A DNA stretch of 64,000 bases from a virus. Every line of letters begins with the position of its first letter. Position 1 is the stretch's first letter. Under the pieces are notes generated by a model that was not told where the DNA came from, ran no database searches, and worked only from the letters and a program-made list of their open reading frames with translations. The stretch is taken from IMG/VR virus record IMGVR_UViG_3300023179_000054, positions 1-64,000 of that record; one strand, given 5' to 3'. Below, piece after piece: positions 1 through 64,000 of the stretch. Position numbers and translations under genes: made by a program.

Positions 1-439
1 TCTTTTGTGTATTAAAAGAATCCCAAAGGGCAACAAATCTTACTCGTTGATTGCCTAAGGTCGGTGCTTCAAACTTTGTGGAAGCAATAGAATCAATCTG
101 ACAAGGAGCATTAAACTCATCACCTATATTATGAATACCACCCCACAATATTTCTTTACCAGCCTTAAATGCTGTTGTTCTATAACTAACCCACCACTGA
201 TATGAATACTTTGGATATTCATCGGCGGTTTCTATGATGCCTGCTGGTGAATAATGATCGAGATGCCATGTTGATTGCCATTTATTGTCATGGTAATCTT
301 CTTGGTAAAAACGCCGGTTATCACCAGAATTCCAGTAAATAAAAGAATATGGTTTGCCATCAGCACCTTTGTCAAAGTCAAATATACTCAAATAACCTGG
401 TGCTGGATTAGGCCAATAATTTCGGAAGTCAAAGGTCAT
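1..439 (-). CDS. Hypothetical protein, 3' end runs off window (MTFDFRNYWPNPAPGY...)
   Basis: Manually translated open frame from ATG at 439, overlapping the upstream TGA (ATGA); not in ORF track. Confidence 0.75.
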   Translation of the reverse strand, partial: MTFDFRNYWPNPAPGYLSIFDFDKGADGKPYSFIYWNSGDNRRFYQEDYHDNKWQSTWHLDHYSPAGIIETADEYPKYSYQWWVSYRTTAFKAGKEILWGGIHNIGDEFNAPCQIDSIASTKFEAPTLGNQRVRFVALWDSFNTQK

Positions 440-645
440 TTTTCTTCTCTTTTTTCAAATCTAATCCATTTGGATATAGGACAGCTCGCATTAGGTATAA
501 AAGTTTTCACGGGCATGAAACACCCACATATATCACAAGTTCTCATTTTTGTCAAATGTTCACAAGTACCACAAATACTTTTTCTTTCTTCTATTTTATT
601 ATATACTTCTTCCAGTGAATATCCTGCTATCTTGGGTAATTCCAT
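436..645 (-). CDS. Small Cys-rich Zn-binding protein (DUF6171-like)
   Basis: CxxC...CxxCGCFMxxK...CPxxKW pattern; RBS GAAGGAG; paralog of next ORF. Confidence 0.7.
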   Translation of the reverse strand: MELPKIAGYSLEEVYNKIEERKSICGTCEHLTKMRTCDICGCFMPVKTFIPNASCPISKWIRFEKREEK

Positions 646-844
646 TTTTGTCTCCTTCGTGTTTACCCCATTTATCTAAAGGACACTTAGAATCCATAAA
701 TAATGTTTTGCCCTTCATAAAGCATCCACACATTTTACATCTTGCCAGTTCCGGTTCTAATTCCGGGCACTCTCGACAAATACTCATTCTCTCTTCGGCC
801 ACTTTACGGCGTTTGGCGCCGATAGTATTTAGTTCTAATCTCAA
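599..844 (-). CDS. Small Cys-rich Zn-binding protein (DUF6171-like)
   Basis: CRECPEL...CKMCGCFMKGKT...CPLDKW. Confidence 0.7.
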   Translation of the reverse strand: MRLELNTIGAKRRKVAEERMSICRECPELEPELARCKMCGCFMKGKTLFMDSKCPLDKWGKHEGDKNGITQDSRIFTGRSI

Positions 845-1416
845 TAAAATTCAACAATCTCATCGGCAAGACCATACTTGATTGCCTCTTTTGGAGTTAA
901 CCACACATCTTCTGGTGGTAATAGATACTTCTTGATTGTTGACTCGGTCTGTCCGGTACATTTCTTATAATGCTCTATAATACGGGCACTTGTGTTCTCA
1001 TACTCTTTAACTGAAGCCATAAGTTCATGCTCTTTACCAACTGTTCCCCACGAGAATTGGTGAGAGAGAATGGCCGTATTGCGAGTGATGAAACGTTTAC
1101 CCTTGGCACCTGCCATGAAGGTCAATAGACCACACGAAGCAATCTCACCAAGACCATATGTATAGACAGGGATTTTAGAACCCTTCATGGTGTCGATAAG
1201 AGCAAATGCGGAAGGAACATTACCACCCGGTGAGTTAATAATAAACTTCATAAACTTTGGACGGTCTTTGCCGTTCATAAGATTACGAGCAATAATAAAA
1301 CTCATAGCATCGGATGAAGAGGAGTTATCAAAGTCGGATGAAAAAATATAATAGTGGTGGTCTTCTAAACTTGGAATATTAGGTGAATTCTTTTCTTCTT
1401 TTTCTACTATAGCCAC
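841..1416 (-). CDS. clpP: ClpP-like protease proteolytic subunit
   Basis: INSPGG, IASCG (Ser), SHQ (His), EDVWLTPKEAIKYGLAD (Asp). Confidence 0.9.
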   Translation of the reverse strand: MAIVEKEEKNSPNIPSLEDHHYYIFSSDFDNSSSSDAMSFIIARNLMNGKDRPKFMKFIINSPGGNVPSAFALIDTMKGSKIPVYTYGLGEIASCGLLTFMAGAKGKRFITRNTAILSHQFSWGTVGKEHELMASVKEYENTSARIIEHYKKCTGQTESTIKKYLLPPEDVWLTPKEAIKYGLADEIVEFY

Positions 1417-1437
1417 TTTATTTCTCCATATTTGTAA

Positions 1438-1465
1438 GAGAAAGGCGGGAATTTCTCCCCGCCCC
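1438..1465 (-). terminator. Rho-independent terminator-like hairpin
   Basis: GGCGGGGAGAAATTCCCGCC followed by TTTCTCT. Confidence 0.6.
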
Positions 1466-1471
1466 TATTTA

Positions 1472-1996
1472 TTATTGCTGAATATGAATGTGGTTGTAAT
1501 GACCAGGAACCCGCCATAGGACGGTGTATCCAGCCGCTCTGGCATCGGCGGCCAGCTGGTCAAAACTATGAGCATATCCAGAACGTGCTTCTACAACGCC
1601 GCGCCCCACATTTACGTCAATGGCTCGGCCAGCGTAGTGGGCCCAACCGTGATGGACACGATGAACTCCACCAAATGCGGGATGTTCCGAAACACGGAAT
1701 CCCTGTCGCTGTAATTGGTGCCCGTAAGCAACCAGAGAAGTAGAAGCAGAGGCGAAACCCCAGTTTTCTTCCTGTTGTTCTTGGTACTTACGTGCCTGTC
1801 TCTTATCCTTATAACGTGGTTGAGGTGAGACGCTCCAACCATCTCCACCGAAAATAGAGGAAAGAGGGTCGGATTCCTCAGACACGGATTGGTCTGAATA
1901 TTGACTATGTTTGCCGTAATGGACTCTGGCTTCTGCCATGCCGCATAACGCAAACATAACAGATGCCGCCGTTGCGGCTAGAATAATCTTCTTCAT
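1472..1996 (-). CDS. Secreted protein with C-terminal M15/LAS-type Zn peptidase domain
   Basis: Signal peptide (AEA cleavage); HYAGRAID (H-x6-D) and HIH (HxH) Zn motifs. Confidence 0.65.
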   Translation of the reverse strand: MKKIILAATAASVMFALCGMAEARVHYGKHSQYSDQSVSEESDPLSSIFGGDGWSVSPQPRYKDKRQARKYQEQQEENWGFASASTSLVAYGHQLQRQGFRVSEHPAFGGVHRVHHGWAHYAGRAIDVNVGRGVVEARSGYAHSFDQLAADARAAGYTVLWRVPGHYNHIHIQQ

Positions 1997-2002
1997 ATAT
2001 TT

Positions 2003-2165
2003 ACCTTTCTGTTATGCATAACCGCACACAAGACTCCACACAGGGTTGAAAAGAATTAAATTGTGGGGAGTTGTTTGCCGACGAGGGCTGCGAGGTTATG
2101 AGTTAATGCCACCGTCCAGTACCTTCGTGGTCCAGTGGCTACCACATTCCGAGGAATATGGAATA
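2003..2165 (-). ncRNA. Candidate structured leader/ncRNA behind a late promoter
   Basis: Several stems with G-U pairs that work only on the minus strand; CTAAATA immediately upstream. Confidence 0.4.
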
Positions 2166-2166
2166 C

Positions 2167-3444
2167 CTATTTAGTCACCGAGTATTCTCCATTTACAAAT
2201 TTTTCAGGATCAACATTTAAACCTTCAAGATATTGTCTTATGACAGCATTAGGATGTGGTACATAATGTGGATAATCACCTTTACCATTTTTATAATTAA
2301 CATATTGATTACAAAAATCTATCCAATCTGGTTTTTTTAATAAATATTTTATAGATTTATTTTTCGTTATCTTCCAAAAATCACTATACATCATATTACC
2401 AACATAGTTTAATACAATAAGATCAAATAATCTTGAAGAAAGACCGCTATGTAAAGTATTGAGCATTTCTTCAAAAGGTAAATTAACGTTCGTGAATTTA
2501 TTTATAAGTAGATCACTTTCATATTCATGTGTAATGTTATATAATTTTAATAATATATGTCTTGTGAAATAAAAATAATTATGTAATGGTATACCTTGGA
2601 TAGGTTCATAGAAATATAATTTATTACCCATACTTATTATACGGCCGTTGATTGGTTTTTTCACACTATAAGAAGGCCAATATAGTTCTTTAACATTATC
2701 TATTGGTATATCTTTATTTAATTCTTTAAAATGTTTTAAAGCCTCTTCTTTATCGGTTATATCTTTATTATACAGATATCCAAACGCTTTTCTGTTTCTA
2801 GTGTTTATACCAAATTGCCATCCATTTTTATGGAAAAGCACTTCTGTATATGGGTGATTATATTGTTGATGATGTTGGAATAATAATACTGAATTAACAG
2901 TCTCAAACTCTGGAAAATTATACTTACCTGAATTTAATTCTTCTTTTGTCGGAAACCCTCTACAATCAAATAGATAGTCAAATGAATATGTAGCATTTTC
3001 TCCATGCGCTGTAGCAACATTATCGGTTTGAGAGATATGTTTAATATTGTCATGTATTTCTAGTAATCTGTTATCATATATTTCATTAATCCTTTTAAAG
3101 ACAAAATCACTAAATTTTTCGCTACTCATATGCGCGCCTGTACCTACATAATTAATATCAAACATAGAATTTTCATTATTTTCCCATGAATGTCTGGCAC
3201 CTATTCTCAGTATTAGGTCGATTTGCTCATGTTCTTTGATACTATGTTTTAATTTTAAAGCAGTAGATAAACCTCTAAATATACCTGGGCTTAAACTTTC
3301 ACCTATCGACATTTTAGGAATATCAGGATTACTAATAATAGATACTCTTATATCTCTAGAATCCAAGAATTCATTTTCTACACCGAACATAACGGCCGCA
3401 CAAACTGCGGCCGCCGAACCCGTTCCAATAATTCCAATTTTCAT
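2167..3444 (-). CDS. Tryptophan halogenase-family flavoprotein (divergent)
   Basis: GIIGTGSA FAD motif, DCRGF, NGWQFGI, FYEPIQG; catalytic Lys position is Arg. Confidence 0.7.
   Translation of the reverse strand: MKIGIIGTGSAAAVCAAVMFGVENEFLDSRDIRVSIISNPDIPKMSIGESLSPGIFRGLSTALKLKHSIKEHEQIDLILRIGARHSWENNENSMFDINYVGTGAHMSSEKFSDFVFKRINEIYDNRLLEIHDNIKHISQTDNVATAHGENATYSFDYLFDCRGFPTKEELNSGKYNFPEFETVNSVLLFQHHQQYNHPYTEVLFHKNGWQFGINTRNRKAFGYLYNKDITDKEEALKHFKELNKDIPIDNVKELYWPSYSVKKPINGRIISMGNKLYFYEPIQGIPLHNYFYFTRHILLKLYNITHEYESDLLINKFTNVNLPFEEMLNTLHSGLSSRLFDLIVLNYVGNMMYSDFWKITKNKSIKYLLKKPDWIDFCNQYVNYKNGKGDYPHYVPHPNAVIRQYLEGLNVDPEKFVNGEYSVTK
2168..2175 (-). promoter_or_regulatory. T4-type late promoter-like motif ACTAAATA
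   Basis: Matches gp55 TATAAATA family; CTAAATA recurs at gene boundaries near 6054, 24454, 24603 and 53803. Confidence 0.55.
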
Positions 3445-3809
3445 CAGATACCTTTTTCTTTATTTAATTGTGCCTCAAATACTTTATGTAGACCTTCAAC
3501 CGTATCCGAATTATAGACCACATCGGTCATCATGGCAAGTAAACAGATTGTATCCTCATTAGGAACGCTGGCAGTAAGAGCAATAGATGTGCCGGAAATC
3601 CAAATAGTTTCAACCACTTTCTCTTTATTCGTCATATTGAGAAGAGGGAAAAACTTAGCATCACCAAAGGTCTTGATAACAGTTTCTTTCTTATCACAGA
3701 CTAATTTTTCTTCCTGTTTAGCAGGTGCTTTTGTCGCAGCATGTCCTACCGAATGAAAGTAAGCATAGGTTAAAAAGAAGGATGTTATTAGTGCCGAAAT
3801 ATACTTCAT
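3444..3809 (-). CDS. Hypothetical exported protein
   Basis: Start MKYISAL overlaps upstream TGA; N-terminal hydrophobic signal. Confidence 0.7.
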   Translation of the reverse strand: MKYISALITSFFLTYAYFHSVGHAATKAPAKQEEKLVCDKKETVIKTFGDAKFFPLLNMTNKEKVVETIWISGTSIALTASVPNEDTICLLAMMTDVVYNSDTVEGLHKVFEAQLNKEKGI

Positions 3810-4234
3810 CCTGTTTCTCCAATATCTCTCACAAATTCTGGTGTGCCGATAAAAGTCCAACCACCATCTATTTGATACTTTAAGTTAATTATTCCACCAT
3901 TTATGTGTTCGAGAAAGAACCAAGAAAGAACTCTTGGATCCATTCTTTGGCCTAATTCTACCAGTTGTAGATAGGAATGGCCTTTTTCTTCTCTTTTGGT
4001 GATTAGAACTTTGATAACATCTGGTTTCATCCACGCAGGTATATCATCATTACTTAACCACTGACACTTGAAAACCTTACATGGGTCTTCCGGTCTGTTT
4101 TCATATATGGTACATCCTTTATGCCCCATAAAATGACAAGGGCGGCCTGGTGAGAAATGTTTACCATGAGCCTCACCAAATAGCCACCCTTCACAACATA
4201 CCGTGCAACCATCACAATTTCTATTCATTCTCAT
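3806..4234 (-). CDS. YkgJ-like CxxCxxCC cysteine-cluster protein
   Basis: CDGCTVCC...CHF...CTIYENRP..C..FKC.W. Confidence 0.75.
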   Translation of the reverse strand: MRMNRNCDGCTVCCEGWLFGEAHGKHFSPGRPCHFMGHKGCTIYENRPEDPCKVFKCQWLSNDDIPAWMKPDVIKVLITKREEKGHSYLQLVELGQRMDPRVLSWFFLEHINGGIINLKYQIDGGWTFIGTPEFVRDIGETG

Positions 4235-4505
4235 ACTTTATATGGACTCGATTACTATAACTAACAAGAGGAAGGTCAGACCTGCCGCTTGCGTGTTTAT
4301 ATAAAACCTTTTTAATAGGTTCAGTTAGCAGGCCGGCAAAACCATCTGGTATACGAATACCCTCTATAACATTATATTCATAAAGTTTAAAGGTCTTGAT
4401 ATACTCTCGTTTAGCCATTTCTTCATCCTCAGCATCAATAATCATGATTGCCTGGAGATGACCTTCTTTATTATCTACATTAGTTGTAATTGTATAGTAG
4501 CACAT
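4221..4505 (-). CDS. Hypothetical protein
   Basis: ORF with RBS GAGG, coupled to neighbours. Confidence 0.65.
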   Translation of the reverse strand: MCYYTITTNVDNKEGHLQAIMIIDAEDEEMAKREYIKTFKLYEYNVIEGIRIPDGFAGLLTEPIKKVLYKHASGRSDLPLVSYSNRVHIKYENE

Positions 4506-4514
4506 GTTTACCTC

Positions 4515-4856
4515 TTACCAGCCGATATCATCCTCTTCAACAACCGTTGCGCCTGGACTATTCTTAATAATTACATTTTTACGGACCGGTGCCTGACGAG
4601 GATAAGCATACACAGGAGCACCGTAAACTGGAGCACCATAAACGTAAGGATAAGAGTAAGTTTGAGCAGCAAGGGCGCCGCCGATAAGACCACCAACTAA
4701 TCCGGCACCGAGCATAGCACCGCCATAACCCCAACCGTATCCACCGTATCCCCATCCACCATAACCATATCCACCCCAAAACTGTGCCTTTGCTGGAGCA
4801 GCAGCGGCCATACTAATTCCGATAGCAGCAACAATTGCGATAACCTGCTTTTTCAT
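4515..4856 (-). CDS. Secreted Gly/Tyr/Trp-rich low-complexity protein
   Basis: Signal peptide; GGYGYGGWGYGG tract, glycine-zipper-like segment, PVYGA repeats. Confidence 0.75.
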   Translation of the reverse strand: MKKQVIAIVAAIGISMAAAAPAKAQFWGGYGYGGWGYGGYGWGYGGAMLGAGLVGGLIGGALAAQTYSYPYVYGAPVYGAPVYAYPRQAPVRKNVIIKNSPGATVVEEDDIGW

Positions 4857-4890
4857 GTTCGATTCCTTTTCTATTCCGAACTATACATAC

Positions 4891-4919
4891 ATCCTATCAC
4901 AAGGAAAAGATAATGTCAA
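4891..4919 (-). promoter_or_regulatory. Sigma70-type early promoter
   Basis: TTGACA-17-TAGGAT with CCTTGTG before the -10. Confidence 0.6.
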
Positions 4920-4922
4920 TAG

Positions 4923-5831
4923 TTATTCCAAGAATTCCTTAAATGTCAAAGGAACTCTGTTTTCCGTTATTGCGGTTTGGAATTCTTCGCCGCCATTAAG
5001 GACTTTAATTTTAGAAAAATGCCTCACAAGACCATTATATATTTTTTTAATTGGTTCATTATCAAGCATTTTTACCGTAAGACCTTTATGGGAAACTTTC
5101 AGTTTCATTCTCGTCTGTATTGGTCTAATGATTGCTGTTTTATCGGATGGAACTAAGGCCCACTGGAAAATGGTTCTCATCTGTCTCGGTTTTGTTTCTA
5201 CACGAAAACAATTCATCTGTAAATCTTTTGTCATTCTTGAAGCAAGAGCATCCAACATTTCTTCTGGTGTATTGGCCTTAGCAAGCGCCTTTTCTGCCAA
5301 CTCTTTTCTACACTCGCTGGATTTTCTCCACATATCCTGTGTGTCGGTTATACCAGTTTGAAATCCAGCCCATGGAAAATCTACACCATGATTTGTTCTG
5401 ACAATAGTTTCGCTGGTAGGTATTGAGCGGATTCTGGATTTATATTCACCTTTACCACCATCTTTTCTTGCTGCTTCAATAACTAATAACTTTTGTGGAG
5501 TTGCGAGAAAGATGTATCCTGTCATCTGCTGTTGAACGATATAATTGGCAGCATCTCTTTGTTTCATATGGAGTGCTTTATAGATTGTATCACCGTCTTT
5601 TTTATTTGTTTCAGCATTTAATGATGGAGTTAGGCTGGTAGATATGATAACGAGACCGTCATGGTTCATACCTTCTTGGTATTTAATTTCATGGTCATAC
5701 ATAACAAGTATTTCACCGACCTTATCATTTTCCTCATCTCGAAAAGATACATCGGAAACATAATCTTGGTCTCTATTTTTTGCTAAAATCCAGCCTTTGT
5801 CTTCGAAATACTTTGCTGCTATGATACACAT
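4923..5831 (-). CDS. Ntn-hydrolase (NRDE/TANGO2- or C45-like)
   Basis: N-terminal MC, KNRD, GMN..GL and RTNH motifs. Confidence 0.65.
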   Translation of the reverse strand: MCIIAAKYFEDKGWILAKNRDQDYVSDVSFRDEENDKVGEILVMYDHEIKYQEGMNHDGLVIISTSLTPSLNAETNKKDGDTIYKALHMKQRDAANYIVQQQMTGYIFLATPQKLLVIEAARKDGGKGEYKSRIRSIPTSETIVRTNHGVDFPWAGFQTGITDTQDMWRKSSECRKELAEKALAKANTPEEMLDALASRMTKDLQMNCFRVETKPRQMRTIFQWALVPSDKTAIIRPIQTRMKLKVSHKGLTVKMLDNEPIKKIYNGLVRHFSKIKVLNGGEEFQTAITENRVPLTFKEFLE

Positions 5832-5832
5832 G

Positions 5833-6033
5833 TTATCTTAACCTATTGATTTTATCAACAATAGTTTCCGGTTCTATTAACTCTTTCAAACGTTTAACTT
5901 CGGAATGACAAATTGCCCTAGACGGGTCCTTCCAATCAAATTCGTAGGCCAGTCTAAGGCGTTCTTGCCATTCTTTTAGTTCTGCTTGGAGTTTTTGCTT
6001 CTCTTTTAGAACAGTAAAATCTACAACGGACAT
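5833..6033 (-). CDS. Hypothetical protein
   Basis: ORF with RBS GGGGGTG downstream of ACTAAATA. Confidence 0.65.
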   Translation of the reverse strand: MSVVDFTVLKEKQKLQAELKEWQERLRLAYEFDWKDPSRAICHSEVKRLKELIEPETIVDKINRLR

Positions 6034-6060
6034 ATAATCACCCCCGTTGTAGTATTTAGT

Positions 6061-6291
6061 TTACTTGTCCTCTTTTGTAGGAGCAGCAAAATATCCAGGA
6101 TAATAGGAGTTTTCTGTGTGATGGTTAGCGGCAACGTGTGCGCCTCTAAGTCCACCTTTTAAACCACTTGACGGCATGGTTGAGGCACCGGCCGCATAAC
6201 CATAGTTTTCATAAGTTTCACTCTTATACTCGGTAGCAAGTGCTGGTGTGGTGAGTAGCGAAACTGTTAGTAAGGCAATAAACTTATTCAT
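6061..6291 (-). CDS. Small secreted hypothetical protein
   Basis: Signal peptide ending ALA; RBS AAGGA. Confidence 0.7.
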   Translation of the reverse strand: MNKFIALLTVSLLTTPALATEYKSETYENYGYAAGASTMPSSGLKGGLRGAHVAANHHTENSYYPGYFAAPTKEDK

Positions 6292-6338
6292 TTGCTTTCC
6301 TTTCAGTTGTTTGTCTCCTAAAATAGCGAGACATTCCT

Positions 6339-6390
6339 ATGCTGCGATGCAACATATACTATTATATAGGCACCGAAAGGGTCTTGGCAA
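6339..6390 (-). promoter_or_regulatory. Early promoter with downstream PhaR-like palindrome
   Basis: TTGCCA-18-TATAAT then ATGTTGCATCGCAGCAT. Confidence 0.5.
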
Positions 6391-6398
6391 GTGATTTT

Positions 6399-7052
6399 TT
6401 AAGGAATTCTAATCCATTCTCTTTCTTGAGGAGAACTTTCGACTTTGGTACAGCTAGGAAAACTTACAGATAATCTTTTTGTAAGTGATTTCACCTCATG
6501 GCAGTAATGAGCCGGCGCATAACAAACATCACCAGGTTCCATTATTATATCAAATATAGGTTCTTCATCAAGGTGTTTTATTTTAAATTCTCTAGGATAA
6601 TCCTTAATATTCCACACTCTCATATTTGATATACCTTCAACCTGAATCATTAAATTATGTGAGTAATCTAGATGAATTCCAAAACCGGAGTTTTGTTCTT
6701 CTGTCAAATCGAAATATATATGTGCATCTGTAGGAAAACCAGTTATTACATCTAATTCTTCACATATAGTATTAATTTTCTCATTAACTCTTGATGCGTC
6801 TGTGATATGACAATGATATTTTTTTATTATTTCTTTGATGATAGAAGGTGGAAAACAATTTATATCTGATACCCAGGCTTGGTAAGGCCATTCGTATATT
6901 TCTTTAAAATTAGCTCTAAATCTATCTTGATTATTAAAAGGTCTTAGATTAAACAAATTTTCCAATTCTTTCCATGAGAAAATATCCTTGACGGCGTTTC
7001 TCGCATAAAAAGGTTTTAGTTCTTTAATTCTTTCTTTAATATTTTCCAACAT
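6399..7052 (-). CDS. JmjC/cupin-4 2OG oxygenase
   Basis: GIHLD...QVEG...EPGDVCYAP..CHEV (HxD...H). Confidence 0.8.
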   Translation of the reverse strand: MLENIKERIKELKPFYARNAVKDIFSWKELENLFNLRPFNNQDRFRANFKEIYEWPYQAWVSDINCFPPSIIKEIIKKYHCHITDASRVNEKINTICEELDVITGFPTDAHIYFDLTEEQNSGFGIHLDYSHNLMIQVEGISNMRVWNIKDYPREFKIKHLDEEPIFDIIMEPGDVCYAPAHYCHEVKSLTKRLSVSFPSCTKVESSPQEREWIRIP

Positions 7053-7856
7053 TTAGATATATTCCCCTACTCCTGGCGGATGACCGACATGCCAGTAATG
7101 GTCGTAAATCAACCAATACCGTGGAGGATTGTAAAGGTATTCTGGTGTCTTATCATCGGAGAAATTATTACCAGTCAAATCTTTTCTTACAAAGAAGGCA
7201 TTAGCACCTGTAACGTTAGTTCCAACAAGATCATAACCTTTTCTATCAGCAAGTTCGGTTATGGCCTTTAGACTTGAACCCATGTAATCTGTACCATCCC
7301 ATCTATATTCGGTGTTATAAACAGGAACTCTAACTATATTGGCAGGCCACTTGGCATTATACTCGATACAGATAACTTTTGGTTTAATCTCTAAAGCATC
7401 AAGTAAGTGAATATCCATACCATCAATATCGATAGAAAGAAAATCTAGGTCTTGTGGTACTCCAAGAGAGTTAAAGTTTCTGTTGATATTATCTTTTGTA
7501 ATTTGACCAATAGCAACTCTTAATTTATCTTTATTGATAAAAGACTTAAAGTTATTCTCTATTGTGGAGGCCTTTGAAACATCGGACTCGAACCAATAAC
7601 CAACCCAGTTCTTGTGTAGAAGGTAATGCGTATTACACTCAATACCATTTTCCAAACCAATTTCAGCAAATGTACCGCTGTATATTCCAAGGCGATAAAA
7701 GATTTCTTCGATAATTCCATCTTCGTCACCTTGACTATAGACCTTATTACCATATGGTTCAAGGCGTTTAGAGTTTTCTTGAAACCAATAAGATTTTACA
7801 GCATCGATTTCTTGACGGGCCAAATAAGCATTATTTCTTTGTAGATAATCACTCAT
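7053..7856 (-). CDS. FkbM-like SAM methyltransferase
   Basis: YSQGDEDGII, EIG, DFLSIDIDG, IEYN, NAFFVR. Confidence 0.75.
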   Translation of the reverse strand: MSDYLQRNNAYLARQEIDAVKSYWFQENSKRLEPYGNKVYSQGDEDGIIEEIFYRLGIYSGTFAEIGLENGIECNTHYLLHKNWVGYWFESDVSKASTIENNFKSFINKDKLRVAIGQITKDNINRNFNSLGVPQDLDFLSIDIDGMDIHLLDALEIKPKVICIEYNAKWPANIVRVPVYNTEYRWDGTDYMGSSLKAITELADRKGYDLVGTNVTGANAFFVRKDLTGNNFSDDKTPEYLYNPPRYWLIYDHYWHVGHPPGVGEYI

Positions 7857-7868
7857 AATATCACCTTT

Positions 7869-8369
7869 TTATTTTAAAAATGTTAAATTCTCGTTTTTTA
7901 CAAGTATACCTAAACTTGGAACAATTCTTCTTTTAGAACCTATTACAGGATTGGTTTTATGCAATTGTTGTGATGCTATACATAACCAACAACCTTTTTC
8001 TTCTATATCAACTATATTATCATCGATAATAGGATCACCACCAATTTCCGGTTTAGAAATCATAATGTTAAATCTTATATGTGTATATCCAGGAAGAGTA
8101 GAATCTGTATGTGGATGAACAAAAGCACCTTCGAAATTACATCCTATAAAATTACCAAATCTAGGTTCTGGTTTCCATTCATGTATACCAAATTTATGAG
8201 CCAATTTTATTTTTTCTTGTTCTATTACTTCATCTTGAACATGAGACATAAAAAAACGACCAGGCCCGGAACTATTCGGTTTAAACATATTGAAATTATC
8301 ATCAACGAATTTTAATACATAATTTCTGAAATTATCATCAACAGCATTTTCTATTTTGTAAGGATACAT
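7869..8369 (-). CDS. 2OG-Fe(II) oxygenase
   Basis: HPHTD...H...KR motifs. Confidence 0.75.
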   Translation of the reverse strand: MYPYKIENAVDDNFRNYVLKFVDDNFNMFKPNSSGPGRFFMSHVQDEVIEQEKIKLAHKFGIHEWKPEPRFGNFIGCNFEGAFVHPHTDSTLPGYTHIRFNIMISKPEIGGDPIIDDNIVDIEEKGCWLCIASQQLHKTNPVIGSKRRIVPSLGILVKNENLTFLK

Positions 8370-8767
8370 ATCAATTCCTTTATGATATTATCTTCCTGAT
8401 TATAGTCGGTTATTCTATAGTCGTATTTAGAAGGCACCTCAAACAACTTGTTAGTATCTTCAAATCTACCTTCTTTAATAGTATCTATCCATACTGTGAT
8501 ATCAGCATCAAATATTTTTCTTGTTTCTTCTGTAGGGCAAACGAAATCACACACAGCGGTAAAATGAGATGACTTAGCAAAGTTTGCCATTCTATATGCT
8601 TGTCTCAATCTACCTTTATCAGAGAAATCCCAATCATCAAAAATTGTTCTTATGAAATCTGCGTTATATATATTTATAGAAAAAGGACAAGATTTAACTA
8701 ATTTCTCAGTAAATGTGGTCTTACCGGCCCCAGGTAAACCCATTACTAAGATTTTAAGTTTTTCCAT
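8351..8767 (-). CDS. cysC: Adenylylsulfate kinase-like P-loop kinase
   Basis: MGLPGAGKTT, NAD..R, DWDFS..GR.RQA, DFVCP. Confidence 0.75.
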   Translation of the reverse strand: MEKLKILVMGLPGAGKTTFTEKLVKSCPFSINIYNADFIRTIFDDWDFSDKGRLRQAYRMANFAKSSHFTAVCDFVCPTEETRKIFDADITVWIDTIKEGRFEDTNKLFEVPSKYDYRITDYNQEDNIIKELICILTK

Positions 8768-9531
8768 ATTTCAAGTCCACTATATTTTTCCCAAATGTCA
8801 GGTGGCAGTATGGTTTTTCTGTTTGGCGGAGTAATTATTTTTTTAACATCATGTAGCCCTGGTGTATTGACACTTTTATCAAATATTTCAGAACCAATAA
8901 TATTTTTTATGTCGTTAAAATTATGCTCAAAATAAGGCTCTTCAATATGTTCATATATCATTCTCATTACAGGTTCTGGATGAAGCACCAGAATATCATA
9001 TTCAATTATTAAACAGTTTTTAAAATTAGGATTAGAATAAATCAACTCTTTCAATCCATTATAAGGATTTTTTATAAGATTTTCCATATATTGTTCACAT
9101 CTATTATATATAGATGAACTAGATTGACTAGAAGAATAATTAGGTTTCGAATACAAATTCTTTCTGGATAAATTTTCCAGAGAATCTAATATCCAACATA
9201 TATCTCTAACGGTTATTATCATTTTATGATCAGGATATAACCTGTTTAACAGTTCTTTACGAGCCGTCCATGTTCTATTGTGGTCGAAATACACATTTTC
9301 ATTACCATCATATAAAGTTTCTAAGAATGACCTTAGAATTTCATCCATTTTATCCCCAAAAAAACAACTTTTATAATTTCCTGGGCCATTTATACTTTCA
9401 ATAATATTATCAAAAATATGCCTAACAGGAGATGTTATATCAGCTCTAAATCTTGGATTCTGATTAAGTATTGCGGATAATAGAGTGCTTCCGGACCTTG
9501 GCAGTCCGGAAGTAAATACTATCTTTTTCAA
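8746..9531 (-). CDS. Sulfotransferase family protein
   Basis: SGLPRSGSTLL PAPS-binding loop; VRD....DS motif. Confidence 0.85.
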   Translation of the reverse strand: MKKIVFTSGLPRSGSTLLSAILNQNPRFRADITSPVRHIFDNIIESINGPGNYKSCFFGDKMDEILRSFLETLYDGNENVYFDHNRTWTARKELLNRLYPDHKMIITVRDICWILDSLENLSRKNLYSKPNYSSSQSSSSIYNRCEQYMENLIKNPYNGLKELIYSNPNFKNCLIIEYDILVLHPEPVMRMIYEHIEEPYFEHNFNDIKNIIGSEIFDKSVNTPGLHDVKKIITPPNRKTILPPDIWEKYSGLEIWKNLKS

Positions 9532-10010
9532 TTTAATCTCTCCACGGTTACCGATGATGTCGATCCCATACCGATAGCCCGAGCAGCACCGTAAGACAAA
9601 TCAAGATGACGGCCGCGGACAAAGGGTCCTCTATCATTAACCGTGACATTTACGCAACCTCTGTGACAGACACGAAGGACTGTGCCAAATGGATATGTCC
9701 GGTGGGCGCATGTGTGAGCATTAGGGTTGAAGACGGCACCCGATGCGGTGTGCCTCGAAAGTCGTTCACCATGCCCGTAGAAAGAAGCAACCATGCGACT
9801 CCCTCCATGATCATGATTACCCCAACTAGCAGTCCAATCATTAGTATCGTCGCTTTGAACGCTGCGGCCATGTTTACCTCTTGTCACTTTCTGCTGTTGC
9901 TGTGGTTGTTGCCCGCCAAAGGCACCATCGAAAAAATCAGATAACGGATCGGCAGCGGCCGAAGTTGTTAGTGTAATGAAAATGGCCGCAGCCGATAGAT
10001 ACTTATTCAT
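9528..10010 (-). CDS. rlpA: RlpA-like double-psi beta-barrel lytic transglycosylase, secreted
   Basis: ASFYG, TASG, TCAHRTYPFGT, VNDRGPF, LDLSYGAA; signal peptide. Confidence 0.9.
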   Translation of the reverse strand: MNKYLSAAAIFITLTTSAAADPLSDFFDGAFGGQQPQQQQKVTRGKHGRSVQSDDTNDWTASWGNHDHGGSRMVASFYGHGERLSRHTASGAVFNPNAHTCAHRTYPFGTVLRVCHRGCVNVTVNDRGPFVRGRHLDLSYGAARAIGMGSTSSVTVERLN

Positions 10011-10026
10011 AATAAATCCTTATTGT

Positions 10027-10103
10027 TGGTCGGGGTAGCAGGATTTGAACCTACGACATCTTGCTCCCAAAGCAAGCACTCTACCAGTCTGAGCTACACC
10101 CCG
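10027..10103 (-). tRNA. tRNA-Pro (TGG)
   Basis: Full cloverleaf; anticodon arm CTTGC-TTTGGGA-GCAAG, GGTTCAAAT T-loop, encoded CCA. Confidence 0.95.
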
Positions 10104-10109
10104 TATTAA

Positions 10110-10250
10110 TTACATACCAAATTGCTTCTTAACGATAGCAACAGCTTCTTCAAATGCCGCCTCTACACTTTCATCAGATACACCTTCACCAAGGATAACC
10201 TTCATAGCGGCAACAGCTTCTGCTTTTGTTTGTTCTGAAATCTGAAACAT
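10110..10250 (-). CDS. Small hypothetical protein (46 aa, MFQISEQTK...)
   Basis: Manual translation; RBS AGGAG. Confidence 0.7.
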   Translation of the reverse strand: MFQISEQTKAEAVAAMKVILGEGVSDESVEAAFEEAVAIVKKQFGM

Positions 10251-10259
10251 GATTATCTC

Positions 10260-10382
10260 CTATTGACTTGATAACATATTAATATCACTGGCGACAAAAC
10301 CAATAATAATCGTAATAGCAAAAAATATAGCCATACGAAAATAAGCTTGTCGTTTAAGTTGTTCTGGTGTTAAATCACTCAT
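10260..10382 (-). CDS. Small membrane protein (40 aa)
   Basis: Manual translation MSDLTPEQLKRQAYFRMAIFFAITIIIGFV...; one TM. Confidence 0.6.
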   Translation of the reverse strand: MSDLTPEQLKRQAYFRMAIFFAITIIIGFVASDINMLSSQ

Positions 10383-10383
10383 A

Positions 10384-10521
10384 TTAAAAATCCTTTGGTG
10401 CTCGTTTTCTTAACCATTCGGCAAAACCATCATCATTCTTTATGTGTTCTTGCCATTGCTTTTCATTCATTTGTCCTGACATATAACATTCCCAAAGGAG
10501 TTGAAATTGTTCCTCGTTCAT
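10384..10521 (-). CDS. Small hypothetical protein (45 aa, MNEEQFQLLWECY...)
   Basis: Manual translation; ATGA overlap with upstream gene. Confidence 0.65.
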   Translation of the reverse strand: MNEEQFQLLWECYMSGQMNEKQWQEHIKNDDGFAEWLRKRAPKDF

Positions 10522-10688
10522 GCTGCTTTCCACTTTCTCTGTATAGAAACTGTGCCTTTTGTCTTTAAGGAATTATAGACACGAAAGGCCTTTCCTTCCT
10601 TATCATGATACTCTTTACGGAAAATTACTTTATTACCTTCAGTAGCCTCAACTACCCAATAATATTTTATATTCTCTTGTTCCTTCAT
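10518..10688 (-). CDS. Hypothetical protein
   Basis: Start MKEQENIK after RBS GGAG; early promoter TTGACA-17-TATAAT at 10717-10745. Confidence 0.65.
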   Translation of the reverse strand: MKEQENIKYYWVVEATEGNKVIFRKEYHDKEGKAFRVYNSLKTKGTVSIQRKWKAA

Positions 10689-10741
10689 AGCAAATCTCCA
10701 TATTATATATGATAGTATTATAATGGTATAAGAAAGGAATG

Positions 10742-11341
10742 TCAAGTGCTATATACAATATTTAATACTATTCTATATTTACTATTAATAGGACAAGAAC
10801 TTGTATGATATGTAGAAGAATCAAAAAATGCTACTCTACCCATTTTAGGAGAAATAGTTATATCTTTATTAAATGTACCTTTATATGTGTGTAAATTTTC
10901 TTCAAATATTATAGTGTCTCCATCACTATCATTTACATAATATAAAACTGTATCAGTTTCATAAAATCCATCTGTATGAGGAATATTACATTTATTTTCA
11001 AATGTAGGTCTTGAAGGTGTTAATAAATTAGCCTTTATTCTTTGTAATTTTTTCTTATCGGAATTTTTAATATCAAATTTGTCTTCTATTATCTCTATCA
11101 ATGGTTTTAAAAGATTAAACTTCATTTCATCGGATTTAATCGTTCCATCTAAAAAAAATATATGTGAGAACTGAGGATTTTCTGAATAAGTATCAAATAT
11201 ATTATAATTCTCACTCATAATGTTTTTATACTCAATGTCAATATTTGATTTATTAAAAAACCAAGGAAAATTGAATGAAGTGAACATATTTTTTATTTGT
11301 TGTTGATATTTTAAAGATATCAAGTTATCAACTATTTGCAT
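10742..11341 (-). CDS. 2OG-Fe(II) oxygenase (cyanophage-type)
   Basis: PHTD, YYVNDSDGDT, PKMGRVAFFD..YH, R.VLN. Confidence 0.85.
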   Translation of the reverse strand: MQIVDNLISLKYQQQIKNMFTSFNFPWFFNKSNIDIEYKNIMSENYNIFDTYSENPQFSHIFFLDGTIKSDEMKFNLLKPLIEIIEDKFDIKNSDKKKLQRIKANLLTPSRPTFENKCNIPHTDGFYETDTVLYYVNDSDGDTIIFEENLHTYKGTFNKDITISPKMGRVAFFDSSTYHTSSCPINSKYRIVLNIVYST

Positions 11342-11365
11342 CTATACTCCTTGATGTAATAAAAT

Positions 11366-11442
11366 TGGTGATTCCGTGTGGACTCGAACCACAAACCTAC
11401 TGCTTAGAAGGCAGTTGCTCTATCCGGTTGAGCTACGGAACC
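11366..11442 (-). tRNA. tRNA-Arg (TCT)
   Basis: Cloverleaf; ACTGC-CTTCTAA-GCAGT anticodon arm; GGTTCGAGT; CCA end. Confidence 0.95.
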
Positions 11443-11874
11443 TTTTGCTAGTTCTAATATATTATTATACCTTTGATGATAACCAACAGGTGTTTGTTCT
11501 ATTATGTTGGCGTATAAGATATATAATAAATCTTTCCACATTTTTTCATTCAAATTTAATTCATTATTTAATATAATTCTATCTCTTCCTTCCATACAAA
11601 ATACTTTTACCAAAAAATTGGAATAACTACCAATCAGGTTTATAACTTCATTTTCATCCAAATTTAAATTGGCTTTAAAAAATTCAGTATCATAAACAGA
11701 ATGAAATAATCCTGCTAAATAAACATCTTGAGACATATTCAAATCTTTAAGGATTTTATATGTACCAAATAAATGTTCATAAAAAGTTTTTCCTGAATGT
11801 TTTATATTTTTGGTTTTTTCAAAAATAAATTCTACGGCCTGTTTTTCTTTAAGCAAATTCTGCGGCAAAGGCAT
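11404..11874 (-). CDS. DUF6817-like HD-domain protein; 3' end overlaps tRNA-Arg
   Basis: KHSGKTFYEHL.GT...AGLFHSVY; start uncertain. Confidence 0.7.
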   Translation of the reverse strand: MPLPQNLLKEKQAVEFIFEKTKNIKHSGKTFYEHLFGTYKILKDLNMSQDVYLAGLFHSVYDTEFFKANLNLDENEVINLIGSYSNFLVKVFCMEGRDRIILNNELNLNEKMWKDLLYILYANIIEQTPVGYHQRYNNILELAKGSVAQPDRATAF

Positions 11875-12085
11875 CGTTGATATCCGTTGGAACTTTCCTA
11901 AGAATAAAAGAAGGAGTATATCCAGCAAATGCGAATCCATTCTCAAGTTTTTCCATATATTCTTGAGCCTCATCCTCAAAGACGAATTCAGCAACAACTT
12001 GGTTGGTCATCGTCTCATAAACCTTCCATAGTAAGAAATCATTTTCATCGAATTCTGGATAGTATGTATATAGTCGCTTTGTCAT
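11849..12085 (-). CDS. Hypothetical protein
   Basis: ATGA-coupled to gp41. Confidence 0.7.
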   Translation of the reverse strand: MTKRLYTYYPEFDENDFLLWKVYETMTNQVVAEFVFEDEAQEYMEKLENGFAFAGYTPSFILRKVPTDINDAFAAEFA

Positions 12086-13458
12086 ACTTTTAACCCCTTG
12101 AACTTATTCTTACCACCATCAAACTGCCGAGGAATAGGTTTCACTTCTTCCTGTCCCGAGTCAACTATATCTTGGGCCGATTGTTCTACATCATACAACT
12201 TCATTTTACTTTTGTCAACACCAATCACAAATCTTTTATTCTGTGATGGATCATTATAACGGTTCTTTAACTGTTTTACTTGAACCTGTTTCAATTGTTC
12301 CATCGTTTCATTTGTGATAAGGGCCAAGAATAAATCGGCAGTCGCAGGCAAACCAAAGGACTCTGAGGTATCGGTCATGTCTGGATCGGATGATCCATAA
12401 CCGCCTCTGGTCAACTGTGTAGCAGACCAAAGAGGCACATTAAACTCAACCGCAAGACCTCTCAACTCTTCGGCGATTGCCTTGATGTAAGTATAACTAT
12501 TTGCTACACCTGGTTTGATACGTGAAGAGGAACAAATATTAAGATAGTCAATCATAATGGCATCAGGCACAAAGTTCTTTTTCAAGTTCAACTCATTTAA
12601 CAAAGAACGGAAATGTGTAGCAGATGCCGAAGATGTTGGATACTCTTTGACAATTAATTTGCCAGTGGTTTTAGATTTAAGGTTTTCAATCTTCTTTTGA
12701 TATATATCCTTTGGTAAAATCATCAAATCATTAATAGCAATATTCAAAAGATTAGCGTCAATACGTTCTGCTATTCTTTCTTCCGCCAACTCAAGAGTTA
12801 TGTAGAGAACATTTTTTCCTTGATTGAGATAAGAAGAAGCAAGATGGCACAGAAAGAGAGACTTGCCAACGCCAACACCTGCCATAACCACATTAAGAGT
12901 TTTTCGAGGAACGCCGTTCTTGGTGATTTTATTGAAAAAGTCCAGATCAAATGGCAACTTTTCTTGAACTCTGTGATAATACTCATAACGATCTTCAAAT
13001 TGCTCTAAATAATCATGTCCAACATTAGGATCAAAAGAGATGGAAAGAGCATCAGAAAGTAGGGAAGGTATTGCGCCTTTATCGAGTTTTCCTTTTCCAT
13101 TCATAATCTCCAAAGAATGTGTGATAGCATTATATATGGCCTTTTCTTGGCAAAACTTTTCAGTATTGTCTAAAAGCCAATCTGCGTTTGTCGAAACTGT
13201 GTCATTCTCAAGTTCTTTTAGTGTTTCTCTAATATTCTTGACCGTATCATCGGTCGTGCCACGTAGATTATCAACCTCGATGTTGAGAGCATCGAAGGTT
13301 GGTTGTTGATTATACTTCAACACAAAACTAGCCACCTCTTTAAAAAGCAGCCGGTCTTCTGTGTTAGAAAAGTATTCTTCTTTTAGGAATGGAAGTACCT
13401 TGCGAGTATATACTTCATTCTTAATTAAGTTCTTCAGTATCGTTTGTTCTAATCTCAC
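12082..13458 (-). CDS. gp41: Replicative DNA helicase (T4 gp41)
   Basis: Walker A AGVGVGKS, IDYLNIC, AEELRGLA, SESFGLPATAD, KNRY; GTG start. Confidence 0.95.
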   Translation of the reverse strand: MRLEQTILKNLIKNEVYTRKVLPFLKEEYFSNTEDRLLFKEVASFVLKYNQQPTFDALNIEVDNLRGTTDDTVKNIRETLKELENDTVSTNADWLLDNTEKFCQEKAIYNAITHSLEIMNGKGKLDKGAIPSLLSDALSISFDPNVGHDYLEQFEDRYEYYHRVQEKLPFDLDFFNKITKNGVPRKTLNVVMAGVGVGKSLFLCHLASSYLNQGKNVLYITLELAEERIAERIDANLLNIAINDLMILPKDIYQKKIENLKSKTTGKLIVKEYPTSSASATHFRSLLNELNLKKNFVPDAIMIDYLNICSSSRIKPGVANSYTYIKAIAEELRGLAVEFNVPLWSATQLTRGGYGSSDPDMTDTSESFGLPATADLFLALITNETMEQLKQVQVKQLKNRYNDPSQNKRFVIGVDKSKMKLYDVEQSAQDIVDSGQEEVKPIPRQFDGGKNKFKGLKV

Positions 13459-13753
13459 TATCACCTTCCAATTCTGATACATCTAACAACAAGGCATTTA
13501 AAATAAGTCCTAACATAGTATTGAACTTATCATTCTTACGTAAGGTTATCATAGACAGGTCATTTGTCTTGATAATCTCATAGTCATATTGCATCCTAGG
13601 AATATTATCCTCACCCATCTTGAATGTTACAGTTGTATAACGATACACTATCCCGGCGAACGGGTCAACCATTATTTCAATAGGAACAGTTGTTCCTTCT
13701 TCTTTTAGATTAAAGAGGTCATCCCTAAACTTATAATCAATCCCCACTTCCAT
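13421..13753 (-). CDS. gp40-like head vertex assembly chaperone
   Basis: Syntenic between uvsX and 41; GIVYRY...YDYEI...LGLIL pattern. Confidence 0.5.
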   Translation of the reverse strand: MEVGIDYKFRDDLFNLKEEGTTVPIEIMVDPFAGIVYRYTTVTFKMGEDNIPRMQYDYEIIKTNDLSMITLRKNDKFNTMLGLILNALLLDVSELEGDSEIRTNDTEELN

Positions 13754-13754
13754 C

Positions 13755-14264
13755 TTACATACTCACCTTTCTTGTGTTATATTTTGATTTAAGTAGTGAT
13801 GCAATCCATTCATCTATAGGAAATTTAGAATATATTTTATAAGAAGGATCTTTTTTACAAACATCACTTATTATCTTATTAACAGATTCCATAGGAAAAA
13901 ATTTCATCTTAGTATTATGTAAAGTTTTTAAACCATCTTTTCTTGCTTTAGCGGCAGCAGGATGGTTTTCATCACCACGAGATTTACCTTTTAATTCTTT
14001 TTGAAATCTATAAATTCTGTTATATACACTATAGTTTGTCATTCCAACATATAGGCATTTCTTACCTTTATAGATGGCATAAAGTCCTGGTGTATCGAAG
14101 AAAGATACTTGTTGGTGAGTTCCAAAAAAGTTTTTTTCAAAGAAAGTAACACCTTTGTCAGTCTCTTTGATGGTTATAAAATCTTCTTTAATTGCAGCAA
14201 GAACAATTTTATTTGCAATATCTCTAGGTTCATAGTGCCAATCATCAAAAAGGTCTTTATACAT
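13755..14264 (-). CDS. GIY-YIG nuclease
   Basis: GLYAIY-x6-YVG, NRI; AT-rich insertion behind uvsX. Confidence 0.7.
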
Positions 14265-15300
14265 TTTCAACCTCATCTGTTAAGTTTGTTTTACCATACA
14301 TAAACTCTGCCTGACAAAACTCATCAATCTTCATAAGGATTTCAGGTGTAAAGTATTTCACCGGATCATTTTCAATCTGACTTTCAAATGCTTTTGAACC
14401 ATCAGGTAGTTCAATACGAGTTGATACTTTCTTAAATACACCAAACTTAATCGCAAGGTCAAGAAGGCCATAATATGGGTCAAGGCCATGTGAATAGTTA
14501 AGGCGAGTTTCTACTTTCTTATTCTCAATAGTCATACGGGACTTTTTAAGGTTGGCTGTAATGATGGCACCTGAAATAGAACCATCTTTATCCTTATCTT
14601 TCTTTTTACCAAGGAAGATAATTGTAGATGCGGCATATTCAAGTCCTGAACCACCACCCATCTTCTTAACAGGCACATATGAACCAACAACATCATAAAC
14701 GTGGTTCGTTACAATTAGTGGCACCTTCGCTTTACCTAATTTGAGAGTAAGCACACGGAAGGCACCACGAACCAACTGTGCCCGTGTCATATCTCTTGTG
14801 TCTTTTCCATCGGCAATATCTTGCATCTCTTTATCGGTTGAGAGATTACCAAGAGAGTCGAGGACAAACAGCATTGGAGGTTTATCCTTTTGTGCGAGAT
14901 ACTTGTCGAGGATCTTTACTGCCTGTGTCCGAAATTCTTGAACAGTTGCCACAGGAACAATAGCAATCCGCTTAGTATCAATCCCCCTGTCTGATAGAAA
15001 AGACTTTGAGATAGCGGACTCGGATTCAAAATAAAATACAAATCCATTTGGATTATCCTCTAAGAATTGATAACAAACATTAAGAGCATAGAAAGTTTTA
15101 CCAACTGATGGTTCACCAGCAAAGGCAGTCACTTTGTTTTGTGGAAGGCCGCCAAAGATAGAACCGGATAACAAGGCGTTCATGGCGTATGAACCAGTGC
15201 CAATAAATCCTGAAACGTCGCCGGCTTCTACACCCTCTTCGGCAATACCAGCGTATTCGTTGTTGGTTTCTTCCAACAACTGATTAAAAATGTCTGACAT
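14257..15300 (-). CDS. uvsX: RecA-like recombinase UvsX
   Basis: [30 protein letters not shown]. Confidence 0.95.
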
Positions 15301-15323
15301 AAGTTTCTCCTTAGTTATTGCTA

Positions 15324-16106
15324 TTAGGCAGTCTCGCCTAAAGCATCTTTATCTAAATCACCACGATTAACATAATTTTGTTTAAACCAATCCTGTAAAT
15401 CCTTAAATCTACCAGGTTCCCATGTTCCCATGTTTTCTATATTAGCATCAATATAATCCTTACCCCATGTATTGGTAAGCATATGTTTTGTCTTATGTGA
15501 AGGACAATAAGTATTACAAGTTGGATTATACTGCTCTTTTGGTAAAATGGCAACCGGTCTATTGTATCTTAAAGTAAATCTTGTTAGCATGTAACAGGCC
15601 GTAGTGTCCTTTATATAGAAATCCTGTGCTAATGCTTTTCCTTGTTTTACATCAGGTGTATCAGGATAATTATAAAATGTCCTTTTGATTTCATCCATCA
15701 AATCAATCCAAAAAGGATCACCAGCCTTTGAGGCCATCATACAATTCTGGATGAACTCATCATTCATACAGGATTCTAATACAACGAAGTCTTGATCTTT
15801 AATATCATCATAAAAGTTCTGATAGCAATACATATCAAGATCATGATAGATTCCACCATACTTATGTAATAAACAGTATTCAGCAAAATCAATCTTCATA
15901 ATATGAAATGGAAATGATTGATATAGATCCCAATATTGTGAATAATCTTCTTTAACCAATTCTTCCAGTTCTTCATCAGTCCAATTGAAATGAAAATATT
16001 CTCTTTCTGAAAATTGTTTTTTCCATGATTCAATACAGTGGTTCCAAACAGGATGCCATTTTGATTTGTCTGTAGGTCCTGTAGAGTGAATAAGTTTAGG
16101 TATCAT
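15324..16106 (-). CDS. GT32/OCH1-like glycosyltransferase
   Basis: MIPKLIH...SW...YGGIYHDLD (DxD). Confidence 0.8.
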
Positions 16107-16288
16107 TATGCCACTTCCTTAAAATGCTGTTGTAATTCTGGAGATAATTTCTCTAATATGTGTCCTGGAATACCAACTCTTACTATATTGGCCAATTCTA
16201 CGATGTTATTAGGAGTAATAATATTTTCATCAGGAACAAATTCATATAAACGAGCTGGTGAATGTTTATGTTTATTATCCTTCTTCAT
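16106..16288 (-). CDS. Hypothetical protein
   Basis: ORF coupled to neighbours. Confidence 0.6.
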   Translation of the reverse strand: MKKDNKHKHSPARLYEFVPDENIITPNNIVELANIVRVGIPGHILEKLSPELQQHFKEVA

Positions 16289-17846
16289 AATATATTTTCT
16301 CCTTTAGAATATCAATATGTTCTGGTTCATTCTTAACTAATTCGGCCCAGTAGTCTCTTTTTTTATTCAATCTATTTGCTGCTTTTAAAGCATTTTTATA
16401 AAAATCATTATTGAGTGAAAAAGTATCTAGCAACTGTCTATCTGTTGGGAAAAAATTTGTTCCTGTTGCAACAGCATTTATTCCCGAATCATCAAATTGG
16501 TAATTATTAAATTTCATTTCCGAAACATTTTTAAACGCATCAACATGTGAGACAACATTTAAATTACACATAAATTCTGAATATTCTCTTCTACCTACAT
16601 CTCTCCAATATTCTGTATCATCTCGGTGTGATAAAGCATAATGTAAGGCCACAAATTCCGAAAATCCTTTAAATTGTGTCCTACATGCCAAACTATAAGC
16701 ATCTTTATCAAACTGGCTAACATAACCTTCTGGTTCTCTATCTAATACTCTAATAAGTTTAACTAAAAACATATGGACGCTATAAAGACCATTACTTTCT
16801 AATGGTTCAATAAAACCACCCGAAAGGCCGATAGGTACAACGTTTTTATACCAAAGTCTTTCATAACAACCTACTCTAAACTTTAATTTACGAAAGTTGA
16901 GTTCTCCGTTAAGTAGACCTTTGGATTGTAAATGATCTTTAAATTCTTCCAGAGCGACATCATCATCAATATACTTATCTGAATAAACGTATCCGGTTCC
17001 CATTCTACTCCAAACAGGAGTATTCCACACCCACCCATTACCTATAGCATGACAATCGGTGTATGTTACGAGTTGCTTTCTTTTATCTGTATATGGAACT
17101 TGGACGGCCCATGCCGAATTATTTGGTAGAATTTTTGTTAGTGAAATAAAAGGAACATCCAACTTACTATATAAAACCGATCTGAAACCGGTACAATCAA
17201 TATATAAATCAGCGATAACTTCTTCACCATTATCTAATATAAGTTTTTTAATACCATCTTCGTCTGTATGAATATCTTTAACCTCAGCAAGGATATTTTT
17301 AACACCTTTTGGCATAGCATAATGTGATTTCAACCATAAAGCAAACTGTACCGCATTAAAATGATAAGCACAATCATTATCAAAACTATAGTTAGGAAGT
17401 ATATTATTTTTATCAGAAATTTTATTTTGATTAACAAGTGCCATAATAGGATAAACACAATCAGCATAATCGCTAATAGGTGTTTCCGGATAAAACATCT
17501 TTTTTAAATACCAGTCATTTTTATTATTAAGATTGCCATCAACATTAGTGCCACCAAAAGGATAATGGAATGAACCAGCACCTTTTTTATAGAAATCTGT
17601 AAATCTAATGGAGAGTTTATATGTGGCATCACAATGCTTCATGAAATCTTCATCTTTAATCTCTAACAGTCGTAGCCATTCGTTAATGAAACCTAAGGTA
17701 GCTTCACCAACACCAACTGTAGGAATATTAGGACTTTCTATGAGTGTGATATCTCGACCTTTAAGACGGGCAATAAGAGTAGCAGCAGTCATCCATCCAG
17801 CAGAACCTCCACCAACGATAACAATCTTTTTAATCTGCTTACTCAT
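16275..17846 (-). CDS. Tryptophan halogenase (PrnA-like)
   Basis: GGGSAGW, VGVGEAT, ATYKLSI (catalytic Lys), DCTGF, GWVWNTP, GFIEPLES; ATG overlaps gp43 stop. Confidence 0.9.
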   Translation of the reverse strand: MSKQIKKIVIVGGGSAGWMTAATLIARLKGRDITLIESPNIPTVGVGEATLGFINEWLRLLEIKDEDFMKHCDATYKLSIRFTDFYKKGAGSFHYPFGGTNVDGNLNNKNDWYLKKMFYPETPISDYADCVYPIMALVNQNKISDKNNILPNYSFDNDCAYHFNAVQFALWLKSHYAMPKGVKNILAEVKDIHTDEDGIKKLILDNGEEVIADLYIDCTGFRSVLYSKLDVPFISLTKILPNNSAWAVQVPYTDKRKQLVTYTDCHAIGNGWVWNTPVWSRMGTGYVYSDKYIDDDVALEEFKDHLQSKGLLNGELNFRKLKFRVGCYERLWYKNVVPIGLSGGFIEPLESNGLYSVHMFLVKLIRVLDREPEGYVSQFDKDAYSLACRTQFKGFSEFVALHYALSHRDDTEYWRDVGRREYSEFMCNLNVVSHVDAFKNVSEMKFNNYQFDDSGINAVATGTNFFPTDRQLLDTFSLNNDFYKNALKAANRLNKKRDYWAELVKNEPEHIDILKEKIYYEEG

Positions 17847-20401
17847 GAAAAGAAATCCTCTAAACTTGAGACCTTCTCGGTCTTCCACCCAATACTATCA
17901 AGGATTATTTCGAGAGGGTAAAGAAAGGCCTTCTCGAACTGTGTATCATAATCGATATATTTAGTTAAGGCAAATTCTTCTGGTATGCCGCCTTGAGGGA
18001 AAGAAATAACATTAGATTGAATAGTATTTGGTTCTTTGAGGAAGATAAACTTCAGTTTTTCACCATTCTGAATTAGAGGATACTTTGATGTTAGTCCATT
18101 AGTATTAAGGAAATGGTTATACATGAGAGCACCTCTAACGTGAATGGGAGTACCGCTGCCATAGATGGATCGTTTGTCAGCATACTTAACCAGACCATTA
18201 AGACCACGGGGGAAAGAAATATCAGCAAGTGGTAAAGTTTCGAACTCTTGACGAAATTCTTGTATAAATTGCTGAATAGCATTTTCATCTTTGTCAAAAA
18301 TAACATCAACAGCCTCTCTTAGTTTGTCTCTACATGCTGATGGTGTCGAGGACTTAACCATCTCAAGGCCCATAACTTTCTTTTTAGGTTGAGCATATTG
18401 CACACCTTCTGAGTTATGAACGTTTAGAATATATCTTTTCTTGGCAGTCCAGATTGCCTTATCTGCCAAGACCTCTCGCTTCATTACTATCTTTTGCTGG
18501 AAGACGTTAGTATATTCCCCAAGTTCTCGGCAAGCATTATCAATAACAGGTTGAATTTTATTCTCACAGACCTTATCAAGGAAGGAGATGATGCCTGATG
18601 AATTCCTAACTGCACCGTCTGCGTTAATAGTTTTGTCCACAAGAGGGCCAAGGCGTAGATACACCGAGTCTGTATCGACCGCAATAACATAATCATCCTC
18701 CGTTTTTAATATTTTGTTGAGATACTTATTAATCTCTCCTTCGATCCACCGTATTGACAATTGGCCAGTAGTCGTGACCGCAATCGCATTCCGTAGGTCG
18801 AAGAACCGAAAATACTTAGAACCCAGTGCCCCGTATAACGAGTTGAGCGATACTTTTTTAGAGAGTTGCAAGTTGTTATACCTTGCAATTCGGTTTTTGA
18901 TTTCTTTTCTTTTTTCTTTATCACCTTTTTCTTTTTCATATTCCTGTTCCGCTTCTAACATCTTTTTCTTATAAACTTTACGGTCAGCGAACATCTTCTC
19001 GACCATTTCAGGCATAAACCCTTGTTTATCACGGCGATAGAATTGTCCGTTGGCGGTTAAACAAACATCTTTATTTTTTAACCCAGATAGATCCAACTTA
19101 CGGGCCAATAGGCGATCAACACTAACACCGTCTGAAATAATGCTACGCATAGCATCATCGTAATCAACAGGCTCAATAATTGTTTCAGGAGATATATTGG
19201 ATCCCATAATGACACTAGGATACTCACTATTAACGTCAAAAGAAGCAACCCAATTATGAAATCCATTAATGGTATCCTTAACATAGGCACCCACATATGC
19301 GGCCTCCTTTTCGTGGCGTTCAATTGGTGGAACAACTACATTCTTACCTTTGAGATGATGGAAACAAATAACGTCCCACATTCTAACTTGTGCGAACACA
19401 TCCTCATAATTACATTTGTTATCATAAGATAAGGTAAGGGCCAATTCAATCAACTTATTTTTATCATCAATCTTGTCAACAAGGTCAACGTCTTTAATGT
19501 TATAGTCGATGAACTTTTGATAGTCCTCCTTATACAAGTTCAACAAAGAACCGTATTCTTCATAGGATAGTTTGCGTTCACCAAGTTCAACGTGTGCGAT
19601 ACTATCCAACTTATAGGACTCTTGTGATTTTCCGTCTTTAGCATATCGCTGGTACAAATCAAGCAAATCAAGTGTGGCAATACCTAAAATAGAATAGGAC
19701 TTAATCTTTCTATTCATACCAAGGTCAACCATCTTATCGTTGATTACACCCCACGGAGAAAGTTTCTTGGCCTCATTCTCTCCCATTAGTTTGCGAATAC
19801 GATTGACCAAATATGGTATATCGAAGTTCTGGACATTCCAACCTGTAATGATGTCAGGATATTCTGATTGCCACCAACCAAGAAACTTACGAATAAGATC
19901 AAACTCATCCGCACATTTCATATACGTAACATCATCTCTGCTATTAGAATAATCACCACAACCAAGTGTAGTGAATTGTCCGTCCATTTTAATTGTGATT
20001 GCTGTTAGTGGGCCGTTAGCATGTTCTGGTTCAGGGAATCCACCTTCTGGCGGTTCACCAACCTCGATATCGATGTTGGCCACTTTGATAAGGGACATAT
20101 CCCAATCAACAACACCTTTAAACTCATCGGCAATAAAGCAATATTGATAACGAGTATTACCATAAACTTTAAAGTTCTCAACATTATCATATTGAGAAAC
20201 GAAATCCCGGGCATCTCTAATGTTGCCAGGTTTTACCTTACCAACATAGTCGCCATGAATAGTTTTATATTTTGTGGGGGTCTGTGAAGGCACGAAAAGA
20301 GAAGGGTGATACTCGACTTTATGTCGCACCCTTCTCCCTTCTTCAACACCTCGATATAGAATTCTTCCGCCCCATACCTCAACGTTTGTGTAAAATTTCA
20401 T
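17843..20401 (-). CDS. gp43: Family B DNA polymerase (T4 gp43)
   Basis: DIE exonuclease, FDIPY, motif A SFDVNSEYPS, KVSLNSLYG, DTDS, KKRY. Confidence 0.97.
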   Translation of the reverse strand: MKFYTNVEVWGGRILYRGVEEGRRVRHKVEYHPSLFVPSQTPTKYKTIHGDYVGKVKPGNIRDARDFVSQYDNVENFKVYGNTRYQYCFIADEFKGVVDWDMSLIKVANIDIEVGEPPEGGFPEPEHANGPLTAITIKMDGQFTTLGCGDYSNSRDDVTYMKCADEFDLIRKFLGWWQSEYPDIITGWNVQNFDIPYLVNRIRKLMGENEAKKLSPWGVINDKMVDLGMNRKIKSYSILGIATLDLLDLYQRYAKDGKSQESYKLDSIAHVELGERKLSYEEYGSLLNLYKEDYQKFIDYNIKDVDLVDKIDDKNKLIELALTLSYDNKCNYEDVFAQVRMWDVICFHHLKGKNVVVPPIERHEKEAAYVGAYVKDTINGFHNWVASFDVNSEYPSVIMGSNISPETIIEPVDYDDAMRSIISDGVSVDRLLARKLDLSGLKNKDVCLTANGQFYRRDKQGFMPEMVEKMFADRKVYKKKMLEAEQEYEKEKGDKEKRKEIKNRIARYNNLQLSKKVSLNSLYGALGSKYFRFFDLRNAIAVTTTGQLSIRWIEGEINKYLNKILKTEDDYVIAVDTDSVYLRLGPLVDKTINADGAVRNSSGIISFLDKVCENKIQPVIDNACRELGEYTNVFQQKIVMKREVLADKAIWTAKKRYILNVHNSEGVQYAQPKKKVMGLEMVKSSTPSACRDKLREAVDVIFDKDENAIQQFIQEFRQEFETLPLADISFPRGLNGLVKYADKRSIYGSGTPIHVRGALMYNHFLNTNGLTSKYPLIQNGEKLKFIFLKEPNTIQSNVISFPQGGIPEEFALTKYIDYDTQFEKAFLYPLEIILDSIGWKTEKVSSLEDFFS

Positions 20402-20715
20402 TATTTTCCTGGGATAATAAGTTTGCTGTCTGGTACCATAACGCCACCGAATACGGCATTATATTGATTAATGAACTCAGAAATAGGATTCATCTTTGCT
20501 AACACATGTGCCGCATTAATCTCAACTTCTTTGTCTTCTGACCATTCACAATATGGTGCGAAACCAACTGATGGTTCTTTTGGATTCATCTGGCTCGGCA
20601 CGACCATAACACGAACAGGATTTTTTAGTGTGATAGTATCCTTGGTCTCTTTAACAATTTCACCGAGGATATCTTGCCCATTTAGTAGGCGTAGGTTTTT
20701 AATATTTGTAGCCAT
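20401..20715 (-). CDS. Conserved T4-like Sm-fold protein
   Basis: LRLLNGQDILG...LKNP...FAPY; usual position upstream of gp43. Confidence 0.6.
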   Translation of the reverse strand: MATNIKNLRLLNGQDILGEIVKETKDTITLKNPVRVMVVPSQMNPKEPSVGFAPYCEWSEDKEVEINAAHVLAKMNPISEFINQYNAVFGGVMVPDSKLIIPGK

Positions 20716-20924
20716 TAGTCTGCAATCTCCATTAAATAATCATAAACTCCAACCGTCACCCATTTCTCAGGAATGTGAGTGGTTCGGTTTCCATTCTCAC
20801 CCATAAATGAGTAAGAGTTATCAAGATCCATAATCTTGACAATTCGCTCCCACTTGCCATCAAAGGCACGCTGCTTAAAAGCAGTCTCTAAAACATGCAT
20901 CTTACTTTCATGAAAAGGTACCAT
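20715..20924 (-). CDS. Hypothetical protein
   Basis: ORF with RBS AAGGAG. Confidence 0.65.
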   Translation of the reverse strand: MVPFHESKMHVLETAFKQRAFDGKWERIVKIMDLDNSYSFMGENGNRTTHIPEKWVTVGVYDYLMEIAD

Positions 20925-20934
20925 AGTAATCTCC

Positions 20935-21552
20935 TTAGTCCCATAGGCCACGATAATACTTACCAAACAATCTAAATCCGTTATTTATTCTATCATTATA
21001 CTCTTTTATACCCTCTCTGTCAACCCAATAATCTGGGTTTGTTTGTGTCATTTGAACTCTTTGATACGGAACACCGTCATCATCTTCCCATTTGTTCCAA
21101 TCATACACAGGTGTTCCGTGAACAAACTTATCTTCCCAACTATCATCAAGTTCCTGCTCGAAGGCCCAGATCATTTCATTAAGAACCCATTCCCACTTGT
21201 AATGAACCCAGTTATCATCATCTCCACCATGGCGCATATGTTCTGGTAAGTCCTCATCATCAACAATAGGAGAACCTTGCTTGGTTGCTTTGAGTTGTTT
21301 AAGCATAGGAAGAATGATATGTGCGAGTGTATTGTCCATAGACCAAGTATCATAATCATCAATATGAACTTTGACTTTTCGACCACCTTTTAGTTCATGA
21401 ATCCAGTTAAAGAAATCTTCGGCAGGAGTATTTTCACAAATCCAATCGCCAATATCTTCACAGGTTTTTTCACTAACACCTACTTTTTGTAGCAGGTCAA
21501 CGGTTTGATAAACACCCCACCACTTATAATATGGGCCTATGTAAACTTTCAT
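20935..21552 (-). CDS. Conserved hypothetical phage protein
   Basis: DTWSMD.TLA.II.PML, GF.LFGKYY..LWD pattern typical of T4-like phages. Confidence 0.75.
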   Translation of the reverse strand: MKVYIGPYYKWWGVYQTVDLLQKVGVSEKTCEDIGDWICENTPAEDFFNWIHELKGGRKVKVHIDDYDTWSMDNTLAHIILPMLKQLKATKQGSPIVDDEDLPEHMRHGGDDDNWVHYKWEWVLNEMIWAFEQELDDSWEDKFVHGTPVYDWNKWEDDDGVPYQRVQMTQTNPDYWVDREGIKEYNDRINNGFRLFGKYYRGLWD

Positions 21553-21563
21553 AATTTAATCCT

Positions 21564-22244
21564 TTATGATTTAACACTAATACTAGACGCTACTACAACT
21601 CTTAATTTATTACTATGTGGTTTTTTAGACATCGCTACTTTATGATTAATAAAAGAAGGAAAAATTATTAAATCATCTTCTTTTGAATTTATATAATTAT
21701 TAACTCGGTACATGGAGTTTTCTTTTTTACTTTTATCTAAATTAATTCCAATTTTCATATAATCAATAAATGGACCTATACTGAGTGGATTTTCAAATTT
21801 TGTGTGTTCGTGAAAATTTGAATCGAATGATAAATAATGTATCATGACAAATTGATTGGAATATCCATCGGCATACTGAGATAGGTGATTATGGCATTCC
21901 ATATGTCCGTTTATACCAACATTAATGTTATCAATACTCCACCTATATAAAATATTATTAATATTTGTTCCATAAATAGATGTCATATAATTTTTTATTA
22001 TGTTATCATATACTAAACCGAGTTGAGTAAAATTTATTTTTTTATATTTTGGATTATCAAAATTACCATAATAATTATGAAAAGAAATATCAGGAGAATT
22101 TTTTAGAGTAGATTCTCTATTGGGGTTTTTTTCATAATTGTAGATAATTGTATCCATTATTTCTTTTTTATTATAAGAATTTGGGTCTATTGCTGTTTTA
22201 TAATAATTAACTTCAAATAGTGTATTTTTTTCCAATAGTGTCAT
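21564..22244 (-). CDS. Putative 2OG-Fe(II) oxygenase (TIGR02466-like)
   Basis: CHNH...IHY...DLIIFPSFINH.V...R. Confidence 0.7.
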   Translation of the reverse strand: MTLLEKNTLFEVNYYKTAIDPNSYNKKEIMDTIIYNYEKNPNRESTLKNSPDISFHNYYGNFDNPKYKKINFTQLGLVYDNIIKNYMTSIYGTNINNILYRWSIDNINVGINGHMECHNHLSQYADGYSNQFVMIHYLSFDSNFHEHTKFENPLSIGPFIDYMKIGINLDKSKKENSMYRVNNYINSKEDDLIIFPSFINHKVAMSKKPHSNKLRVVVASSISVKS

Positions 22245-22407
22245 ATTGTTCTCTCACTATCTTCACGATGTTGTTGGAGCAGCTGCCGCACACTTGCGAA
22301 CAACCAAGTTCTTTTAGTATGGTGCCAACCGACGGTTGACGTTCCTTACCGTTAATACATTCCTTGACTTTATCTTCGGTAATCAAATTACAGGAGCAGA
22401 TAATCAT
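22213..22407 (-). CDS. bfd: Bacterioferritin-associated ferredoxin [2Fe-2S]
   Basis: MIICSCN...CGSC; promoter TTGACA-17-TATAAT at 22427-22455. Confidence 0.85.
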   Translation of the reverse strand: MIICSCNLITEDKVKECINGKERQPSVGTILKELGCSQVCGSCSNNIVKIVREQYDTIGKKYTI

Positions 22408-22456
22408 TCCTCACCTCTACCTATATATTATAGTATAAAATGGAGTATATGTCAAT

Positions 22457-23632
22457 ATGAAAAAACTTGCTATTATCGGTCGAGGAACAGCTGGATCTTT
22501 GGCCGCTGCACATTTCCTTAGACATACTGATTGGGAAATAGACTGGTATTTTGATAATGATATTAAACCTCAGGCCGTTGGTGAAGGTTCTAATTTAATT
22601 CTTCCTAATTTTTTAAAAAATTGTTTGAATTTTGAACACCATGATTTATCAAAAATTGATGGTTCTTTTAAAGCATCTATATATAAAGAAGGTTGGGGAA
22701 AAGGTCAAGGATTTCATCATACTTTTGCTCCGCCACTTTTATCATACCATTTTAATGCTAACAAATTACAAGATTATATATTATCTTTAGTTAGAAGTAA
22801 TCCAAAACTAACAATCAAAGAGCAAAATATAATTCATGATAATATAGACTCCGATTTTATTTTAGATAGTTCAGGTCGTCCAAAATCTTACGAAGAATTT
22901 CATTTATCAAAATATATTCCGGTAAATTCAGTCCATGTAAACCAGTGTTATTGGGAATATCCAAGATTTCAATATACTTTAACAATTGCCAGACCATATG
23001 GGTGGGTCTTTGGCATACCTTTACAAAATAGGTGTAGTATTGGATATATGTATAATAATAACATAAACACTCTCGAAGAAGTTAAAGAAGATATAAAACA
23101 TATTTTCACTCAGTTTAACCTTGTACCTAGCGACCAAACAAATACTTTTAGTTTTAAAAATTATTATAGGAAACAAAATTATAGCGAAAGAATATGTTAT
23201 AATGGTAATGCATCTTTTTTCTTAGAACCTATGGAAGCAACATCAATAGGAATGATGCAAGTTATAAATAAATGGTCTCTTGACTTATTTAACGATATCT
23301 CAAATATTGATATTATCAATTATAGATATTATACAGTTAACAAAGAAATTGAATCTGTAATTATGCTACATTATTTTGCCGGATCTATTTACGATACAGA
23401 TTTTTGGAAATTTGCCAAAGAGAGAGGTGAAAAGTGTATGTTGGATTCTTTAACACAAAAAAAATATAAACTTGATAGATCATTTCATGAAATGTTAAAT
23501 GATGTTGATAATAATAAAAGGTTTGAAGGATTTGGAACTTGGAATAAAGAATCATTTAAGCAAAATATAGTAGGTCTTGATGTTAGAGAAAATCTTGATA
23601 ACTTAATTAATAATACAATTATAGGAGAATAA
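22457..23632 (+). CDS. Tryptophan halogenase-family flavoprotein
   Basis: IIGRGTAG, VGEGS, GSFKASI, YGWVFGIP, FFLEPMEA. Confidence 0.85.
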   Translation: MKKLAIIGRGTAGSLAAAHFLRHTDWEIDWYFDNDIKPQAVGEGSNLILPNFLKNCLNFEHHDLSKIDGSFKASIYKEGWGKGQGFHHTFAPPLLSYHFNANKLQDYILSLVRSNPKLTIKEQNIIHDNIDSDFILDSSGRPKSYEEFHLSKYIPVNSVHVNQCYWEYPRFQYTLTIARPYGWVFGIPLQNRCSIGYMYNNNINTLEEVKEDIKHIFTQFNLVPSDQTNTFSFKNYYRKQNYSERICYNGNASFFLEPMEATSIGMMQVINKWSLDLFNDISNIDIINYRYYTVNKEIESVIMLHYFAGSIYDTDFWKFAKERGEKCMLDSLTQKKYKLDRSFHEMLNDVDNNKRFEGFGTWNKESFKQNIVGLDVRENLDNLINNTIIGE

Positions 23633-23633
23633 T

Positions 23634-23972
23634 ATGCCAATTAATAGTTGGACAATCAATCTCGTCTTAGGAGTAGTTCTATCTATCATTGTTGGTGGCG
23701 GAATCTACGTCTGGAAAGAATCCATAGCGACACAAGCATTGGTTGAATATAAGTCACAAGAATACTTAAAACAGTTAGAGGAACAAAAGAAGGCCATGGA
23801 AGATACGGCGGCTATCCTAAAAGAAAGCACCGAGATTGTGGCCGACCTTAAAGACAAGACCATTCAAATGAATGAGAAGGTTAAAAATTTGGAATCATAT
23901 CTAGATACTCACAAAGATGAAAAGGAATCTTCTGAGGTTCTTAAAAGAACATTTAAGGAACTATCACAATGA
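23634..23972 (+). CDS. Putative inner-membrane spanin (Rz-like)
   Basis: N-terminal TM plus coiled coil; directly upstream of a lipoprotein. Confidence 0.7.
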   Translation: MPINSWTINLVLGVVLSIIVGGGIYVWKESIATQALVEYKSQEYLKQLEEQKKAMEDTAAILKESTEIVADLKDKTIQMNEKVKNLESYLDTHKDEKESSEVLKRTFKELSQ

Positions 23973-24229
23973 AGAAACTAATTCTCCTTTCACTATTACT
24001 AGCTGGCTGTCAATCAACAGTACCAACAACTAAACTACAAGTCATTACACCTCCAGATGAAATGTATGACTGTCCAATCAAGACAAAGTGGCCGAACTGG
24101 AAAACGCTAAACGACACCGACGTTGCTAAAACGATTGTTGAACTCTATAAGAACAATCATCGTTGTAAGAACTCCGTCGATGCCATTCGTAAATATCTAA
24201 CGGACGCTAAGGCCCAGATAGAAGATTAA
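23969..24229 (+). CDS. Putative outer-membrane spanin lipoprotein (Rz1-like)
   Basis: Lipobox LLAGC; Pro-rich; two further Cys. Confidence 0.75.
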   Translation: MKKLILLSLLLAGCQSTVPTTKLQVITPPDEMYDCPIKTKWPNWKTLNDTDVAKTIVELYKNNHRCKNSVDAIRKYLTDAKAQIED

Positions 24230-24414
24230 CTGGAAGAACCTGAGTCCTTAGCAGCCACACCAATACCAAGAAGTGATAGGACAAAAGGCCATGACTGGTC
24301 GAGAGGTGGCAGAGGAATGCTTTCAGGCCATACGCCAGCATATTTTAGTCCATAAGCAATCAAAGGGATTAGTGCCATAAGTGTTGTGCGCCAATCTTTA
24401 AGAATACTAGGCAT
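24226..24414 (-). CDS. Small two-TM protein, possible holin
   Basis: WRTT...two hydrophobic helices...AAKD; late motif CTAAATA upstream. Confidence 0.45.
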   Translation of the reverse strand: MPSILKDWRTTLMALIPLIAYGLKYAGVWPESIPLPPLDQSWPFVLSLLGIGVAAKDSGSSS

Positions 24415-24466
24415 ATTATTACTCCATATTGATAAACCCAGAATTGGGCGGACTATTTAGGAGAAT

Positions 24467-24541
24467 TGGAGCGGAGAGTGGGAGTCGAACACCACATTCT
24501 GAGGTGGGAACCTCAGGTAATAACCATTATACGACCTCCGC
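24467..24541 (-). tRNA. tRNA-Gly-like, atypical anticodon arm
   Basis: GCGGAGG acceptor, U73 discriminator, CCA, glyT-like D arm; anticodon loop 6 or 8 nt, bulged T-stem. Confidence 0.75.
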
Positions 24542-24634
24542 AAGAAGGTGGGGACATTTAACGTCGGCCCCATGGACGTAGCACTTGTCTGGGAGACAAT
24601 ACTATTTAGCGTATTTGGTAACAAAAACTATTTG

Positions 24635-24811
24635 TTACGCACCATCAAGTTGAGCCCAATATCCAACACTATACCAAACTGTTAAGGTATCTTGTGTAAA
24701 TTGGACTAAGACAAGGTCATCTTTTTCTTTTAAAATCTGAGGTTGATAACCTTTGTCCTTCATCAGACTCTCATATGATTTCTGGTTGGTTTTCTTGATC
24801 CAATAATGCAT
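24635..24811 (-). CDS. Small hypothetical protein (58 aa, MHYWIKK...)
   Basis: Manual translation; TAATG coupling. Confidence 0.6.
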   Translation of the reverse strand: MHYWIKKTNQKSYESLMKDKGYQPQILKEKDDLVLVQFTQDTLTVWYSVGYWAQLDGA

Positions 24812-25089
24812 TAGAGACCTAAAAATCCAACGCCGAGAAGGCCACGGGTCTTTGGTGAGACATCAATCTCAATATCATTACCATCGACATCGACATCAAC
24901 ATCTGAACCAACTGGAGCAGTAGCAACTACACCGTGTGGTGTTACCTGTGCCGCTGGGGCAAATACACCACGACTCTTTGTAGCACCAGGAACAGCAACG
25001 GTCTTACCATTGTGTGTCTCATCCTGAAATGCCGAAGCAGAAACAGTTAGACCAAGAACGATTGCTGCTGTTAGAAATACCTTATTCAT
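24811..25089 (-). CDS. Secreted hypothetical protein
   Basis: Signal peptide ending ASA; DVDVDVD tract. Confidence 0.7.
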   Translation of the reverse strand: MNKVFLTAAIVLGLTVSASAFQDETHNGKTVAVPGATKSRGVFAPAAQVTPHGVVATAPVGSDVDVDVDGNDIEIDVSPKTRGLLGVGFLGL

Positions 25090-25105
25090 TATTATCACCT
25101 TTCTT

Positions 25106-25363
25106 CTATGCTAAACCTAATCCGTCATGTTCGCCGGCATCAGGCAATTTAAGGGAACCATCTGCGTGACGTTCCTTTTTCTTGCGATCCACACCACTAA
25201 AGTTTTCTGGGTGTTTCAAAATATCTGCGAGGAATTTAACAAACTCTGCTAAATCTTCCTTATTATATTTGGCACCAACTTTACCATCTTCTCTAAGATA
25301 AGCAGAAAGAAGGCAGTATGCCTCATTACATGCAGGGTAGGATACCTTTTCATCTACTACCAT
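25106..25363 (-). CDS. Hypothetical protein
   Basis: RBS AAGGAG; promoter TTGACA-17-TATACT at 25405-25433. Confidence 0.7.
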   Translation of the reverse strand: MVVDEKVSYPACNEAYCLLSAYLREDGKVGAKYNKEDLAEFVKFLADILKHPENFSGVDRKKKERHADGSLKLPDAGEHDGLGLA

Positions 25364-25441
25364 AAAATTCTCCTTAATAAATATATTGCGCTGCATCATT
25401 TATAAGTATATAGGTTGTTTTGAGGATTGTCAAGTGTTATT

Positions 25442-25606
25442 TTAACACTTAAAAGTTACCGTAGCATCCTTCCACTCACCGAACATATGAACCTGAGCCT
25501 GCGATGATTTAAGATGGCAAACTTTAGGTTCAATTTTAACTTCGTGCTTCTCACATTCGCCTGAGTGAAGGCAAATGGAAATAACGGCAAATACTAACTC
25601 TTTCAT
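25442..25606 (-). CDS. Small Cys-containing hypothetical protein (54 aa)
   Basis: Manual translation MKELVFAVISICLHSGEC... Confidence 0.55.
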   Translation of the reverse strand: MKELVFAVISICLHSGECEKHEVKIEPKVCHLKSSQAQVHMFGEWKDATVTFKC

Positions 25607-25687
25607 TTAATAACCTTTCCTACAAGATAAAATAGAGTAAACATGATTGTGGTTCCAATAATAGAACCAGTTAGTTCAATCCAGTAT

Positions 25688-25864
25688 TTACTCTCCTTGA
25701 GACTGGGAGACTGCTCGGTGGTAATACCTTTCGAAGATGCTGAGTCGATCTTCTTCTGAGTAGCAGTCGGGAATTGGATAACCTTTGACTTTTTGCCAGA
25801 CATGTTCTGCCATCTCCAATGTAAATTCACGATCTTTCTTTTGTTCTTTTTCAATATCATTCAT
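25688..25864 (-). CDS. Hypothetical protein
   Basis: ORF MNDIEKEQ... Confidence 0.6.
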   Translation of the reverse strand: MNDIEKEQKKDREFTLEMAEHVWQKVKGYPIPDCYSEEDRLSIFERYYHRAVSQSQGE

Positions 25865-25866
25865 TT

Positions 25867-26478
25867 TCATTCCAATTCTAATAAATGAAGTCCTGAAAGA
25901 GATAATTCATTTCCAACATTACCTAAAGGAAATGTATTAAATGCAATACTAATTCTCGTTTCAATCCCTACTACAGGTTCAACACTATGCTTTAGATAAG
26001 AAGGAAATAAAATTAAATTTCCAGTTTCTATTGGAAACCACCATTTATCAGAATTATATATATTCCATTCAATTGGTTCAATTTTTATTAAATCGCATTT
26101 TTCTTTATGAAAAAATATTTTATCTGTTTTTTTATCGGCGTTCACATAAAAACAACCGGAAATAAAAGAATTAGGATGACTATGTAAATGATGCCATTCT
26201 CCAGGTTTATTCCAATTTAACCAAGATTGTGTTATTTTCATTCTAACATCATATTTAGGTTGATACGTAGTAATAAAATATTCGTGTAAAGATTTTTCAA
26301 TATATTGTTTCAGACTAGACAAACATTTATTTCTTAAAATATGTGTTTCTTCGCTTCTAGTATTTCCTAAATTTTTAGATTCTTTTAATTCTGAAATATA
26401 TCTCAGAGATTCATCTGATAGCATTTGATCATATTTAAAAAAACCAATAGGTATAGGAAATAAGTTTTCGATAATCAT
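25867..26478 (-). CDS. TIGR02466-family 2OG-Fe(II) oxygenase
   Basis: HSHPNSFISGCFYV, ILFPSYLKHSV, RISIAFN. Confidence 0.9.
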   Translation of the reverse strand: MIIENLFPIPIGFFKYDQMLSDESLRYISELKESKNLGNTRSEETHILRNKCLSSLKQYIEKSLHEYFITTYQPKYDVRMKITQSWLNWNKPGEWHHLHSHPNSFISGCFYVNADKKTDKIFFHKEKCDLIKIEPIEWNIYNSDKWWFPIETGNLILFPSYLKHSVEPVVGIETRISIAFNTFPLGNVGNELSLSGLHLLELE

Positions 26479-26486
26479 ATTTTACC

Positions 26487-26702
26487 TCACAGGATTGCGT
26501 AAAGTCCAATTGCGACTCCTAATGTAAATGGTATAAGATTACTTATTATAACAACACCAAAGGCCGTTAGGAATAAACCAGTAGAAGGACCGTCTTCCGT
26601 TTCTTCATGGTCTGCTACGTTGCTGTAAACAACACCTCTGATGAAGGTATTAATTGATACACTAAGTATAAGACATCCGATTATTAAAAATGCAAGTAGC
26701 AT
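26487..26702 (-). CDS. Small membrane protein
   Basis: Two hydrophobic segments. Confidence 0.6.
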   Translation of the reverse strand: MLLAFLIIGCLILSVSINTFIRGVVYSNVADHEETEDGPSTGLFLTAFGVVIISNLIPFTLGVAIGLYAIL

Positions 26703-26703
26703 T

Positions 26704-28146
26704 TTATTCTCCGTTCTTTAGATATATATGATTGCCTATAACAGCACAATCTAAACTTGTAGTTTTAAGTAATTCTACTACCGTTTCAGGATGACCTGCT
26801 ATAGGTTTGCCCGCTAAGTTTAAACTGGTATTTAATAACACAGGACATCCAGTTAATTTATAAAATTCCTCCAACAGTTTTCTAAAAATAGGATTTTTAT
26901 CACCAACCGTCTGCACTCTACAAGTTCCGTCTATATGAGTTATTGAAGGTAGTATATCAGATTTTAATCGACATGTAAAGAGCATATATTCGTCTTCCCA
27001 TTCCATATCGAAATAATCTTTTGCATATTCTACCAAAACGGAGGCACCAAAAGGTCTGTAGTTTTCCCTATTTTTTATTCTATTAATTATTTCTTTACCA
27101 TTAGGAATTCTTGGGTCCATAAGTATAGAACGATTTCCTAATGCCCTTGGGCCTATTTCTCCATGACCTTGATACCAGGCCACAGTTTGTCCTTCTGATA
27201 ATTTTTTAGCAATAAGTGATATAGTTTCATCTGTAGGAATATCGGAAGGAGAAATATCATTTTGCATATATGGAAATTGCGACATATCAAACATAGAAAG
27301 ATTATGTTTTTGTCTCAAATATTCAAGACATCCTAAACTCAAACCTTCATCACAAGAATGTGGTGCAATATATAAATTTTTAAAATGTTTTTTCAAAGTG
27401 GTATTCCACACTACATTTTGTGCTACACCTCCGGAATAACCAATAACATCATCTGGAGAGGCGAATTTTGAGAAAAGTTCTAATAATAATTCTTCAATTC
27501 TAAGGTGAATAGTCCTCAACCAATTGATTTTGGTGAGTTCGGAAACAAGATTATCACCTTTATAATTTATCCAACTATTATAGTTAAATATGTCGTTTAT
27601 ATTATACATATCATATTTTCTTAAAATATTCAAATATTCTTGATCAATAGTTCCATAAGATTGCAATCCCATCGCCTTACTGGCAACATCTACATTCAGA
27701 AGAGATTTAATATTTAAAGTTGTTCCGGCATTCATCATTCCCCATCCTATAGATCCGTTTTCTTTATTACCATGACTTATAAATTTCCATTTATTTTTTT
27801 TATCGAAAACAGACCATGTTTTATGATCACCTATACCATCTATAACAAAAGACACATCAGGAATTTTACCTATTAATGGATAAACACTTAAAGCATGTGC
27901 ATAATGATGATGTATGATTTGACAATTTAATTCTAATAAAGGACCATTACATGTTGCAATATCATCCATTTCATTAAATGAAATGTTCCAAAGGTCTTTA
28001 AGTTCATTTTCAAAATCACTAAAGGTTTTGAAACTGAACCTTTTTATATCTTTTGTTCTTTCAAATTTATGAAATCTTACAAATTTACCATCATAATAGG
28101 AGACACTATGATCATGATGAGTTAAACTAATACCTAATAATTTCAT
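26704..28146 (-). CDS. NodU/CmcH-family carbamoyltransferase
   Basis: HHYAHA, IDG.GD, GGVAQN, GPRALGNRS, RPFG, HIDGTCRVQ, LNTSLN. Confidence 0.92.
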   Translation of the reverse strand: MKLLGISLTHHDHSVSYYDGKFVRFHKFERTKDIKRFSFKTFSDFENELKDLWNISFNEMDDIATCNGPLLELNCQIIHHHYAHALSVYPLIGKIPDVSFVIDGIGDHKTWSVFDKKNKWKFISHGNKENGSIGWGMMNAGTTLNIKSLLNVDVASKAMGLQSYGTIDQEYLNILRKYDMYNINDIFNYNSWINYKGDNLVSELTKINWLRTIHLRIEELLLELFSKFASPDDVIGYSGGVAQNVVWNTTLKKHFKNLYIAPHSCDEGLSLGCLEYLRQKHNLSMFDMSQFPYMQNDISPSDIPTDETISLIAKKLSEGQTVAWYQGHGEIGPRALGNRSILMDPRIPNGKEIINRIKNRENYRPFGASVLVEYAKDYFDMEWEDEYMLFTCRLKSDILPSITHIDGTCRVQTVGDKNPIFRKLLEEFYKLTGCPVLLNTSLNLAGKPIAGHPETVVELLKTTSLDCAVIGNHIYLKNGE

Positions 28147-28331
28147 TTACTCTCTTTCACCCGTTCATAATAATAGCACAAAAGATGACATAGTTCAACT
28201 GTTTTTTCTATATCACCACTTCTTATCTGGTTCTCGCCCAAAAGACTCCAACGTTCGGAGCCATTCGCTGTCTGCATCCTTCTCAAAATATCTATTGCTT
28301 CCTCGAGGTCGTCGTTGAGTAATTCGAACAT
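28143..28331 (-). CDS. Hypothetical protein
   Basis: Start MFELL after RBS AAGGA. Confidence 0.55.
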   Translation of the reverse strand: MFELLNDDLEEAIDILRRMQTANGSERWSLLGENQIRSGDIEKTVELCHLLCYYYERVKESK

Positions 28332-28524
28332 CTGATTGTTCCTTATTGTTGACCTTTTTGATCCACCCGGAACATGCTCTAACTTGTTTGTCTGATATTT
28401 CTCCATTACATATCGGCCTCATGGATGGAATAAACCATCGAGCATCAGCAACATCTAATGCCGCATATAGGAAGAGAAACACAATACCAAAGGTAAAAGG
28501 TTTCTCCTCGTGCCACTTTTTCAT
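28213..28524 (-). CDS. Hypothetical membrane/exported protein
   Basis: N-terminal TM; long overlap with next gene. Confidence 0.5.
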   Translation of the reverse strand: MKKWHEEKPFTFGIVFLFLYAALDVADARWFIPSMRPICNGEISDKQVRACSGWIKKVNNKEQSDVRITQRRPRGSNRYFEKDADSEWLRTLESFGREPDKKW

Positions 28525-28658
28525 TTAAACATATCCGCGAGTGCTTCAAACGCGCCGTTGTGCCTTAAAATCTTTAAAGACCAATTCATCGGCACATATC
28601 CGCAGAATAGTAAAAACATAGCAAGTCTAATTAATTTTTGAATGTGAGGATCTACCAT
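28521..28658 (-). CDS. Small hypothetical protein (45 aa)
   Basis: Manual translation MVDPHIQKLIRLAMF... Confidence 0.45.
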   Translation of the reverse strand: MVDPHIQKLIRLAMFLLFCGYVPMNWSLKILRHNGAFEALADMFK

Positions 28659-28669
28659 AGTTTTTTTAT

Positions 28670-28957
28670 TTAGGCTTTGTGTATAAACTGCTTTTTCTGT
28701 TCAACAGTCCACTCTTTGAGATAGTCGTTCTCCTTATCAAACATTTTTAGGTATTCTTCTTCGGTAATCTCACGATGAGAGAATGTATCCTCTGCGATAT
28801 GATGTTGTGCGAACTCTTGCAATCCATTTTCTATACCACCAGTAGCATGACAAACTATATCATCAAGGGCATACTCAATAGGATCTTCATCTCTTAACTC
28901 TATGGCATACATATGACGAAAAGTGGATACGGTTTCTACTAATACAATCTTAGGCAT
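28670..28957 (-). CDS. Conserved hypothetical phage protein
   Basis: LVETVS.FR..Y...EF.Q.H..E pattern. Confidence 0.7.
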   Translation of the reverse strand: MPKIVLVETVSTFRHMYAIELRDEDPIEYALDDIVCHATGGIENGLQEFAQHHIAEDTFSHREITEEEYLKMFDKENDYLKEWTVEQKKQFIHKA

Positions 28958-28958
28958 T

Positions 28959-29738
28959 TTATATCTCCGCTATTAGAACAGGATCAACCAAACTTCTTTC
29001 ATTAGGATATCCAAACGGATTACACACAACTCTTGTATTGAATATCTTGTAATCAAAAGCATTATGTGTATGCCCATGTATCCATAGTTTTACATTATCG
29101 GTCATCATATGCTCCAGATCAGAAGCATATAGTGTATTCAGTTCTTTATCATTCGCATACTTTTCATGAATACTTTGCCATGAGGGAGCATGATGTGTTA
29201 CGACTACACAAGGTTCAGTTATCTCCTTTTCTAGGTACATTCTAGAAAGGACGTGTTCAATATAAGCGTCCTCCGGAGTAAACTTACGATAGTTGTCTTT
29301 AGCATCACAATACTTGATGACATTAAAATCATTCATGGCAAACCTTAGTTTGTTGATCGTCAATGGATTTTCAATATCAACCTCTGTCCAAAGCGAACAA
29401 CCAACAAACTTTACACCATCAATAACGATACTTTCTTTATCAAGAAAATGTAGGTTCTTATATTCCGACAATCCTTCACGAAGAATAGAGGCAGTCTTGT
29501 TGAATGTACCTTTATAGTGTTCATGGTTGCCCATAATATAGATTACATTCTTGAAGTTGGTACAGACCTCATCAAAGAACCTGTAATATCCAACATTGTT
29601 TATATTACGTTCTTTATTTTTGAATGCCTTAGCAATACAAATATCACCAGCCAACACCAGCACATCTGCACCAGCATTAGGAATATGGACGTCATGACCA
29701 AACTCAAGATGAAGGTCTGATGCGATCTGTATCTTCAT
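28959..29738 (-). CDS. Calcineurin-like metallophosphoesterase
   Basis: SDLH, AGD, GNHE, THHAP, HGHTH. Confidence 0.9.
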   Translation of the reverse strand: MKIQIASDLHLEFGHDVHIPNAGADVLVLAGDICIAKAFKNKERNINNVGYYRFFDEVCTNFKNVIYIMGNHEHYKGTFNKTASILREGLSEYKNLHFLDKESIVIDGVKFVGCSLWTEVDIENPLTINKLRFAMNDFNVIKYCDAKDNYRKFTPEDAYIEHVLSRMYLEKEITEPCVVVTHHAPSWQSIHEKYANDKELNTLYASDLEHMMTDNVKLWIHGHTHNAFDYKIFNTRVVCNPFGYPNERSLVDPVLIAEI

Positions 29739-30105
29739 AATATTCCTCAATTAGTTTCTTACAGCGTTTCTTCCAGTCGTTTCGCTGCCATGATGCTTTG
29801 TCGTGCGATAGTTCATGGTAATCGTTGGCGATAAACTCCACGAGTTTTTTAAACTTTTCTAACTCTGCGATGCGCTCATACGGGTCTTGCTTAAACAACT
29901 CATCAGCAGCAACGACAGCACGACCATTTTCCGACTGCCAACATCCCTCCTCTGCCATAATGCCTATAGTGCGTTGGCCGATACACAGCGGCACTTCCAA
30001 CTCCGCAATCCGTTTTGCTTGAGCCTCAATAGCGTCGGCTGCTTCTATCATAGTATGACTTTGACTAGATCGTAAAAGATCAATCAACTCTTTGTGATCA
30101 GTCAT
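29704..30105 (-). CDS. RIAELE-repeat family protein (Ead/Ea22-like)
   Basis: MTD start, EAADAIEAQAKRIAELE, second RIAELE. Confidence 0.7.
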   Translation of the reverse strand: MTDHKELIDLLRSSQSHTMIEAADAIEAQAKRIAELEVPLCIGQRTIGIMAEEGCWQSENGRAVVAADELFKQDPYERIAELEKFKKLVEFIANDYHELSHDKASWQRNDWKKRCKKLIEEYYEDTDRIRPSS

Positions 30106-30301
30106 TCTCTTTACCCTTTGGATCATACACACTTTTATACCAGTTTGTGTAATCTGGTTTGGTCATATAGTCTCGTAACACTATCTCAATAGCCGCACAG
30201 ACACCATCCTCTTCTGGGTTGTTTAGCATAATCTCATAATATCCTTGTAAGTCCTGAACAACTATTCCAGATAGCATAGCATCATCTAGTTCTATTTTCA
30301 T
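30098..30301 (-). CDS. Hypothetical protein
   Basis: RBS supplied by repeat; resembles 31075-31320. Confidence 0.65.
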   Translation of the reverse strand: MKIELDDAMLSGIVVQDLQGYYEIMLNNPEEDGVCAAIEIVLRDYMTKPDYTNWYKSVYDPKGKEND

Positions 30302-30331
30302 TTTTTCTCTCCTAATACCTTACGGGCGGTG

Positions 30332-30445
30332 TTAGCAGCCCCAAATGATAAATCGTATGGCGGCTAACCATATTGTGAAATAGAAAATTGTCGGGACTAT
30401 CCCAAGATAAAACAAAGTTTCAACTAGCCAGTTAAGCATAAACAT
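30332..30445 (-). CDS. Small membrane peptide (37 aa, MFMLNWLVETLFYLG...)
   Basis: Manual translation; flanked by two array repeats. Confidence 0.55.
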   Translation of the reverse strand: MFMLNWLVETLFYLGIVPTIFYFTIWLAAIRFIIWGC

Positions 30446-30713
30446 CTTTTTTCTCCAATACTTTACGGACGGAACATATAACACTGGCAATTTGTGGACT
30501 TACATACAGCGTATTTATTGCCATTAACGGCTTTAGTGCCGCTTCTAACTCTGCGATGCGGGAGCATAGATGTAAGTTTTCTTTACCCAACTTGTCTGCT
30601 TTTATTGCTGTTTCTGCGGCAAATCTTGAAAGCCATGCAGGGTTAGACATGGCAATGGATATGGAGGATTTACTCGTAATGTCGTCAAGAAACTTTTCAA
30701 TCTCATCAGTCAT
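30432..30713 (-). CDS. RIAELE-repeat family protein
   Basis: MTD...RIAELEAALKP...RKVLEKK. Confidence 0.7.
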   Translation of the reverse strand: MTDEIEKFLDDITSKSSISIAMSNPAWLSRFAAETAIKADKLGKENLHLCSRIAELEAALKPLMAINTLYVSPQIASVICSVRKVLEKKDVYA

Positions 30714-31078
30714 TTCTTCTCTCCTAATACTTTACGGGCTTGATTAAAATACATTAGCTCAAACATAACAACATCATCTTCTTCTGCTCTCGGCTTACAA
30801 TAAGCATATCTTTCTGCCACCTCAGCAAGCGGATTTAACGCTGCTTCTAGCTCTGCGATGCGGGCGTCAAGTCGTCCGGCTTCTTTGATGTATTCATCAA
30901 CGAATTGGGCTGTCACTTCCAACTCCGCAATCCGCTTTGCTTGCGCCTTAATAGCATCAGCGGCTTCAAGCGCATCGTTTGGATCAACCGTGGGTGCACA
31001 TTCCGCACACTCCAGTGTATCTCGGGCGGCAATACCATCACGGCGCAATCGTTCCACAAGGTCTGTATATTCTTTCAT
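30710..31078 (-). CDS. RIAELE-repeat family protein
   Basis: LVERLR...EAADAI.AQAKRIAELE...RIAELEAAL.P...ARKVLGEKK. Confidence 0.7.
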   Translation of the reverse strand: MKEYTDLVERLRRDGIAARDTLECAECAPTVDPNDALEAADAIKAQAKRIAELEVTAQFVDEYIKEAGRLDARIAELEAALNPLAEVAERYAYCKPRAEEDDVVMFELMYFNQARKVLGEKK

Positions 31079-31320
31079 TTCTTTTCCCTCAAGTTCATCT
31101 TCTCTACTATCCACTCTTGGAATTGGTCATTAGTAGAATAGTAGTTTATCAAAAGGTCAATAGCATTTAGCAGTTCATCATCCGGAGGAATCGTCTCATC
31201 CGAGCAATCATACTTATCAGGCATACAGTTGAGACGATAGGCGTCTTTTAGTGACTCCAATGTGATTTCATCTTTTTGGTCGGTGTTTAGTTCAATATTC
31301 AGATCAACGGTCACTTTCAT
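31075..31320 (-). CDS. Hypothetical protein
   Basis: ORF with RBS GAGG. Confidence 0.65.
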   Translation of the reverse strand: MKVTVDLNIELNTDQKDEITLESLKDAYRLNCMPDKYDCSDETIPPDDELLNAIDLLINYYSTNDQFQEWIVEKMNLREKK

Positions 31321-31321
31321 C

Positions 31322-31600
31322 TTATTCATCCTCATCTTGGAATGGTATTGGTCTTAGAGTGTCCTGTGCCTTCATTAGTATCTCAGAAAGGGCCATACGG
31401 TATTTAAAACCATCATCCTCTAACTTAGCAATATGGTCGTTATTTTCTCTTATCGTTTTGAGTGCTTCACGCATACGGCCTTTCCAAAAATCTATTTCTG
31501 CTGCTTGTGTCTCAATAGTGTCGGCGGCTTCTCCAAGCATTTTCATTCCGCTTGTAGTATGTCCAAGGCGCAGTCGTTCAAGCAATGGTATGTCAGTCAT
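31322..31600 (-). CDS. RIAELE-family related protein
   Basis: MTD..LLERLR...EAADTIETQA...IAKLE. Confidence 0.7.
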   Translation of the reverse strand: MTDIPLLERLRLGHTTSGMKMLGEAADTIETQAAEIDFWKGRMREALKTIRENNDHIAKLEDDGFKYRMALSEILMKAQDTLRPIPFQDEDE

Positions 31601-31854
31601 TCCTTGTCTCCCAATACCTTACGGGCGGCGCGTATGTCATCGCAGTTCAACGCCCACTCATAAATAACGCCATGGTCATCCTCTTGAAGAACAGGAGTTA
31701 CATTTGCAAACGGTTTCAGCGCCGCCTCTAGTTCAGCGATGCGGTTACGGCAATCAATCAGCAATTCCCGCACAGCTTCATGGTTAGCCAGTTCTGGATT
31801 GAACAGGCCGCCGCTGGAGAGATAACCCGATATGCGTTCTAGTTCGTCAGTCAT
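31597..31854 (-). CDS. RIAELE-repeat family protein
   Basis: MTD...RIAELEAALKPFA...ARKVLGDKE. Confidence 0.7.
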   Translation of the reverse strand: MTDELERISGYLSSGGLFNPELANHEAVRELLIDCRNRIAELEAALKPFANVTPVLQEDDHGVIYEWALNCDDIRAARKVLGDKE

Positions 31855-32129
31855 TTCTTTTCCCACCATGTTATCTTTGGATTATGAAACTCGTATGCCT
31901 GAACCAACTGCTCTGTCGTCCATATTTCAGGAGTAGTGAAGTTTCCTTCAAGCCATCTTGTAAATCTAATCCAATCTTTGTTTTTCATCATACCCAGATT
32001 CAATTCGGTATATTCTGGAACATCATCACCATATACATCAATACGACCAGCACACCAGTCTTTACCATTTTCTTTGATCCATTCAGAATTGACTGGACCC
32101 ATCCAGTTTGTGCTATAATGAACTTTCAT
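31851..32129 (-). CDS. Hypothetical protein
   Basis: ORF with RBS AAGGTGG, ATGA-coupled. Confidence 0.65.
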   Translation of the reverse strand: MKVHYSTNWMGPVNSEWIKENGKDWCAGRIDVYGDDVPEYTELNLGMMKNKDWIRFTRWLEGNFTTPEIWTTEQLVQAYEFHNPKITWWEKK

Positions 32130-32140
32130 CGTGCCACCTT

Positions 32141-32533
32141 TTACTTTTTCTTACCAACATCTTCAAGATTTGTGCCGTCGGTAATATACTGATATGGACC
32201 CTTAGAATAAAGAGGGGCAGTCCTGGCCGCTTTGGCCAAGATCGCTTCCTGGACATGCTGAGGTTCTTTGTGTAGATTGGCCATAACACCACGTTTGGCA
32301 CAGGCATACTTAGTACCTTTAATACCTGTGGAAACATAATCTGACCGATCTACCTTTAGAACCTCAGCACATTCTTTTATACTATTAACCGCTTTACGCT
32401 TTTTAGGCAATTGTGATATATGAAGGCCAATGGACTTTAACCACGCCTCATGTTCTCTCGCAGACTTGGAAGGCTTGCGGGCCTTCCGTTTACGCAAGTT
32501 AGTTGTGGTATAATAAACAGGCAATAAAGGCAT
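32141..32533 (-). CDS. Basic hypothetical protein
   Basis: MPLLPVYYTT...APLYSKGPYQY; TAATG coupling. Confidence 0.7.
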   Translation of the reverse strand: MPLLPVYYTTTNLRKRKARKPSKSAREHEAWLKSIGLHISQLPKKRKAVNSIKECAEVLKVDRSDYVSTGIKGTKYACAKRGVMANLHKEPQHVQEAILAKAARTAPLYSKGPYQYITDGTNLEDVGKKK

Positions 32534-33078
32534 TATTGTTCCTCTGTGTTTTCTTCCTGATATTCTTTCCAAAACTCATATTCACTTTCCAATTCCTCGG
32601 CAAGGTGCTCTGGTAAATGATCTCGCCATTCATCATCGGCAAAATCATAATCATAACATTCATCAACACCGTCGGAATACTCACCGATAAAACCCATACC
32701 TTCTTCACGGTAATCGGCAGATATAGAAAAACCCAACTCTTCCATCTTTTTATAGAAAGCAACAGGTGGGTTCCATGCGGTATCAAAACCTAGGTCAAGT
32801 TCCTTAGGAGCATCAAGGTTGATAAACCCGTTTGAAACATCCCACTTGGTACCCCAGTTTTCGAGGCAGAAGCTATACCAATCAGTATAACCGTGTTTCT
32901 TTACGTTGTCAATTTGTTCCGGCGTATCACCACCAACATCGGCATTAATACACAAATCCTTAGGAATAGGAACAAACTCGTCAAATAAACGGCCATCCTC
33001 AAATGCCTTTTTGGCACGGGAAATCATGGCCGGATCTTTATGTGATAGGGAGAGATTATTAGAACACCAATTAGGCAT
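32533..33078 (-). CDS. DUF1281/Api92-like protein
   Basis: MPNWC.N, WY..C..NWGTKWD, FDTAW.PP; promoter TTTACA-17-TATAAT at 33104-33132. Confidence 0.8.
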   Translation of the reverse strand: MPNWCSNNLSLSHKDPAMISRAKKAFEDGRLFDEFVPIPKDLCINADVGGDTPEQIDNVKKHGYTDWYSFCLENWGTKWDVSNGFINLDAPKELDLGFDTAWNPPVAFYKKMEELGFSISADYREEGMGFIGEYSDGVDECYDYDFADDEWRDHLPEHLAEELESEYEFWKEYQEENTEEQ

Positions 33079-33212
33079 AGCACATTCCTTTCATTATGAT
33101 TACATTATAACACAAGGAATATGCGGTGTAAATGCGACATATTGTCGCACCTTGTTTACAATCAAATGATCTATAAATGGGTCAGGAGACGGTCATATGA
33201 TCTGTTTATAGA

Positions 33213-33440
33213 TCAATCCATATTTCCGAAGTCATTATTCAGGCGAGAAGCAGGAACGGAACCTCCACCACCGCTTGCGGATGATGAAGGACCGGAAGTA
33301 GGAAAGTTATGATGACTGGCATTAAAGGATGTAGAACCTTCACTCCAACCAGGATTTTGCCATGAATAGGCCGGTATATCATGTACCGGTTCTCCACTTA
33401 AAGAATGAAACTGTGCCAGTATAATCAAAGTCTTTATCAT
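33213..33440 (-). CDS. Small Ser/Gly-rich exported protein
   Basis: ATGA-coupled to upstream GT. Confidence 0.55.
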   Translation of the reverse strand: MIKTLIILAQFHSLSGEPVHDIPAYSWQNPGWSEGSTSFNASHHNFPTSGPSSSASGGGGSVPASRLNNDFGNMD

Positions 33441-34429
33441 ACTAAATTATTCACAAATTGGTCAGTTGCGGATTCCCATGAAAATTGTTTTGCTCTTGCT
33501 ACGGCATCTTCTCTTTTTAGTTTAGATGCCTTTACAATTGCTTCTTCATAGTGATAACTATCGGTTAGAATACCAGATTTACCATCTTCAATAATATATC
33601 GGTTCACCTCGTTGTCTAATCCAGCAACAGGTAATCCACATGCCATGGCCTCTAACACAACAAGTCCAAATGTGTCTGTTAGAGAAGGCCAAGCAAACAC
33701 ATCATATGCTGGTAAAAGGTCGGCAATCTCTTGTTGTGTTTTACGACCGAGAAAATAAGCATCTGTGTATCTTGCTTTGTATTCATCTAATTGTGGGCCA
33801 TCACCAATAACATATTTACTGATGTTAGGATTGCTTATCTCAAGGTATTCAATTAGATTCTTTTCTGCTGATACCCTACCGACATAAATGGCACGGATAG
33901 TACCTGTGTTGGTCCAAGGTGATGGTTTGAATAGGTCTGTATCAACTCCACGGGACCATATCTTTACGTTCCGTATACCCATTTTAGAACAGTAATCAAC
34001 CATGGCGGGGGTAGGTACCATAACACAATCGCTGTTTCTATGGAACCAACGAAAATACCTACCAGTAATTCTTGGTGGTATATAAGCGTGTTCATATAGG
34101 TATTCTGGATATCGAGTATGAAAGGATGTTGTGTAATGTCTTTTATATTTTTTACAATAATATCTTGCGGCAAGGCCTATACTTCCTTCTGTTGCTATGT
34201 GTATGTGTTCGGCATTCTTCACATATTCATCAGCAAGTCCCATAGGCATAATCGGCATATAAATGCCAGTTGATGGTTGTAATGGTACAGTTAGTTTGAA
34301 GAGGCCGGGGTGAACCACCTTGACCTCAAACCCTCGTTTCTCAAGGTGTTTAATAGTTGTCTTTAATGTCGTGACAACTCCGTTTATTTGGGGTTCCCAC
34401 GCATCTGTAAAAATAGTAATGTTACTCAT
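33437..34429 (-). CDS. GT4 glycosyltransferase, Agt-like glycolipid synthase
   Basis: TDAW.PQINGVV.TL, HIATEG.IG, FHTRYPEY, WSRGVD, VGRVS.EKN, DTFGLVVLEAMACG. Confidence 0.85.
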   Translation of the reverse strand: MSNITIFTDAWEPQINGVVTTLKTTIKHLEKRGFEVKVVHPGLFKLTVPLQPSTGIYMPIMPMGLADEYVKNAEHIHIATEGSIGLAARYYCKKYKRHYTTSFHTRYPEYLYEHAYIPPRITGRYFRWFHRNSDCVMVPTPAMVDYCSKMGIRNVKIWSRGVDTDLFKPSPWTNTGTIRAIYVGRVSAEKNLIEYLEISNPNISKYVIGDGPQLDEYKARYTDAYFLGRKTQQEIADLLPAYDVFAWPSLTDTFGLVVLEAMACGLPVAGLDNEVNRYIIEDGKSGILTDSYHYEEAIVKASKLKREDAVARAKQFSWESATDQFVNNLV

Positions 34430-35166
34430 CGTCTTATTATCTCAAACTTTCCATTATGGTGTTCAACAATAGCGGTACAGGATTCTACCCAGTCGCCGCA
34501 GTTTAAGTATTCAATATTATCAAAAGAACATATATTAGCATGATGAATATGGCCGCAAACCACCCCATCGACGCATCTCCTTCTGGCAGCATCAGCAACT
34601 ACCTTTTCGTAATCACCGATAAAGTTTACCGCTTCTTTGACACTCGATTTTGCCCATGCTGAGAGGGAAAAACCACGAATGCCTAATATATGGTATATAT
34701 TCTGCAAATACCTATTAAGGTCTATCATCCTATCATACAACCATCCACCTATTAAGGCAAGCCATTTGGCGTTCATCGTAACAAGGTCAAACTGGTCTCC
34801 ATGAATAATAAGGTATTTCTTACCGTTTTCTCCATAGTGTATAGCATCATTCACCAGTTTTATACTACCCATTTCTATTCCATTATACTCTCTAAGGAAT
34901 TCATCATGATTACCTGTAACGTATATAACCGGAATATCTTTCTTAGATTGTTTTAGGAAGAATTGAATAACGTTATTGTGCGCCTGAGGCCAATAGACTT
35001 TCTTTCTCATCATCCATCCGTCTATGATATCTCCAATCAAGTAATATCTGTCGGCTTCGGTTTCTTTGAGGAACTCTAAGAGTTTTTCTGCGTTTGAATA
35101 TTTGGTGCCAAGATGAACATCGGATATAAAGATACTTCTATACTTTTTCTTATCTTTACTTTTCAA
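34426..35166 (-). CDS. plcP: PlcP-like phospholipase C (LpxH-like metallophosphoesterase)
   Basis: FISDVHLG, GDIIDGW, YWPQ.HN.V, GNHDEFLR, HGDQFD, CGHIH, Y.N.GDWVESCTA; TTG start. Confidence 0.8.
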   Translation of the reverse strand: MKSKDKKKYRSIFISDVHLGTKYSNAEKLLEFLKETEADRYYLIGDIIDGWMMRKKVYWPQAHNNVIQFFLKQSKKDIPVIYVTGNHDEFLREYNGIEMGSIKLVNDAIHYGENGKKYLIIHGDQFDLVTMNAKWLALIGGWLYDRMIDLNRYLQNIYHILGIRGFSLSAWAKSSVKEAVNFIGDYEKVVADAARRRCVDGVVCGHIHHANICSFDNIEYLNCGDWVESCTAIVEHHNGKFEIIRR

Positions 35167-35221
35167 GGCCGCTCCTTTGGTTAGAAGGCCTATTATTTAT
35201 CGCACCGCAACATTAACCGTT

Positions 35222-36169
35222 TTATGACGATTTCATACTTTCCATAATATCGTCTAACGTGTATAGAGGTGTATAATCTAATAGTTCTTTTAATTTGGTA
35301 TTATCAGCGACCAGATAAGGAACGTCTCCTTTCCTTTTGCCTGTATAAACTATAGTCATTTCACCATTATGAATGATTTGATTTGCCTTGTCAACCACTT
35401 CTTTTACGGAGTATCCGTTAGATGAACCGATATTGACGGCAAAGTTTGCTTTCTCTTGTTTTTCGAGATAACGATAGGCATGTATATGGGCACGGCAAAT
35501 ATCTACCACATGGACATAATCACGAACACAAGTTCCATCATCAGTTTGGTAATCATCACCATATATTGTTGCTGTTTTATTTTTAGCAAGTATAGGAATT
35601 AAATGTGTTTCTGGGTCATGTTCTTCATATAGATTTGCTTTTACATTACGACCACAGGCATTAAAGTATCTAAGTCTTGCCACATTTATATCATCAAGGC
35701 CTTCTAATATGGTTTCACACATAGCCTTTGATTTACCATAAACTGATGTAGGATTTACTGGTTGAGTTTCAAGTATATTACCACCAAAGATATAATCTCT
35801 ACTACAATCACCATAAACTGCGGCTGTGGAAGAAAAGATAAAGTTCTTTACTCCGTATTTCTTTGCTGCGGAGATTGCTCCAAGTGTTGCCCCGATGTTG
35901 TTTCGGTAATATGAGAATGGGTTTCGTTCACCTTCTTCCACAGAAATGTATGCGGCAAAGTGGAATATGCAGTCGATACGCCCCTTTGTGGAATAAAAGG
36001 TATCGCTGACAAGATCAGCATGGATAAAATCATCATAAAGATGCCTAAGATGCGGTTTAACATCTTTATCTACTCCTATTATATGGCAGTCAGGATAAAA
36101 TGTGCCAAGTTCATGACACATATGGCTGCCGATATAACCGTTACAACCTGTGACTACGAATGTTTTCAT
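35222..36169 (-). CDS. galE: UDP-glucose 4-epimerase
   Basis: TGCNGYIGSH, HFAA, FSSTAAVYG, YGKSK, ETHLIP, DGTCVRDYVHV. Confidence 0.9.
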   Translation of the reverse strand: MKTFVVTGCNGYIGSHMCHELGTFYPDCHIIGVDKDVKPHLRHLYDDFIHADLVSDTFYSTKGRIDCIFHFAAYISVEEGERNPFSYYRNNIGATLGAISAAKKYGVKNFIFSSTAAVYGDCSRDYIFGGNILETQPVNPTSVYGKSKAMCETILEGLDDINVARLRYFNACGRNVKANLYEEHDPETHLIPILAKNKTATIYGDDYQTDDGTCVRDYVHVVDICRAHIHAYRYLEKQEKANFAVNIGSSNGYSVKEVVDKANQIIHNGEMTIVYTGKRKGDVPYLVADNTKLKELLDYTPLYTLDDIMESMKSS

Positions 36170-36804
36170 TATGAAACCTTATATTTAATATTACCAGAAA
36201 CACTTATTCTATATTCATCACTTGTATAAAATGGACATACAGAATGATTTAAAACACTAGGAAAAAACAAACCTTTACCTTCATAACTTTTATCGGTAAA
36301 TATAGGATAATTACGAATCATACCTAAAATATTGCTATAATGAAAAACAAAAGATGATGTTAAATTTTTTTTCTCATTCATTTCATTATATACTTTTTTT
36401 TCTTCTATTACATCATATGGAATTTTTATCCATATAACAAATGAAAAAATTCCAGAATGGTCATGTAAAGGATTAAATTCATGTTTTTTTTGAAAGTTGA
36501 CCCAGCAATTTTGTAAAATAAGAGGAACACCAGATGTCAGTATATTGTCACAATATTCTAAGGAACCAAAATTATAAAAATATTTTTCAACTAAAGGATA
36601 TATAATATTTCCAATATGTTCTCGACATTCAATTAATTTATATTCTTTATCAATATGTCCAGCTAAACTTTTATTACATTTAATAGATTTATCAAAATTA
36701 TTTTGTATTCCATTAACTTCATTTTTTATTGGTAATAACTGTTCTTCATCTAATTCAAATTGTAAAAATCCTAAATTAGGAAATGTAAAAGGAGTTATAT
36801 TCAT
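36169..36804 (-). CDS. 2OG-Fe(II) oxygenase
   Basis: WVNFQKKHEFNPLHDH, FFPS.L.H.V.PF, RISVSGN. Confidence 0.8.
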   Translation of the reverse strand: MNITPFTFPNLGFLQFELDEEQLLPIKNEVNGIQNNFDKSIKCNKSLAGHIDKEYKLIECREHIGNIIYPLVEKYFYNFGSLEYCDNILTSGVPLILQNCWVNFQKKHEFNPLHDHSGIFSFVIWIKIPYDVIEEKKVYNEMNEKKNLTSSFVFHYSNILGMIRNYPIFTDKSYEGKGLFFPSVLNHSVCPFYTSDEYRISVSGNIKYKVS

Positions 36805-37416
36805 TTGGATGCCGTCATCAATAGAACCGCACCACGGGCAGGTTCAGGATTACGTAAATCAGGAACACGTTTGATATCTTTAAATCCTGCTTCACTCAAA
36901 TGTTTGTGTAAGATTACCTCACAGAAACCATTAATATGTCCCATACCTGGTATTTTGTGTTCTTCTGGATGACGCCAACCACCGAACAAATAATCCATGG
37001 CATTATCCCAAGGGTTTTCATGCTGTCTTAACCAATCAACGTTGGCCTTTTCATTCCAATCCCTCTTCACAATACGTTCCATAATCCACAAAACATCAGG
37101 ACAGGAAATCTCAAAGATACCACCTGGTTTCAAAACACGATTGATTTCTTTTAATACCAAAGGAGCATCAAACTTGGTTAGGTGTTCAATAACATCACCA
37201 AGATAAATCTTGTCAGCAAAGTTATCTTCAAATGGATATGGATAATGTGTGAGGTTGTGGACGTGTGTGACGCCGGCCCACTGGTGTAAATCCATTCTTA
37301 TCGTAGCATCGGCCTTTGGATGTGGGCCTGAACCAATATCAATAATTACCATGTTATATCCTTATGCAAAGTTACCAGAAACACTTATTCTATATTCATC
37401 ACTTGTATAAAATGGA
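36191..37416. repeat. 45-bp identical direct repeat in 3' ends of two oxygenase paralogs
   Basis: ttaccagaaacacttattctatattcatcacttgtataaaatgga at 36191-36235 and 37372-37416. Confidence 0.9.
36801..37352 (-). CDS. Class I SAM methyltransferase (type 11)
   Basis: DIGSG, YPFED, VIEHL, RVLKPGG. Confidence 0.85.
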   Translation of the reverse strand: MVIIDIGSGPHPKADATIRMDLHQWAGVTHVHNLTHYPYPFEDNFADKIYLGDVIEHLTKFDAPLVLKEINRVLKPGGIFEISCPDVLWIMERIVKRDWNEKANVDWLRQHENPWDNAMDYLFGGWRHPEEHKIPGMGHINGFCEVILHKHLSEAGFKDIKRVPDLRNPEPARGAVLLMTASK

Positions 37417-37967
37417 TTCACAAAATGCCGCATTTTAGCAGGAAAGAATATAAGTTTATTTTCATATGTTTTATCAGCAGGAATAGGATGCCTTTGTATT
37501 TCACCTAAAGCATCTGTATATTGAAAGCAAAAGTTAGCAGTAATGTTTTCACCTGGATTAATGTGAGGGAATGTTTTATATTCTTCTTGTATATAGTATG
37601 GCACTCTTAACCATAAAGCAAAACTAAAAACACCTAAATGATGATGTACCGGATTAAACTCATGTTTCTTTTGATAGTTAACCCAAACATTCTCTAAAAA
37701 ATATCCATCATCTTTACAAATAAGATGTGGAAATATTTTCTTATATTCATATACTAATGGAAGTAAAAGATTTTCTATATGAGATTTACATTTAAATAAG
37801 TAATACTCATTATTGAGATGGCCAGCCAGACCTTGATTAAATCTGGCGGCCTTATCAAAATTTTTATATACTTCCTTAACCTCTTCAACAATTGGTTTAA
37901 CATCATCGTCATATAAATCAACAGATAGAAAACCTAAATTGCTAAAGTGTTGACTACTTACTTCCAT
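37362..37967 (-). CDS. 2OG-Fe(II) oxygenase (paralog of 36169-36804)
   Basis: WVNYQKKHEFNPVHHH, FFPA...H.V.PF, RISVSGN. Confidence 0.8.
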   Translation of the reverse strand: MEVSSQHFSNLGFLSVDLYDDDVKPIVEEVKEVYKNFDKAARFNQGLAGHLNNEYYLFKCKSHIENLLLPLVYEYKKIFPHLICKDDGYFLENVWVNYQKKHEFNPVHHHLGVFSFALWLRVPYYIQEEYKTFPHINPGENITANFCFQYTDALGEIQRHPIPADKTYENKLIFFPAKMRHFVNPFYTSDEYRISVSGNFA

Positions 37968-38937
37968 TCAAAGCATCCCTAATACAAAGACGGAGACTAT
38001 CATCAACCTTCATCTTTGCTTCCCAACCAAGGAGTTCTTTAGCCTTATCAACATTAGGAACACGATAGCGAACATCGTTCTTATATGCTGGTTTATGAGC
38101 AAAGGTCATAGCAGCATCAAAGGTACAACCAAACTCATTAGCAGCAATCGATCTAATCTTCCTTGCTAACTCAAGCATAGTAATCGGTTCATGATTACCT
38201 AGATTAAACGCATGACCGTTTGTCTTAGAGGAAAATGAATGTGTAGCAATTGCCTCTGCTACCTCGTCAATCCATGTGAAGCAACGGATTTGTTCACCAT
38301 CACCTAACATAGGAATAACATTAGAACGTTTAACAATAATCTCGTTCATAAAGTCAGCAAAAACATGAGAAACACCTTGTGTACCTTCTGACTTTTCATA
38401 TGGAGTTAGAATGTTAAATGGACGCCAAATGGTATAAGCAACACCATATTGCTTCTCAAAAGCAATAGACATCTTTTCACCAACATACTTTGATAAACCA
38501 TATTCCGTGTAAGGAGCAATTACAGTATCAACATCATCTTCCTTAACTTCACCTTGGCAGTTCTCATATACCATAGATGATGATGTATAAACAACCTTAG
38601 GTACATGGTTATCAACTGCGGCCTTGAGGACATTATTGTGTAGTGCTAAATCTTCACCAAGGATATCGGCACAATACATATTGAAACCACCAACACCATA
38701 AATACGTGCCGCAGCCTGAATGATTAGGTCTGGTTTAACATCCTTCACAAGAGCATTAACTGATGGACGATCTGTGAGGTCGGCCTTGCGAAACTCATAT
38801 CCTTGTCCGGCAATACCAAGACGTTCACCATAACGGCAAAGATTATCCACACCATATACAGCATGGCCATCTCTAAGCAGTTTTGGAATAACTGCCTGCA
38901 TCAAAGAACCTTCGCTTCCGCATACTAATACTTTCAT
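37954..38937 (-). CDS. NAD-dependent sugar epimerase/dehydratase
   Basis: SSSMVYE, YGLSK (YxxxK), RPFN, GDGEQIRCF. Confidence 0.88.
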   Translation of the reverse strand: MKVLVCGSEGSLMQAVIPKLLRDGHAVYGVDNLCRYGERLGIAGQGYEFRKADLTDRPSVNALVKDVKPDLIIQAAARIYGVGGFNMYCADILGEDLALHNNVLKAAVDNHVPKVVYTSSSMVYENCQGEVKEDDVDTVIAPYTEYGLSKYVGEKMSIAFEKQYGVAYTIWRPFNILTPYEKSEGTQGVSHVFADFMNEIIVKRSNVIPMLGDGEQIRCFTWIDEVAEAIATHSFSSKTNGHAFNLGNHEPITMLELARKIRSIAANEFGCTFDAAMTFAHKPAYKNDVRYRVPNVDKAKELLGWEAKMKVDDSLRLCIRDALNGSK

Positions 38938-40169
38938 TTCACATCTCCAACTTTATAAATCCCTGTATTACTTAGTTTGCTTTCTGGGAACATCTTCCAG
39001 AGGTCAGCAACAATACATCCTTCTCTAAACATATCTAATTTACAATAATCAGCAAATACTGTATGTGGTGTCATAACAATAACCGCATCATAGTCCTGAA
39101 ATGCTGGTGGGGTTTCTCCAGCAATATAATAAGGGTCAACCATCCATGCTTTTACACCATGCTTCTTACAAACCTTTTTCATTTTAAAGGCGAGAGAGTT
39201 GCGAGTATCATCACAATCCTTCTTAAATGTGGCACCAAGAATAAGGACTTTCTTTATACTTTTATTAATAACTTTAATACGATTAAAGATATAGTCAGGC
39301 ATACCTTCGTTAATAAGAAAGCTAGTGTTAATAAGATCGCCAAAGGGAATGTCAGACAACAAGAAACGGCCGTCTTTGAAGAGGCAAGGACCTCCAACAT
39401 TAGGTCCTGGATGAGGCACATCCATTCGTGGATAATCGTAATTACATGCATCGATAACTTTGTCAATATTAATGCCATGTTTTTCTCCAATCATCCAAAA
39501 CTCATTAGCAAAGGCAAATGAAACATAACGATACATATTAGTCATTAGTTTACCAATCTCAACCTCTCTTGGTGTAAGATGAAATACTTTATTACTAATG
39601 AATGTATTAAAGAATAGTGAGGCCTGTAAATAGGAATCATCAGAAAAGGCACCAACTAATTGTGGCAGACTGGAGATTTCTGTAATACTTTTACCTTGAA
39701 CGACACGTTCTGGTGCAAATACAAGATGATAATCTTTACCTTCTATCCAACCATGATTATCTTCAATATGGTCTCTAATAACCTCTGTTGTTCCTGGTGA
39801 TACTGTAGAACGAAGGACAATTAATTGTCCTTTCTTCATACGAGGAATAAGAGTATCGTCAACAAAATTAAAAAGATCATCCAATCGGGCATTACCTTCT
39901 CCATCTACTGGCGTGCCAATCATAATGGCAATAACATCAGAGTCCTTAATAGGATCGAATCCAGTAGTGAATATAACTGATTTATTGCCAAGGCACTTAT
40001 CTAATAGTCCTTTAGCATCTTCTTCAACATAAGGCACGTTGCCTTCATTTAGTTGTCTTACAATATCTTCATTAACATCAATACCATAAACTGTATGTCC
40101 GGCATTCGCAATAACTAATGAAAGAGGGAATCCAACGTGGCCGCCGGCACCAATAACAGAAACAATCAT
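38934..40169 (-). CDS. Nucleotide-sugar dehydrogenase (UDP-Glc/UDP-ManNAc type)
   Basis: GAGGHVG, GTP, RSTVSPGTT, PER, GGPCLFKD, FK....D.RNS. Confidence 0.92.
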   Translation of the reverse strand: MIVSVIGAGGHVGFPLSLVIANAGHTVYGIDVNEDIVRQLNEGNVPYVEEDAKGLLDKCLGNKSVIFTTGFDPIKDSDVIAIMIGTPVDGEGNARLDDLFNFVDDTLIPRMKKGQLIVLRSTVSPGTTEVIRDHIEDNHGWIEGKDYHLVFAPERVVQGKSITEISSLPQLVGAFSDDSYLQASLFFNTFISNKVFHLTPREVEIGKLMTNMYRYVSFAFANEFWMIGEKHGINIDKVIDACNYDYPRMDVPHPGPNVGGPCLFKDGRFLLSDIPFGDLINTSFLINEGMPDYIFNRIKVINKSIKKVLILGATFKKDCDDTRNSLAFKMKKVCKKHGVKAWMVDPYYIAGETPPAFQDYDAVIVMTPHTVFADYCKLDMFREGCIVADLWKMFPESKLSNTGIYKVGDVK

Positions 40170-41107
40170 CTTAAAGTCTCCAATAAAACATCTTCTATAT
40201 CATTACAAGTATCTTGTATAGTATGATTACACATAACATAATTATAAGCATCATCAATCTTTTTATCATTCCGTTTATGTTTACGGAGCAATTCCATTAA
40301 TTCTTCTTCGTCATTATATGTGGTGCCATAATAGCACATATCTTTCGCACCGGCAATATCTCTTGCGTACCAAGGCACTTTATTCATCATAGATTCTAAA
40401 AGGACAAGTCCGAAACCTTCCTCATAAGAGTTCATAATATAAGCATCTGCGGCACTAATAGAAAGTAATACCTCTGTCTTGTCTTTACCAAAGAAACATT
40501 TTACATTATTTGTTTCCTTTGGCATCAAATGTTCTTCACCATATCCATATAAATGAAGTTCGGCATTAGAAATCTTTGCTTTTGTAAATGCGTCTGCTAA
40601 CGGTGCCATAGCCTTGTGCGGCCAAAATCCACCTGCGGAAACAAATATTTTTTTGCCTGTTAAGTTTGCTCTTTGATATTTGTGAGGAACAATACCATGT
40701 CGAACACGGCGACCTTTATCAATAACATTCCATTTTTTAAGGTGTTCGATATCCATAGATGTAGAATAACCAAGATAAGGATGATACTGTAGTCCTAATT
40801 TACAAACATCACTATCACTTGGTTTGATTATTAGATAAAGAACAGGAGACCTAATCTTATTACCATTAAAATGAATAATGTTTTGATAATAGACATCACC
40901 ACCATGGACGATAATAAGATCCCACTTTTCATTTAGTATCTGATAATCTTTATTGACCTTTACACCATTATAATCACCTTGGTGCGTCTCTGCCAATACG
41001 GTAATGTCATGACCTCTTTTAAGCATCTCTTCGGCCATGTTCTGCACATAATACTCACTACCGCCAGGATAAGGTGCGTAGCGGTGAACCACAAACAATA
41101 ATCTCAT
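40166..41107 (-). CDS. GT4 glycosyltransferase
   Basis: GGSE, EGFGLVLLESM. Confidence 0.85.
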   Translation of the reverse strand: MRLLFVVHRYAPYPGGSEYYVQNMAEEMLKRGHDITVLAETHQGDYNGVKVNKDYQILNEKWDLIIVHGGDVYYQNIIHFNGNKIRSPVLYLIIKPSDSDVCKLGLQYHPYLGYSTSMDIEHLKKWNVIDKGRRVRHGIVPHKYQRANLTGKKIFVSAGGFWPHKAMAPLADAFTKAKISNAELHLYGYGEEHLMPKETNNVKCFFGKDKTEVLLSISAADAYIMNSYEEGFGLVLLESMMNKVPWYARDIAGAKDMCYYGTTYNDEEELMELLRKHKRNDKKIDDAYNYVMCNHTIQDTCNDIEDVLLETLR

Positions 41108-41991
41108 TATCCCTCCATAACAAACTTATCCCACCATTCATAAAGGTTGTGTAAGTCCGTATATTCATTAGGTATATCATTTTTAAAAGCAGGACGTTCT
41201 ATAATATCCAAGTATTCCTGTTTACCAGCAGGTGAATCCAGATGTTCTACATATTTAACAACATCATTTAGTGTCTTAAAATTATGGCAATTGATGAAGG
41301 CACTTGTATTGAAATCACGGTCAACCGTTGGTGATCCCCAATATATAGGCATCGTTTTTACTTGTAAAGCATTAAACAATTTTTCGGTTGTATAACCAGG
41401 ATAAGAACCATTCTCAAAACAAATATTAAAACGATAGTTATTAAGGAAGTCTAACTTATATTGTAGTTTATCCCTAGGAAGAACCTCACCCATATTGTTT
41501 AGATGTGGACCAGCCGAGTCAACATGTTTATATGTGTTAGTTAATCCAAACATGGCGTTTCGCATTTCTTGTCGAGGATTAGAAACAACAAAGGAACAAA
41601 ACTTTCTTGTATCATAATCCTTTTCATAATCATGTTTAAGACCAACTAATTGGTAATAATTGTCCGTCCATTTTTCCACTACTGCACCATACATATCGAT
41701 AACATATAGTGGCAAACGGTAATGCTTTGGACTATTCTCATGGTCGAATGTCATGGCAGCAAAACATTCATCATAGTTTGGCCTTACATTCTCACCTGTA
41801 TAGAAAATCTTTTTAACATTACTACCATACTGGCGATGTGATTGACCGAAGTTTCCATCACCATATATAAGATACTCTGGGTTATCATTTGTTATAATGA
41901 TGTCGTAATACTTACCCAGAGTATGTGTAAAGAAATTTATTGCCGTTGTGAATGTATCGGCAAAACCAATACGAAGGTTCTTGCGGGTCAT
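41107..41991 (-). CDS. GT10 alpha-1,3-fucosyltransferase-like
   Basis: FYTGEN, FCSFVVSN, ICFEN...GY.TEK, PIYWG. Confidence 0.88.
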   Translation of the reverse strand: MTRKNLRIGFADTFTTAINFFTHTLGKYYDIIITNDNPEYLIYGDGNFGQSHRQYGSNVKKIFYTGENVRPNYDECFAAMTFDHENSPKHYRLPLYVIDMYGAVVEKWTDNYYQLVGLKHDYEKDYDTRKFCSFVVSNPRQEMRNAMFGLTNTYKHVDSAGPHLNNMGEVLPRDKLQYKLDFLNNYRFNICFENGSYPGYTTEKLFNALQVKTMPIYWGSPTVDRDFNTSAFINCHNFKTLNDVVKYVEHLDSPAGKQEYLDIIERPAFKNDIPNEYTDLHNLYEWWDKFVMEG

Positions 41992-42587
41992 TACTTATAC
42001 CAGAAGAAAGCGGAATTTGTAGATAGATTAATTGGTGCTGTGATACTATAATCATTACGAAATTCATTTACAGCCCGACTTACTGCCTCGATAGAAGAAT
42101 AATCATGGCCACAGAATAGTCCACCCTTCTTCAATAAAGGATAATACTTTTCACAGTCCATATATGTTGCTCCATATGAATGGTCGCCATCAACAAAGAT
42201 AAAATCAAACTCTTCTTTATCGGTAATAGACTTAATCTTATCAGCAGCATCCTCGGATGTTTCTCTAATCATCTCTACTCGATCACCATATTGTTTTAGG
42301 TTCTCTTGTGCGATCATCATAAACTTATCAATAACTTTTTGTGTAATCTCACCATTCCAATCATCATAAGCCTTGTATGGGTCAATCGTGTATAGTTTAA
42401 TAATGTTAGGGCATTTATCTAATAGAAATGCGGTTGACTCGGCACGGCAAGTGCCAATCTCTAAACCTACAACATTCTCACCAAGTCTTTTAACATAAGG
42501 TGCCAGTCCTTTTACTGATACCCAATCATAAGGCCATTTATCACCAAGTTCTTTAATCGTCATAAAATCTTCATCAGTCAAAGCCAT
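41991..42587 (-). CDS. Methyltransferase (family 24)
   Basis: EIG...S, FVDGDHSY, GGLFCGHDY. Confidence 0.85.
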   Translation of the reverse strand: MALTDEDFMTIKELGDKWPYDWVSVKGLAPYVKRLGENVVGLEIGTCRAESTAFLLDKCPNIIKLYTIDPYKAYDDWNGEITQKVIDKFMMIAQENLKQYGDRVEMIRETSEDAADKIKSITDKEEFDFIFVDGDHSYGATYMDCEKYYPLLKKGGLFCGHDYSSIEAVSRAVNEFRNDYSITAPINLSTNSAFFWYK

Positions 42588-42589
42588 CT

Positions 42590-43489
42590 TTAATCTCCAA
42601 ACTTATTTGTAAATAATTCTTTCCACTCAGGCACACGGTCCCACTGGTGTATTACCGATACTTTATTTCCGTTTGCGTAAACTTCATTATTGATTACATT
42701 ATATTCTATTTTACTCACAAATGGCAAGTCAATATTAGGATTTGCTCTATATGCTTCACCAATACCACCTGAACCGGCCTGAATAGCAGGCAGAGATGTG
42801 CCAGCATGAACAACCCAAGCATCGGAAGGATTTGTAAATTTAGTTGATAATGAATATACTTCCGATTGTAGAAGGACATTTAGTGCGGCTTGGTCTGGAC
42901 CACCGCCGCCTGGAACATGTGGATTTAGTCCACGACAAATCAACCAGACATTAAGTGCCAAGTCTTTCATAGCATTTCTTGAACCGGCAATAACACCAGC
43001 ACAATAGATTTCATTATCACCATATGTTTCAAGGAAATACTGACCGAAAGCCTGCTGTAAATTATTTCTTCCCCATGGTTCATCTTTATACTTTAGATTT
43101 TCCGAACCAACAAGAATATTTCCAAAAAAGTTTTTGTCTAACCATTTAGATGGATCGTCCTGAAAGATAACATCTCTAACATCGGTCATAATAACATTTT
43201 TGACCGGTTCACTTAATAGATTTAGAAAACTATAAAGATGGAAGAAGCGGTCAACCATAACAGAACCACGAGAATTATCATGAGAGAATCCAGTTTTTTC
43301 ATCATATTGATTACAACCAATCAACATAAATCCTTCGGCAGTAAGTTTTCTTACCGTCTCGGCATCCATGTTATAAACAATAAGTGCCTTGTGTCCAGTA
43401 AAACCAGACTTTTTGATAGAGTTGGCCCAGTGTTGTATCTGTTCCCATCTATATCTATCAACTACACCTACAACTATATCTTTGTCCAT
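42590..43489 (-). CDS. Putative nucleotide-diphospho-sugar transferase
   Basis: TDVRDVIFQ, DQAALN, HQWDR; cluster context. Confidence 0.6.
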   Translation of the reverse strand: MDKDIVVGVVDRYRWEQIQHWANSIKKSGFTGHKALIVYNMDAETVRKLTAEGFMLIGCNQYDEKTGFSHDNSRGSVMVDRFFHLYSFLNLLSEPVKNVIMTDVRDVIFQDDPSKWLDKNFFGNILVGSENLKYKDEPWGRNNLQQAFGQYFLETYGDNEIYCAGVIAGSRNAMKDLALNVWLICRGLNPHVPGGGGPDQAALNVLLQSEVYSLSTKFTNPSDAWVVHAGTSLPAIQAGSGGIGEAYRANPNIDLPFVSKIEYNVINNEVYANGNKVSVIHQWDRVPEWKELFTNKFGD

Positions 43490-44241
43490 GGATATTTCCC
43501 TTCATAATATTGTTCTTGTGTTCTATTACCTGCCTCGAAAAACTCTTTTGTTACTGAATTAGGATTACCATCTAAACGGTAGCAAAGTGTATGCTTACCA
43601 TTTGTATCATACTTAGCATATTGTTTAACAGAATAAAAATACTGGCGATCACCACCCCAACCGGCGTGCCAGAAATGGCATGTCTTTTGTATGAACTCTC
43701 TCTTCCAACAAAATGATGATGTGTCAATTAAGAACTGTTCACCATGAGGAGAGCGGCGTGACATGAATATTGGCCATTTGCCGAGGCTTTCACAATTATC
43801 ATCGGTAATATACTTTCCTTCTGGCGAGTATATCTTACGGAGTGAGAAAGAGAAATCCAAGTTTTTACTCTCGGCAGTCTGCACAAGGGTCTCAACGTGA
43901 TCACTTTCATACCAATTGTCCTCATCAAGAAACATAATATAATCGGAATTTAATAGATGTGGCATAGCAGCATAGATACGATGACCATAAAAATCACCGC
44001 CTGTTTTGCCTGTATTTTCTGGAAGAATAAGAACTTTTACTTTATCTTTTGGTGGTAAACCAACTTGTTCAAATACACCGTTGACAAATTCTTTACCATC
44101 AACTACAATAAGGTGTTTAATGTGTTTATAGGTTTGTTTCTCAACACTATCTAAGGCATCTTTTAGTTTTGGTGAACCAATAGTGGGGGTTATGACCGTG
44201 ACGGTCTTAGGTTTGGAAGTATCTTCAATCACAAGTTTCAT
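43474..44241 (-). CDS. GT2 glycosyltransferase
   Basis: VITPT...SV..QT...VVDG, FLDEDN. Confidence 0.85.
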   Translation of the reverse strand: MKLVIEDTSKPKTVTVITPTIGSPKLKDALDSVEKQTYKHIKHLIVVDGKEFVNGVFEQVGLPPKDKVKVLILPENTGKTGGDFYGHRIYAAMPHLLNSDYIMFLDEDNWYESDHVETLVQTAESKNLDFSFSLRKIYSPEGKYITDDNCESLGKWPIFMSRRSPHGEQFLIDTSSFCWKREFIQKTCHFWHAGWGGDRQYFYSVKQYAKYDTNGKHTLCYRLDGNPNSVTKEFFEAGNRTQEQYYEGKYPWTKI

Positions 44242-44254
44242 GATATAATCCTAA

Positions 44255-44288
44255 AGAGGAGCGGGGCTTGATATCAGAGGCCCCGCCC
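44255..44288 (-). terminator. Terminator after hsp20
   Basis: GGGCGGGGC...GCCCCGCTCC then TCTTT. Confidence 0.7.
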
Positions 44289-44297
44289 ATGTTATGT

Positions 44298-44837
44298 TTA
44301 TTTAGGTGTCATAGTATCAGCGATTTTCTGTAGTCCCTGAGTCCACGCTTTTGTGCCCTCCGTGAGGAGTTGCTTGGTCGTTTCCTGAACACCGAACGGA
44401 TCCAAGATGTCGATTTTCTTGGCCTTCTTTTCTTCCGGAATAAAACGTTCAAGAGCGATTTTAAGTAGACCATTTGCCAACTCCGCGTTCTTTACAACTA
44501 CAGTATCCGCAAGGGTAAACTTTCGTGTAAAGGCACGGTTAGCAATACCTTGATAGAGATAATCTTTCTCATCGGCATCTAAACTACCAGAAATTGAAAG
44601 AGTATCGTCCTTTATTTCAATATCAAGATTATGCTTGCCGAAACCAGCAACAGCCATCTCAATAACGAAATGCTCATCGTCAATCTTTTTAATATTATAT
44701 GGAGGATAAGATGGAATCTTTGGCATGGTCTCTGCTGCTTCACGGATTCTCTCCAGAACGGTGTCGAATCCAATTAGTTGTTTAGCAAGACCTGTAGGAA
44801 TACCAAAGTTATCTGTGTTAAATTTATAGCTTGTCAT
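44298..44837 (-). CDS. hsp20: Small heat shock protein (IbpA-like Hsp20)
   Basis: YPPYNI, IEMAVAGF, GIANRAFTRKF.LAD, NGLL.I. Confidence 0.93.
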   Translation of the reverse strand: MTSYKFNTDNFGIPTGLAKQLIGFDTVLERIREAAETMPKIPSYPPYNIKKIDDEHFVIEMAVAGFGKHNLDIEIKDDTLSISGSLDADEKDYLYQGIANRAFTRKFTLADTVVVKNAELANGLLKIALERFIPEEKKAKKIDILDPFGVQETTKQLLTEGTKAWTQGLQKIADTMTPK

Positions 44838-44889
44838 GTTTGTCTCCTTTTAAGCGAGATATAAAAACGATACCTTTCGGCTATCGTCA
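44838..44889 (-). promoter_or_regulatory. ROSE-like RNA thermometer in hsp20 5' UTR
   Basis: UCUC-G-CU/AG-GAGA stem occludes the SD with a bulged G (UCGCU motif); upstream GAAA hairpin; promoter at 44894-44923. Confidence 0.65.
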
Positions 44890-44919
44890 TAACATTATAT
44901 AGTAATTGTCATACGTTTG

Positions 44920-45324
44920 TCAACCTATTCTCCAGTTTGTACCATCAGAATATACAGGTGTTGAACCACCTCCACCACCGGATACGATACCTCCGTAATT
45001 ACTGGAAATATTTCCATTAGCATCCGCTACAGTCATGTTAGAACAATCTACAATAAATGCCCTTGTTCCTCGACCAACGCCAGATGCGGAAGGTAATCCT
45101 GATGCCAAATAATTATTGGTATAAAGTGTATTAGTATTTAATGAAACACAATAAACTTTACCATTAGCATCAACACTAAATTCGGAAGTTCCATTTACAC
45201 TAAGATTAATAAGTCTTGAATTTGTATTAGCACCAAAAGGAGCAGCCACATTCATTCCAATACCTGTATAGGCATTACCTGTGTCAACCCATGATGCTGT
45301 TAGATTTGCTATTGATACTGTCAT
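44920..45324 (-). CDS. Putative virion/tail-associated protein
   Basis: Gly/Asn/Ser-rich; C-terminal PVYSDGTNWRIG. Confidence 0.5.
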   Translation of the reverse strand: MTVSIANLTASWVDTGNAYTGIGMNVAAPFGANTNSRLINLSVNGTSEFSVDANGKVYCVSLNTNTLYTNNYLASGLPSASGVGRGTRAFIVDCSNMTVADANGNISSNYGGIVSGGGGGSTPVYSDGTNWRIG

Positions 45325-46016
45325 AATGTCACCACTGATGCTGTTAGGTTCATAGTTGGATAATAATCTTCGTATGTTTGTAAAGTAATATAATCACCTG
45401 TATCCGTTACAATAGCATTAGTAACATCGGATAATGCTGGATAAGCATCCAATCGGCTATCAACATACACAACGGTTGTATATGTATATCCTGATGTTTG
45501 TCCTACTAATGTTTGACCCGGTGATACAGAAACTCCTGATGTTAGATTGCCGATAGTTGCTACTGCGGCACCTCCACCAACTTGAGTGAAACTCATTACG
45601 GTGCCCATAATCTGTTGTCCTATGGCAACCAACTCACCAACTTGTAAAGCACCAAATCCACCACCCATTAAGTTTTGCATGATACCAAGTCCGGCAGCCA
45701 TACTACCTTGACCTATTCTAACATTAGGTGAACCACCAATTGGAATAGGAAACCCTTGAACATGAGGTATAATACCTAAAACGTCAGGTGCTGCTTGACT
45801 TATAATAGCAGGAATGGCAGGTATGCCACCAATCATTACATTATGAGATAAAACATTAATAAGCATACCCAAAAGATTATGGGTATCTCTATCACCTTCT
45901 AATGCTGGTACCAGATTATTGATAAGAACTTTTGTCGGTACACCTAATCCAGGCACGGTGATACCACCACACATTCTTAATCCAAATTGTGCTACAAGGT
46001 GAATTGGAAAAGTCAT
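45321..46016 (-). CDS. PAAR-like (gp5.4-like) spike protein with extension
   Basis: CGG.T...VLINN...EGD..H...GSPNVRIG. Confidence 0.55.
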   Translation of the reverse strand: MTFPIHLVAQFGLRMCGGITVPGLGVPTKVLINNLVPALEGDRDTHNLLGMLINVLSHNVMIGGIPAIPAIISQAAPDVLGIIPHVQGFPIPIGGSPNVRIGQGSMAAGLGIMQNLMGGGFGALQVGELVAIGQQIMGTVMSFTQVGGGAAVATIGNLTSGVSVSPGQTLVGQTSGYTYTTVVYVDSRLDAYPALSDVTNAIVTDTGDYITLQTYEDYYPTMNLTASVVTL

Positions 46017-46675
46017 GCTTTACTTTTTCCTGTTTTCTTAGTTGGCACCTTAGGCGGCGCCTTTGGTGGAAGTTTAGGTGGCAATTTAGCAGAAGGTTTA
46101 GTCTTACGATATGAAACCATCTCTTTCATATCTTTATTCTCTGGTACATTAATAATAATGGTTGAACCTTCGGAAGAAACACCTGTTGAACCCATACCAC
46201 CTGTGCGGTTAGTCTTTACACCAGGTCTTGCTGCGGATTCTACGATAGAATACTTAACGTACTCGACCAATTCGGCCTGTGCGATACGGTCACCACTACT
46301 GATAACAATCTGGTTCTGTGAGATGTTATGAACCAGAACCATTACCTCTTGAACGTAATCGGAATCAATAACACCTTCAGCATTAGCAAGAACGAGGCCT
46401 TGCTTTAAAGACATGCCTGAGCGGGCGTGGAGGCGCACGGAGTATCCCTCCGGAATATCCATGATGATACCAGTAGGAACAGCAATACGGTCTCCAGGTT
46501 GAATAACAATCTGGTTATTCATAGGTCTTTTAAAGGGCTTATTAGTTGCTGTAAAACCTTCGTATGTGTTATTATTATAACCTTGGAAGGACAAGTCGAA
46601 GCAAGCCGATTGTGCGGTTTGTTTTACAGGAAGTTTAACCTGAGGATGTAATCTAAAAAGTTTCAACGTAGTCAT
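46013..46675 (-). CDS. dut: Trimeric dUTPase with basic C-terminal tail
   Basis: ACFDL, PTG, ARSG, GVIDSDY, DRIAQ, R.GGMGSTG. Confidence 0.92.
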   Translation of the reverse strand: MTTLKLFRLHPQVKLPVKQTAQSACFDLSFQGYNNNTYEGFTATNKPFKRPMNNQIVIQPGDRIAVPTGIIMDIPEGYSVRLHARSGMSLKQGLVLANAEGVIDSDYVQEVMVLVHNISQNQIVISSGDRIAQAELVEYVKYSIVESAARPGVKTNRTGGMGSTGVSSEGSTIIINVPENKDMKEMVSYRKTKPSAKLPPKLPPKAPPKVPTKKTGKSKA

Positions 46676-46689
46676 AATATACTCACTTT

Positions 46690-47100
46690 CTATTCTTCTG
46701 GATATCTCTTCTTACCTAATGAATACTTGGCAACCAAGTTCCATTCATTCTTTTCGGAATAAGAAATAATTTTAATCCTATTTAGAGGTGTAAGTGGTTC
46801 AGCACTCTTGTTCTTATCAACAAGATTAACTAATCCCCACTCCGCTAATAGATTGGCAATAGTATTTCGACGGCCCCTATCTTCCTCCGAGAAGTCAGTA
46901 GGTTTACCGTCGAGCATAAACATTTCTTTGAAATGTACCAAATAATAATGACCTTGTTTGTGTAGAATGTGACATGACTGATAGAGTGTTTTATCCTTTT
47001 TGGATGCCACACCTATTCGCGTCAGTGTCTCTTTTACCTTTAAGAAGGCCTGTGGATCAGGTAATTTTACCTCCACGAAGTCGTCTAGGTTTACTGTCAT
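46690..47100 (-). CDS. regA: Translational repressor RegA
   Basis: FLKVKETLTRIG, LYQSCHILHKQG.YY.VHFKE, RRNTIA.LL..W. Confidence 0.96.
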   Translation of the reverse strand: MTVNLDDFVEVKLPDPQAFLKVKETLTRIGVASKKDKTLYQSCHILHKQGHYYLVHFKEMFMLDGKPTDFSEEDRGRRNTIANLLAEWGLVNLVDKNKSAEPLTPLNRIKIISYSEKNEWNLVAKYSLGKKRYPEE

Positions 47101-47473
47101 TTGTCCCACCTTTATGAATTCGTTTTTTTATTTCTTCTAATTGGGCATCGTTCAGTAAAACCAGTACCTGTTTCGCTTTATCATAAGAATAACCATAATA
47201 TTCCTTGACGGCCTCCAAGTTATCTGAGGTTTCACGTTTTACCCATTTACTATATGGTCTTTTATACCCACGGATAGTATTTAGGAGATATTGATATTGA
47301 AGAGTTCCAGGAAGATTGGGATACAAATTCATCTGGTTGGCTTGTAAAGCACAATCGTAATGGAACGACAACGCTTTATTTATGATATATCCCTGGTAGT
47401 CCTTTTCATCCTCCAGAACGTATTGCTTGTTCTGGAGGATTGAAGGTATAATATCTTTGAATAGGTCAGCCAT
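47057..47473 (-). CDS. gp62: Clamp loader small subunit (gp62)
   Basis: IINKALS, YYGYS..KA; upstream of regA. Confidence 0.9.
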   Translation of the reverse strand: MADLFKDIIPSILQNKQYVLEDEKDYQGYIINKALSFHYDCALQANQMNLYPNLPGTLQYQYLLNTIRGYKRPYSKWVKRETSDNLEAVKEYYGYSYDKAKQVLVLLNDAQLEEIKKRIHKGGTNDSKPRRLRGGKIT

Positions 47474-48279
47474 TAGAATAATGTTCCTGAGTTTTCTGTT
47501 TTAGCGTTAGCACTATCAATACGCTCTTTGGCAATTTTGAAATATTGTTCTTCAAACTCAATACCGATAAAATTTCTATTACAGTTAACCGCAGCAACAC
47601 CTGTGGTACCTGAACCCATGGTATTATCTAGAACCGTTTCACCTTCATTAGAAAAAGTTCGGATAAGATATTCACAAAGAGCAACAGGTTTCTGAGTGGG
47701 ATGTATGGTGTTATTCTCACCTTTAAATTCCAATATCTCATTAGGATAGTTGGTATATTCCTGTGTATAGGACGCATCCGTTAAAAGTTTGTTATTCTCT
47801 CCTAGATTGTGTCTTTGTCCTATAATTTTACCTAGACGTTTCTCATTATTCTTTTTTTCTACACGTTTTGGAATTAGACCTTGAGGATTGTAAGTTATAT
47901 TTCCTTTATTTCTACTGGCCGCCGCAGCACCACCAGGAGAAAACACCAAAATATCTTCGGTGCATTTCATAGGTCTATAGTTGGCAAGGAGAAATCCTGT
48001 TGTCTTATCTTTCTTCCATATAAATTCAAACTTGAACCATTCAACGTTTGAAGCAACAAGTAAAGAAGAAAAAGGTTGGTCGGCAAACAATACAATTGCA
48101 CCGGTTTTTGTGATAATTCTTTTATATTGTTCCCATAAAGGAGCAAATGGGATAACTGAATCCCATTTGCATCTTGTAGTGCCGTAAGGTAAGTCACATA
48201 AAATGAGTTCTACCGAATTGTCCGGTATCTTCTCCATTTCATGCAAACAATCTCCGTGGTACAGCATCACTTGTTTCAT
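47473..48279 (-). CDS. N4/N6 DNA methyltransferase (beta class)
   Basis: GDCL, DLPYG, HPTQKP, VLDNTMGSGTTG, FIGIE. Confidence 0.92.
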   Translation of the reverse strand: MKQVMLYHGDCLHEMEKIPDNSVELILCDLPYGTTRCKWDSVIPFAPLWEQYKRIITKTGAIVLFADQPFSSLLVASNVEWFKFEFIWKKDKTTGFLLANYRPMKCTEDILVFSPGGAAAASRNKGNITYNPQGLIPKRVEKKNNEKRLGKIIGQRHNLGENNKLLTDASYTQEYTNYPNEILEFKGENNTIHPTQKPVALCEYLIRTFSNEGETVLDNTMGSGTTGVAAVNCNRNFIGIEFEEQYFKIAKERIDSANAKTENSGTLF

Positions 48280-48904
48280 TAATAGCACCTTCTAGTGTTT
48301 TATATACATAGTTCACATAGTTGGCAATCATATCTTTATCATATCCTGTTTCATACCAATTCACAGATTTTCCGTTAACTTTTTTACCTCGACGGCGACC
48401 TGTGATGGAAAACATATTGATACGATCTCCATACCCTTGCGTATAGTCACAAGTATTAACAATTTCTGGTTTGATATCGATACAGTAACCTACAAGACAA
48501 AATTGCACGTTTTTAGACAACTTGGATGGGCAAGACAACATAATGTTACGAATAACTGCCCTCTTTAAAGTATAAAAAGGTTTGTCTACCCAAGCACGAT
48601 CTTCTTGAAGAAAGGCTAACTTTCCGTTTACGCAAATGTGTTGATCTAATCTCTCATCACTAAAACCAATATGGTCAGACTTAATATAAGATTTACTCCA
48701 AACGATATTTGAGTCTGGATATTTTTCTTCAAGGAGTTTTATAACAGATTTAAGAATATATTCGGAGGTGTGTTCGAGAGATGGCCCCGAAAAACCTTTA
48801 AGTTCAGTTTTAGTAAGTCCCTTACCTTTGGTAAATTCATTAGAAAGGAACTTTTCACTCTCAGTTACGATCTTGGAAAGATCATTTTGGAATGTATTTG
48901 TCAT
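48239..48904 (-). CDS. Hypothetical protein, possible PD-(D/E)xK endonuclease
   Basis: E...RLDQH...QEDRAW spacing; overlaps MTase start. Confidence 0.45.
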   Translation of the reverse strand: MTNTFQNDLSKIVTESEKFLSNEFTKGKGLTKTELKGFSGPSLEHTSEYILKSVIKLLEEKYPDSNIVWSKSYIKSDHIGFSDERLDQHICVNGKLAFLQEDRAWVDKPFYTLKRAVIRNIMLSCPSKLSKNVQFCLVGYCIDIKPEIVNTCDYTQGYGDRINMFSITGRRRGKKVNGKSVNWYETGYDKDMIANYVNYVYKTLEGAINETSDAVPRRLFA

Positions 48905-48905
48905 T

Positions 48906-49841
48906 TTACTTTACCTCACATTCAACCATCATTTCAGTTAGACAGGCCACTAGGTTGATTTCTTGGTCTGCCACAAATGCCGCTTGATACTGATATTTTC
49001 CTATAATCACAACAGCATATGGTATAGTATCAGGTTTTAGATACTCTGTCAACCCATCATATACATCTCGGAAGATTTTTGCTGGATCAACATCGGAATT
49101 ATTAACAACCCACTTACGCATAGCACCAAAGTCTTTTTCCTTTAATGCCTTGATAAGTTCTTCGAGTTTTCTTACATTGTCAACCTGAGCAAGAACGCCA
49201 GCATCAATAGTTCCGCCAGAAGAATAACGTTGTATCTCGTTGAGAGTTCTTCGGTAATCTGGGAAATACCTCGAAACAATCTTTCCCAATACGTTAGCAT
49301 CGTATTCAATTCCCTCTGTTACTAATATTGTTTTTAGTCTTTTAAACATCTCCATTGCCATCTTGGCCTTCTCATCACCTTTAAGTGAGAAGTCAACAAC
49401 GGCACAACGAGAATGTAGAGCATCAATCAATCTTGCCTTAAAATTACAAGTGAAGATAAAGGAGCAGTTCTCACTAAACTCCTCGATTGCTCCACGCAGG
49501 CCCGCCTGTGCCTCTGGTGTAAGATAGTCGGCCTCATCAAGTATGATAACCTTACGACCACCTGTAAGGGAGATAGTTGAGGCATATCCTTTGATCTTGG
49601 TTCGCAACATATCAATACCACGTTCATCAGAACTATTGATAAAGAGATGATTCAAACCAAGTTCTTCACACATAGCCTTGGCAATTGTAGTCTTGCCGCA
49701 ACCGGCAGGACCAGTTAGCATTAGGTTGGGTATATTACCCTCTTTCACATAATCCTGAAATACCTTTTTGATACGATACGGCAGGATGGTGTCCTCGACC
49801 TTATGAGGACGGTATTTCTCACATAATAAAAATTCACTCAT
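48906..49841 (-). CDS. gp44: Clamp loader large subunit (gp44)
   Basis: EKYRP, GPAGCGKTT, LDEADYL, SRC. Confidence 0.96.
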   Translation of the reverse strand: MSEFLLCEKYRPHKVEDTILPYRIKKVFQDYVKEGNIPNLMLTGPAGCGKTTIAKAMCEELGLNHLFINSSDERGIDMLRTKIKGYASTISLTGGRKVIILDEADYLTPEAQAGLRGAIEEFSENCSFIFTCNFKARLIDALHSRCAVVDFSLKGDEKAKMAMEMFKRLKTILVTEGIEYDANVLGKIVSRYFPDYRRTLNEIQRYSSGGTIDAGVLAQVDNVRKLEELIKALKEKDFGAMRKWVVNNSDVDPAKIFRDVYDGLTEYLKPDTIPYAVVIIGKYQYQAAFVADQEINLVACLTEMMVECEVK

Positions 49842-50137
49842 TAAGATGCCGTCTTTTCCATAATAGTGGTGTAAAACTCTTCAAAGTCCGTATTCTCTTG
49901 GACTTCTTCTTTAAAGTTAGCCTTGAAATAGGCCCGCGACATACGGCGGAATAATTTCTTATCAATACCGAGTTTGTCGGCAACCTCATTCGTGGTTTCT
50001 TTTTGTAGTTCTCTCTCAGCACCAACACGGGTCATGGAGTCATTCATTTCCAATACTGCCTTACGGAGGATTTTGCGGTCTTCATCTGTAAGACCTTGTA
50101 CCGACCTTTGCTGCTGATTATGTCCCATCATACTCAT
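49841..50137 (-). CDS. T4 DsbA-like dsDNA-binding protein
   Basis: Helical; LGIDKKLFRRM...YFK.NF.EE pattern. Confidence 0.6.
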   Translation of the reverse strand: MSMMGHNQQQRSVQGLTDEDRKILRKAVLEMNDSMTRVGAERELQKETTNEVADKLGIDKKLFRRMSRAYFKANFKEEVQENTDFEEFYTTIMEKTAS

Positions 50138-50322
50138 TAGTCCACCTCAATAATCATACCGGGGTTAATACATTCATACTTTAAGACACCTCTAACGGAT
50201 ACGCCGCCGGCGTCTTTACATTTACTTTGATGGTCTGTAGCAGAGAATATCATAAAGACAAACAAAGATACAGAACAACCAACAAAAAACATAACAACCA
50301 AATCGGTTATTCTACTCATCAC
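50137..50322 (-). CDS. Small membrane protein
   Basis: TM plus C..AGG...C. Confidence 0.55.
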   Translation of the reverse strand: MMSRITDLVVMFFVGCSVSLFVFMIFSATDHQSKCKDAGGVSVRGVLKYECINPGMIIEVD

Positions 50323-50975
50323 TTTGTTTCCTGAGCGATGAAATACTTTAGATTGCCGGCCTTATTAACAAACTTGGCAAAGGCACCAATCTGTAGTTCA
50401 ACATCATAATCATCAGGAATAAGTTTAAGGTTCTCGCTCTTGAATGTAGCAATAAAGTCCTTACCAGCATAATCACCGATCTTTGTAGAACCATGGTTGG
50501 ACGTGTCATTTGCTTTCTCATGGATCTGAAGCAATAGGGCACCATCCTTACCAACTACAGATAGATGTGGAAGGTTATTCATTCTCGCCAAAGTTAATAG
50601 ACGGGAAAGAGAAGCATTAGCCAAGGTAAATGAAACATCAACATTCTTGATTGTTAGTTCCTTATCGGCAGGCGGTGTGATAATAAGGTTAGGTGAACAA
50701 GCAAGGTAAGTCAATGTGAAATCACCCTCGGTCATAGATACAGAATCCTTACCGAATGAGATTTCAGGATTCTTTAGTGTAGTAATATTACCGAGAAACT
50801 GGTTCAGGTCATAGATACCGAACTGTTGTGGAATATCATCTTCAAGAGTTGCCTCAAGTAGAATGGAACGTTCCGATGACATGGTCTTTTGAACTTTGCC
50901 AGCATTAAGAACAACGCCACTATTAATGTTAGAAAAGTTTTTAAGAACCGTTAAGGTATTTTCACTAAATTTCAT
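50319..50975 (-). CDS. gp45: Sliding clamp (gp45)
   Basis: MKFSENTL.VLKNF..IN, FGIYDL..FL, NLK.IP..Y. Confidence 0.95.
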   Translation of the reverse strand: MKFSENTLTVLKNFSNINSGVVLNAGKVQKTMSSERSILLEATLEDDIPQQFGIYDLNQFLGNITTLKNPEISFGKDSVSMTEGDFTLTYLACSPNLIITPPADKELTIKNVDVSFTLANASLSRLLTLARMNNLPHLSVVGKDGALLLQIHEKANDTSNHGSTKIGDYAGKDFIATFKSENLKLIPDDYDVELQIGAFAKFVNKAGNLKYFIAQETK

Positions 50976-50991
50976 ATTATACTCCTTATAT

Positions 50992-51585
50992 TCACAGTGT
51001 ATGCATTATTTTATATTGTTTTTCATGTTGTGTCAAGATGATTTTTACATTCTCTTTTAGATCGTCTTTTGTTCCTTCGTTATGAATAACAAAATCTGGA
51101 TCATAATTGTTCCAAGCTGTCTCTGATATATGCATCTTAGAAATTTCTTCTGGAGAAGGATCATCACCTCGTTTTACACGAATGAGTATGCCGCCGGCAC
51201 TCCGAATAAAATCAATTTCATTAGGAAAACGGCAGTCGGTGATAACCACATCTTCATATCCGTGAATACGTTTTTCTAATGCCGCAATCCAGATGTTATC
51301 TGCGATTCCATGCCGACATGCTTCTGTGCCAAATTTTTGTAGGATTAATCTTGGTGTTACTTCATAACCGAGTTTATGTGACCACCAAACATCAACTCTC
51401 TCACGGAAGGCCCGTGAGGCATTCGTGTCACCTTCTAAAAGGCCTCGCGGCCACAGGAAGATACCTGCAACCGCGTCCTTTAGAGCATCAGCAAAGGCAA
51501 ACTTTTTATAACCATGTTCTCTTTCGAGAATATCACCTACTGTGCCTTTGCCGGATCCTATGAAACCGACAACGCCGATTATCAC
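50992..51585 (-). CDS. Deoxynucleoside monophosphate kinase (gp1-like)
   Basis: GFIGSGKGT, FAD.LK, PR..LQ.FGTE, DCRF.NE, HISE. Confidence 0.9.
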   Translation of the reverse strand: MIIGVVGFIGSGKGTVGDILEREHGYKKFAFADALKDAVAGIFLWPRGLLEGDTNASRAFRERVDVWWSHKLGYEVTPRLILQKFGTEACRHGIADNIWIAALEKRIHGYEDVVITDCRFPNEIDFIRSAGGILIRVKRGDDPSPEEISKMHISETAWNNYDPDFVIHNEGTKDDLKENVKIILTQHEKQYKIMHTL

Positions 51586-52388
51586 CGCAAATTACCGCTC
51601 AATGCTGCTACTGCGGGAAGATCGCCTTGGAATCCATATGTACCAACGTGGGTCGTCTTCATCCATGGGCACAACCAAACTTTCATACCAATTGCTCTGG
51701 CATTTTGACAGAACATATAATCTTCTGAAAGATAACGATGTGAGGCAGGATCAATTACCGTATCAAAGTAAGCATGAATATAACGTGTGCCATCAAAGTT
51801 GGCCTGACCAACGTGGTCTGGCTTATAATGAAGGTGTGGATATTCTTCAGCATATTTCTCGAATACTTCACGTTTTACCATCATGAAACCTGTGCCAATT
51901 TCCATAACCTCAACTGGTTCGGTTACCTTGAATGACTTTGTACCAGGAACAGGATTAAAAACGAAGTCGCCTGTAACACCATCAAGCATACCAGGATTAA
52001 ATTCAGGATTTTCAGCATTACGCTTAACGGCATTAACAATATTATTCCAGTTAATTGATTTCTTAGGATAAGGGCCGCCGATGATATCACGGTCAAGTGC
52101 CAATAATGCTAAAACATCTTGTGGATTAAATTGAATGTCGGCATCGATGAATAGTAGATGGGTACAACCAGAACGGAGGAACTCATCAACAAGATAATTT
52201 CGGGCGCGGGTAATTAGGGACTCATTAAAGATAAATGAGAAACGGCATTCCATGCCATATTGGATACATGTTGCTTGAAGGTCGAGGCAGGCTTTAGAAT
52301 ACAAACCGAAACACTGGCCTCCATAACAAGGTGTTGCTACAAATAATTTTTTTGTTCGCAATTCTTCGGTTGAAATTTTAATTTCCAT
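51582..52388 (-). CDS. GT-A fold glycosyltransferase-like protein
   Basis: ATPCYGG, ESLITRARN, FIDADI, GTGFM, SEDY.FC. Confidence 0.7.
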   Translation of the reverse strand: MEIKISTEELRTKKLFVATPCYGGQCFGLYSKACLDLQATCIQYGMECRFSFIFNESLITRARNYLVDEFLRSGCTHLLFIDADIQFNPQDVLALLALDRDIIGGPYPKKSINWNNIVNAVKRNAENPEFNPGMLDGVTGDFVFNPVPGTKSFKVTEPVEVMEIGTGFMMVKREVFEKYAEEYPHLHYKPDHVGQANFDGTRYIHAYFDTVIDPASHRYLSEDYMFCQNARAIGMKVWLCPWMKTTHVGTYGFQGDLPAVAALSGNLR

Positions 52389-52404
52389 AATGTTCTCCAT
52401 AAAC

Positions 52405-52433
52405 AAAAAGGGACGTGGCGAGAGCCACATCCC
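52405..52433 (-). terminator. Rho-independent terminator
   Basis: GGGATGTGGC-TCTC-GCCACGTCCC-TTTT. Confidence 0.8.
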
Positions 52434-52458
52434 TATATAGCATACTTTTTAGAAAGTA

Positions 52459-52680
52459 TTAGTTAGCAAGGCGGTAGAAAGCCGTGCGCTTACCATCAAC
52501 CATGCGGTAGTTGGTGTAGATGTTGTAATACTCACGGAGATCCGCAACACGCTTAGAAACGGACTCACGAGGAACGCGGGCAATACGAGCAACGGAATCA
52601 GCGGTGATACCAGCGCCTGTGTTATGCTTTAGAAGGACGTTCTCGATCTTTTCAATTTGTGTCTTACGAGCTGTAGCCAT
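52459..52680 (-). CDS. Small winged-HTH DNA-binding protein
   Basis: GIT...VA......SVSKRVADLR...I.T......G.R..FYRL. Confidence 0.7.
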   Translation of the reverse strand: MATARKTQIEKIENVLLKHNTGAGITADSVARIARVPRESVSKRVADLREYYNIYTNYRMVDGKRTAFYRLAN

Positions 52681-52726
52681 TATATATTTCTCCATACATA
52701 GTTTAATTTCGTCGTTTAGTGGGATG

Positions 52727-52785
52727 ATACCCTGCTATAATGCCGACGATTTATACATTATAGCAGGGTATTGGTGTAATGTCAA
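52727..52785 (-). promoter_or_regulatory. Early promoter embedded in a perfect 16-bp inverted repeat
   Basis: TTGACA-17-TATAAT (52757-52785); IR arms 52727-52742 and 52756-52771. Confidence 0.75.
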
Positions 52786-52793
52786 GCTCTATT

Positions 52794-53192
52794 TTAATCT
52801 ATCCAAACATCAGTGACACCTTTATATTCATCATCAGGAGCCCTTTGATGTCCGAACAATCCGGTTTTTTCAGATTTCTTTTTTCTTGGTAAGATAAACT
52901 CAATAGTATAAGTTTCCTCAAAATCAATAGCATATTCAGGAATAGGATCTTGTCCTGAATATGTTTCCATATCTTTGGCAATCCACTTCCTTGCTTCTTC
53001 GTAGCAAGTAAAATATGCTTTATTATCTCCATATCCATACCGAACAATATACTTATCTTTTTTACCGGTACAATACCTGTTTCGACGTTTTAGGTACCAT
53101 TCATCTTCTTGTTCGGTATTATTTTCATTTACCTGAGATTGGAGAGTTTCTACAACTTCTTCCAATTTAGAAATGATTTCACTTGTTTTCAT
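52794..53192 (-). CDS. Hypothetical protein
   Basis: ORF overlapping the HEG end. Confidence 0.6.
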   Translation of the reverse strand: MKTSEIISKLEEVVETLQSQVNENNTEQEDEWYLKRRNRYCTGKKDKYIVRYGYGDNKAYFTCYEEARKWIAKDMETYSGQDPIPEYAIDFEETYTIEFILPRKKKSEKTGLFGHQRAPDDEYKGVTDVWID

Positions 53193-53745
53193 TACAACTT
53201 TCTCCGTGTTTCCATTTTACATAATTTGATACATCAATCATTCTATTACATACAGGACATAACTTTTTTTCTCTTTGTTTCAGTTTTCTTCCTTTTATTG
53301 GAGAAGGGCGACCTTTTAGGGCCGTTGTTCTGGCCGGTACTCGGTTAGCAAATCTATTTTTCACCCATTCTTCATTTTGAGGTCCTCTCGGTCCTCGCAT
53401 TTTATCTTTTGACTTTTCGGAATGTCCTTCACAAATAAACTTATAAGAACTTCCTTGTCTCTTATTTAACCAACGGTCTGACCTTATAACATCTAATTTG
53501 GTTAAGACTTTATCTTCCCATTCCCGACATTCTTTTTCTGTTAAGAATGTCTTTCGGATTTTTATAACATCAGGTTCGCCGTATTCTTGTCTAAACTTTT
53601 TTACCTCTGCGGAAGAAGTGAAGTAGGTATTCCAAAGATTGGAAGGGTTGGCAACTTTTACAACACTCCCGTATTCTGCTCCGTAATACCATTTATTGTG
53701 GATGGACCAACCGATAAGGTAGGTGTAAGGGGTATAAATAGACAT
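53179..53745 (-). mobile_element. Seg-like GIY-YIG homing endonuclease with NUMOD3-like segment
   Basis: YTYLIG...YYG, YFTSS, E..VL, WLN, HSEKSKDKM, C-terminal CxxC..H..C. Confidence 0.75.
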
Positions 53746-53808
53746 GCTGGTCTCCTAGCCGAGATTAGAGTAGGTGGGATTGCCGTCCGTGACCTACATG
53801 TCTATTTA
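53735..53808 (+). ncRNA. Candidate structured RNA overlapping HEG start (antisense)
   Basis: 12-bp terminal IR plus two inner stems with plus-strand G-U pairs; TATAAATA at 53733-53740. Confidence 0.45.
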
Positions 53809-53822
53809 GTATTCCTCATTTT

Positions 53823-55013
53823 TTAGAACGAAACTTCTGTTTCAGGAGTAGCAATAGGTGATGCCTCTGTCACAGGATCCACGGTCTCATCCACTTTACG
53901 GTACAACTCTAAAAAGGCATTCTTTGTATCAATATCAAAACGATTAAGGCACAACTCAATAGCCTTTACTTTATTTTGATTAAAGATAGCATATGCCTCG
54001 CAGATATGGACAAGACGGCGAGTTGAAATAATTTCACTCAAAGCACCTTCATAGAAGGATTTACGGATAACATCTGCCCAAGTAACCAACTTATCAACAA
54101 ACTCCGTGTTTTCAATACCAGATGCACCAAGGACATTATTAAGGATTTTAGACTCGATTTTAGCAGCAGGATATTCCTGTTCCATTGTAATAGAGAAACG
54201 CTCAAGGAACGCTTCATTCATAACGTTGGTGCCAATAAAGCGACCATCATCAGAACCTTTGCCTTTAGTATTAGCGGTGGCAACGATATTGAAACCTGCG
54301 GTTGGATGAACCACACGATTAGTCTTTTTTAGGTAAACTGCTTTACCTTCGAGGACTGGTTGAAGGCACATAAGTTTATTTGAACCGAGGTCAACTTCGT
54401 CCAAGAGTAGTAAGGCACCGCGTGACATAGCAGTAATAACAGGGCCATCCTGCCATACTGTTTCACCGTTGACAAGGCGGAAACCACCGATAAGATCATC
54501 TTCATCCGTCTCAATTGTAATATTAACACGAACCATTTCACGCTTTTCAGCGGCGCAGATTTGTTCAACCATCATAGTCTTACCATTACCAGAAAGTCCA
54601 GTAATATATGTTGGATAAAACTTTTTAGATTTAACAATAGAACGGACATCGGCAAAGTGTCCGAATGGAACATAACCAGTGGCCTTTTCAGGAACAAGTG
54701 AAAGTTCCGCATTTGTTGCAACAACTGAAGGCGCAACCATAGCAACGGCAGTTTCAGGAATTACAGGTGCAGGTGCAGCAACTTTTACCTTAGTTGTTTT
54801 AGTTGCAACTTTTGGAAGGTCGGCGCCATGCTCAGGAAGAGAATAGATACCACGGCCAAGTTTACGGGCAACATCATTTAGGATCCAGTTAGGTTTATCT
54901 AGACCATACTTGTCGCAGATTTGAAGAACCTGCGGACGGGTGATTGAGCGAATAGCACCGAACTCAAAACGAATTTTTTCGAGGAATTCGGTACGATCAA
55001 TCTTCTTAGCCAT
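53823..55013 (-). CDS. cobS: CobS/MoxR-like AAA+ ATPase
   Basis: GLSGNGKT, ETDEDDLIGG, LLDEVD, ATANTKG, NEAFLERF. Confidence 0.9.
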   Translation of the reverse strand: MAKKIDRTEFLEKIRFEFGAIRSITRPQVLQICDKYGLDKPNWILNDVARKLGRGIYSLPEHGADLPKVATKTTKVKVAAPAPVIPETAVAMVAPSVVATNAELSLVPEKATGYVPFGHFADVRSIVKSKKFYPTYITGLSGNGKTMMVEQICAAEKREMVRVNITIETDEDDLIGGFRLVNGETVWQDGPVITAMSRGALLLLDEVDLGSNKLMCLQPVLEGKAVYLKKTNRVVHPTAGFNIVATANTKGKGSDDGRFIGTNVMNEAFLERFSITMEQEYPAAKIESKILNNVLGASGIENTEFVDKLVTWADVIRKSFYEGALSEIISTRRLVHICEAYAIFNQNKVKAIELCLNRFDIDTKNAFLELYRKVDETVDPVTEASPIATPETEVSF

Positions 55014-55050
55014 TACATCTTTTCCTTTCAAGATTTCTCATTATATATGG

Positions 55051-55079
55051 ATTATAGCACAAGGAACCGTCGGTGTCAA
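55051..55079 (-). promoter_or_regulatory. Sigma70-type early promoter
   Basis: TTGACA-17-TATAAT with extended TG (CCTTGTGCTATAAT). Confidence 0.75.
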
Positions 55080-55387
55080 CCTCTAAATGGTTTGTAAACA
55101 GACTTGTTTTCCTTCTTCTTCTTTTTATTGTAAGCCTTTTTGATTTCCTCAGGGTATGTAAACAAGCACAGGTCGGCACTCGTACCTTCCCAAGGTTCCC
55201 ACCGTTTTACAAGTGATCGACTAACCTGCCTATCATATGCGTCAGTACCATACGTTAGATAAAATAAACCAAACTTATTCATAGGATACCATATACGGCG
55301 AAAGCGCCAATAGTTGGTTTCATAGTTATCATCCAACCATCTGGCATACCGGCCATGGTCTCGATCAGGAGATTTATATTGTTTCAT
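55076..55387 (-). CDS. Hypothetical protein
   Basis: TAATG-coupled ORF. Confidence 0.6.
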   Translation of the reverse strand: MKQYKSPDRDHGRYARWLDDNYETNYWRFRRIWYPMNKFGLFYLTYGTDAYDRQVSRSLVKRWEPWEGTSADLCLFTYPEEIKKAYNKKKKKENKSVYKPFRG

Positions 55388-57585
55388 TATCCAACCTTCT
55401 TTGCTTGGCCTGCTACACGATCAACAAACTGGCGGAGCAGGACACGATTTACAGTTTTCTTTTGTGCGAATTTAGAGAATGCCTTAGCCATTTGTCGAGC
55501 GGTATTCTTTTTAGTATTATCAATAGCCAATTCATTCTTGGTATCTTTTAGTGCCTTAGAGTCAATAACATAATATTCATCATACCCGGCACTCTTGACA
55601 GGATAGAACTTGTTATCGTTCCAGAACTTTTGGATTTGTTTCAACTTGTCCCAATTATCTCTAAGATTAAATTGGGTAGCAAACTTATTGAAAGAATTTC
55701 CAAAGAGGAAGAAACCAACAAGATTACAACCGGTGCGATCTTTTAGGATACGCAATAGAGTGTTGGTGTTATCAGCATAATTACCATAACCCCAAGGATA
55801 CCAATCATATGTTTTACGTGTTACTTTATCAACATAGAAATAACGACGGTTTTCACGGAACTGGCGTGGTGTTGTTTCATTCTTTATACCTTCACTTGGA
55901 TTGGAGTCACCATCTGTAAGGAAGATAGTGTTCACGATTTCAAGTTTATTCTTAGCACGGAAGTCATCAACCAGTTTTGGCGCAATCATAATCGCATGAT
56001 TAAGTGGCGTGCCACCCATACCATCAGTTGCCAACCAGTTGCGATTAGCGGCACACCAAAGCATAGTCATAGCAAAGTTCAATTCCTGAATATTCATTCG
56101 TGAAGAAAGGAAGTTGCGTAGAACGAGGTTTGAAGCACCAATTACATTTTCTTGACCGATATATGTAAATGGATTATCACAACCGTTATCTTTGAAGGCA
56201 TACACCTCGAAAGGCACTCCGATTTGTTTACAGAACAAGCAAAGCGAAAACAGTTGCTTCATGGTATCTTTCAAGTTCCATTGCATAGAACCAGACCAAT
56301 CAAGGAACATAATAAAACCGTGGTTCTTACCTTTTGGAATATTAGTAAGACGACGGAAGATATCATCATTATACTTGTAAGAGTGGAGTTTATTTGTATC
56401 AATAACACCAGTCTTGGAGATATTGATACGGGCATATGTTTCAGCAGCCTTCTTAGCCTCAAACTCTTTTACAAGGAAAGAGATTGTTTCTTTCTCTTTC
56501 ATTTTCCATTCGGTCATTTGTTTACGGCAAAACTCAAAAACATCTTTTGTAATATAACCACGGCCAACCTCATGGTTGTGCCAATCTTCAAGGACTTTCT
56601 TATAGTCGTGAACAGCCTTGTCCCAGTTTACCTGAGGCATATTTACATAGACGTAGGTTGAATTTTCGTCTTTAACAATATCTTGGGATTTTTTCTGCCA
56701 TGTTTCATCAGTTTCAGAAACAGGAGCATTTTCAGGCATAAAGTCACCGGCACCAGCACCAACATCTGCCTGGTTGGATTGAATATCACCTTCGCCGTTT
56801 AGTGCGTCGGATTTTTCTTCACCTTCACCGGAATCGGTTTCATTTTCATCTGACGGTTCTTCGCTTTCACCGTCATCATTATTAAAATTACCGTCGTAAT
56901 TATCATCAACGTCGGAATCATTTTCTTCTCCTTCTTCGGACTCGATTAGATCAAGTTCCATTGTTTGTTGGTTTTCTAGTTTTTCTTTACAGTAGATATA
57001 GATTTCTTCTGTAAGACCAACAACTTCCTCAAATGTCTCAAGACCTTCAGCCCGTTTTAGGAACACTCGTTCTTCGGGTGAAAACTCCATTTTATAGTTA
57101 ATACTACCACCTTTGAAATAAATATTTAGGCGGTCAATAAAGTTCATGGTATTGATATCACGCTTGGCCGTGCCAAAGAAATCACGTTCTACTAATTCAC
57201 GGTATCCGATAAGATAGTTTTTACGTGAACCAGGATAGCGGCGCTTTTGGCGCTTATCGATACGGGCATCCTCGACACAGTTGAGAAAACCTTTAATTGT
57301 TGAAGCAAGTTGTTCGGAAATCTTTTCGTTAGGGAAAACACGGGCAGCAATACCTTCATATGCTTTTTTATATGTGTCGGCATCAGGAGTATCCAGAGCA
57401 TGGCCCGTCTCATGGACAATAAGGAGGTCTTGGAGATCATTTGAGATGCCTTGCCAAATAGGCAACATCAATACACGGCCTTTAAGGTCAAACATGGCGG
57501 TCTTAATGCCTGGTGTTTGCTGAACCGTAATATTTTCCGTAGCAAGTAGTTTTGCTAGGAGAGACGTTTGATTTCCGTTAGACAT
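55387..57585 (-). CDS. CobT-like metallopeptidase/VWA protein (partner of CobS)
   Basis: HETGH, N.VEDARI, acidic linker, DWSGSM MIDAS, GGTPL, TDG. Confidence 0.85.
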   Translation of the reverse strand: MSNGNQTSLLAKLLATENITVQQTPGIKTAMFDLKGRVLMLPIWQGISNDLQDLLIVHETGHALDTPDADTYKKAYEGIAARVFPNEKISEQLASTIKGFLNCVEDARIDKRQKRRYPGSRKNYLIGYRELVERDFFGTAKRDINTMNFIDRLNIYFKGGSINYKMEFSPEERVFLKRAEGLETFEEVVGLTEEIYIYCKEKLENQQTMELDLIESEEGEENDSDVDDNYDGNFNNDDGESEEPSDENETDSGEGEEKSDALNGEGDIQSNQADVGAGAGDFMPENAPVSETDETWQKKSQDIVKDENSTYVYVNMPQVNWDKAVHDYKKVLEDWHNHEVGRGYITKDVFEFCRKQMTEWKMKEKETISFLVKEFEAKKAAETYARINISKTGVIDTNKLHSYKYNDDIFRRLTNIPKGKNHGFIMFLDWSGSMQWNLKDTMKQLFSLCLFCKQIGVPFEVYAFKDNGCDNPFTYIGQENVIGASNLVLRNFLSSRMNIQELNFAMTMLWCAANRNWLATDGMGGTPLNHAIMIAPKLVDDFRAKNKLEIVNTIFLTDGDSNPSEGIKNETTPRQFRENRRYFYVDKVTRKTYDWYPWGYGNYADNTNTLLRILKDRTGCNLVGFFLFGNSFNKFATQFNLRDNWDKLKQIQKFWNDNKFYPVKSAGYDEYYVIDSKALKDTKNELAIDNTKKNTARQMAKAFSKFAQKKTVNRVLLRQFVDRVAGQAKKVG

Positions 57586-57609
57586 CTGATTCCTTTCTCG
57601 ATTTTCAGT

Positions 57610-57661
57610 ATTATAGCAAATCAAGGTGCATTTGTCAAGTTATAAGGGAATCAATAAGTTA
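57610..57661 (-). promoter_or_regulatory. Early promoter with upstream IHF consensus site
   Basis: TTGACA-17-TATAAT (57610-57638); AATCAATAAGTTA (WATCAANNNNTTR) at 57649-57661 on +. Confidence 0.6.
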
Positions 57662-57783
57662 GCGTGATAGTCGATTGTAAACCCACGCGGAAGTGAAGAT
57701 TATTGCATAGATTGTAAACACGATAAGGAATGGTTCAAGTAGATCCCAACGGTGTTCAAGTTTATGGAAATCAAAGTAATGCA

Positions 57784-59043
57784 TTATCTTCCTACCTGTG
57801 TTAGATACTTGGCCTTTGTTTCTTCCCAATCCATATAGATTAGGTCATCATAGAAAAGAGTTTCCTTAGAAACACGGTCTTGTTCAATTAAAGACTTAAT
57901 CCGTTTTCCTGCATACTTATCTTTCCATAGATTTACCAGAGAATCATAACTGGAATCAAACGCCTTGGCAAGTTCTTTCTCGGAAATTTCCTTACGCAAG
58001 AATTCGTTGGTGTTGGTATACAAAGGACTAAAATAGATACCACGGGCATGTTCCGATCTAATCAATTCTTTAGGAACATTTAGTTGAGAATACATGAATG
58101 TATAAGAACGGTTCTTGTGGTCTCTCTTATAAGGCATACCATCAAGGTTCTTGGCGACATACCACTCAAAGTATTTTCTTGTATGGTTCTTTTTCAACCA
58201 ATCAAGCATAAGTTTTACAGTAGGTTTTCTTGCTTCATAAGAGACAGAGCCTGATGTGAAGCCCATTTTCTTCCAATGTTGTAGGCGATCATATTGCGAT
58301 AACTGGTTAGTTTTAGACTTACCGTATAATGATGTAGTAGTAACGCCAATGAGTGTATCACCATATTGTTTTTTCCAATCTTGTTGTACCTTATCACAGA
58401 GACAAAGTAATGCTAAAAGTTTACCGCCTGTATAGTTATAACCAAGTGGTTGTAATGGCACAATAGTAGAACCAATGGCCGTGTGATTGATCATACCTTG
58501 ATTAGTCTTTACCTCACGGGACCATCCAATATGGTTATCTCGTGGAGTCAAGTCTAGGAAGTCAGAAGAAATACAAATTACCCCTAGGTACTTTCCGGTA
58601 ACATCATCTTGCACAATATAAGATAGATTACGACCAATATTGGAGTTATTCTTCATAGTGGACGTAAAGTTGCGAATAGTATTCCAAGTGTCCTGCATAT
58701 CAAACTCAGGAGTATAAACAAGGACTGGTTTCAATTTCGCATAGTCCATTGGATCATTAGGAATCCAGATGTTATCTTTAATCTTATTGATAGCAAGTTC
58801 CTGTTCACCATCTTCAAGGCATGTACCAAAAAGTCCTTGGTGTGTAGGATACTTAATATGAATTTCTAACCACTTTTGATATAAAGTATATTCTTCAACC
58901 GACATCGCGGATACATTTGTGAGATCCTCAACGACGGCCTCTTTTAGTTGCTCATCGTTAAGGGCCTCAGGTGCGGTAAATGTTGATTGAAATTCATCCC
59001 ACTGGCGTTCAACATCCTTTAGTTCATCTTCACTTTTTGCCAA
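57784..59043 (-). CDS. DUF4338 / Druantia DruA-like protein
   Basis: GR.L.Y.V.D..GKYLG, RD..IGW, P..YNY.GGKLLA, TTSLYG..SQY. Confidence 0.7.
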   Translation of the reverse strand: MAKSEDELKDVERQWDEFQSTFTAPEALNDEQLKEAVVEDLTNVSAMSVEEYTLYQKWLEIHIKYPTHQGLFGTCLEDGEQELAINKIKDNIWIPNDPMDYAKLKPVLVYTPEFDMQDTWNTIRNFTSTMKNNSNIGRNLSYIVQDDVTGKYLGVICISSDFLDLTPRDNHIGWSREVKTNQGMINHTAIGSTIVPLQPLGYNYTGGKLLALLCLCDKVQQDWKKQYGDTLIGVTTTSLYGKSKTNQLSQYDRLQHWKKMGFTSGSVSYEARKPTVKLMLDWLKKNHTRKYFEWYVAKNLDGMPYKRDHKNRSYTFMYSQLNVPKELIRSEHARGIYFSPLYTNTNEFLRKEISEKELAKAFDSSYDSLVNLWKDKYAGKRIKSLIEQDRVSKETLFYDDLIYMDWEETKAKYLTQVGR

Positions 59044-59058
59044 TTAATATCTCCATAA

Positions 59059-59622
59059 TTATTTAACATGTATTAATTCATTCGGTATTATATCTATAAT
59101 CAAATGAACCCTACCTTCATTTCCCAAATTGTTAACGCTATGTAGTTTGGAATTATCGATTTGATAACATTCACCTTCTTTCATATTGATAGTTTCATTA
59201 CCTACAGAAAATGAACATTCATAATTAGTTTTTATAGGTATATGATTTCTATAACAACTTTCTAAATAAAATCCTGTATCACCGTGAGGTGGTATTAATC
59301 CTTTAGGTTTAAGATAGGCTAACATAGAACGTCCTACTTTTCCATTTTGTATAATTTCCAACTCTATGATGATATTATAAATATTTTCTTTTATGATAAG
59401 AGGTAAATCATCACTATGTTCGATTTCATACTTTTTTGAACTGTTCCATTCTAATGGAATTAATGTGTTGAAAATGGATAAAGTATGTTTATGTGTACCA
59501 AAATCATTTCTTAAAACACCATTATAATTCCATTTTGATTCCTCTATTAAATGTAAGTTTTTTTTTATTTCACTAACATCAAAAGTTTTATAATAAATAA
59601 AATTAAAATTTTTCATTTCCAT
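59059..59622 (-). CDS. Aspartyl/asparaginyl beta-hydroxylase-like 2OG oxygenase
   Basis: IPPHGD, R.HIPI.TN, IDN..LHSV.N...RVHLIID; start may be 59616. Confidence 0.85.
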   Translation of the reverse strand: MEMKNFNFIYYKTFDVSEIKKNLHLIEESKWNYNGVLRNDFGTHKHTLSIFNTLIPLEWNSSKKYEIEHSDDLPLIIKENIYNIIIELEIIQNGKVGRSMLAYLKPKGLIPPHGDTGFYLESCYRNHIPIKTNYECSFSVGNETINMKEGECYQIDNSKLHSVNNLGNEGRVHLIIDIIPNELIHVK

Positions 59623-59789
59623 CTATCTTTAATTTCTTTAACACGATTTCTTAAATATTCTTCAACTACAGGTGTTATATTATCATTATTTTTGCGAACT
59701 GTCAATCTATTAATTTCATGTTGAAATGCGATCATGGTATTATAATCTTGGGAATAACTGTAGTTTTTATGAGGATCAGTTTTTGCCAT
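59613..59789 (-). CDS. Small hypothetical protein (58 aa)
   Basis: Manual translation MAKTDPHKNY...; RBS GGAG. Confidence 0.6.
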   Translation of the reverse strand: MAKTDPHKNYSYSQDYNTMIAFQHEINRLTVRKNNDNITPVVEEYLRNRVKEIKDRWK

Positions 59790-59896
59790 ATTGTTTGCTC
59801 CATAGGTAATTATTCACATTTACCATAAGTTTCGCAAAACAATTCATAATATGACTATTCCAGAACCAGTGATTATATCTTTTCATTTTGGTGCTC

Positions 59897-60124
59897 CTAA
59901 GTTAGTTCTTTCACCACACCAGCAATATAAATTAATATTATAACAAACTGAATTGTTATAAGCGACCACTTTCTCCATAACAAAGCGACCAATAACCATG
60001 CGAAATTACCGGCCAAAGAAACATAGATGTTTAATGGATATATGTTCCATGATGTAAGTGCTACACCAATAATAAGCAGTATGGTAGCGAACCACTCAAT
60101 AACAAATTCAACTCTCTTATTCAT
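59897..60124 (-). CDS. Small multi-TM membrane protein
   Basis: Three hydrophobic segments; NIYPLN motif. Confidence 0.7.
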   Translation of the reverse strand: MNKRVEFVIEWFATILLIIGVALTSWNIYPLNIYVSLAGNFAWLLVALLWRKWSLITIQFVIILIYIAGVVKELT

Positions 60125-60208
60125 TTATCCATCCCATTTGAGATAATCCCCATAACGCATCTACATTAACACGGACAAAATCTCCATCGGGTGTTTGAAT
60201 TATCATAA

Positions 60209-60505
60209 TCACTTATTCATCTCCTTACGAAAGTCAAAGTCATCTGTTAGGAACTGATCCTCAATACCTTGACGAATTTCATCTAATCTATCGGCAAGTA
60301 TCTTTATTGACCTTTCCGATATAGCATCTACAAGGATAGAATTAACTTTTTGGCCTTGTTTAAGACCAAACTCTTCCATAATAGTAGGTGCCACCGCAAG
60401 GCGTTCATAGACACCGTTGCGAGACGCCAATACAAATGGAATCTTACCTTCGTCCATTAATCGTTCGGACTCGGCAATATATCGTAATGTTTCCTTATCA
60501 AGCAT
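60209..60505 (-). CDS. Hypothetical protein
   Basis: ORF downstream of gp46. Confidence 0.65.
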   Translation of the reverse strand: MLDKETLRYIAESERLMDEGKIPFVLASRNGVYERLAVAPTIMEEFGLKQGQKVNSILVDAISERSIKILADRLDEIRQGIEDQFLTDDFDFRKEMNK

Positions 60506-60522
60506 GGGTATATCTTACAAGG

Positions 60523-62244
60523 TTATTGGTCTTTTGTCAAGACAGAAAAGTTCTTTACCTTTTCAAATCTAATATTTCTTTGGAACCTATCAACCATGGC
60601 ATCCTTATGTGATATAACAAAGATGTTTGTTCCTTTATCGCCCATTTCCCACATAATCTTAATAAACTCATCCGTTCCTGTAGAATCCATAGCACGATCA
60701 AGGATTTCATCAAACACCAGAATGTTGACGTTGACCGAGTTCTTCATCTTGGCAATCTGTCTCCATGTAAGGAGGATGGCCAAATCAATTCTTAACTTTT
60801 CTCCTTCTGAGAAGTTGTGATATGAAAACTCGTCCCTATAGCGTGACTTAATGGATTCCTCGAATGATTCGTTGATGTTAAAGTTGACGAAAAACCCAAG
60901 CTTGGCAAGGTACTTGTTGATCTGTTTATTGATGATTGGTAGATATTGTTTGATAATCTTGGTCTTAATACCACCGTCTTTAAGCAAGGTTGTGGCCAGG
61001 TCAATATATTGTCTCTCATCTAAAAGGGCCTTCTTTTCTTCTTCGAGGGTGGAAATGTCATGTTGGACTTGGGTGAGTTGTCGTTCGCTATCTTGCGTAG
61101 TTTTGTCCGATGTAGCAAACGATTCAATCTGTTCAGCAATTTGTGAAAGATTATTAGAGATAGAGTTATAGGAAGTTTTAGAAGATGAAATAGATACTCT
61201 AAGGTCATTTATTTTCTTTAAAACCTCATCCACCTTTTCAATTTCACCTAAGCATTGGTCAATCTGTTCGGAAACCTTATTTAGTCCTTCGTTGATTTCA
61301 CCAATCTTGGAATTATTATCTTGTATTGCTTTTTCTTTATGGTCGGAAGCAATATCTTGTTTACATGTAGGACAACTATCATTATCGTGATAAAAGGCCA
61401 CCTCCTTCTGTAGCCTCTCTTGGTTGTTCTCCATCTTAGCACGGAAACCGACCAACTTACTATGCTTTGATTTGAGTGCTGAGGTATCTGCACCTTCTTC
61501 AATCAAGGCATCTCTTTTTGCTTCTAAGTCGGAAATAGTCGTTTGTTCGGAAACTAAACTATCTTTTAGTTCCTGTTCTTTCTCTCGTAAAAGTGAAAGT
61601 TTAGTTTCATTATTCGACTTTAAGGACTCTAAAGTCTGCTCAATATAAGTTTTATTTTCTTCTTTGCTGGTGAGTGTAATTCTATTCTTCTCAAGTCCTT
61701 CACGATTAATTTGTAATCGGTTCTTAACCACACCTGACATAGCAGAGAAAATTTGAATGTCTAATAAGTCCTCAATAACAGACCGACGGTCGCCAGGTGA
61801 TAGTTGCATAAAAGGAACAAACGATGCTGAACCAAGAATAACAACCTGTGTAAAGGACTTAAAGTTCATTTTTATAATATGCTTTTCAAGATATTCTTGG
61901 TAGTCTTTGACCGCTGCGTCTTGATTGACCATTTTACCTTCACAATATATTTCGAAGATATTTGGCTTTGCACCACGAATAACCTTGTATCGTCTATTCG
62001 AAATAGTGAACTCAATTTCCACCTCACAGTTCTTGCCGTTAATAGAGTTTACGACATTACCTTTGTTGACCTTACGAAAAGGTTTACCAAACAATACAAA
62101 CACAATAGCATCCAGAAAGGTTGACTTTCCAGCACCATTATGGCCCATGATAAGGGTATTCTTATGTTTGTCTAATTCTATTTCAGTCCAGGCATTACCG
62201 GACGAAAGAAAATTTTTATAGCGAATCGTATGGAATGTTATCAT
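60523..62244 (-). CDS. gp46: Recombination endonuclease ATPase subunit (gp46, Rad50/SbcC-like)
   Basis: GHNGAGKST, CPTC hook, FSEGEK, FDEILD, ISH. Confidence 0.96.
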   Translation of the reverse strand: MITFHTIRYKNFLSSGNAWTEIELDKHKNTLIMGHNGAGKSTFLDAIVFVLFGKPFRKVNKGNVVNSINGKNCEVEIEFTISNRRYKVIRGAKPNIFEIYCEGKMVNQDAAVKDYQEYLEKHIIKMNFKSFTQVVILGSASFVPFMQLSPGDRRSVIEDLLDIQIFSAMSGVVKNRLQINREGLEKNRITLTSKEENKTYIEQTLESLKSNNETKLSLLREKEQELKDSLVSEQTTISDLEAKRDALIEEGADTSALKSKHSKLVGFRAKMENNQERLQKEVAFYHDNDSCPTCKQDIASDHKEKAIQDNNSKIGEINEGLNKVSEQIDQCLGEIEKVDEVLKKINDLRVSISSSKTSYNSISNNLSQIAEQIESFATSDKTTQDSERQLTQVQHDISTLEEEKKALLDERQYIDLATTLLKDGGIKTKIIKQYLPIINKQINKYLAKLGFFVNFNINESFEESIKSRYRDEFSYHNFSEGEKLRIDLAILLTWRQIAKMKNSVNVNILVFDEILDRAMDSTGTDEFIKIMWEMGDKGTNIFVISHKDAMVDRFQRNIRFEKVKNFSVLTKDQ

Positions 62245-62887
62245 AATCTCTTATTCTTTGTAAAGGACTTGGTGTTGATGATTCTATGTTATGAACAAAA
62301 AAGACTTGTACCAATCTTGTTTCATTACCCATATAGTAATGACTTGGTGAATGAGGAATTTTACCGTCAAAACATATCAGTCGATTATATTGATTACTAA
62401 TTTTAGTAGTTTCTTCGAAAGAAGAATTATTCTTAGTTATATTATTATCAAAATTATCATCTATACCAGATGCATAAAATTTATGCATAGATTTACCATC
62501 AAAAGGTTCTTTATCTTTAATTTTTTTATATACTGTTGTTCCTAACTTATCATTAAAACCTGGCGTAAGATATACAACACCGGCCGCTAAACAACCATCT
62601 TCATGTATCCAACCCATATTTTTAGGAGATAATGGATTAGGATCAAGTGTTGAAACTTTCCAAAAAGAAGTTAACACATTCCATTTCATATCAGGAGAAT
62701 AATAAATTGAAAAGAGTTTAGAACAAAATCCAGTAAATAAATCTCTGTTCAATTCATATAAATGTTTTGTTCTTTTACCAGGATAATTACCTGGAGAATC
62801 CAAGTATTCTTGCTTTAAAGCGAACTCACGGATTTTATCCGGTTCTTTATAAAAATTATCAACAATAAGTGTAGGAAAGTTAATCAT
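62216..62887 (-). CDS. 2OG-Fe(II) oxygenase (DUF6445-like)
   Basis: VDNFY..PD.IR..AL, YPG.R, WIHED, AGVVYL, YNRL..FD...H. Confidence 0.75.
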   Translation of the reverse strand: MINFPTLIVDNFYKEPDKIREFALKQEYLDSPGNYPGKRTKHLYELNRDLFTGFCSKLFSIYYSPDMKWNVLTSFWKVSTLDPNPLSPKNMGWIHEDGCLAAGVVYLTPGFNDKLGTTVYKKIKDKEPFDGKSMHKFYASGIDDNFDNNITKNNSSFEETTKISNQYNRLICFDGKIPHSPSHYYMGNETRLVQVFFVHNIESSTPSPLQRIRDYDNIPYDSL

Positions 62888-63960
62888 ACTGTTTCTACCT
62901 GTAGTGCCTCTTGATAAACATCTAACATGAATGATTTCATTCTAGCAGATTCAATAGGTAATGTCAAGCTATCAATATACTTAGAAAGGATTGTGGATGT
63001 ATCTTCAGCCTCATCAACGGAATCGGAGTCTTCACCTTCTATTAGAACGGAAGCATCTTCAATTACGGTTATGTCTAATGGGCCTACCTTATATATGGAA
63101 TCAAATAAAAGGTCAAATGCGTAAGGATTGGATTTGTTTATAACAACCATTTTAACAAACGTATTTTTATACTTACTAAAATCCGTTTTTTGAATTTTTT
63201 CTACTATATTAGGATTAGCAACATCATCATACTTTGCTAGTCTAAACATCTTATAAGGGTTTTCTAAAAATTCAATTTGTCTGGTCTCCGTATCGAAAAC
63301 AGAAAATCCCCGAGGGTCGGAATAGTCATGCCAAGTATATTCAGCAAAGGCACCAATATAAGAAACATTACCAATAGTAGAGCGATGATGATAATGTCCT
63401 GAATAGACTTTATCAAACTTGTCGAAAACTTTACGATCCAATCCATGGTCTGATATCAATCCTTTATGCATAGTAAAACCGTTTAGTTCAAGGTGTCCCA
63501 TAAGAACTTCGGCTCGTGGGTGTTCTATAACATCCATAGCCACCTCTCTATTAGAGTTGGTGATCCATGGCATTATTTGAATATCGAGGCCATCAATATT
63601 GATAATATCAGGTAGGCCATAAGTAGAAATAAACCTATATCTTCCAGCGACAAGTTCATCTAACGCATTAACCTCATGTGTATCTTTATAATAAGAGTCA
63701 TGATTACCTTGAATGATATGTGTTTCTATACCACGATCTTCTAAAGGATCGAGGAGGTCTTCTCTACAACGTTTTGCGGATAAGAAGTTGATATATTTAC
63801 GTCGGTCGAATATGTCTCCCAAGTGTACCACATGCCTAATATTATTAGCATCAATGTAATTGAAAAACCAGTCATAACAACGTTTTTGATAATCGTGAAA
63901 CGCCGGGTTATCATTCCGGATCCCCGCATGGGTGTCCGTGATGAGTGCAATCTTTGCCAT
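62884..63960 (-). CDS. gp47: Recombination endonuclease subunit (gp47, Mre11/SbcD-like)
   Basis: TDTH, LGD.FDRR, GNHD, GHLEL.GF, SGHYH. Confidence 0.96.
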   Translation of the reverse strand: MAKIALITDTHAGIRNDNPAFHDYQKRCYDWFFNYIDANNIRHVVHLGDIFDRRKYINFLSAKRCREDLLDPLEDRGIETHIIQGNHDSYYKDTHEVNALDELVAGRYRFISTYGLPDIINIDGLDIQIMPWITNSNREVAMDVIEHPRAEVLMGHLELNGFTMHKGLISDHGLDRKVFDKFDKVYSGHYHHRSTIGNVSYIGAFAEYTWHDYSDPRGFSVFDTETRQIEFLENPYKMFRLAKYDDVANPNIVEKIQKTDFSKYKNTFVKMVVINKSNPYAFDLLFDSIYKVGPLDITVIEDASVLIEGEDSDSVDEAEDTSTILSKYIDSLTLPIESARMKSFMLDVYQEALQVETV

Positions 63961-64000
63961 AATTTATCCTTACATAATAAAAAAGGTAGAAAAAGCAAAT

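Follow-up and report, generated by a model that had tools for sequence, protein, structure and literature searches.

Overlapping plcP- and agt-like genes in a T4-like phage, a probable phage copy of a bacterial lipid-renovation operon

An uncultured T4-like phage carries two overlapping genes that, judged from their sequences, probably represent a phage-borne version of the plcP-agt lipid-renovation operon known from bacteria, and that would direct a phosphorus-freeing lipid swap. The window analyzed here is a stretch of 64,000 nucleotides (positions 1 to 64,000 of IMG/VR record IMGVR_UViG_3300023179_000054), in which the pair is transcribed from the minus strand (Table 1). The two products belong to the PlcP and Agt families, their catalytic residues are intact, the genes are kept together among related phages, and both are under purifying selection. 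The start codon of agt overlaps the stop codon of plcP as ATGA, a 4-nt overlap. An earlier sequence-only reading of this DNA had described both open reading frames, this coupling, and a set of signature motifs, all of which were recovered: the metallophosphoesterase (MPE) contains FISDVHLG, GDIIDGW, YWPQAHN, GNHDEFLR, and NCGDWVES, and the glycosyltransferase contains the start motif FTDAWEPQINGVVTTL. Both genes are real, with relatives matching at E values of 1e-160 and 1e-218. The same reading had assigned the pair to plcP and agt rather than to lpxH, an assignment upheld by HMM scores, discriminating residues, phylogeny, bacterial gene order, and catalytic residues. A literature search found no paper on a phage plcP-agt pair.

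Table 1. Features of the plcP-agt-like locus, in window coordinates
Feature	Coordinates	Strand	Remarks
plcP-like gene, 246-aa metallophosphoesterase (MPE)	34426..35166	minus	Mn-type, PlcP (phospholipase C) group, TTG start
agt-like gene, 330-aa retaining GT4 glycosyltransferase	33437..34429	minus	Agt/GTcp glycolipid-synthase clade
galE (UDP-glucose 4-epimerase)	35222..36169	minus	final gene of glycan cluster, adjoins pair
Nucleotide-sugar dehydrogenase	38934-40169		upstream of pair
Shine-Dalgarno AAGGAG	35172..35177	minus	5 nt ahead of plcP TTG start
ATAAATA, putative T4-type late-promoter core	35194..35200	minus	
Pho-box-like 19-mer TCGTCATAAAACGGTTAAT	35212..35230	minus	overlaps galE stop codon

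The MPE scores 49 bits against the Pfam Metallophos model (PF00149) and 44-50 bits against the LpxH models TIGR01854 and NF003743, far below their respective equivalog cut-offs of 190 and 134 bits. In two Pseudomonas genomes true LpxH scores 332-334 bits, whereas the PlcP-type paralogue scores 42-46 bits. At every discriminating site the phage MPE has the PlcP-type residue, with GDIIDGW, GNHD, GHIHH, and GDWVES in place of the LpxH motifs GDxxE(V/A)W, GNRD, GHTHR, and GDW-(D/N/E)R, and it possesses a WPQxHN motif that has no equivalent in LpxH. The metal-binding motifs DxH, GD, GNH[D/E], H, and GHxH are complete, and residues D16, H18, D46, N86, H87, H122, H206, and H208 are invariant across 16 viral and 87 other sequences. 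The AF2 model (pLDDT 87) resembles LpxH and has a helical insertion spanning residues 124-196, and the nearest solved structure is LpxH (Foldseek E about 1e-11; 18-20% identity). The two enzymes are alike in having a calcineurin-like core with a helical insertion, but differ in signature residues, in performance against the curated cut-offs, and in their phylogenetic position.

In our trees, the characterized PlcP and Agt proteins (SMc00171, MED193_17359, PB7211_983, PB7211_960, PA3219, and Atu2297) were represented by proxies, namely orthologues from Rhizobiaceae, Methylocystis, and Pseudomonas. Whether the MPE would cluster with true LpxH had been posed as a check, and the tree places it within the PlcP-like group as represented by these proxies, with LpxH separated by a long branch (100 SH-aLRT support). 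A role as a true LpxH was rejected in view of model cut-offs, residues, and phylogeny. The phage sequences form a clade of their own (14 rows, 100 support) between the gamma- and alphaproteobacterial PlcP-like groups, and the MPE is 48-55% identical to plcP-type genes of Hyphomicrobiales and Pseudomonas. Recent capture from Methylocystis is not supported, since the PlcPs are no more than 54% identical and the phage sequences fall outside the alphaproteobacterial clade.

The product of the second gene contains the Pfam GT4/GT1 domains PF00534 and PF13439. It is 40% identical to the sole homologue in Agrobacterium tumefaciens and 39-42% identical to single homologues in A. tumefaciens, M. loti, and Rhizobium; no sequence of this set shares more than 21% identity with the window's other GT4. 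Members of the Agt/GTcp clade are less than 25% identical to other GT4s, and in GTcp from Pelagibacter sp. HTCC7211 the catalytic dyad is His104-Asp256, the Asp replacing the canonical GT4 Glu, and mutation of any of 11 residues abolishes activity (PMC8231724). The phage GT4 retains 11 of 11 essential residues (G17, G82, G85, H104, R185, K190, D252, T253, F254, G255, and E260), as do all 29 viral and all 51 bacterial sequences, apart from one viral row that is gapped at G17 and two bacterial rows with F254Y. The dyad itself (H104 and D252) is present in 29/29 viral and 51/51 bacterial sequences, and three outgroup GT4s have Glu at the position of Asp252. The phage enzyme thus resembles GTcp and Agt (Atu2297) in its dyad (PMC8231724), in its donor-site Gly82, Gly85, Arg, Lys, and Glu, and in the motifs GRV(A/S)xEKN and (F/W)PSxTDTFG, from which it departs by one substitution each (A to S in GRVSAEKN, residues 184-191; F to W in WPSLTDTFG, residues 247-255); it has 330 residues rather than 334. 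Its AF2 model (pLDDT 92) has a GT-B fold with MshA as the top match, as for GTcp/Agt, followed by GlgM, BshA, and PimB' among the best matches. Searches of phage GenBank records found no close GT4 homologue, and megablast against them returned no match.

The gene order also has a bacterial counterpart. A full-length GT4 homologue lies directly downstream of plcP in 49 of the 80 closest bacterial loci (E values of 1e-58 to 1e-76), Methylocystis among them, and these downstream GT4s are 35-42% identical to the phage protein over its full length. The plcP-agt arrangement has been described in Methylocystis and tested in the related M. trichosporium OB3b (PMC9239053), and plcP-glycosyltransferase layouts are known from marine bacteria (PMC4796936). 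The phage pair and the operon of M. trichosporium OB3b and other type II methanotrophs (PMC9239053) share families, order, strand, and catalytic residues, as well as a TGTCAT-type element upstream; identities between the phage pair and bacterial Hyphomicrobiales pairs are 48-55% for PlcP and 35-42% for Agt. Unlike the phage genes, with their 4-nt overlap, the bacterial genes are separated by 60-120 nt, and many bacterial PlcPs have a C-terminal tail that the phage protein lacks. The phage copy also differs in residing on a T4-like phage with a GC content of about 38%, in having a late-promoter motif ahead of it, and in moving between phage lineages.

The window contains genes for gp43 polymerase, gp41 helicase, gp44 clamp loader, and a gp46-like nuclease, which identify the phage as T4-like; the source record in IMG/VR is a fragment of 92 kb with a completeness of about 54%. 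We fetched 51 related IMG/VR loci, 47 of which had enough downstream sequence to be informative, and plcP and agt are adjacent in all 47. The pair occurs in at least four upstream settings among these relatives, following phoH (12 loci), ykuD (8), galE (3), or another gene (23). Both genes show dN/dS values of 0.05-0.21, and phages with only 48% identity in DNA polymerase can share 87% identity in PlcP. A 75-aa open reading frame downstream was rejected as a third member of the cassette, as it is conserved only in relatives with the same context. The sequence-only reading had placed the pair downstream of galE and a nucleotide-sugar dehydrogenase; their position was correct, but a general link to the pair did not hold, since, apart from the window, just four related loci (L025 and L043-L045) have galE beside it. 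A functional tie to this cluster as a general feature was likewise rejected on account of the other contexts found in most relatives and of the dehydrogenase, which scores higher as a UDP-ManNAc dehydrogenase than as a UDP-glucose dehydrogenase. GalE itself scores 268 bits against TIGR01179, above the cut-off of 262, and is a possible source of UDP-galactose for the pair.

The sequence ahead of plcP contains two candidate control elements. ATAAATA is rarer than expected in the window (19 found versus 38 expected), and TATAAATA or ATAAATA lies 31-35 nt ahead of the start in most relatives with an intergenic spacer. The window carries GATAAATA, a 7/8 match to TATAAATA, 28 nt ahead of the plcP start; at this position several relatives match TATAAATA perfectly, and the arrangement AAAGGAGCGG...TTG upstream of plcP is kept among relatives. 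The ATAAATA reported earlier is present, its conservation supports a candidate late-type promoter, and it could also serve as a -10 element. The accompanying claim, that the pair has no Pho box and is uncoupled from PhoB, now appears doubtful, as a conserved candidate Pho-box-like element stands 11 nt upstream of ATAAATA. This distance is constant while the spacer sequence varies among relatives with differing upstream genes. TCGTCATAAAACGGTTAAT is the sole match in the window; the element takes the form CTGTCATAAAACGGTTAAT in L003 and L024, whose upstream genes differ from the window's, and it occurs once, at the same place, in the 165-kb relative G010. Its second half matches the consensus at 4 of 7 positions, many relatives lack it, and it precedes no other gene, so that other genes, including those of G010, lend it no independent support. 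A search of the window for the E. coli-type Pho box CTGTCAT-N4-CTGTCAT, with up to 3 mismatches, gave nothing above chance. Among hexamers upstream of bacterial plcP, TGTCAT shows the strongest enrichment. A scan for terminators and sigma-70 promoters around the pair yielded nothing exceeding the shuffled expectation.

The host of this uncultured lake phage is probably a type II methanotroph with a plcP-agt operon of its own, as gene content suggests. Four of five related records searched contain pmoC, 85% identical to Methylocystis PmoC, and one of the carriers is a 165-kb genome with a polymerase 85% identical to that of the window. The window's own 92-kb record contains no pmoC, and the host assignment therefore rests on relatives. 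In this respect the relatives resemble the pmoC-phages of freshwater methanotrophs (Chen et al. 2020, PMC7674155), whereas the window's fragment does not; the main text of that study mentions neither lpxH, lipid, phoH, nor phosphate.

From these observations we infer the substrates, products, timing, regulation, and benefit of the pathway as follows. The PlcP-type enzyme would remove the phosphate-bearing head group from host phospholipids, generating diacylglycerol and a phospho-alcohol, and the Agt-type GT4 would move a sugar from a UDP-sugar to diacylglycerol, yielding a phosphorus-free glycolipid. The phage thus probably remodels the host membrane and may free phosphorus from it, the bilayer being kept while membrane phosphorus is released to the infected cell. 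Since the predicted product of PlcP is a phospho-alcohol and not free phosphate, a phosphatase would still be required; none is evident in the cassette, and a search of two near-complete relatives turned up no pstS. Transcription would most likely start at the T4-type late promoter, and the Pho-box-like site in the window and some relatives may add control by the host phosphate sensor. For supplying DNA synthesis with phosphorus, an early promoter would fit better than a late one. In a host equipped with plcP-agt itself, the phage would keep up or strengthen a stress response of the host while infecting it, and the benefit may be phosphate mining or competitor exclusion. We also entertain, at slightly less than even chances, a broader hypothesis: that a mobile plcP-agt or plcP-only cassette in methanotroph phages, and separately in phages of SAR11 and cyanobacteria, converts phospholipid to glycolipid under joint late-promoter and PhoB control, supplying phosphorus for phage DNA while the cell stays intact, and that it constitutes an undescribed class of pathway filed as 'lpxH'.

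The pair invites comparison with the phosphate-stress genes of T4-like phages (pstS, phoH, and phoA), likewise a host-derived set tied to phosphate limitation. The pair follows phoH immediately in 12 relatives, a plcP homologue adjoins pstS in Pelagibacter phage Mosig, and the candidate Pho box is a further likeness; it differs in consisting of two enzymes rather than a single gene and in targeting membrane lipids, not phosphate uptake. In the searches made, pstS was not found in five relatives, and neither pstS nor phoH in the window's own record.

The same chemistry could confer another benefit, namely a glycolipid envelope that hinders other phages or grazers, the gain in phosphorus being incidental. 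Several studies report an effect of membrane lipid composition on phage attachment and grazing (PMC9938194, PMC9804370, PMC9457565), in the window the pair closes a large cluster of glycan-modifying genes, and late expression would fit the shielding of an already infected cell. We nevertheless consider this unlikely: the pair of most relatives is not beside a glycan cluster, the phoH and pstS neighbors are phosphate-stress genes, a Pho-box-like site precedes the pair, and the bulk glycerolipids that PlcP and Agt target are not established receptors of T4-like phages. Less probable still is a late helper of lysis or egress, in which the phospholipase would weaken the cytoplasmic membrane as infection ends. 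A late-type promoter and phospholipase C-type chemistry would suit such a role, but the coupled enzyme would turn the product back to a bilayer lipid, and this coupling in a pair never separated in the informative relatives argues for membrane maintenance; moreover, neither a holin nor an endolysin gene is adjacent.

At the far end of the scale, with a probability close to nil, we place a true LpxH acting with the neighboring sugar genes on lipid A/LPS. The source annotations do name a UDP-2,3-diacylglucosamine hydrolase, LpxH is the closest solved structure, and the upstream glycan cluster is LPS-like, yet the protein misses the model cut-offs widely, lacks GNRD and other LpxH-type residues, stands apart in the tree, and has only 18-20% identity to LpxH structures. 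Equally improbable is that the genes stem from contaminating bacterial DNA, or are passengers in decay that do nothing for the phage. The contig does come from a metagenome and is incomplete; however, T4-like core genes flank the pair, phage genomes that are 99% and 98% complete also contain the cassette, the local GC content of about 38-41% falls within the window range of 30-43%, and the low dN/dS values with all catalytic residues kept are at odds with decay.

Phage particles are DNA-rich, and phosphorus therefore often limits phage production. The known phage answers to phosphorus limitation are uptake genes (pstS and phoA) and phoH. Lipid renovation by a phage, if true, would be a second route to phosphorus, one that draws on the host membrane. 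Viral gene surveys count the gene as lpxH, under lipopolysaccharide synthesis (e.g., PMC9611531), a label that misreads its likely role. The cassette consists of two small soluble or peripheral enzymes for which assays are known, and Methylosinus and Phaeobacter mutants exist. If our reading is true, infection would alter the lipid composition of aquatic bacteria, methanotrophs included, with a bearing on lipid biomarkers, grazing, and phage adsorption.

The two genes are predicted to encode a PlcP-type metallophosphoesterase and an Agt-type glycosyltransferase of family GT4, whose bacterial counterparts convert phospholipid to diacylglycerol and diacylglycerol to glycolipid. Both open reading frames lie where the sequence-only reading placed them, contain all the motifs it quoted, and are translationally coupled as it described, the plcP stop codon overlapping the agt start (ATGA).

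Pfam recognizes the first protein only as a generic metallophosphoesterase. Against curated models of LpxH, the UDP-2,3-diacylglucosamine hydrolase of the lipid A pathway, it scores 45-50 bits, where the cut-offs are 190 and 134. In a genome search with an LpxH model the phage gene scored 44 bits, and in two Pseudomonas genomes possessing both paralogues true LpxH scored 332-334 bits and the PlcP-type gene 42-46. With the phage protein as query, phmmer returned the PlcP-type Pseudomonas paralogues at 285-292 bits and no match to the LpxH proteins of Pseudomonas; PDB chains of LpxH reached an E-value of 5e-7 at best. In an alignment with 87 PlcP-like sequences all metal ligands are invariant, and five sites read GD(I/V)(I/V)DGW, WPQxHN, GNHD, GHIHH and GDWVES, whereas LpxH has GDxxE(V/A)W, no counterpart of WPQxHN, GNRD, GHTHR and GDW-(D/N/E)R. 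A maximum-likelihood tree of 107 sequences sets LpxH apart on a long branch (100% SH-aLRT support) and nests the clade of the window (14 rows, 100%) among the PlcP-like sequences, flanked on one side by a gammaproteobacterial set with Pseudomonas and on the other by an alphaproteobacterial clade of 74 rows. The AlphaFold model (pLDDT 87) combines a metallophosphoesterase core with a long insertion of helices (residues 124-196); the structures closest to it are complexes of LpxH with lipid X, which share 18-20% identity, and the model fits a lipid as the class of substrate without pinpointing a particular one. HMM scores, discriminating residues and phylogeny thus agree with the proposal that the protein is PlcP-type, and true LpxH is effectively excluded.

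The second protein yields a confident GT-B model (pLDDT 92), and its top structural match, MshA, was also the template for modelling GTcp, the glycolipid synthase of Pelagibacter. The features that define the GTcp clade (PMC8231724) are a His104-Asp256 dyad, with Asp where GT4 enzymes canonically have Glu, the motifs GRVAxEKN and FPSxTDTFG, and residues of the donor site that cannot be mutated without loss of activity. The phage enzyme possesses H104, D252, G17, G82, G85, R185, K190, T253, F254, G255 and E260, together with GRVSAEKN and WPSLTDTFG. At these key positions all 29 viral and all 51 bacterial sequences agree, apart from a gap at G17 in one viral row and F254Y in two of the bacterial ones; the dyad position is Glu in three other GT4 proteins, including the second GT4 of the window. 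Viral sequences form a single clade in the GT4 tree (100% support). With dyad, motifs and donor-site residues all present, the predicted protein is of the Agt/GTcp type, as had been suggested.

The best 80 matches in representative bacterial genomes (48-55% identity) come from Hyphomicrobiales, with a few from other Alphaproteobacteria and some from Gammaproteobacteria. At 49 of these loci, including that of Methylocystis, the gene immediately after plcP has the same orientation and encodes a full-length GT4 homologous to that of the phage (35-42% identity, E-values 1e-58 to 1e-76); A. tumefaciens, M. loti and Rhizobium have no adjacent GT4 and carry one strong homologue elsewhere in the genome (39-42% identity). 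Knockout of plcP-agt in Methylosinus trichosporium OB3b, a relative of Methylocystis, demonstrated that the operon makes glucuronosyl-diacylglycerol and matters for growth under phosphate limitation, and the layout is reported to be common to all type II methanotrophs (PMC9239053); a plcP-glycosyltransferase arrangement also occurs in marine bacteria (PMC4796936). Judged by sequence, the phage pair is the bacterial plcP-agt operon, and its biochemical identity is very probably as assigned.

Features of the window and of related loci
Feature	Position	Strand	Remarks
plcP-type gene	34426-35166	-	246 aa; TTG start, AAGGAG 5 nt before
agt-type gene	33437-34429	-	330 aa
Ser/Gly-rich ORF	33213-33440	-	75 aa; ATG overlaps agt stop (ATGA)
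Pho-box-like element	35212-35230		TCGTCATAAAACGGTTAAT; single match in window
Glycan cluster	35222-44241		eleven genes: GT2, 299-aa ORF, methyltransferase, GT10 fucosyltransferase-like, GT4, sugar dehydrogenase, SDR epimerase, two 2OG oxygenases flanking second methyltransferase, galE
Second GT4	40166-41107
Tryptophan-halogenase-like genes	2167-3444, 16275-17888, 22457-23632		phrog_2928
Carbamoyltransferase	26704-28146
DNA polymerase	17843-20401		gp43-type
tRNA-Pro(tgg)	10027-10103
tRNA-Arg(tct)	11366-11442
phoH-plcP-agt unit	L019:5231-5989		viral locus; almost no spacer
plcP/pstS spacer	L001:7854-8003		phage Mosig; 150 nt

The parent IMG/VR record is 92 kb long, with an estimated completeness of 54%, and nearly all genes of the window lie on the minus strand. 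T4-like core functions (DNA polymerase, DnaB/gp41-type helicase, gp44 clamp loader, SbcC/gp46-like nuclease) accompany extras of the aquatic-myophage type: the three halogenase-like genes, the carbamoyltransferase, CobS and Hsp20. The halogenase-like genes, carbamoyltransferase and several further 2OG oxygenases make up a scattered set of tailoring enzymes, and the two tRNAs match those of Pelagibacter phage Mosig in order and identity. Contamination is effectively excluded. The galE and nucleotide-sugar dehydrogenase genes noted upstream of the pair are both there, within the glycan cluster; the dehydrogenase scores 218 bits as UDP-ManNAc dehydrogenase and 119 as UDP-glucose dehydrogenase, and the 299-aa ORF has no Pfam match. 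The Ser/Gly-rich ORF was rejected as a fixed part of the cassette, being kept only in relatives of the same context (L025, L043-L045).

Relatives are encoded on 51 IMG/VR contigs (52-88% identity). Four (L022, L039, L052, L053) are truncated or lack one gene; in all 47 others the GT4 directly follows plcP. Directly upstream lie phoH (12 loci, as units like that of L019), a ykuD-type transpeptidase (8), galE (3, a figure that leaves out the window and L025, where galE is likewise close by), other genes (23) or the contig end (4). Values of dN/dS of 0.05-0.21 indicate purifying selection on both genes. The window's DNA polymerase shares 85% identity with that of G010 (165 kb, rated 99% complete) and only 48% with those of phages G011 and G013, whereas PlcP shows 87% identity to every one of them, indicating that the cassette has moved between distant T4-like lineages. 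PlcP and Agt identities are out of step (87% and 94% in L024, 87% and 79% in L004), which hints at recombination within the cassette.

Two phages outside this group, Mosig, with a plcP homologue (43% identity) adjoining pstS, and cyanophage S-SRM01, with a divergent one, have no agt alongside; both homologues are annotated as UDP-2,3-diacylglucosamine hydrolase. The Mosig genes are divergently oriented, and their common spacer, which may be a Pho-type control region, contains TTAAC(A) four times, with two of the copies separated by 11 nt, before a TATAAT. Full-text literature searches on PlcP in connection with phages, viruses or auxiliary metabolic genes revealed no account of PlcP or Agt encoded by a phage; in a viral metatranscriptome from Lake Baikal, 'lpxH' is filed under LPS synthesis.

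Four of five related records searched (L149-L152, from G010, G011, G013 and G015, including both near-complete genomes) encode full-length PmoC/AmoC (354-363 bits), and the G010 protein shares 85% identity with PmoC of Methylocystis silviterrae. This places the clade with the pmoC-phages described from lake methanotrophs, whose sizes range upward from 159 kb (PMC7674155); lpxH, lipid, phoH and phosphate go unmentioned in the main text of that paper. Since pmoC is absent from the window's own record fragment, the assignment to a probable methanotroph host rests on these relatives. PlcP, at 54% identity to Methylocystis, is far more diverged than PmoC, which argues against recent capture and for an old phage resident.

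As the sequence-only reading noted, a late-type ATAAATA precedes plcP, 28 nt ahead of its start codon, and most relatives with an intergenic spacer have TATAAATA or ATAAATA 31-35 nt ahead. Across the window ATAAATA occurs 19 times (38 expected from shuffles) and TATAAATA 5 times (10 expected), a rarity that fits selection against stray late-promoter motifs. Depletion and conserved position together make a late promoter plausible. Loci with phoH upstream have no spacer before plcP, and there the pair is presumably co-transcribed with phoH. The statement that no Pho box is present is doubtful: the Pho-box-like element of the window recurs in L025-L028 and L043-L045 despite differing upstream coding sequences, and reads CTGTCATAAAACGGTTAAT in L003 and L024. 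Its distance upstream of ATAAATA is 11 nt in every case, the sequence between being variable. Upstream of bacterial plcP, TGTCAT leads the enriched hexamers, being present at 47 of 80 loci, and GTCAT stands out in tandem repeats. Three observations speak against a real Pho box: the second half-site of the phage element is weak, the element is missing from many relatives, and it stands ahead of no other gene. The chances that the phage element is a functional PhoB site are about even, and uncoupling from host PhoB is not a safe inference.

In the proposed pathway, PlcP would cleave phosphatidylethanolamine or phosphatidylglycerol to diacylglycerol and a phospho-alcohol, and Agt would then glycosylate the diacylglycerol. 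A role in lysis is very improbable, as the PlcP product would be rebuilt into bilayer lipid. The same chemistry might instead alter the envelope and exclude competitors, which we consider rather unlikely as the main benefit. We lean, modestly, toward phosphorus economy as the chief advantage to the phage: the host membrane would be retained while its phosphorus passed into the soluble pool.
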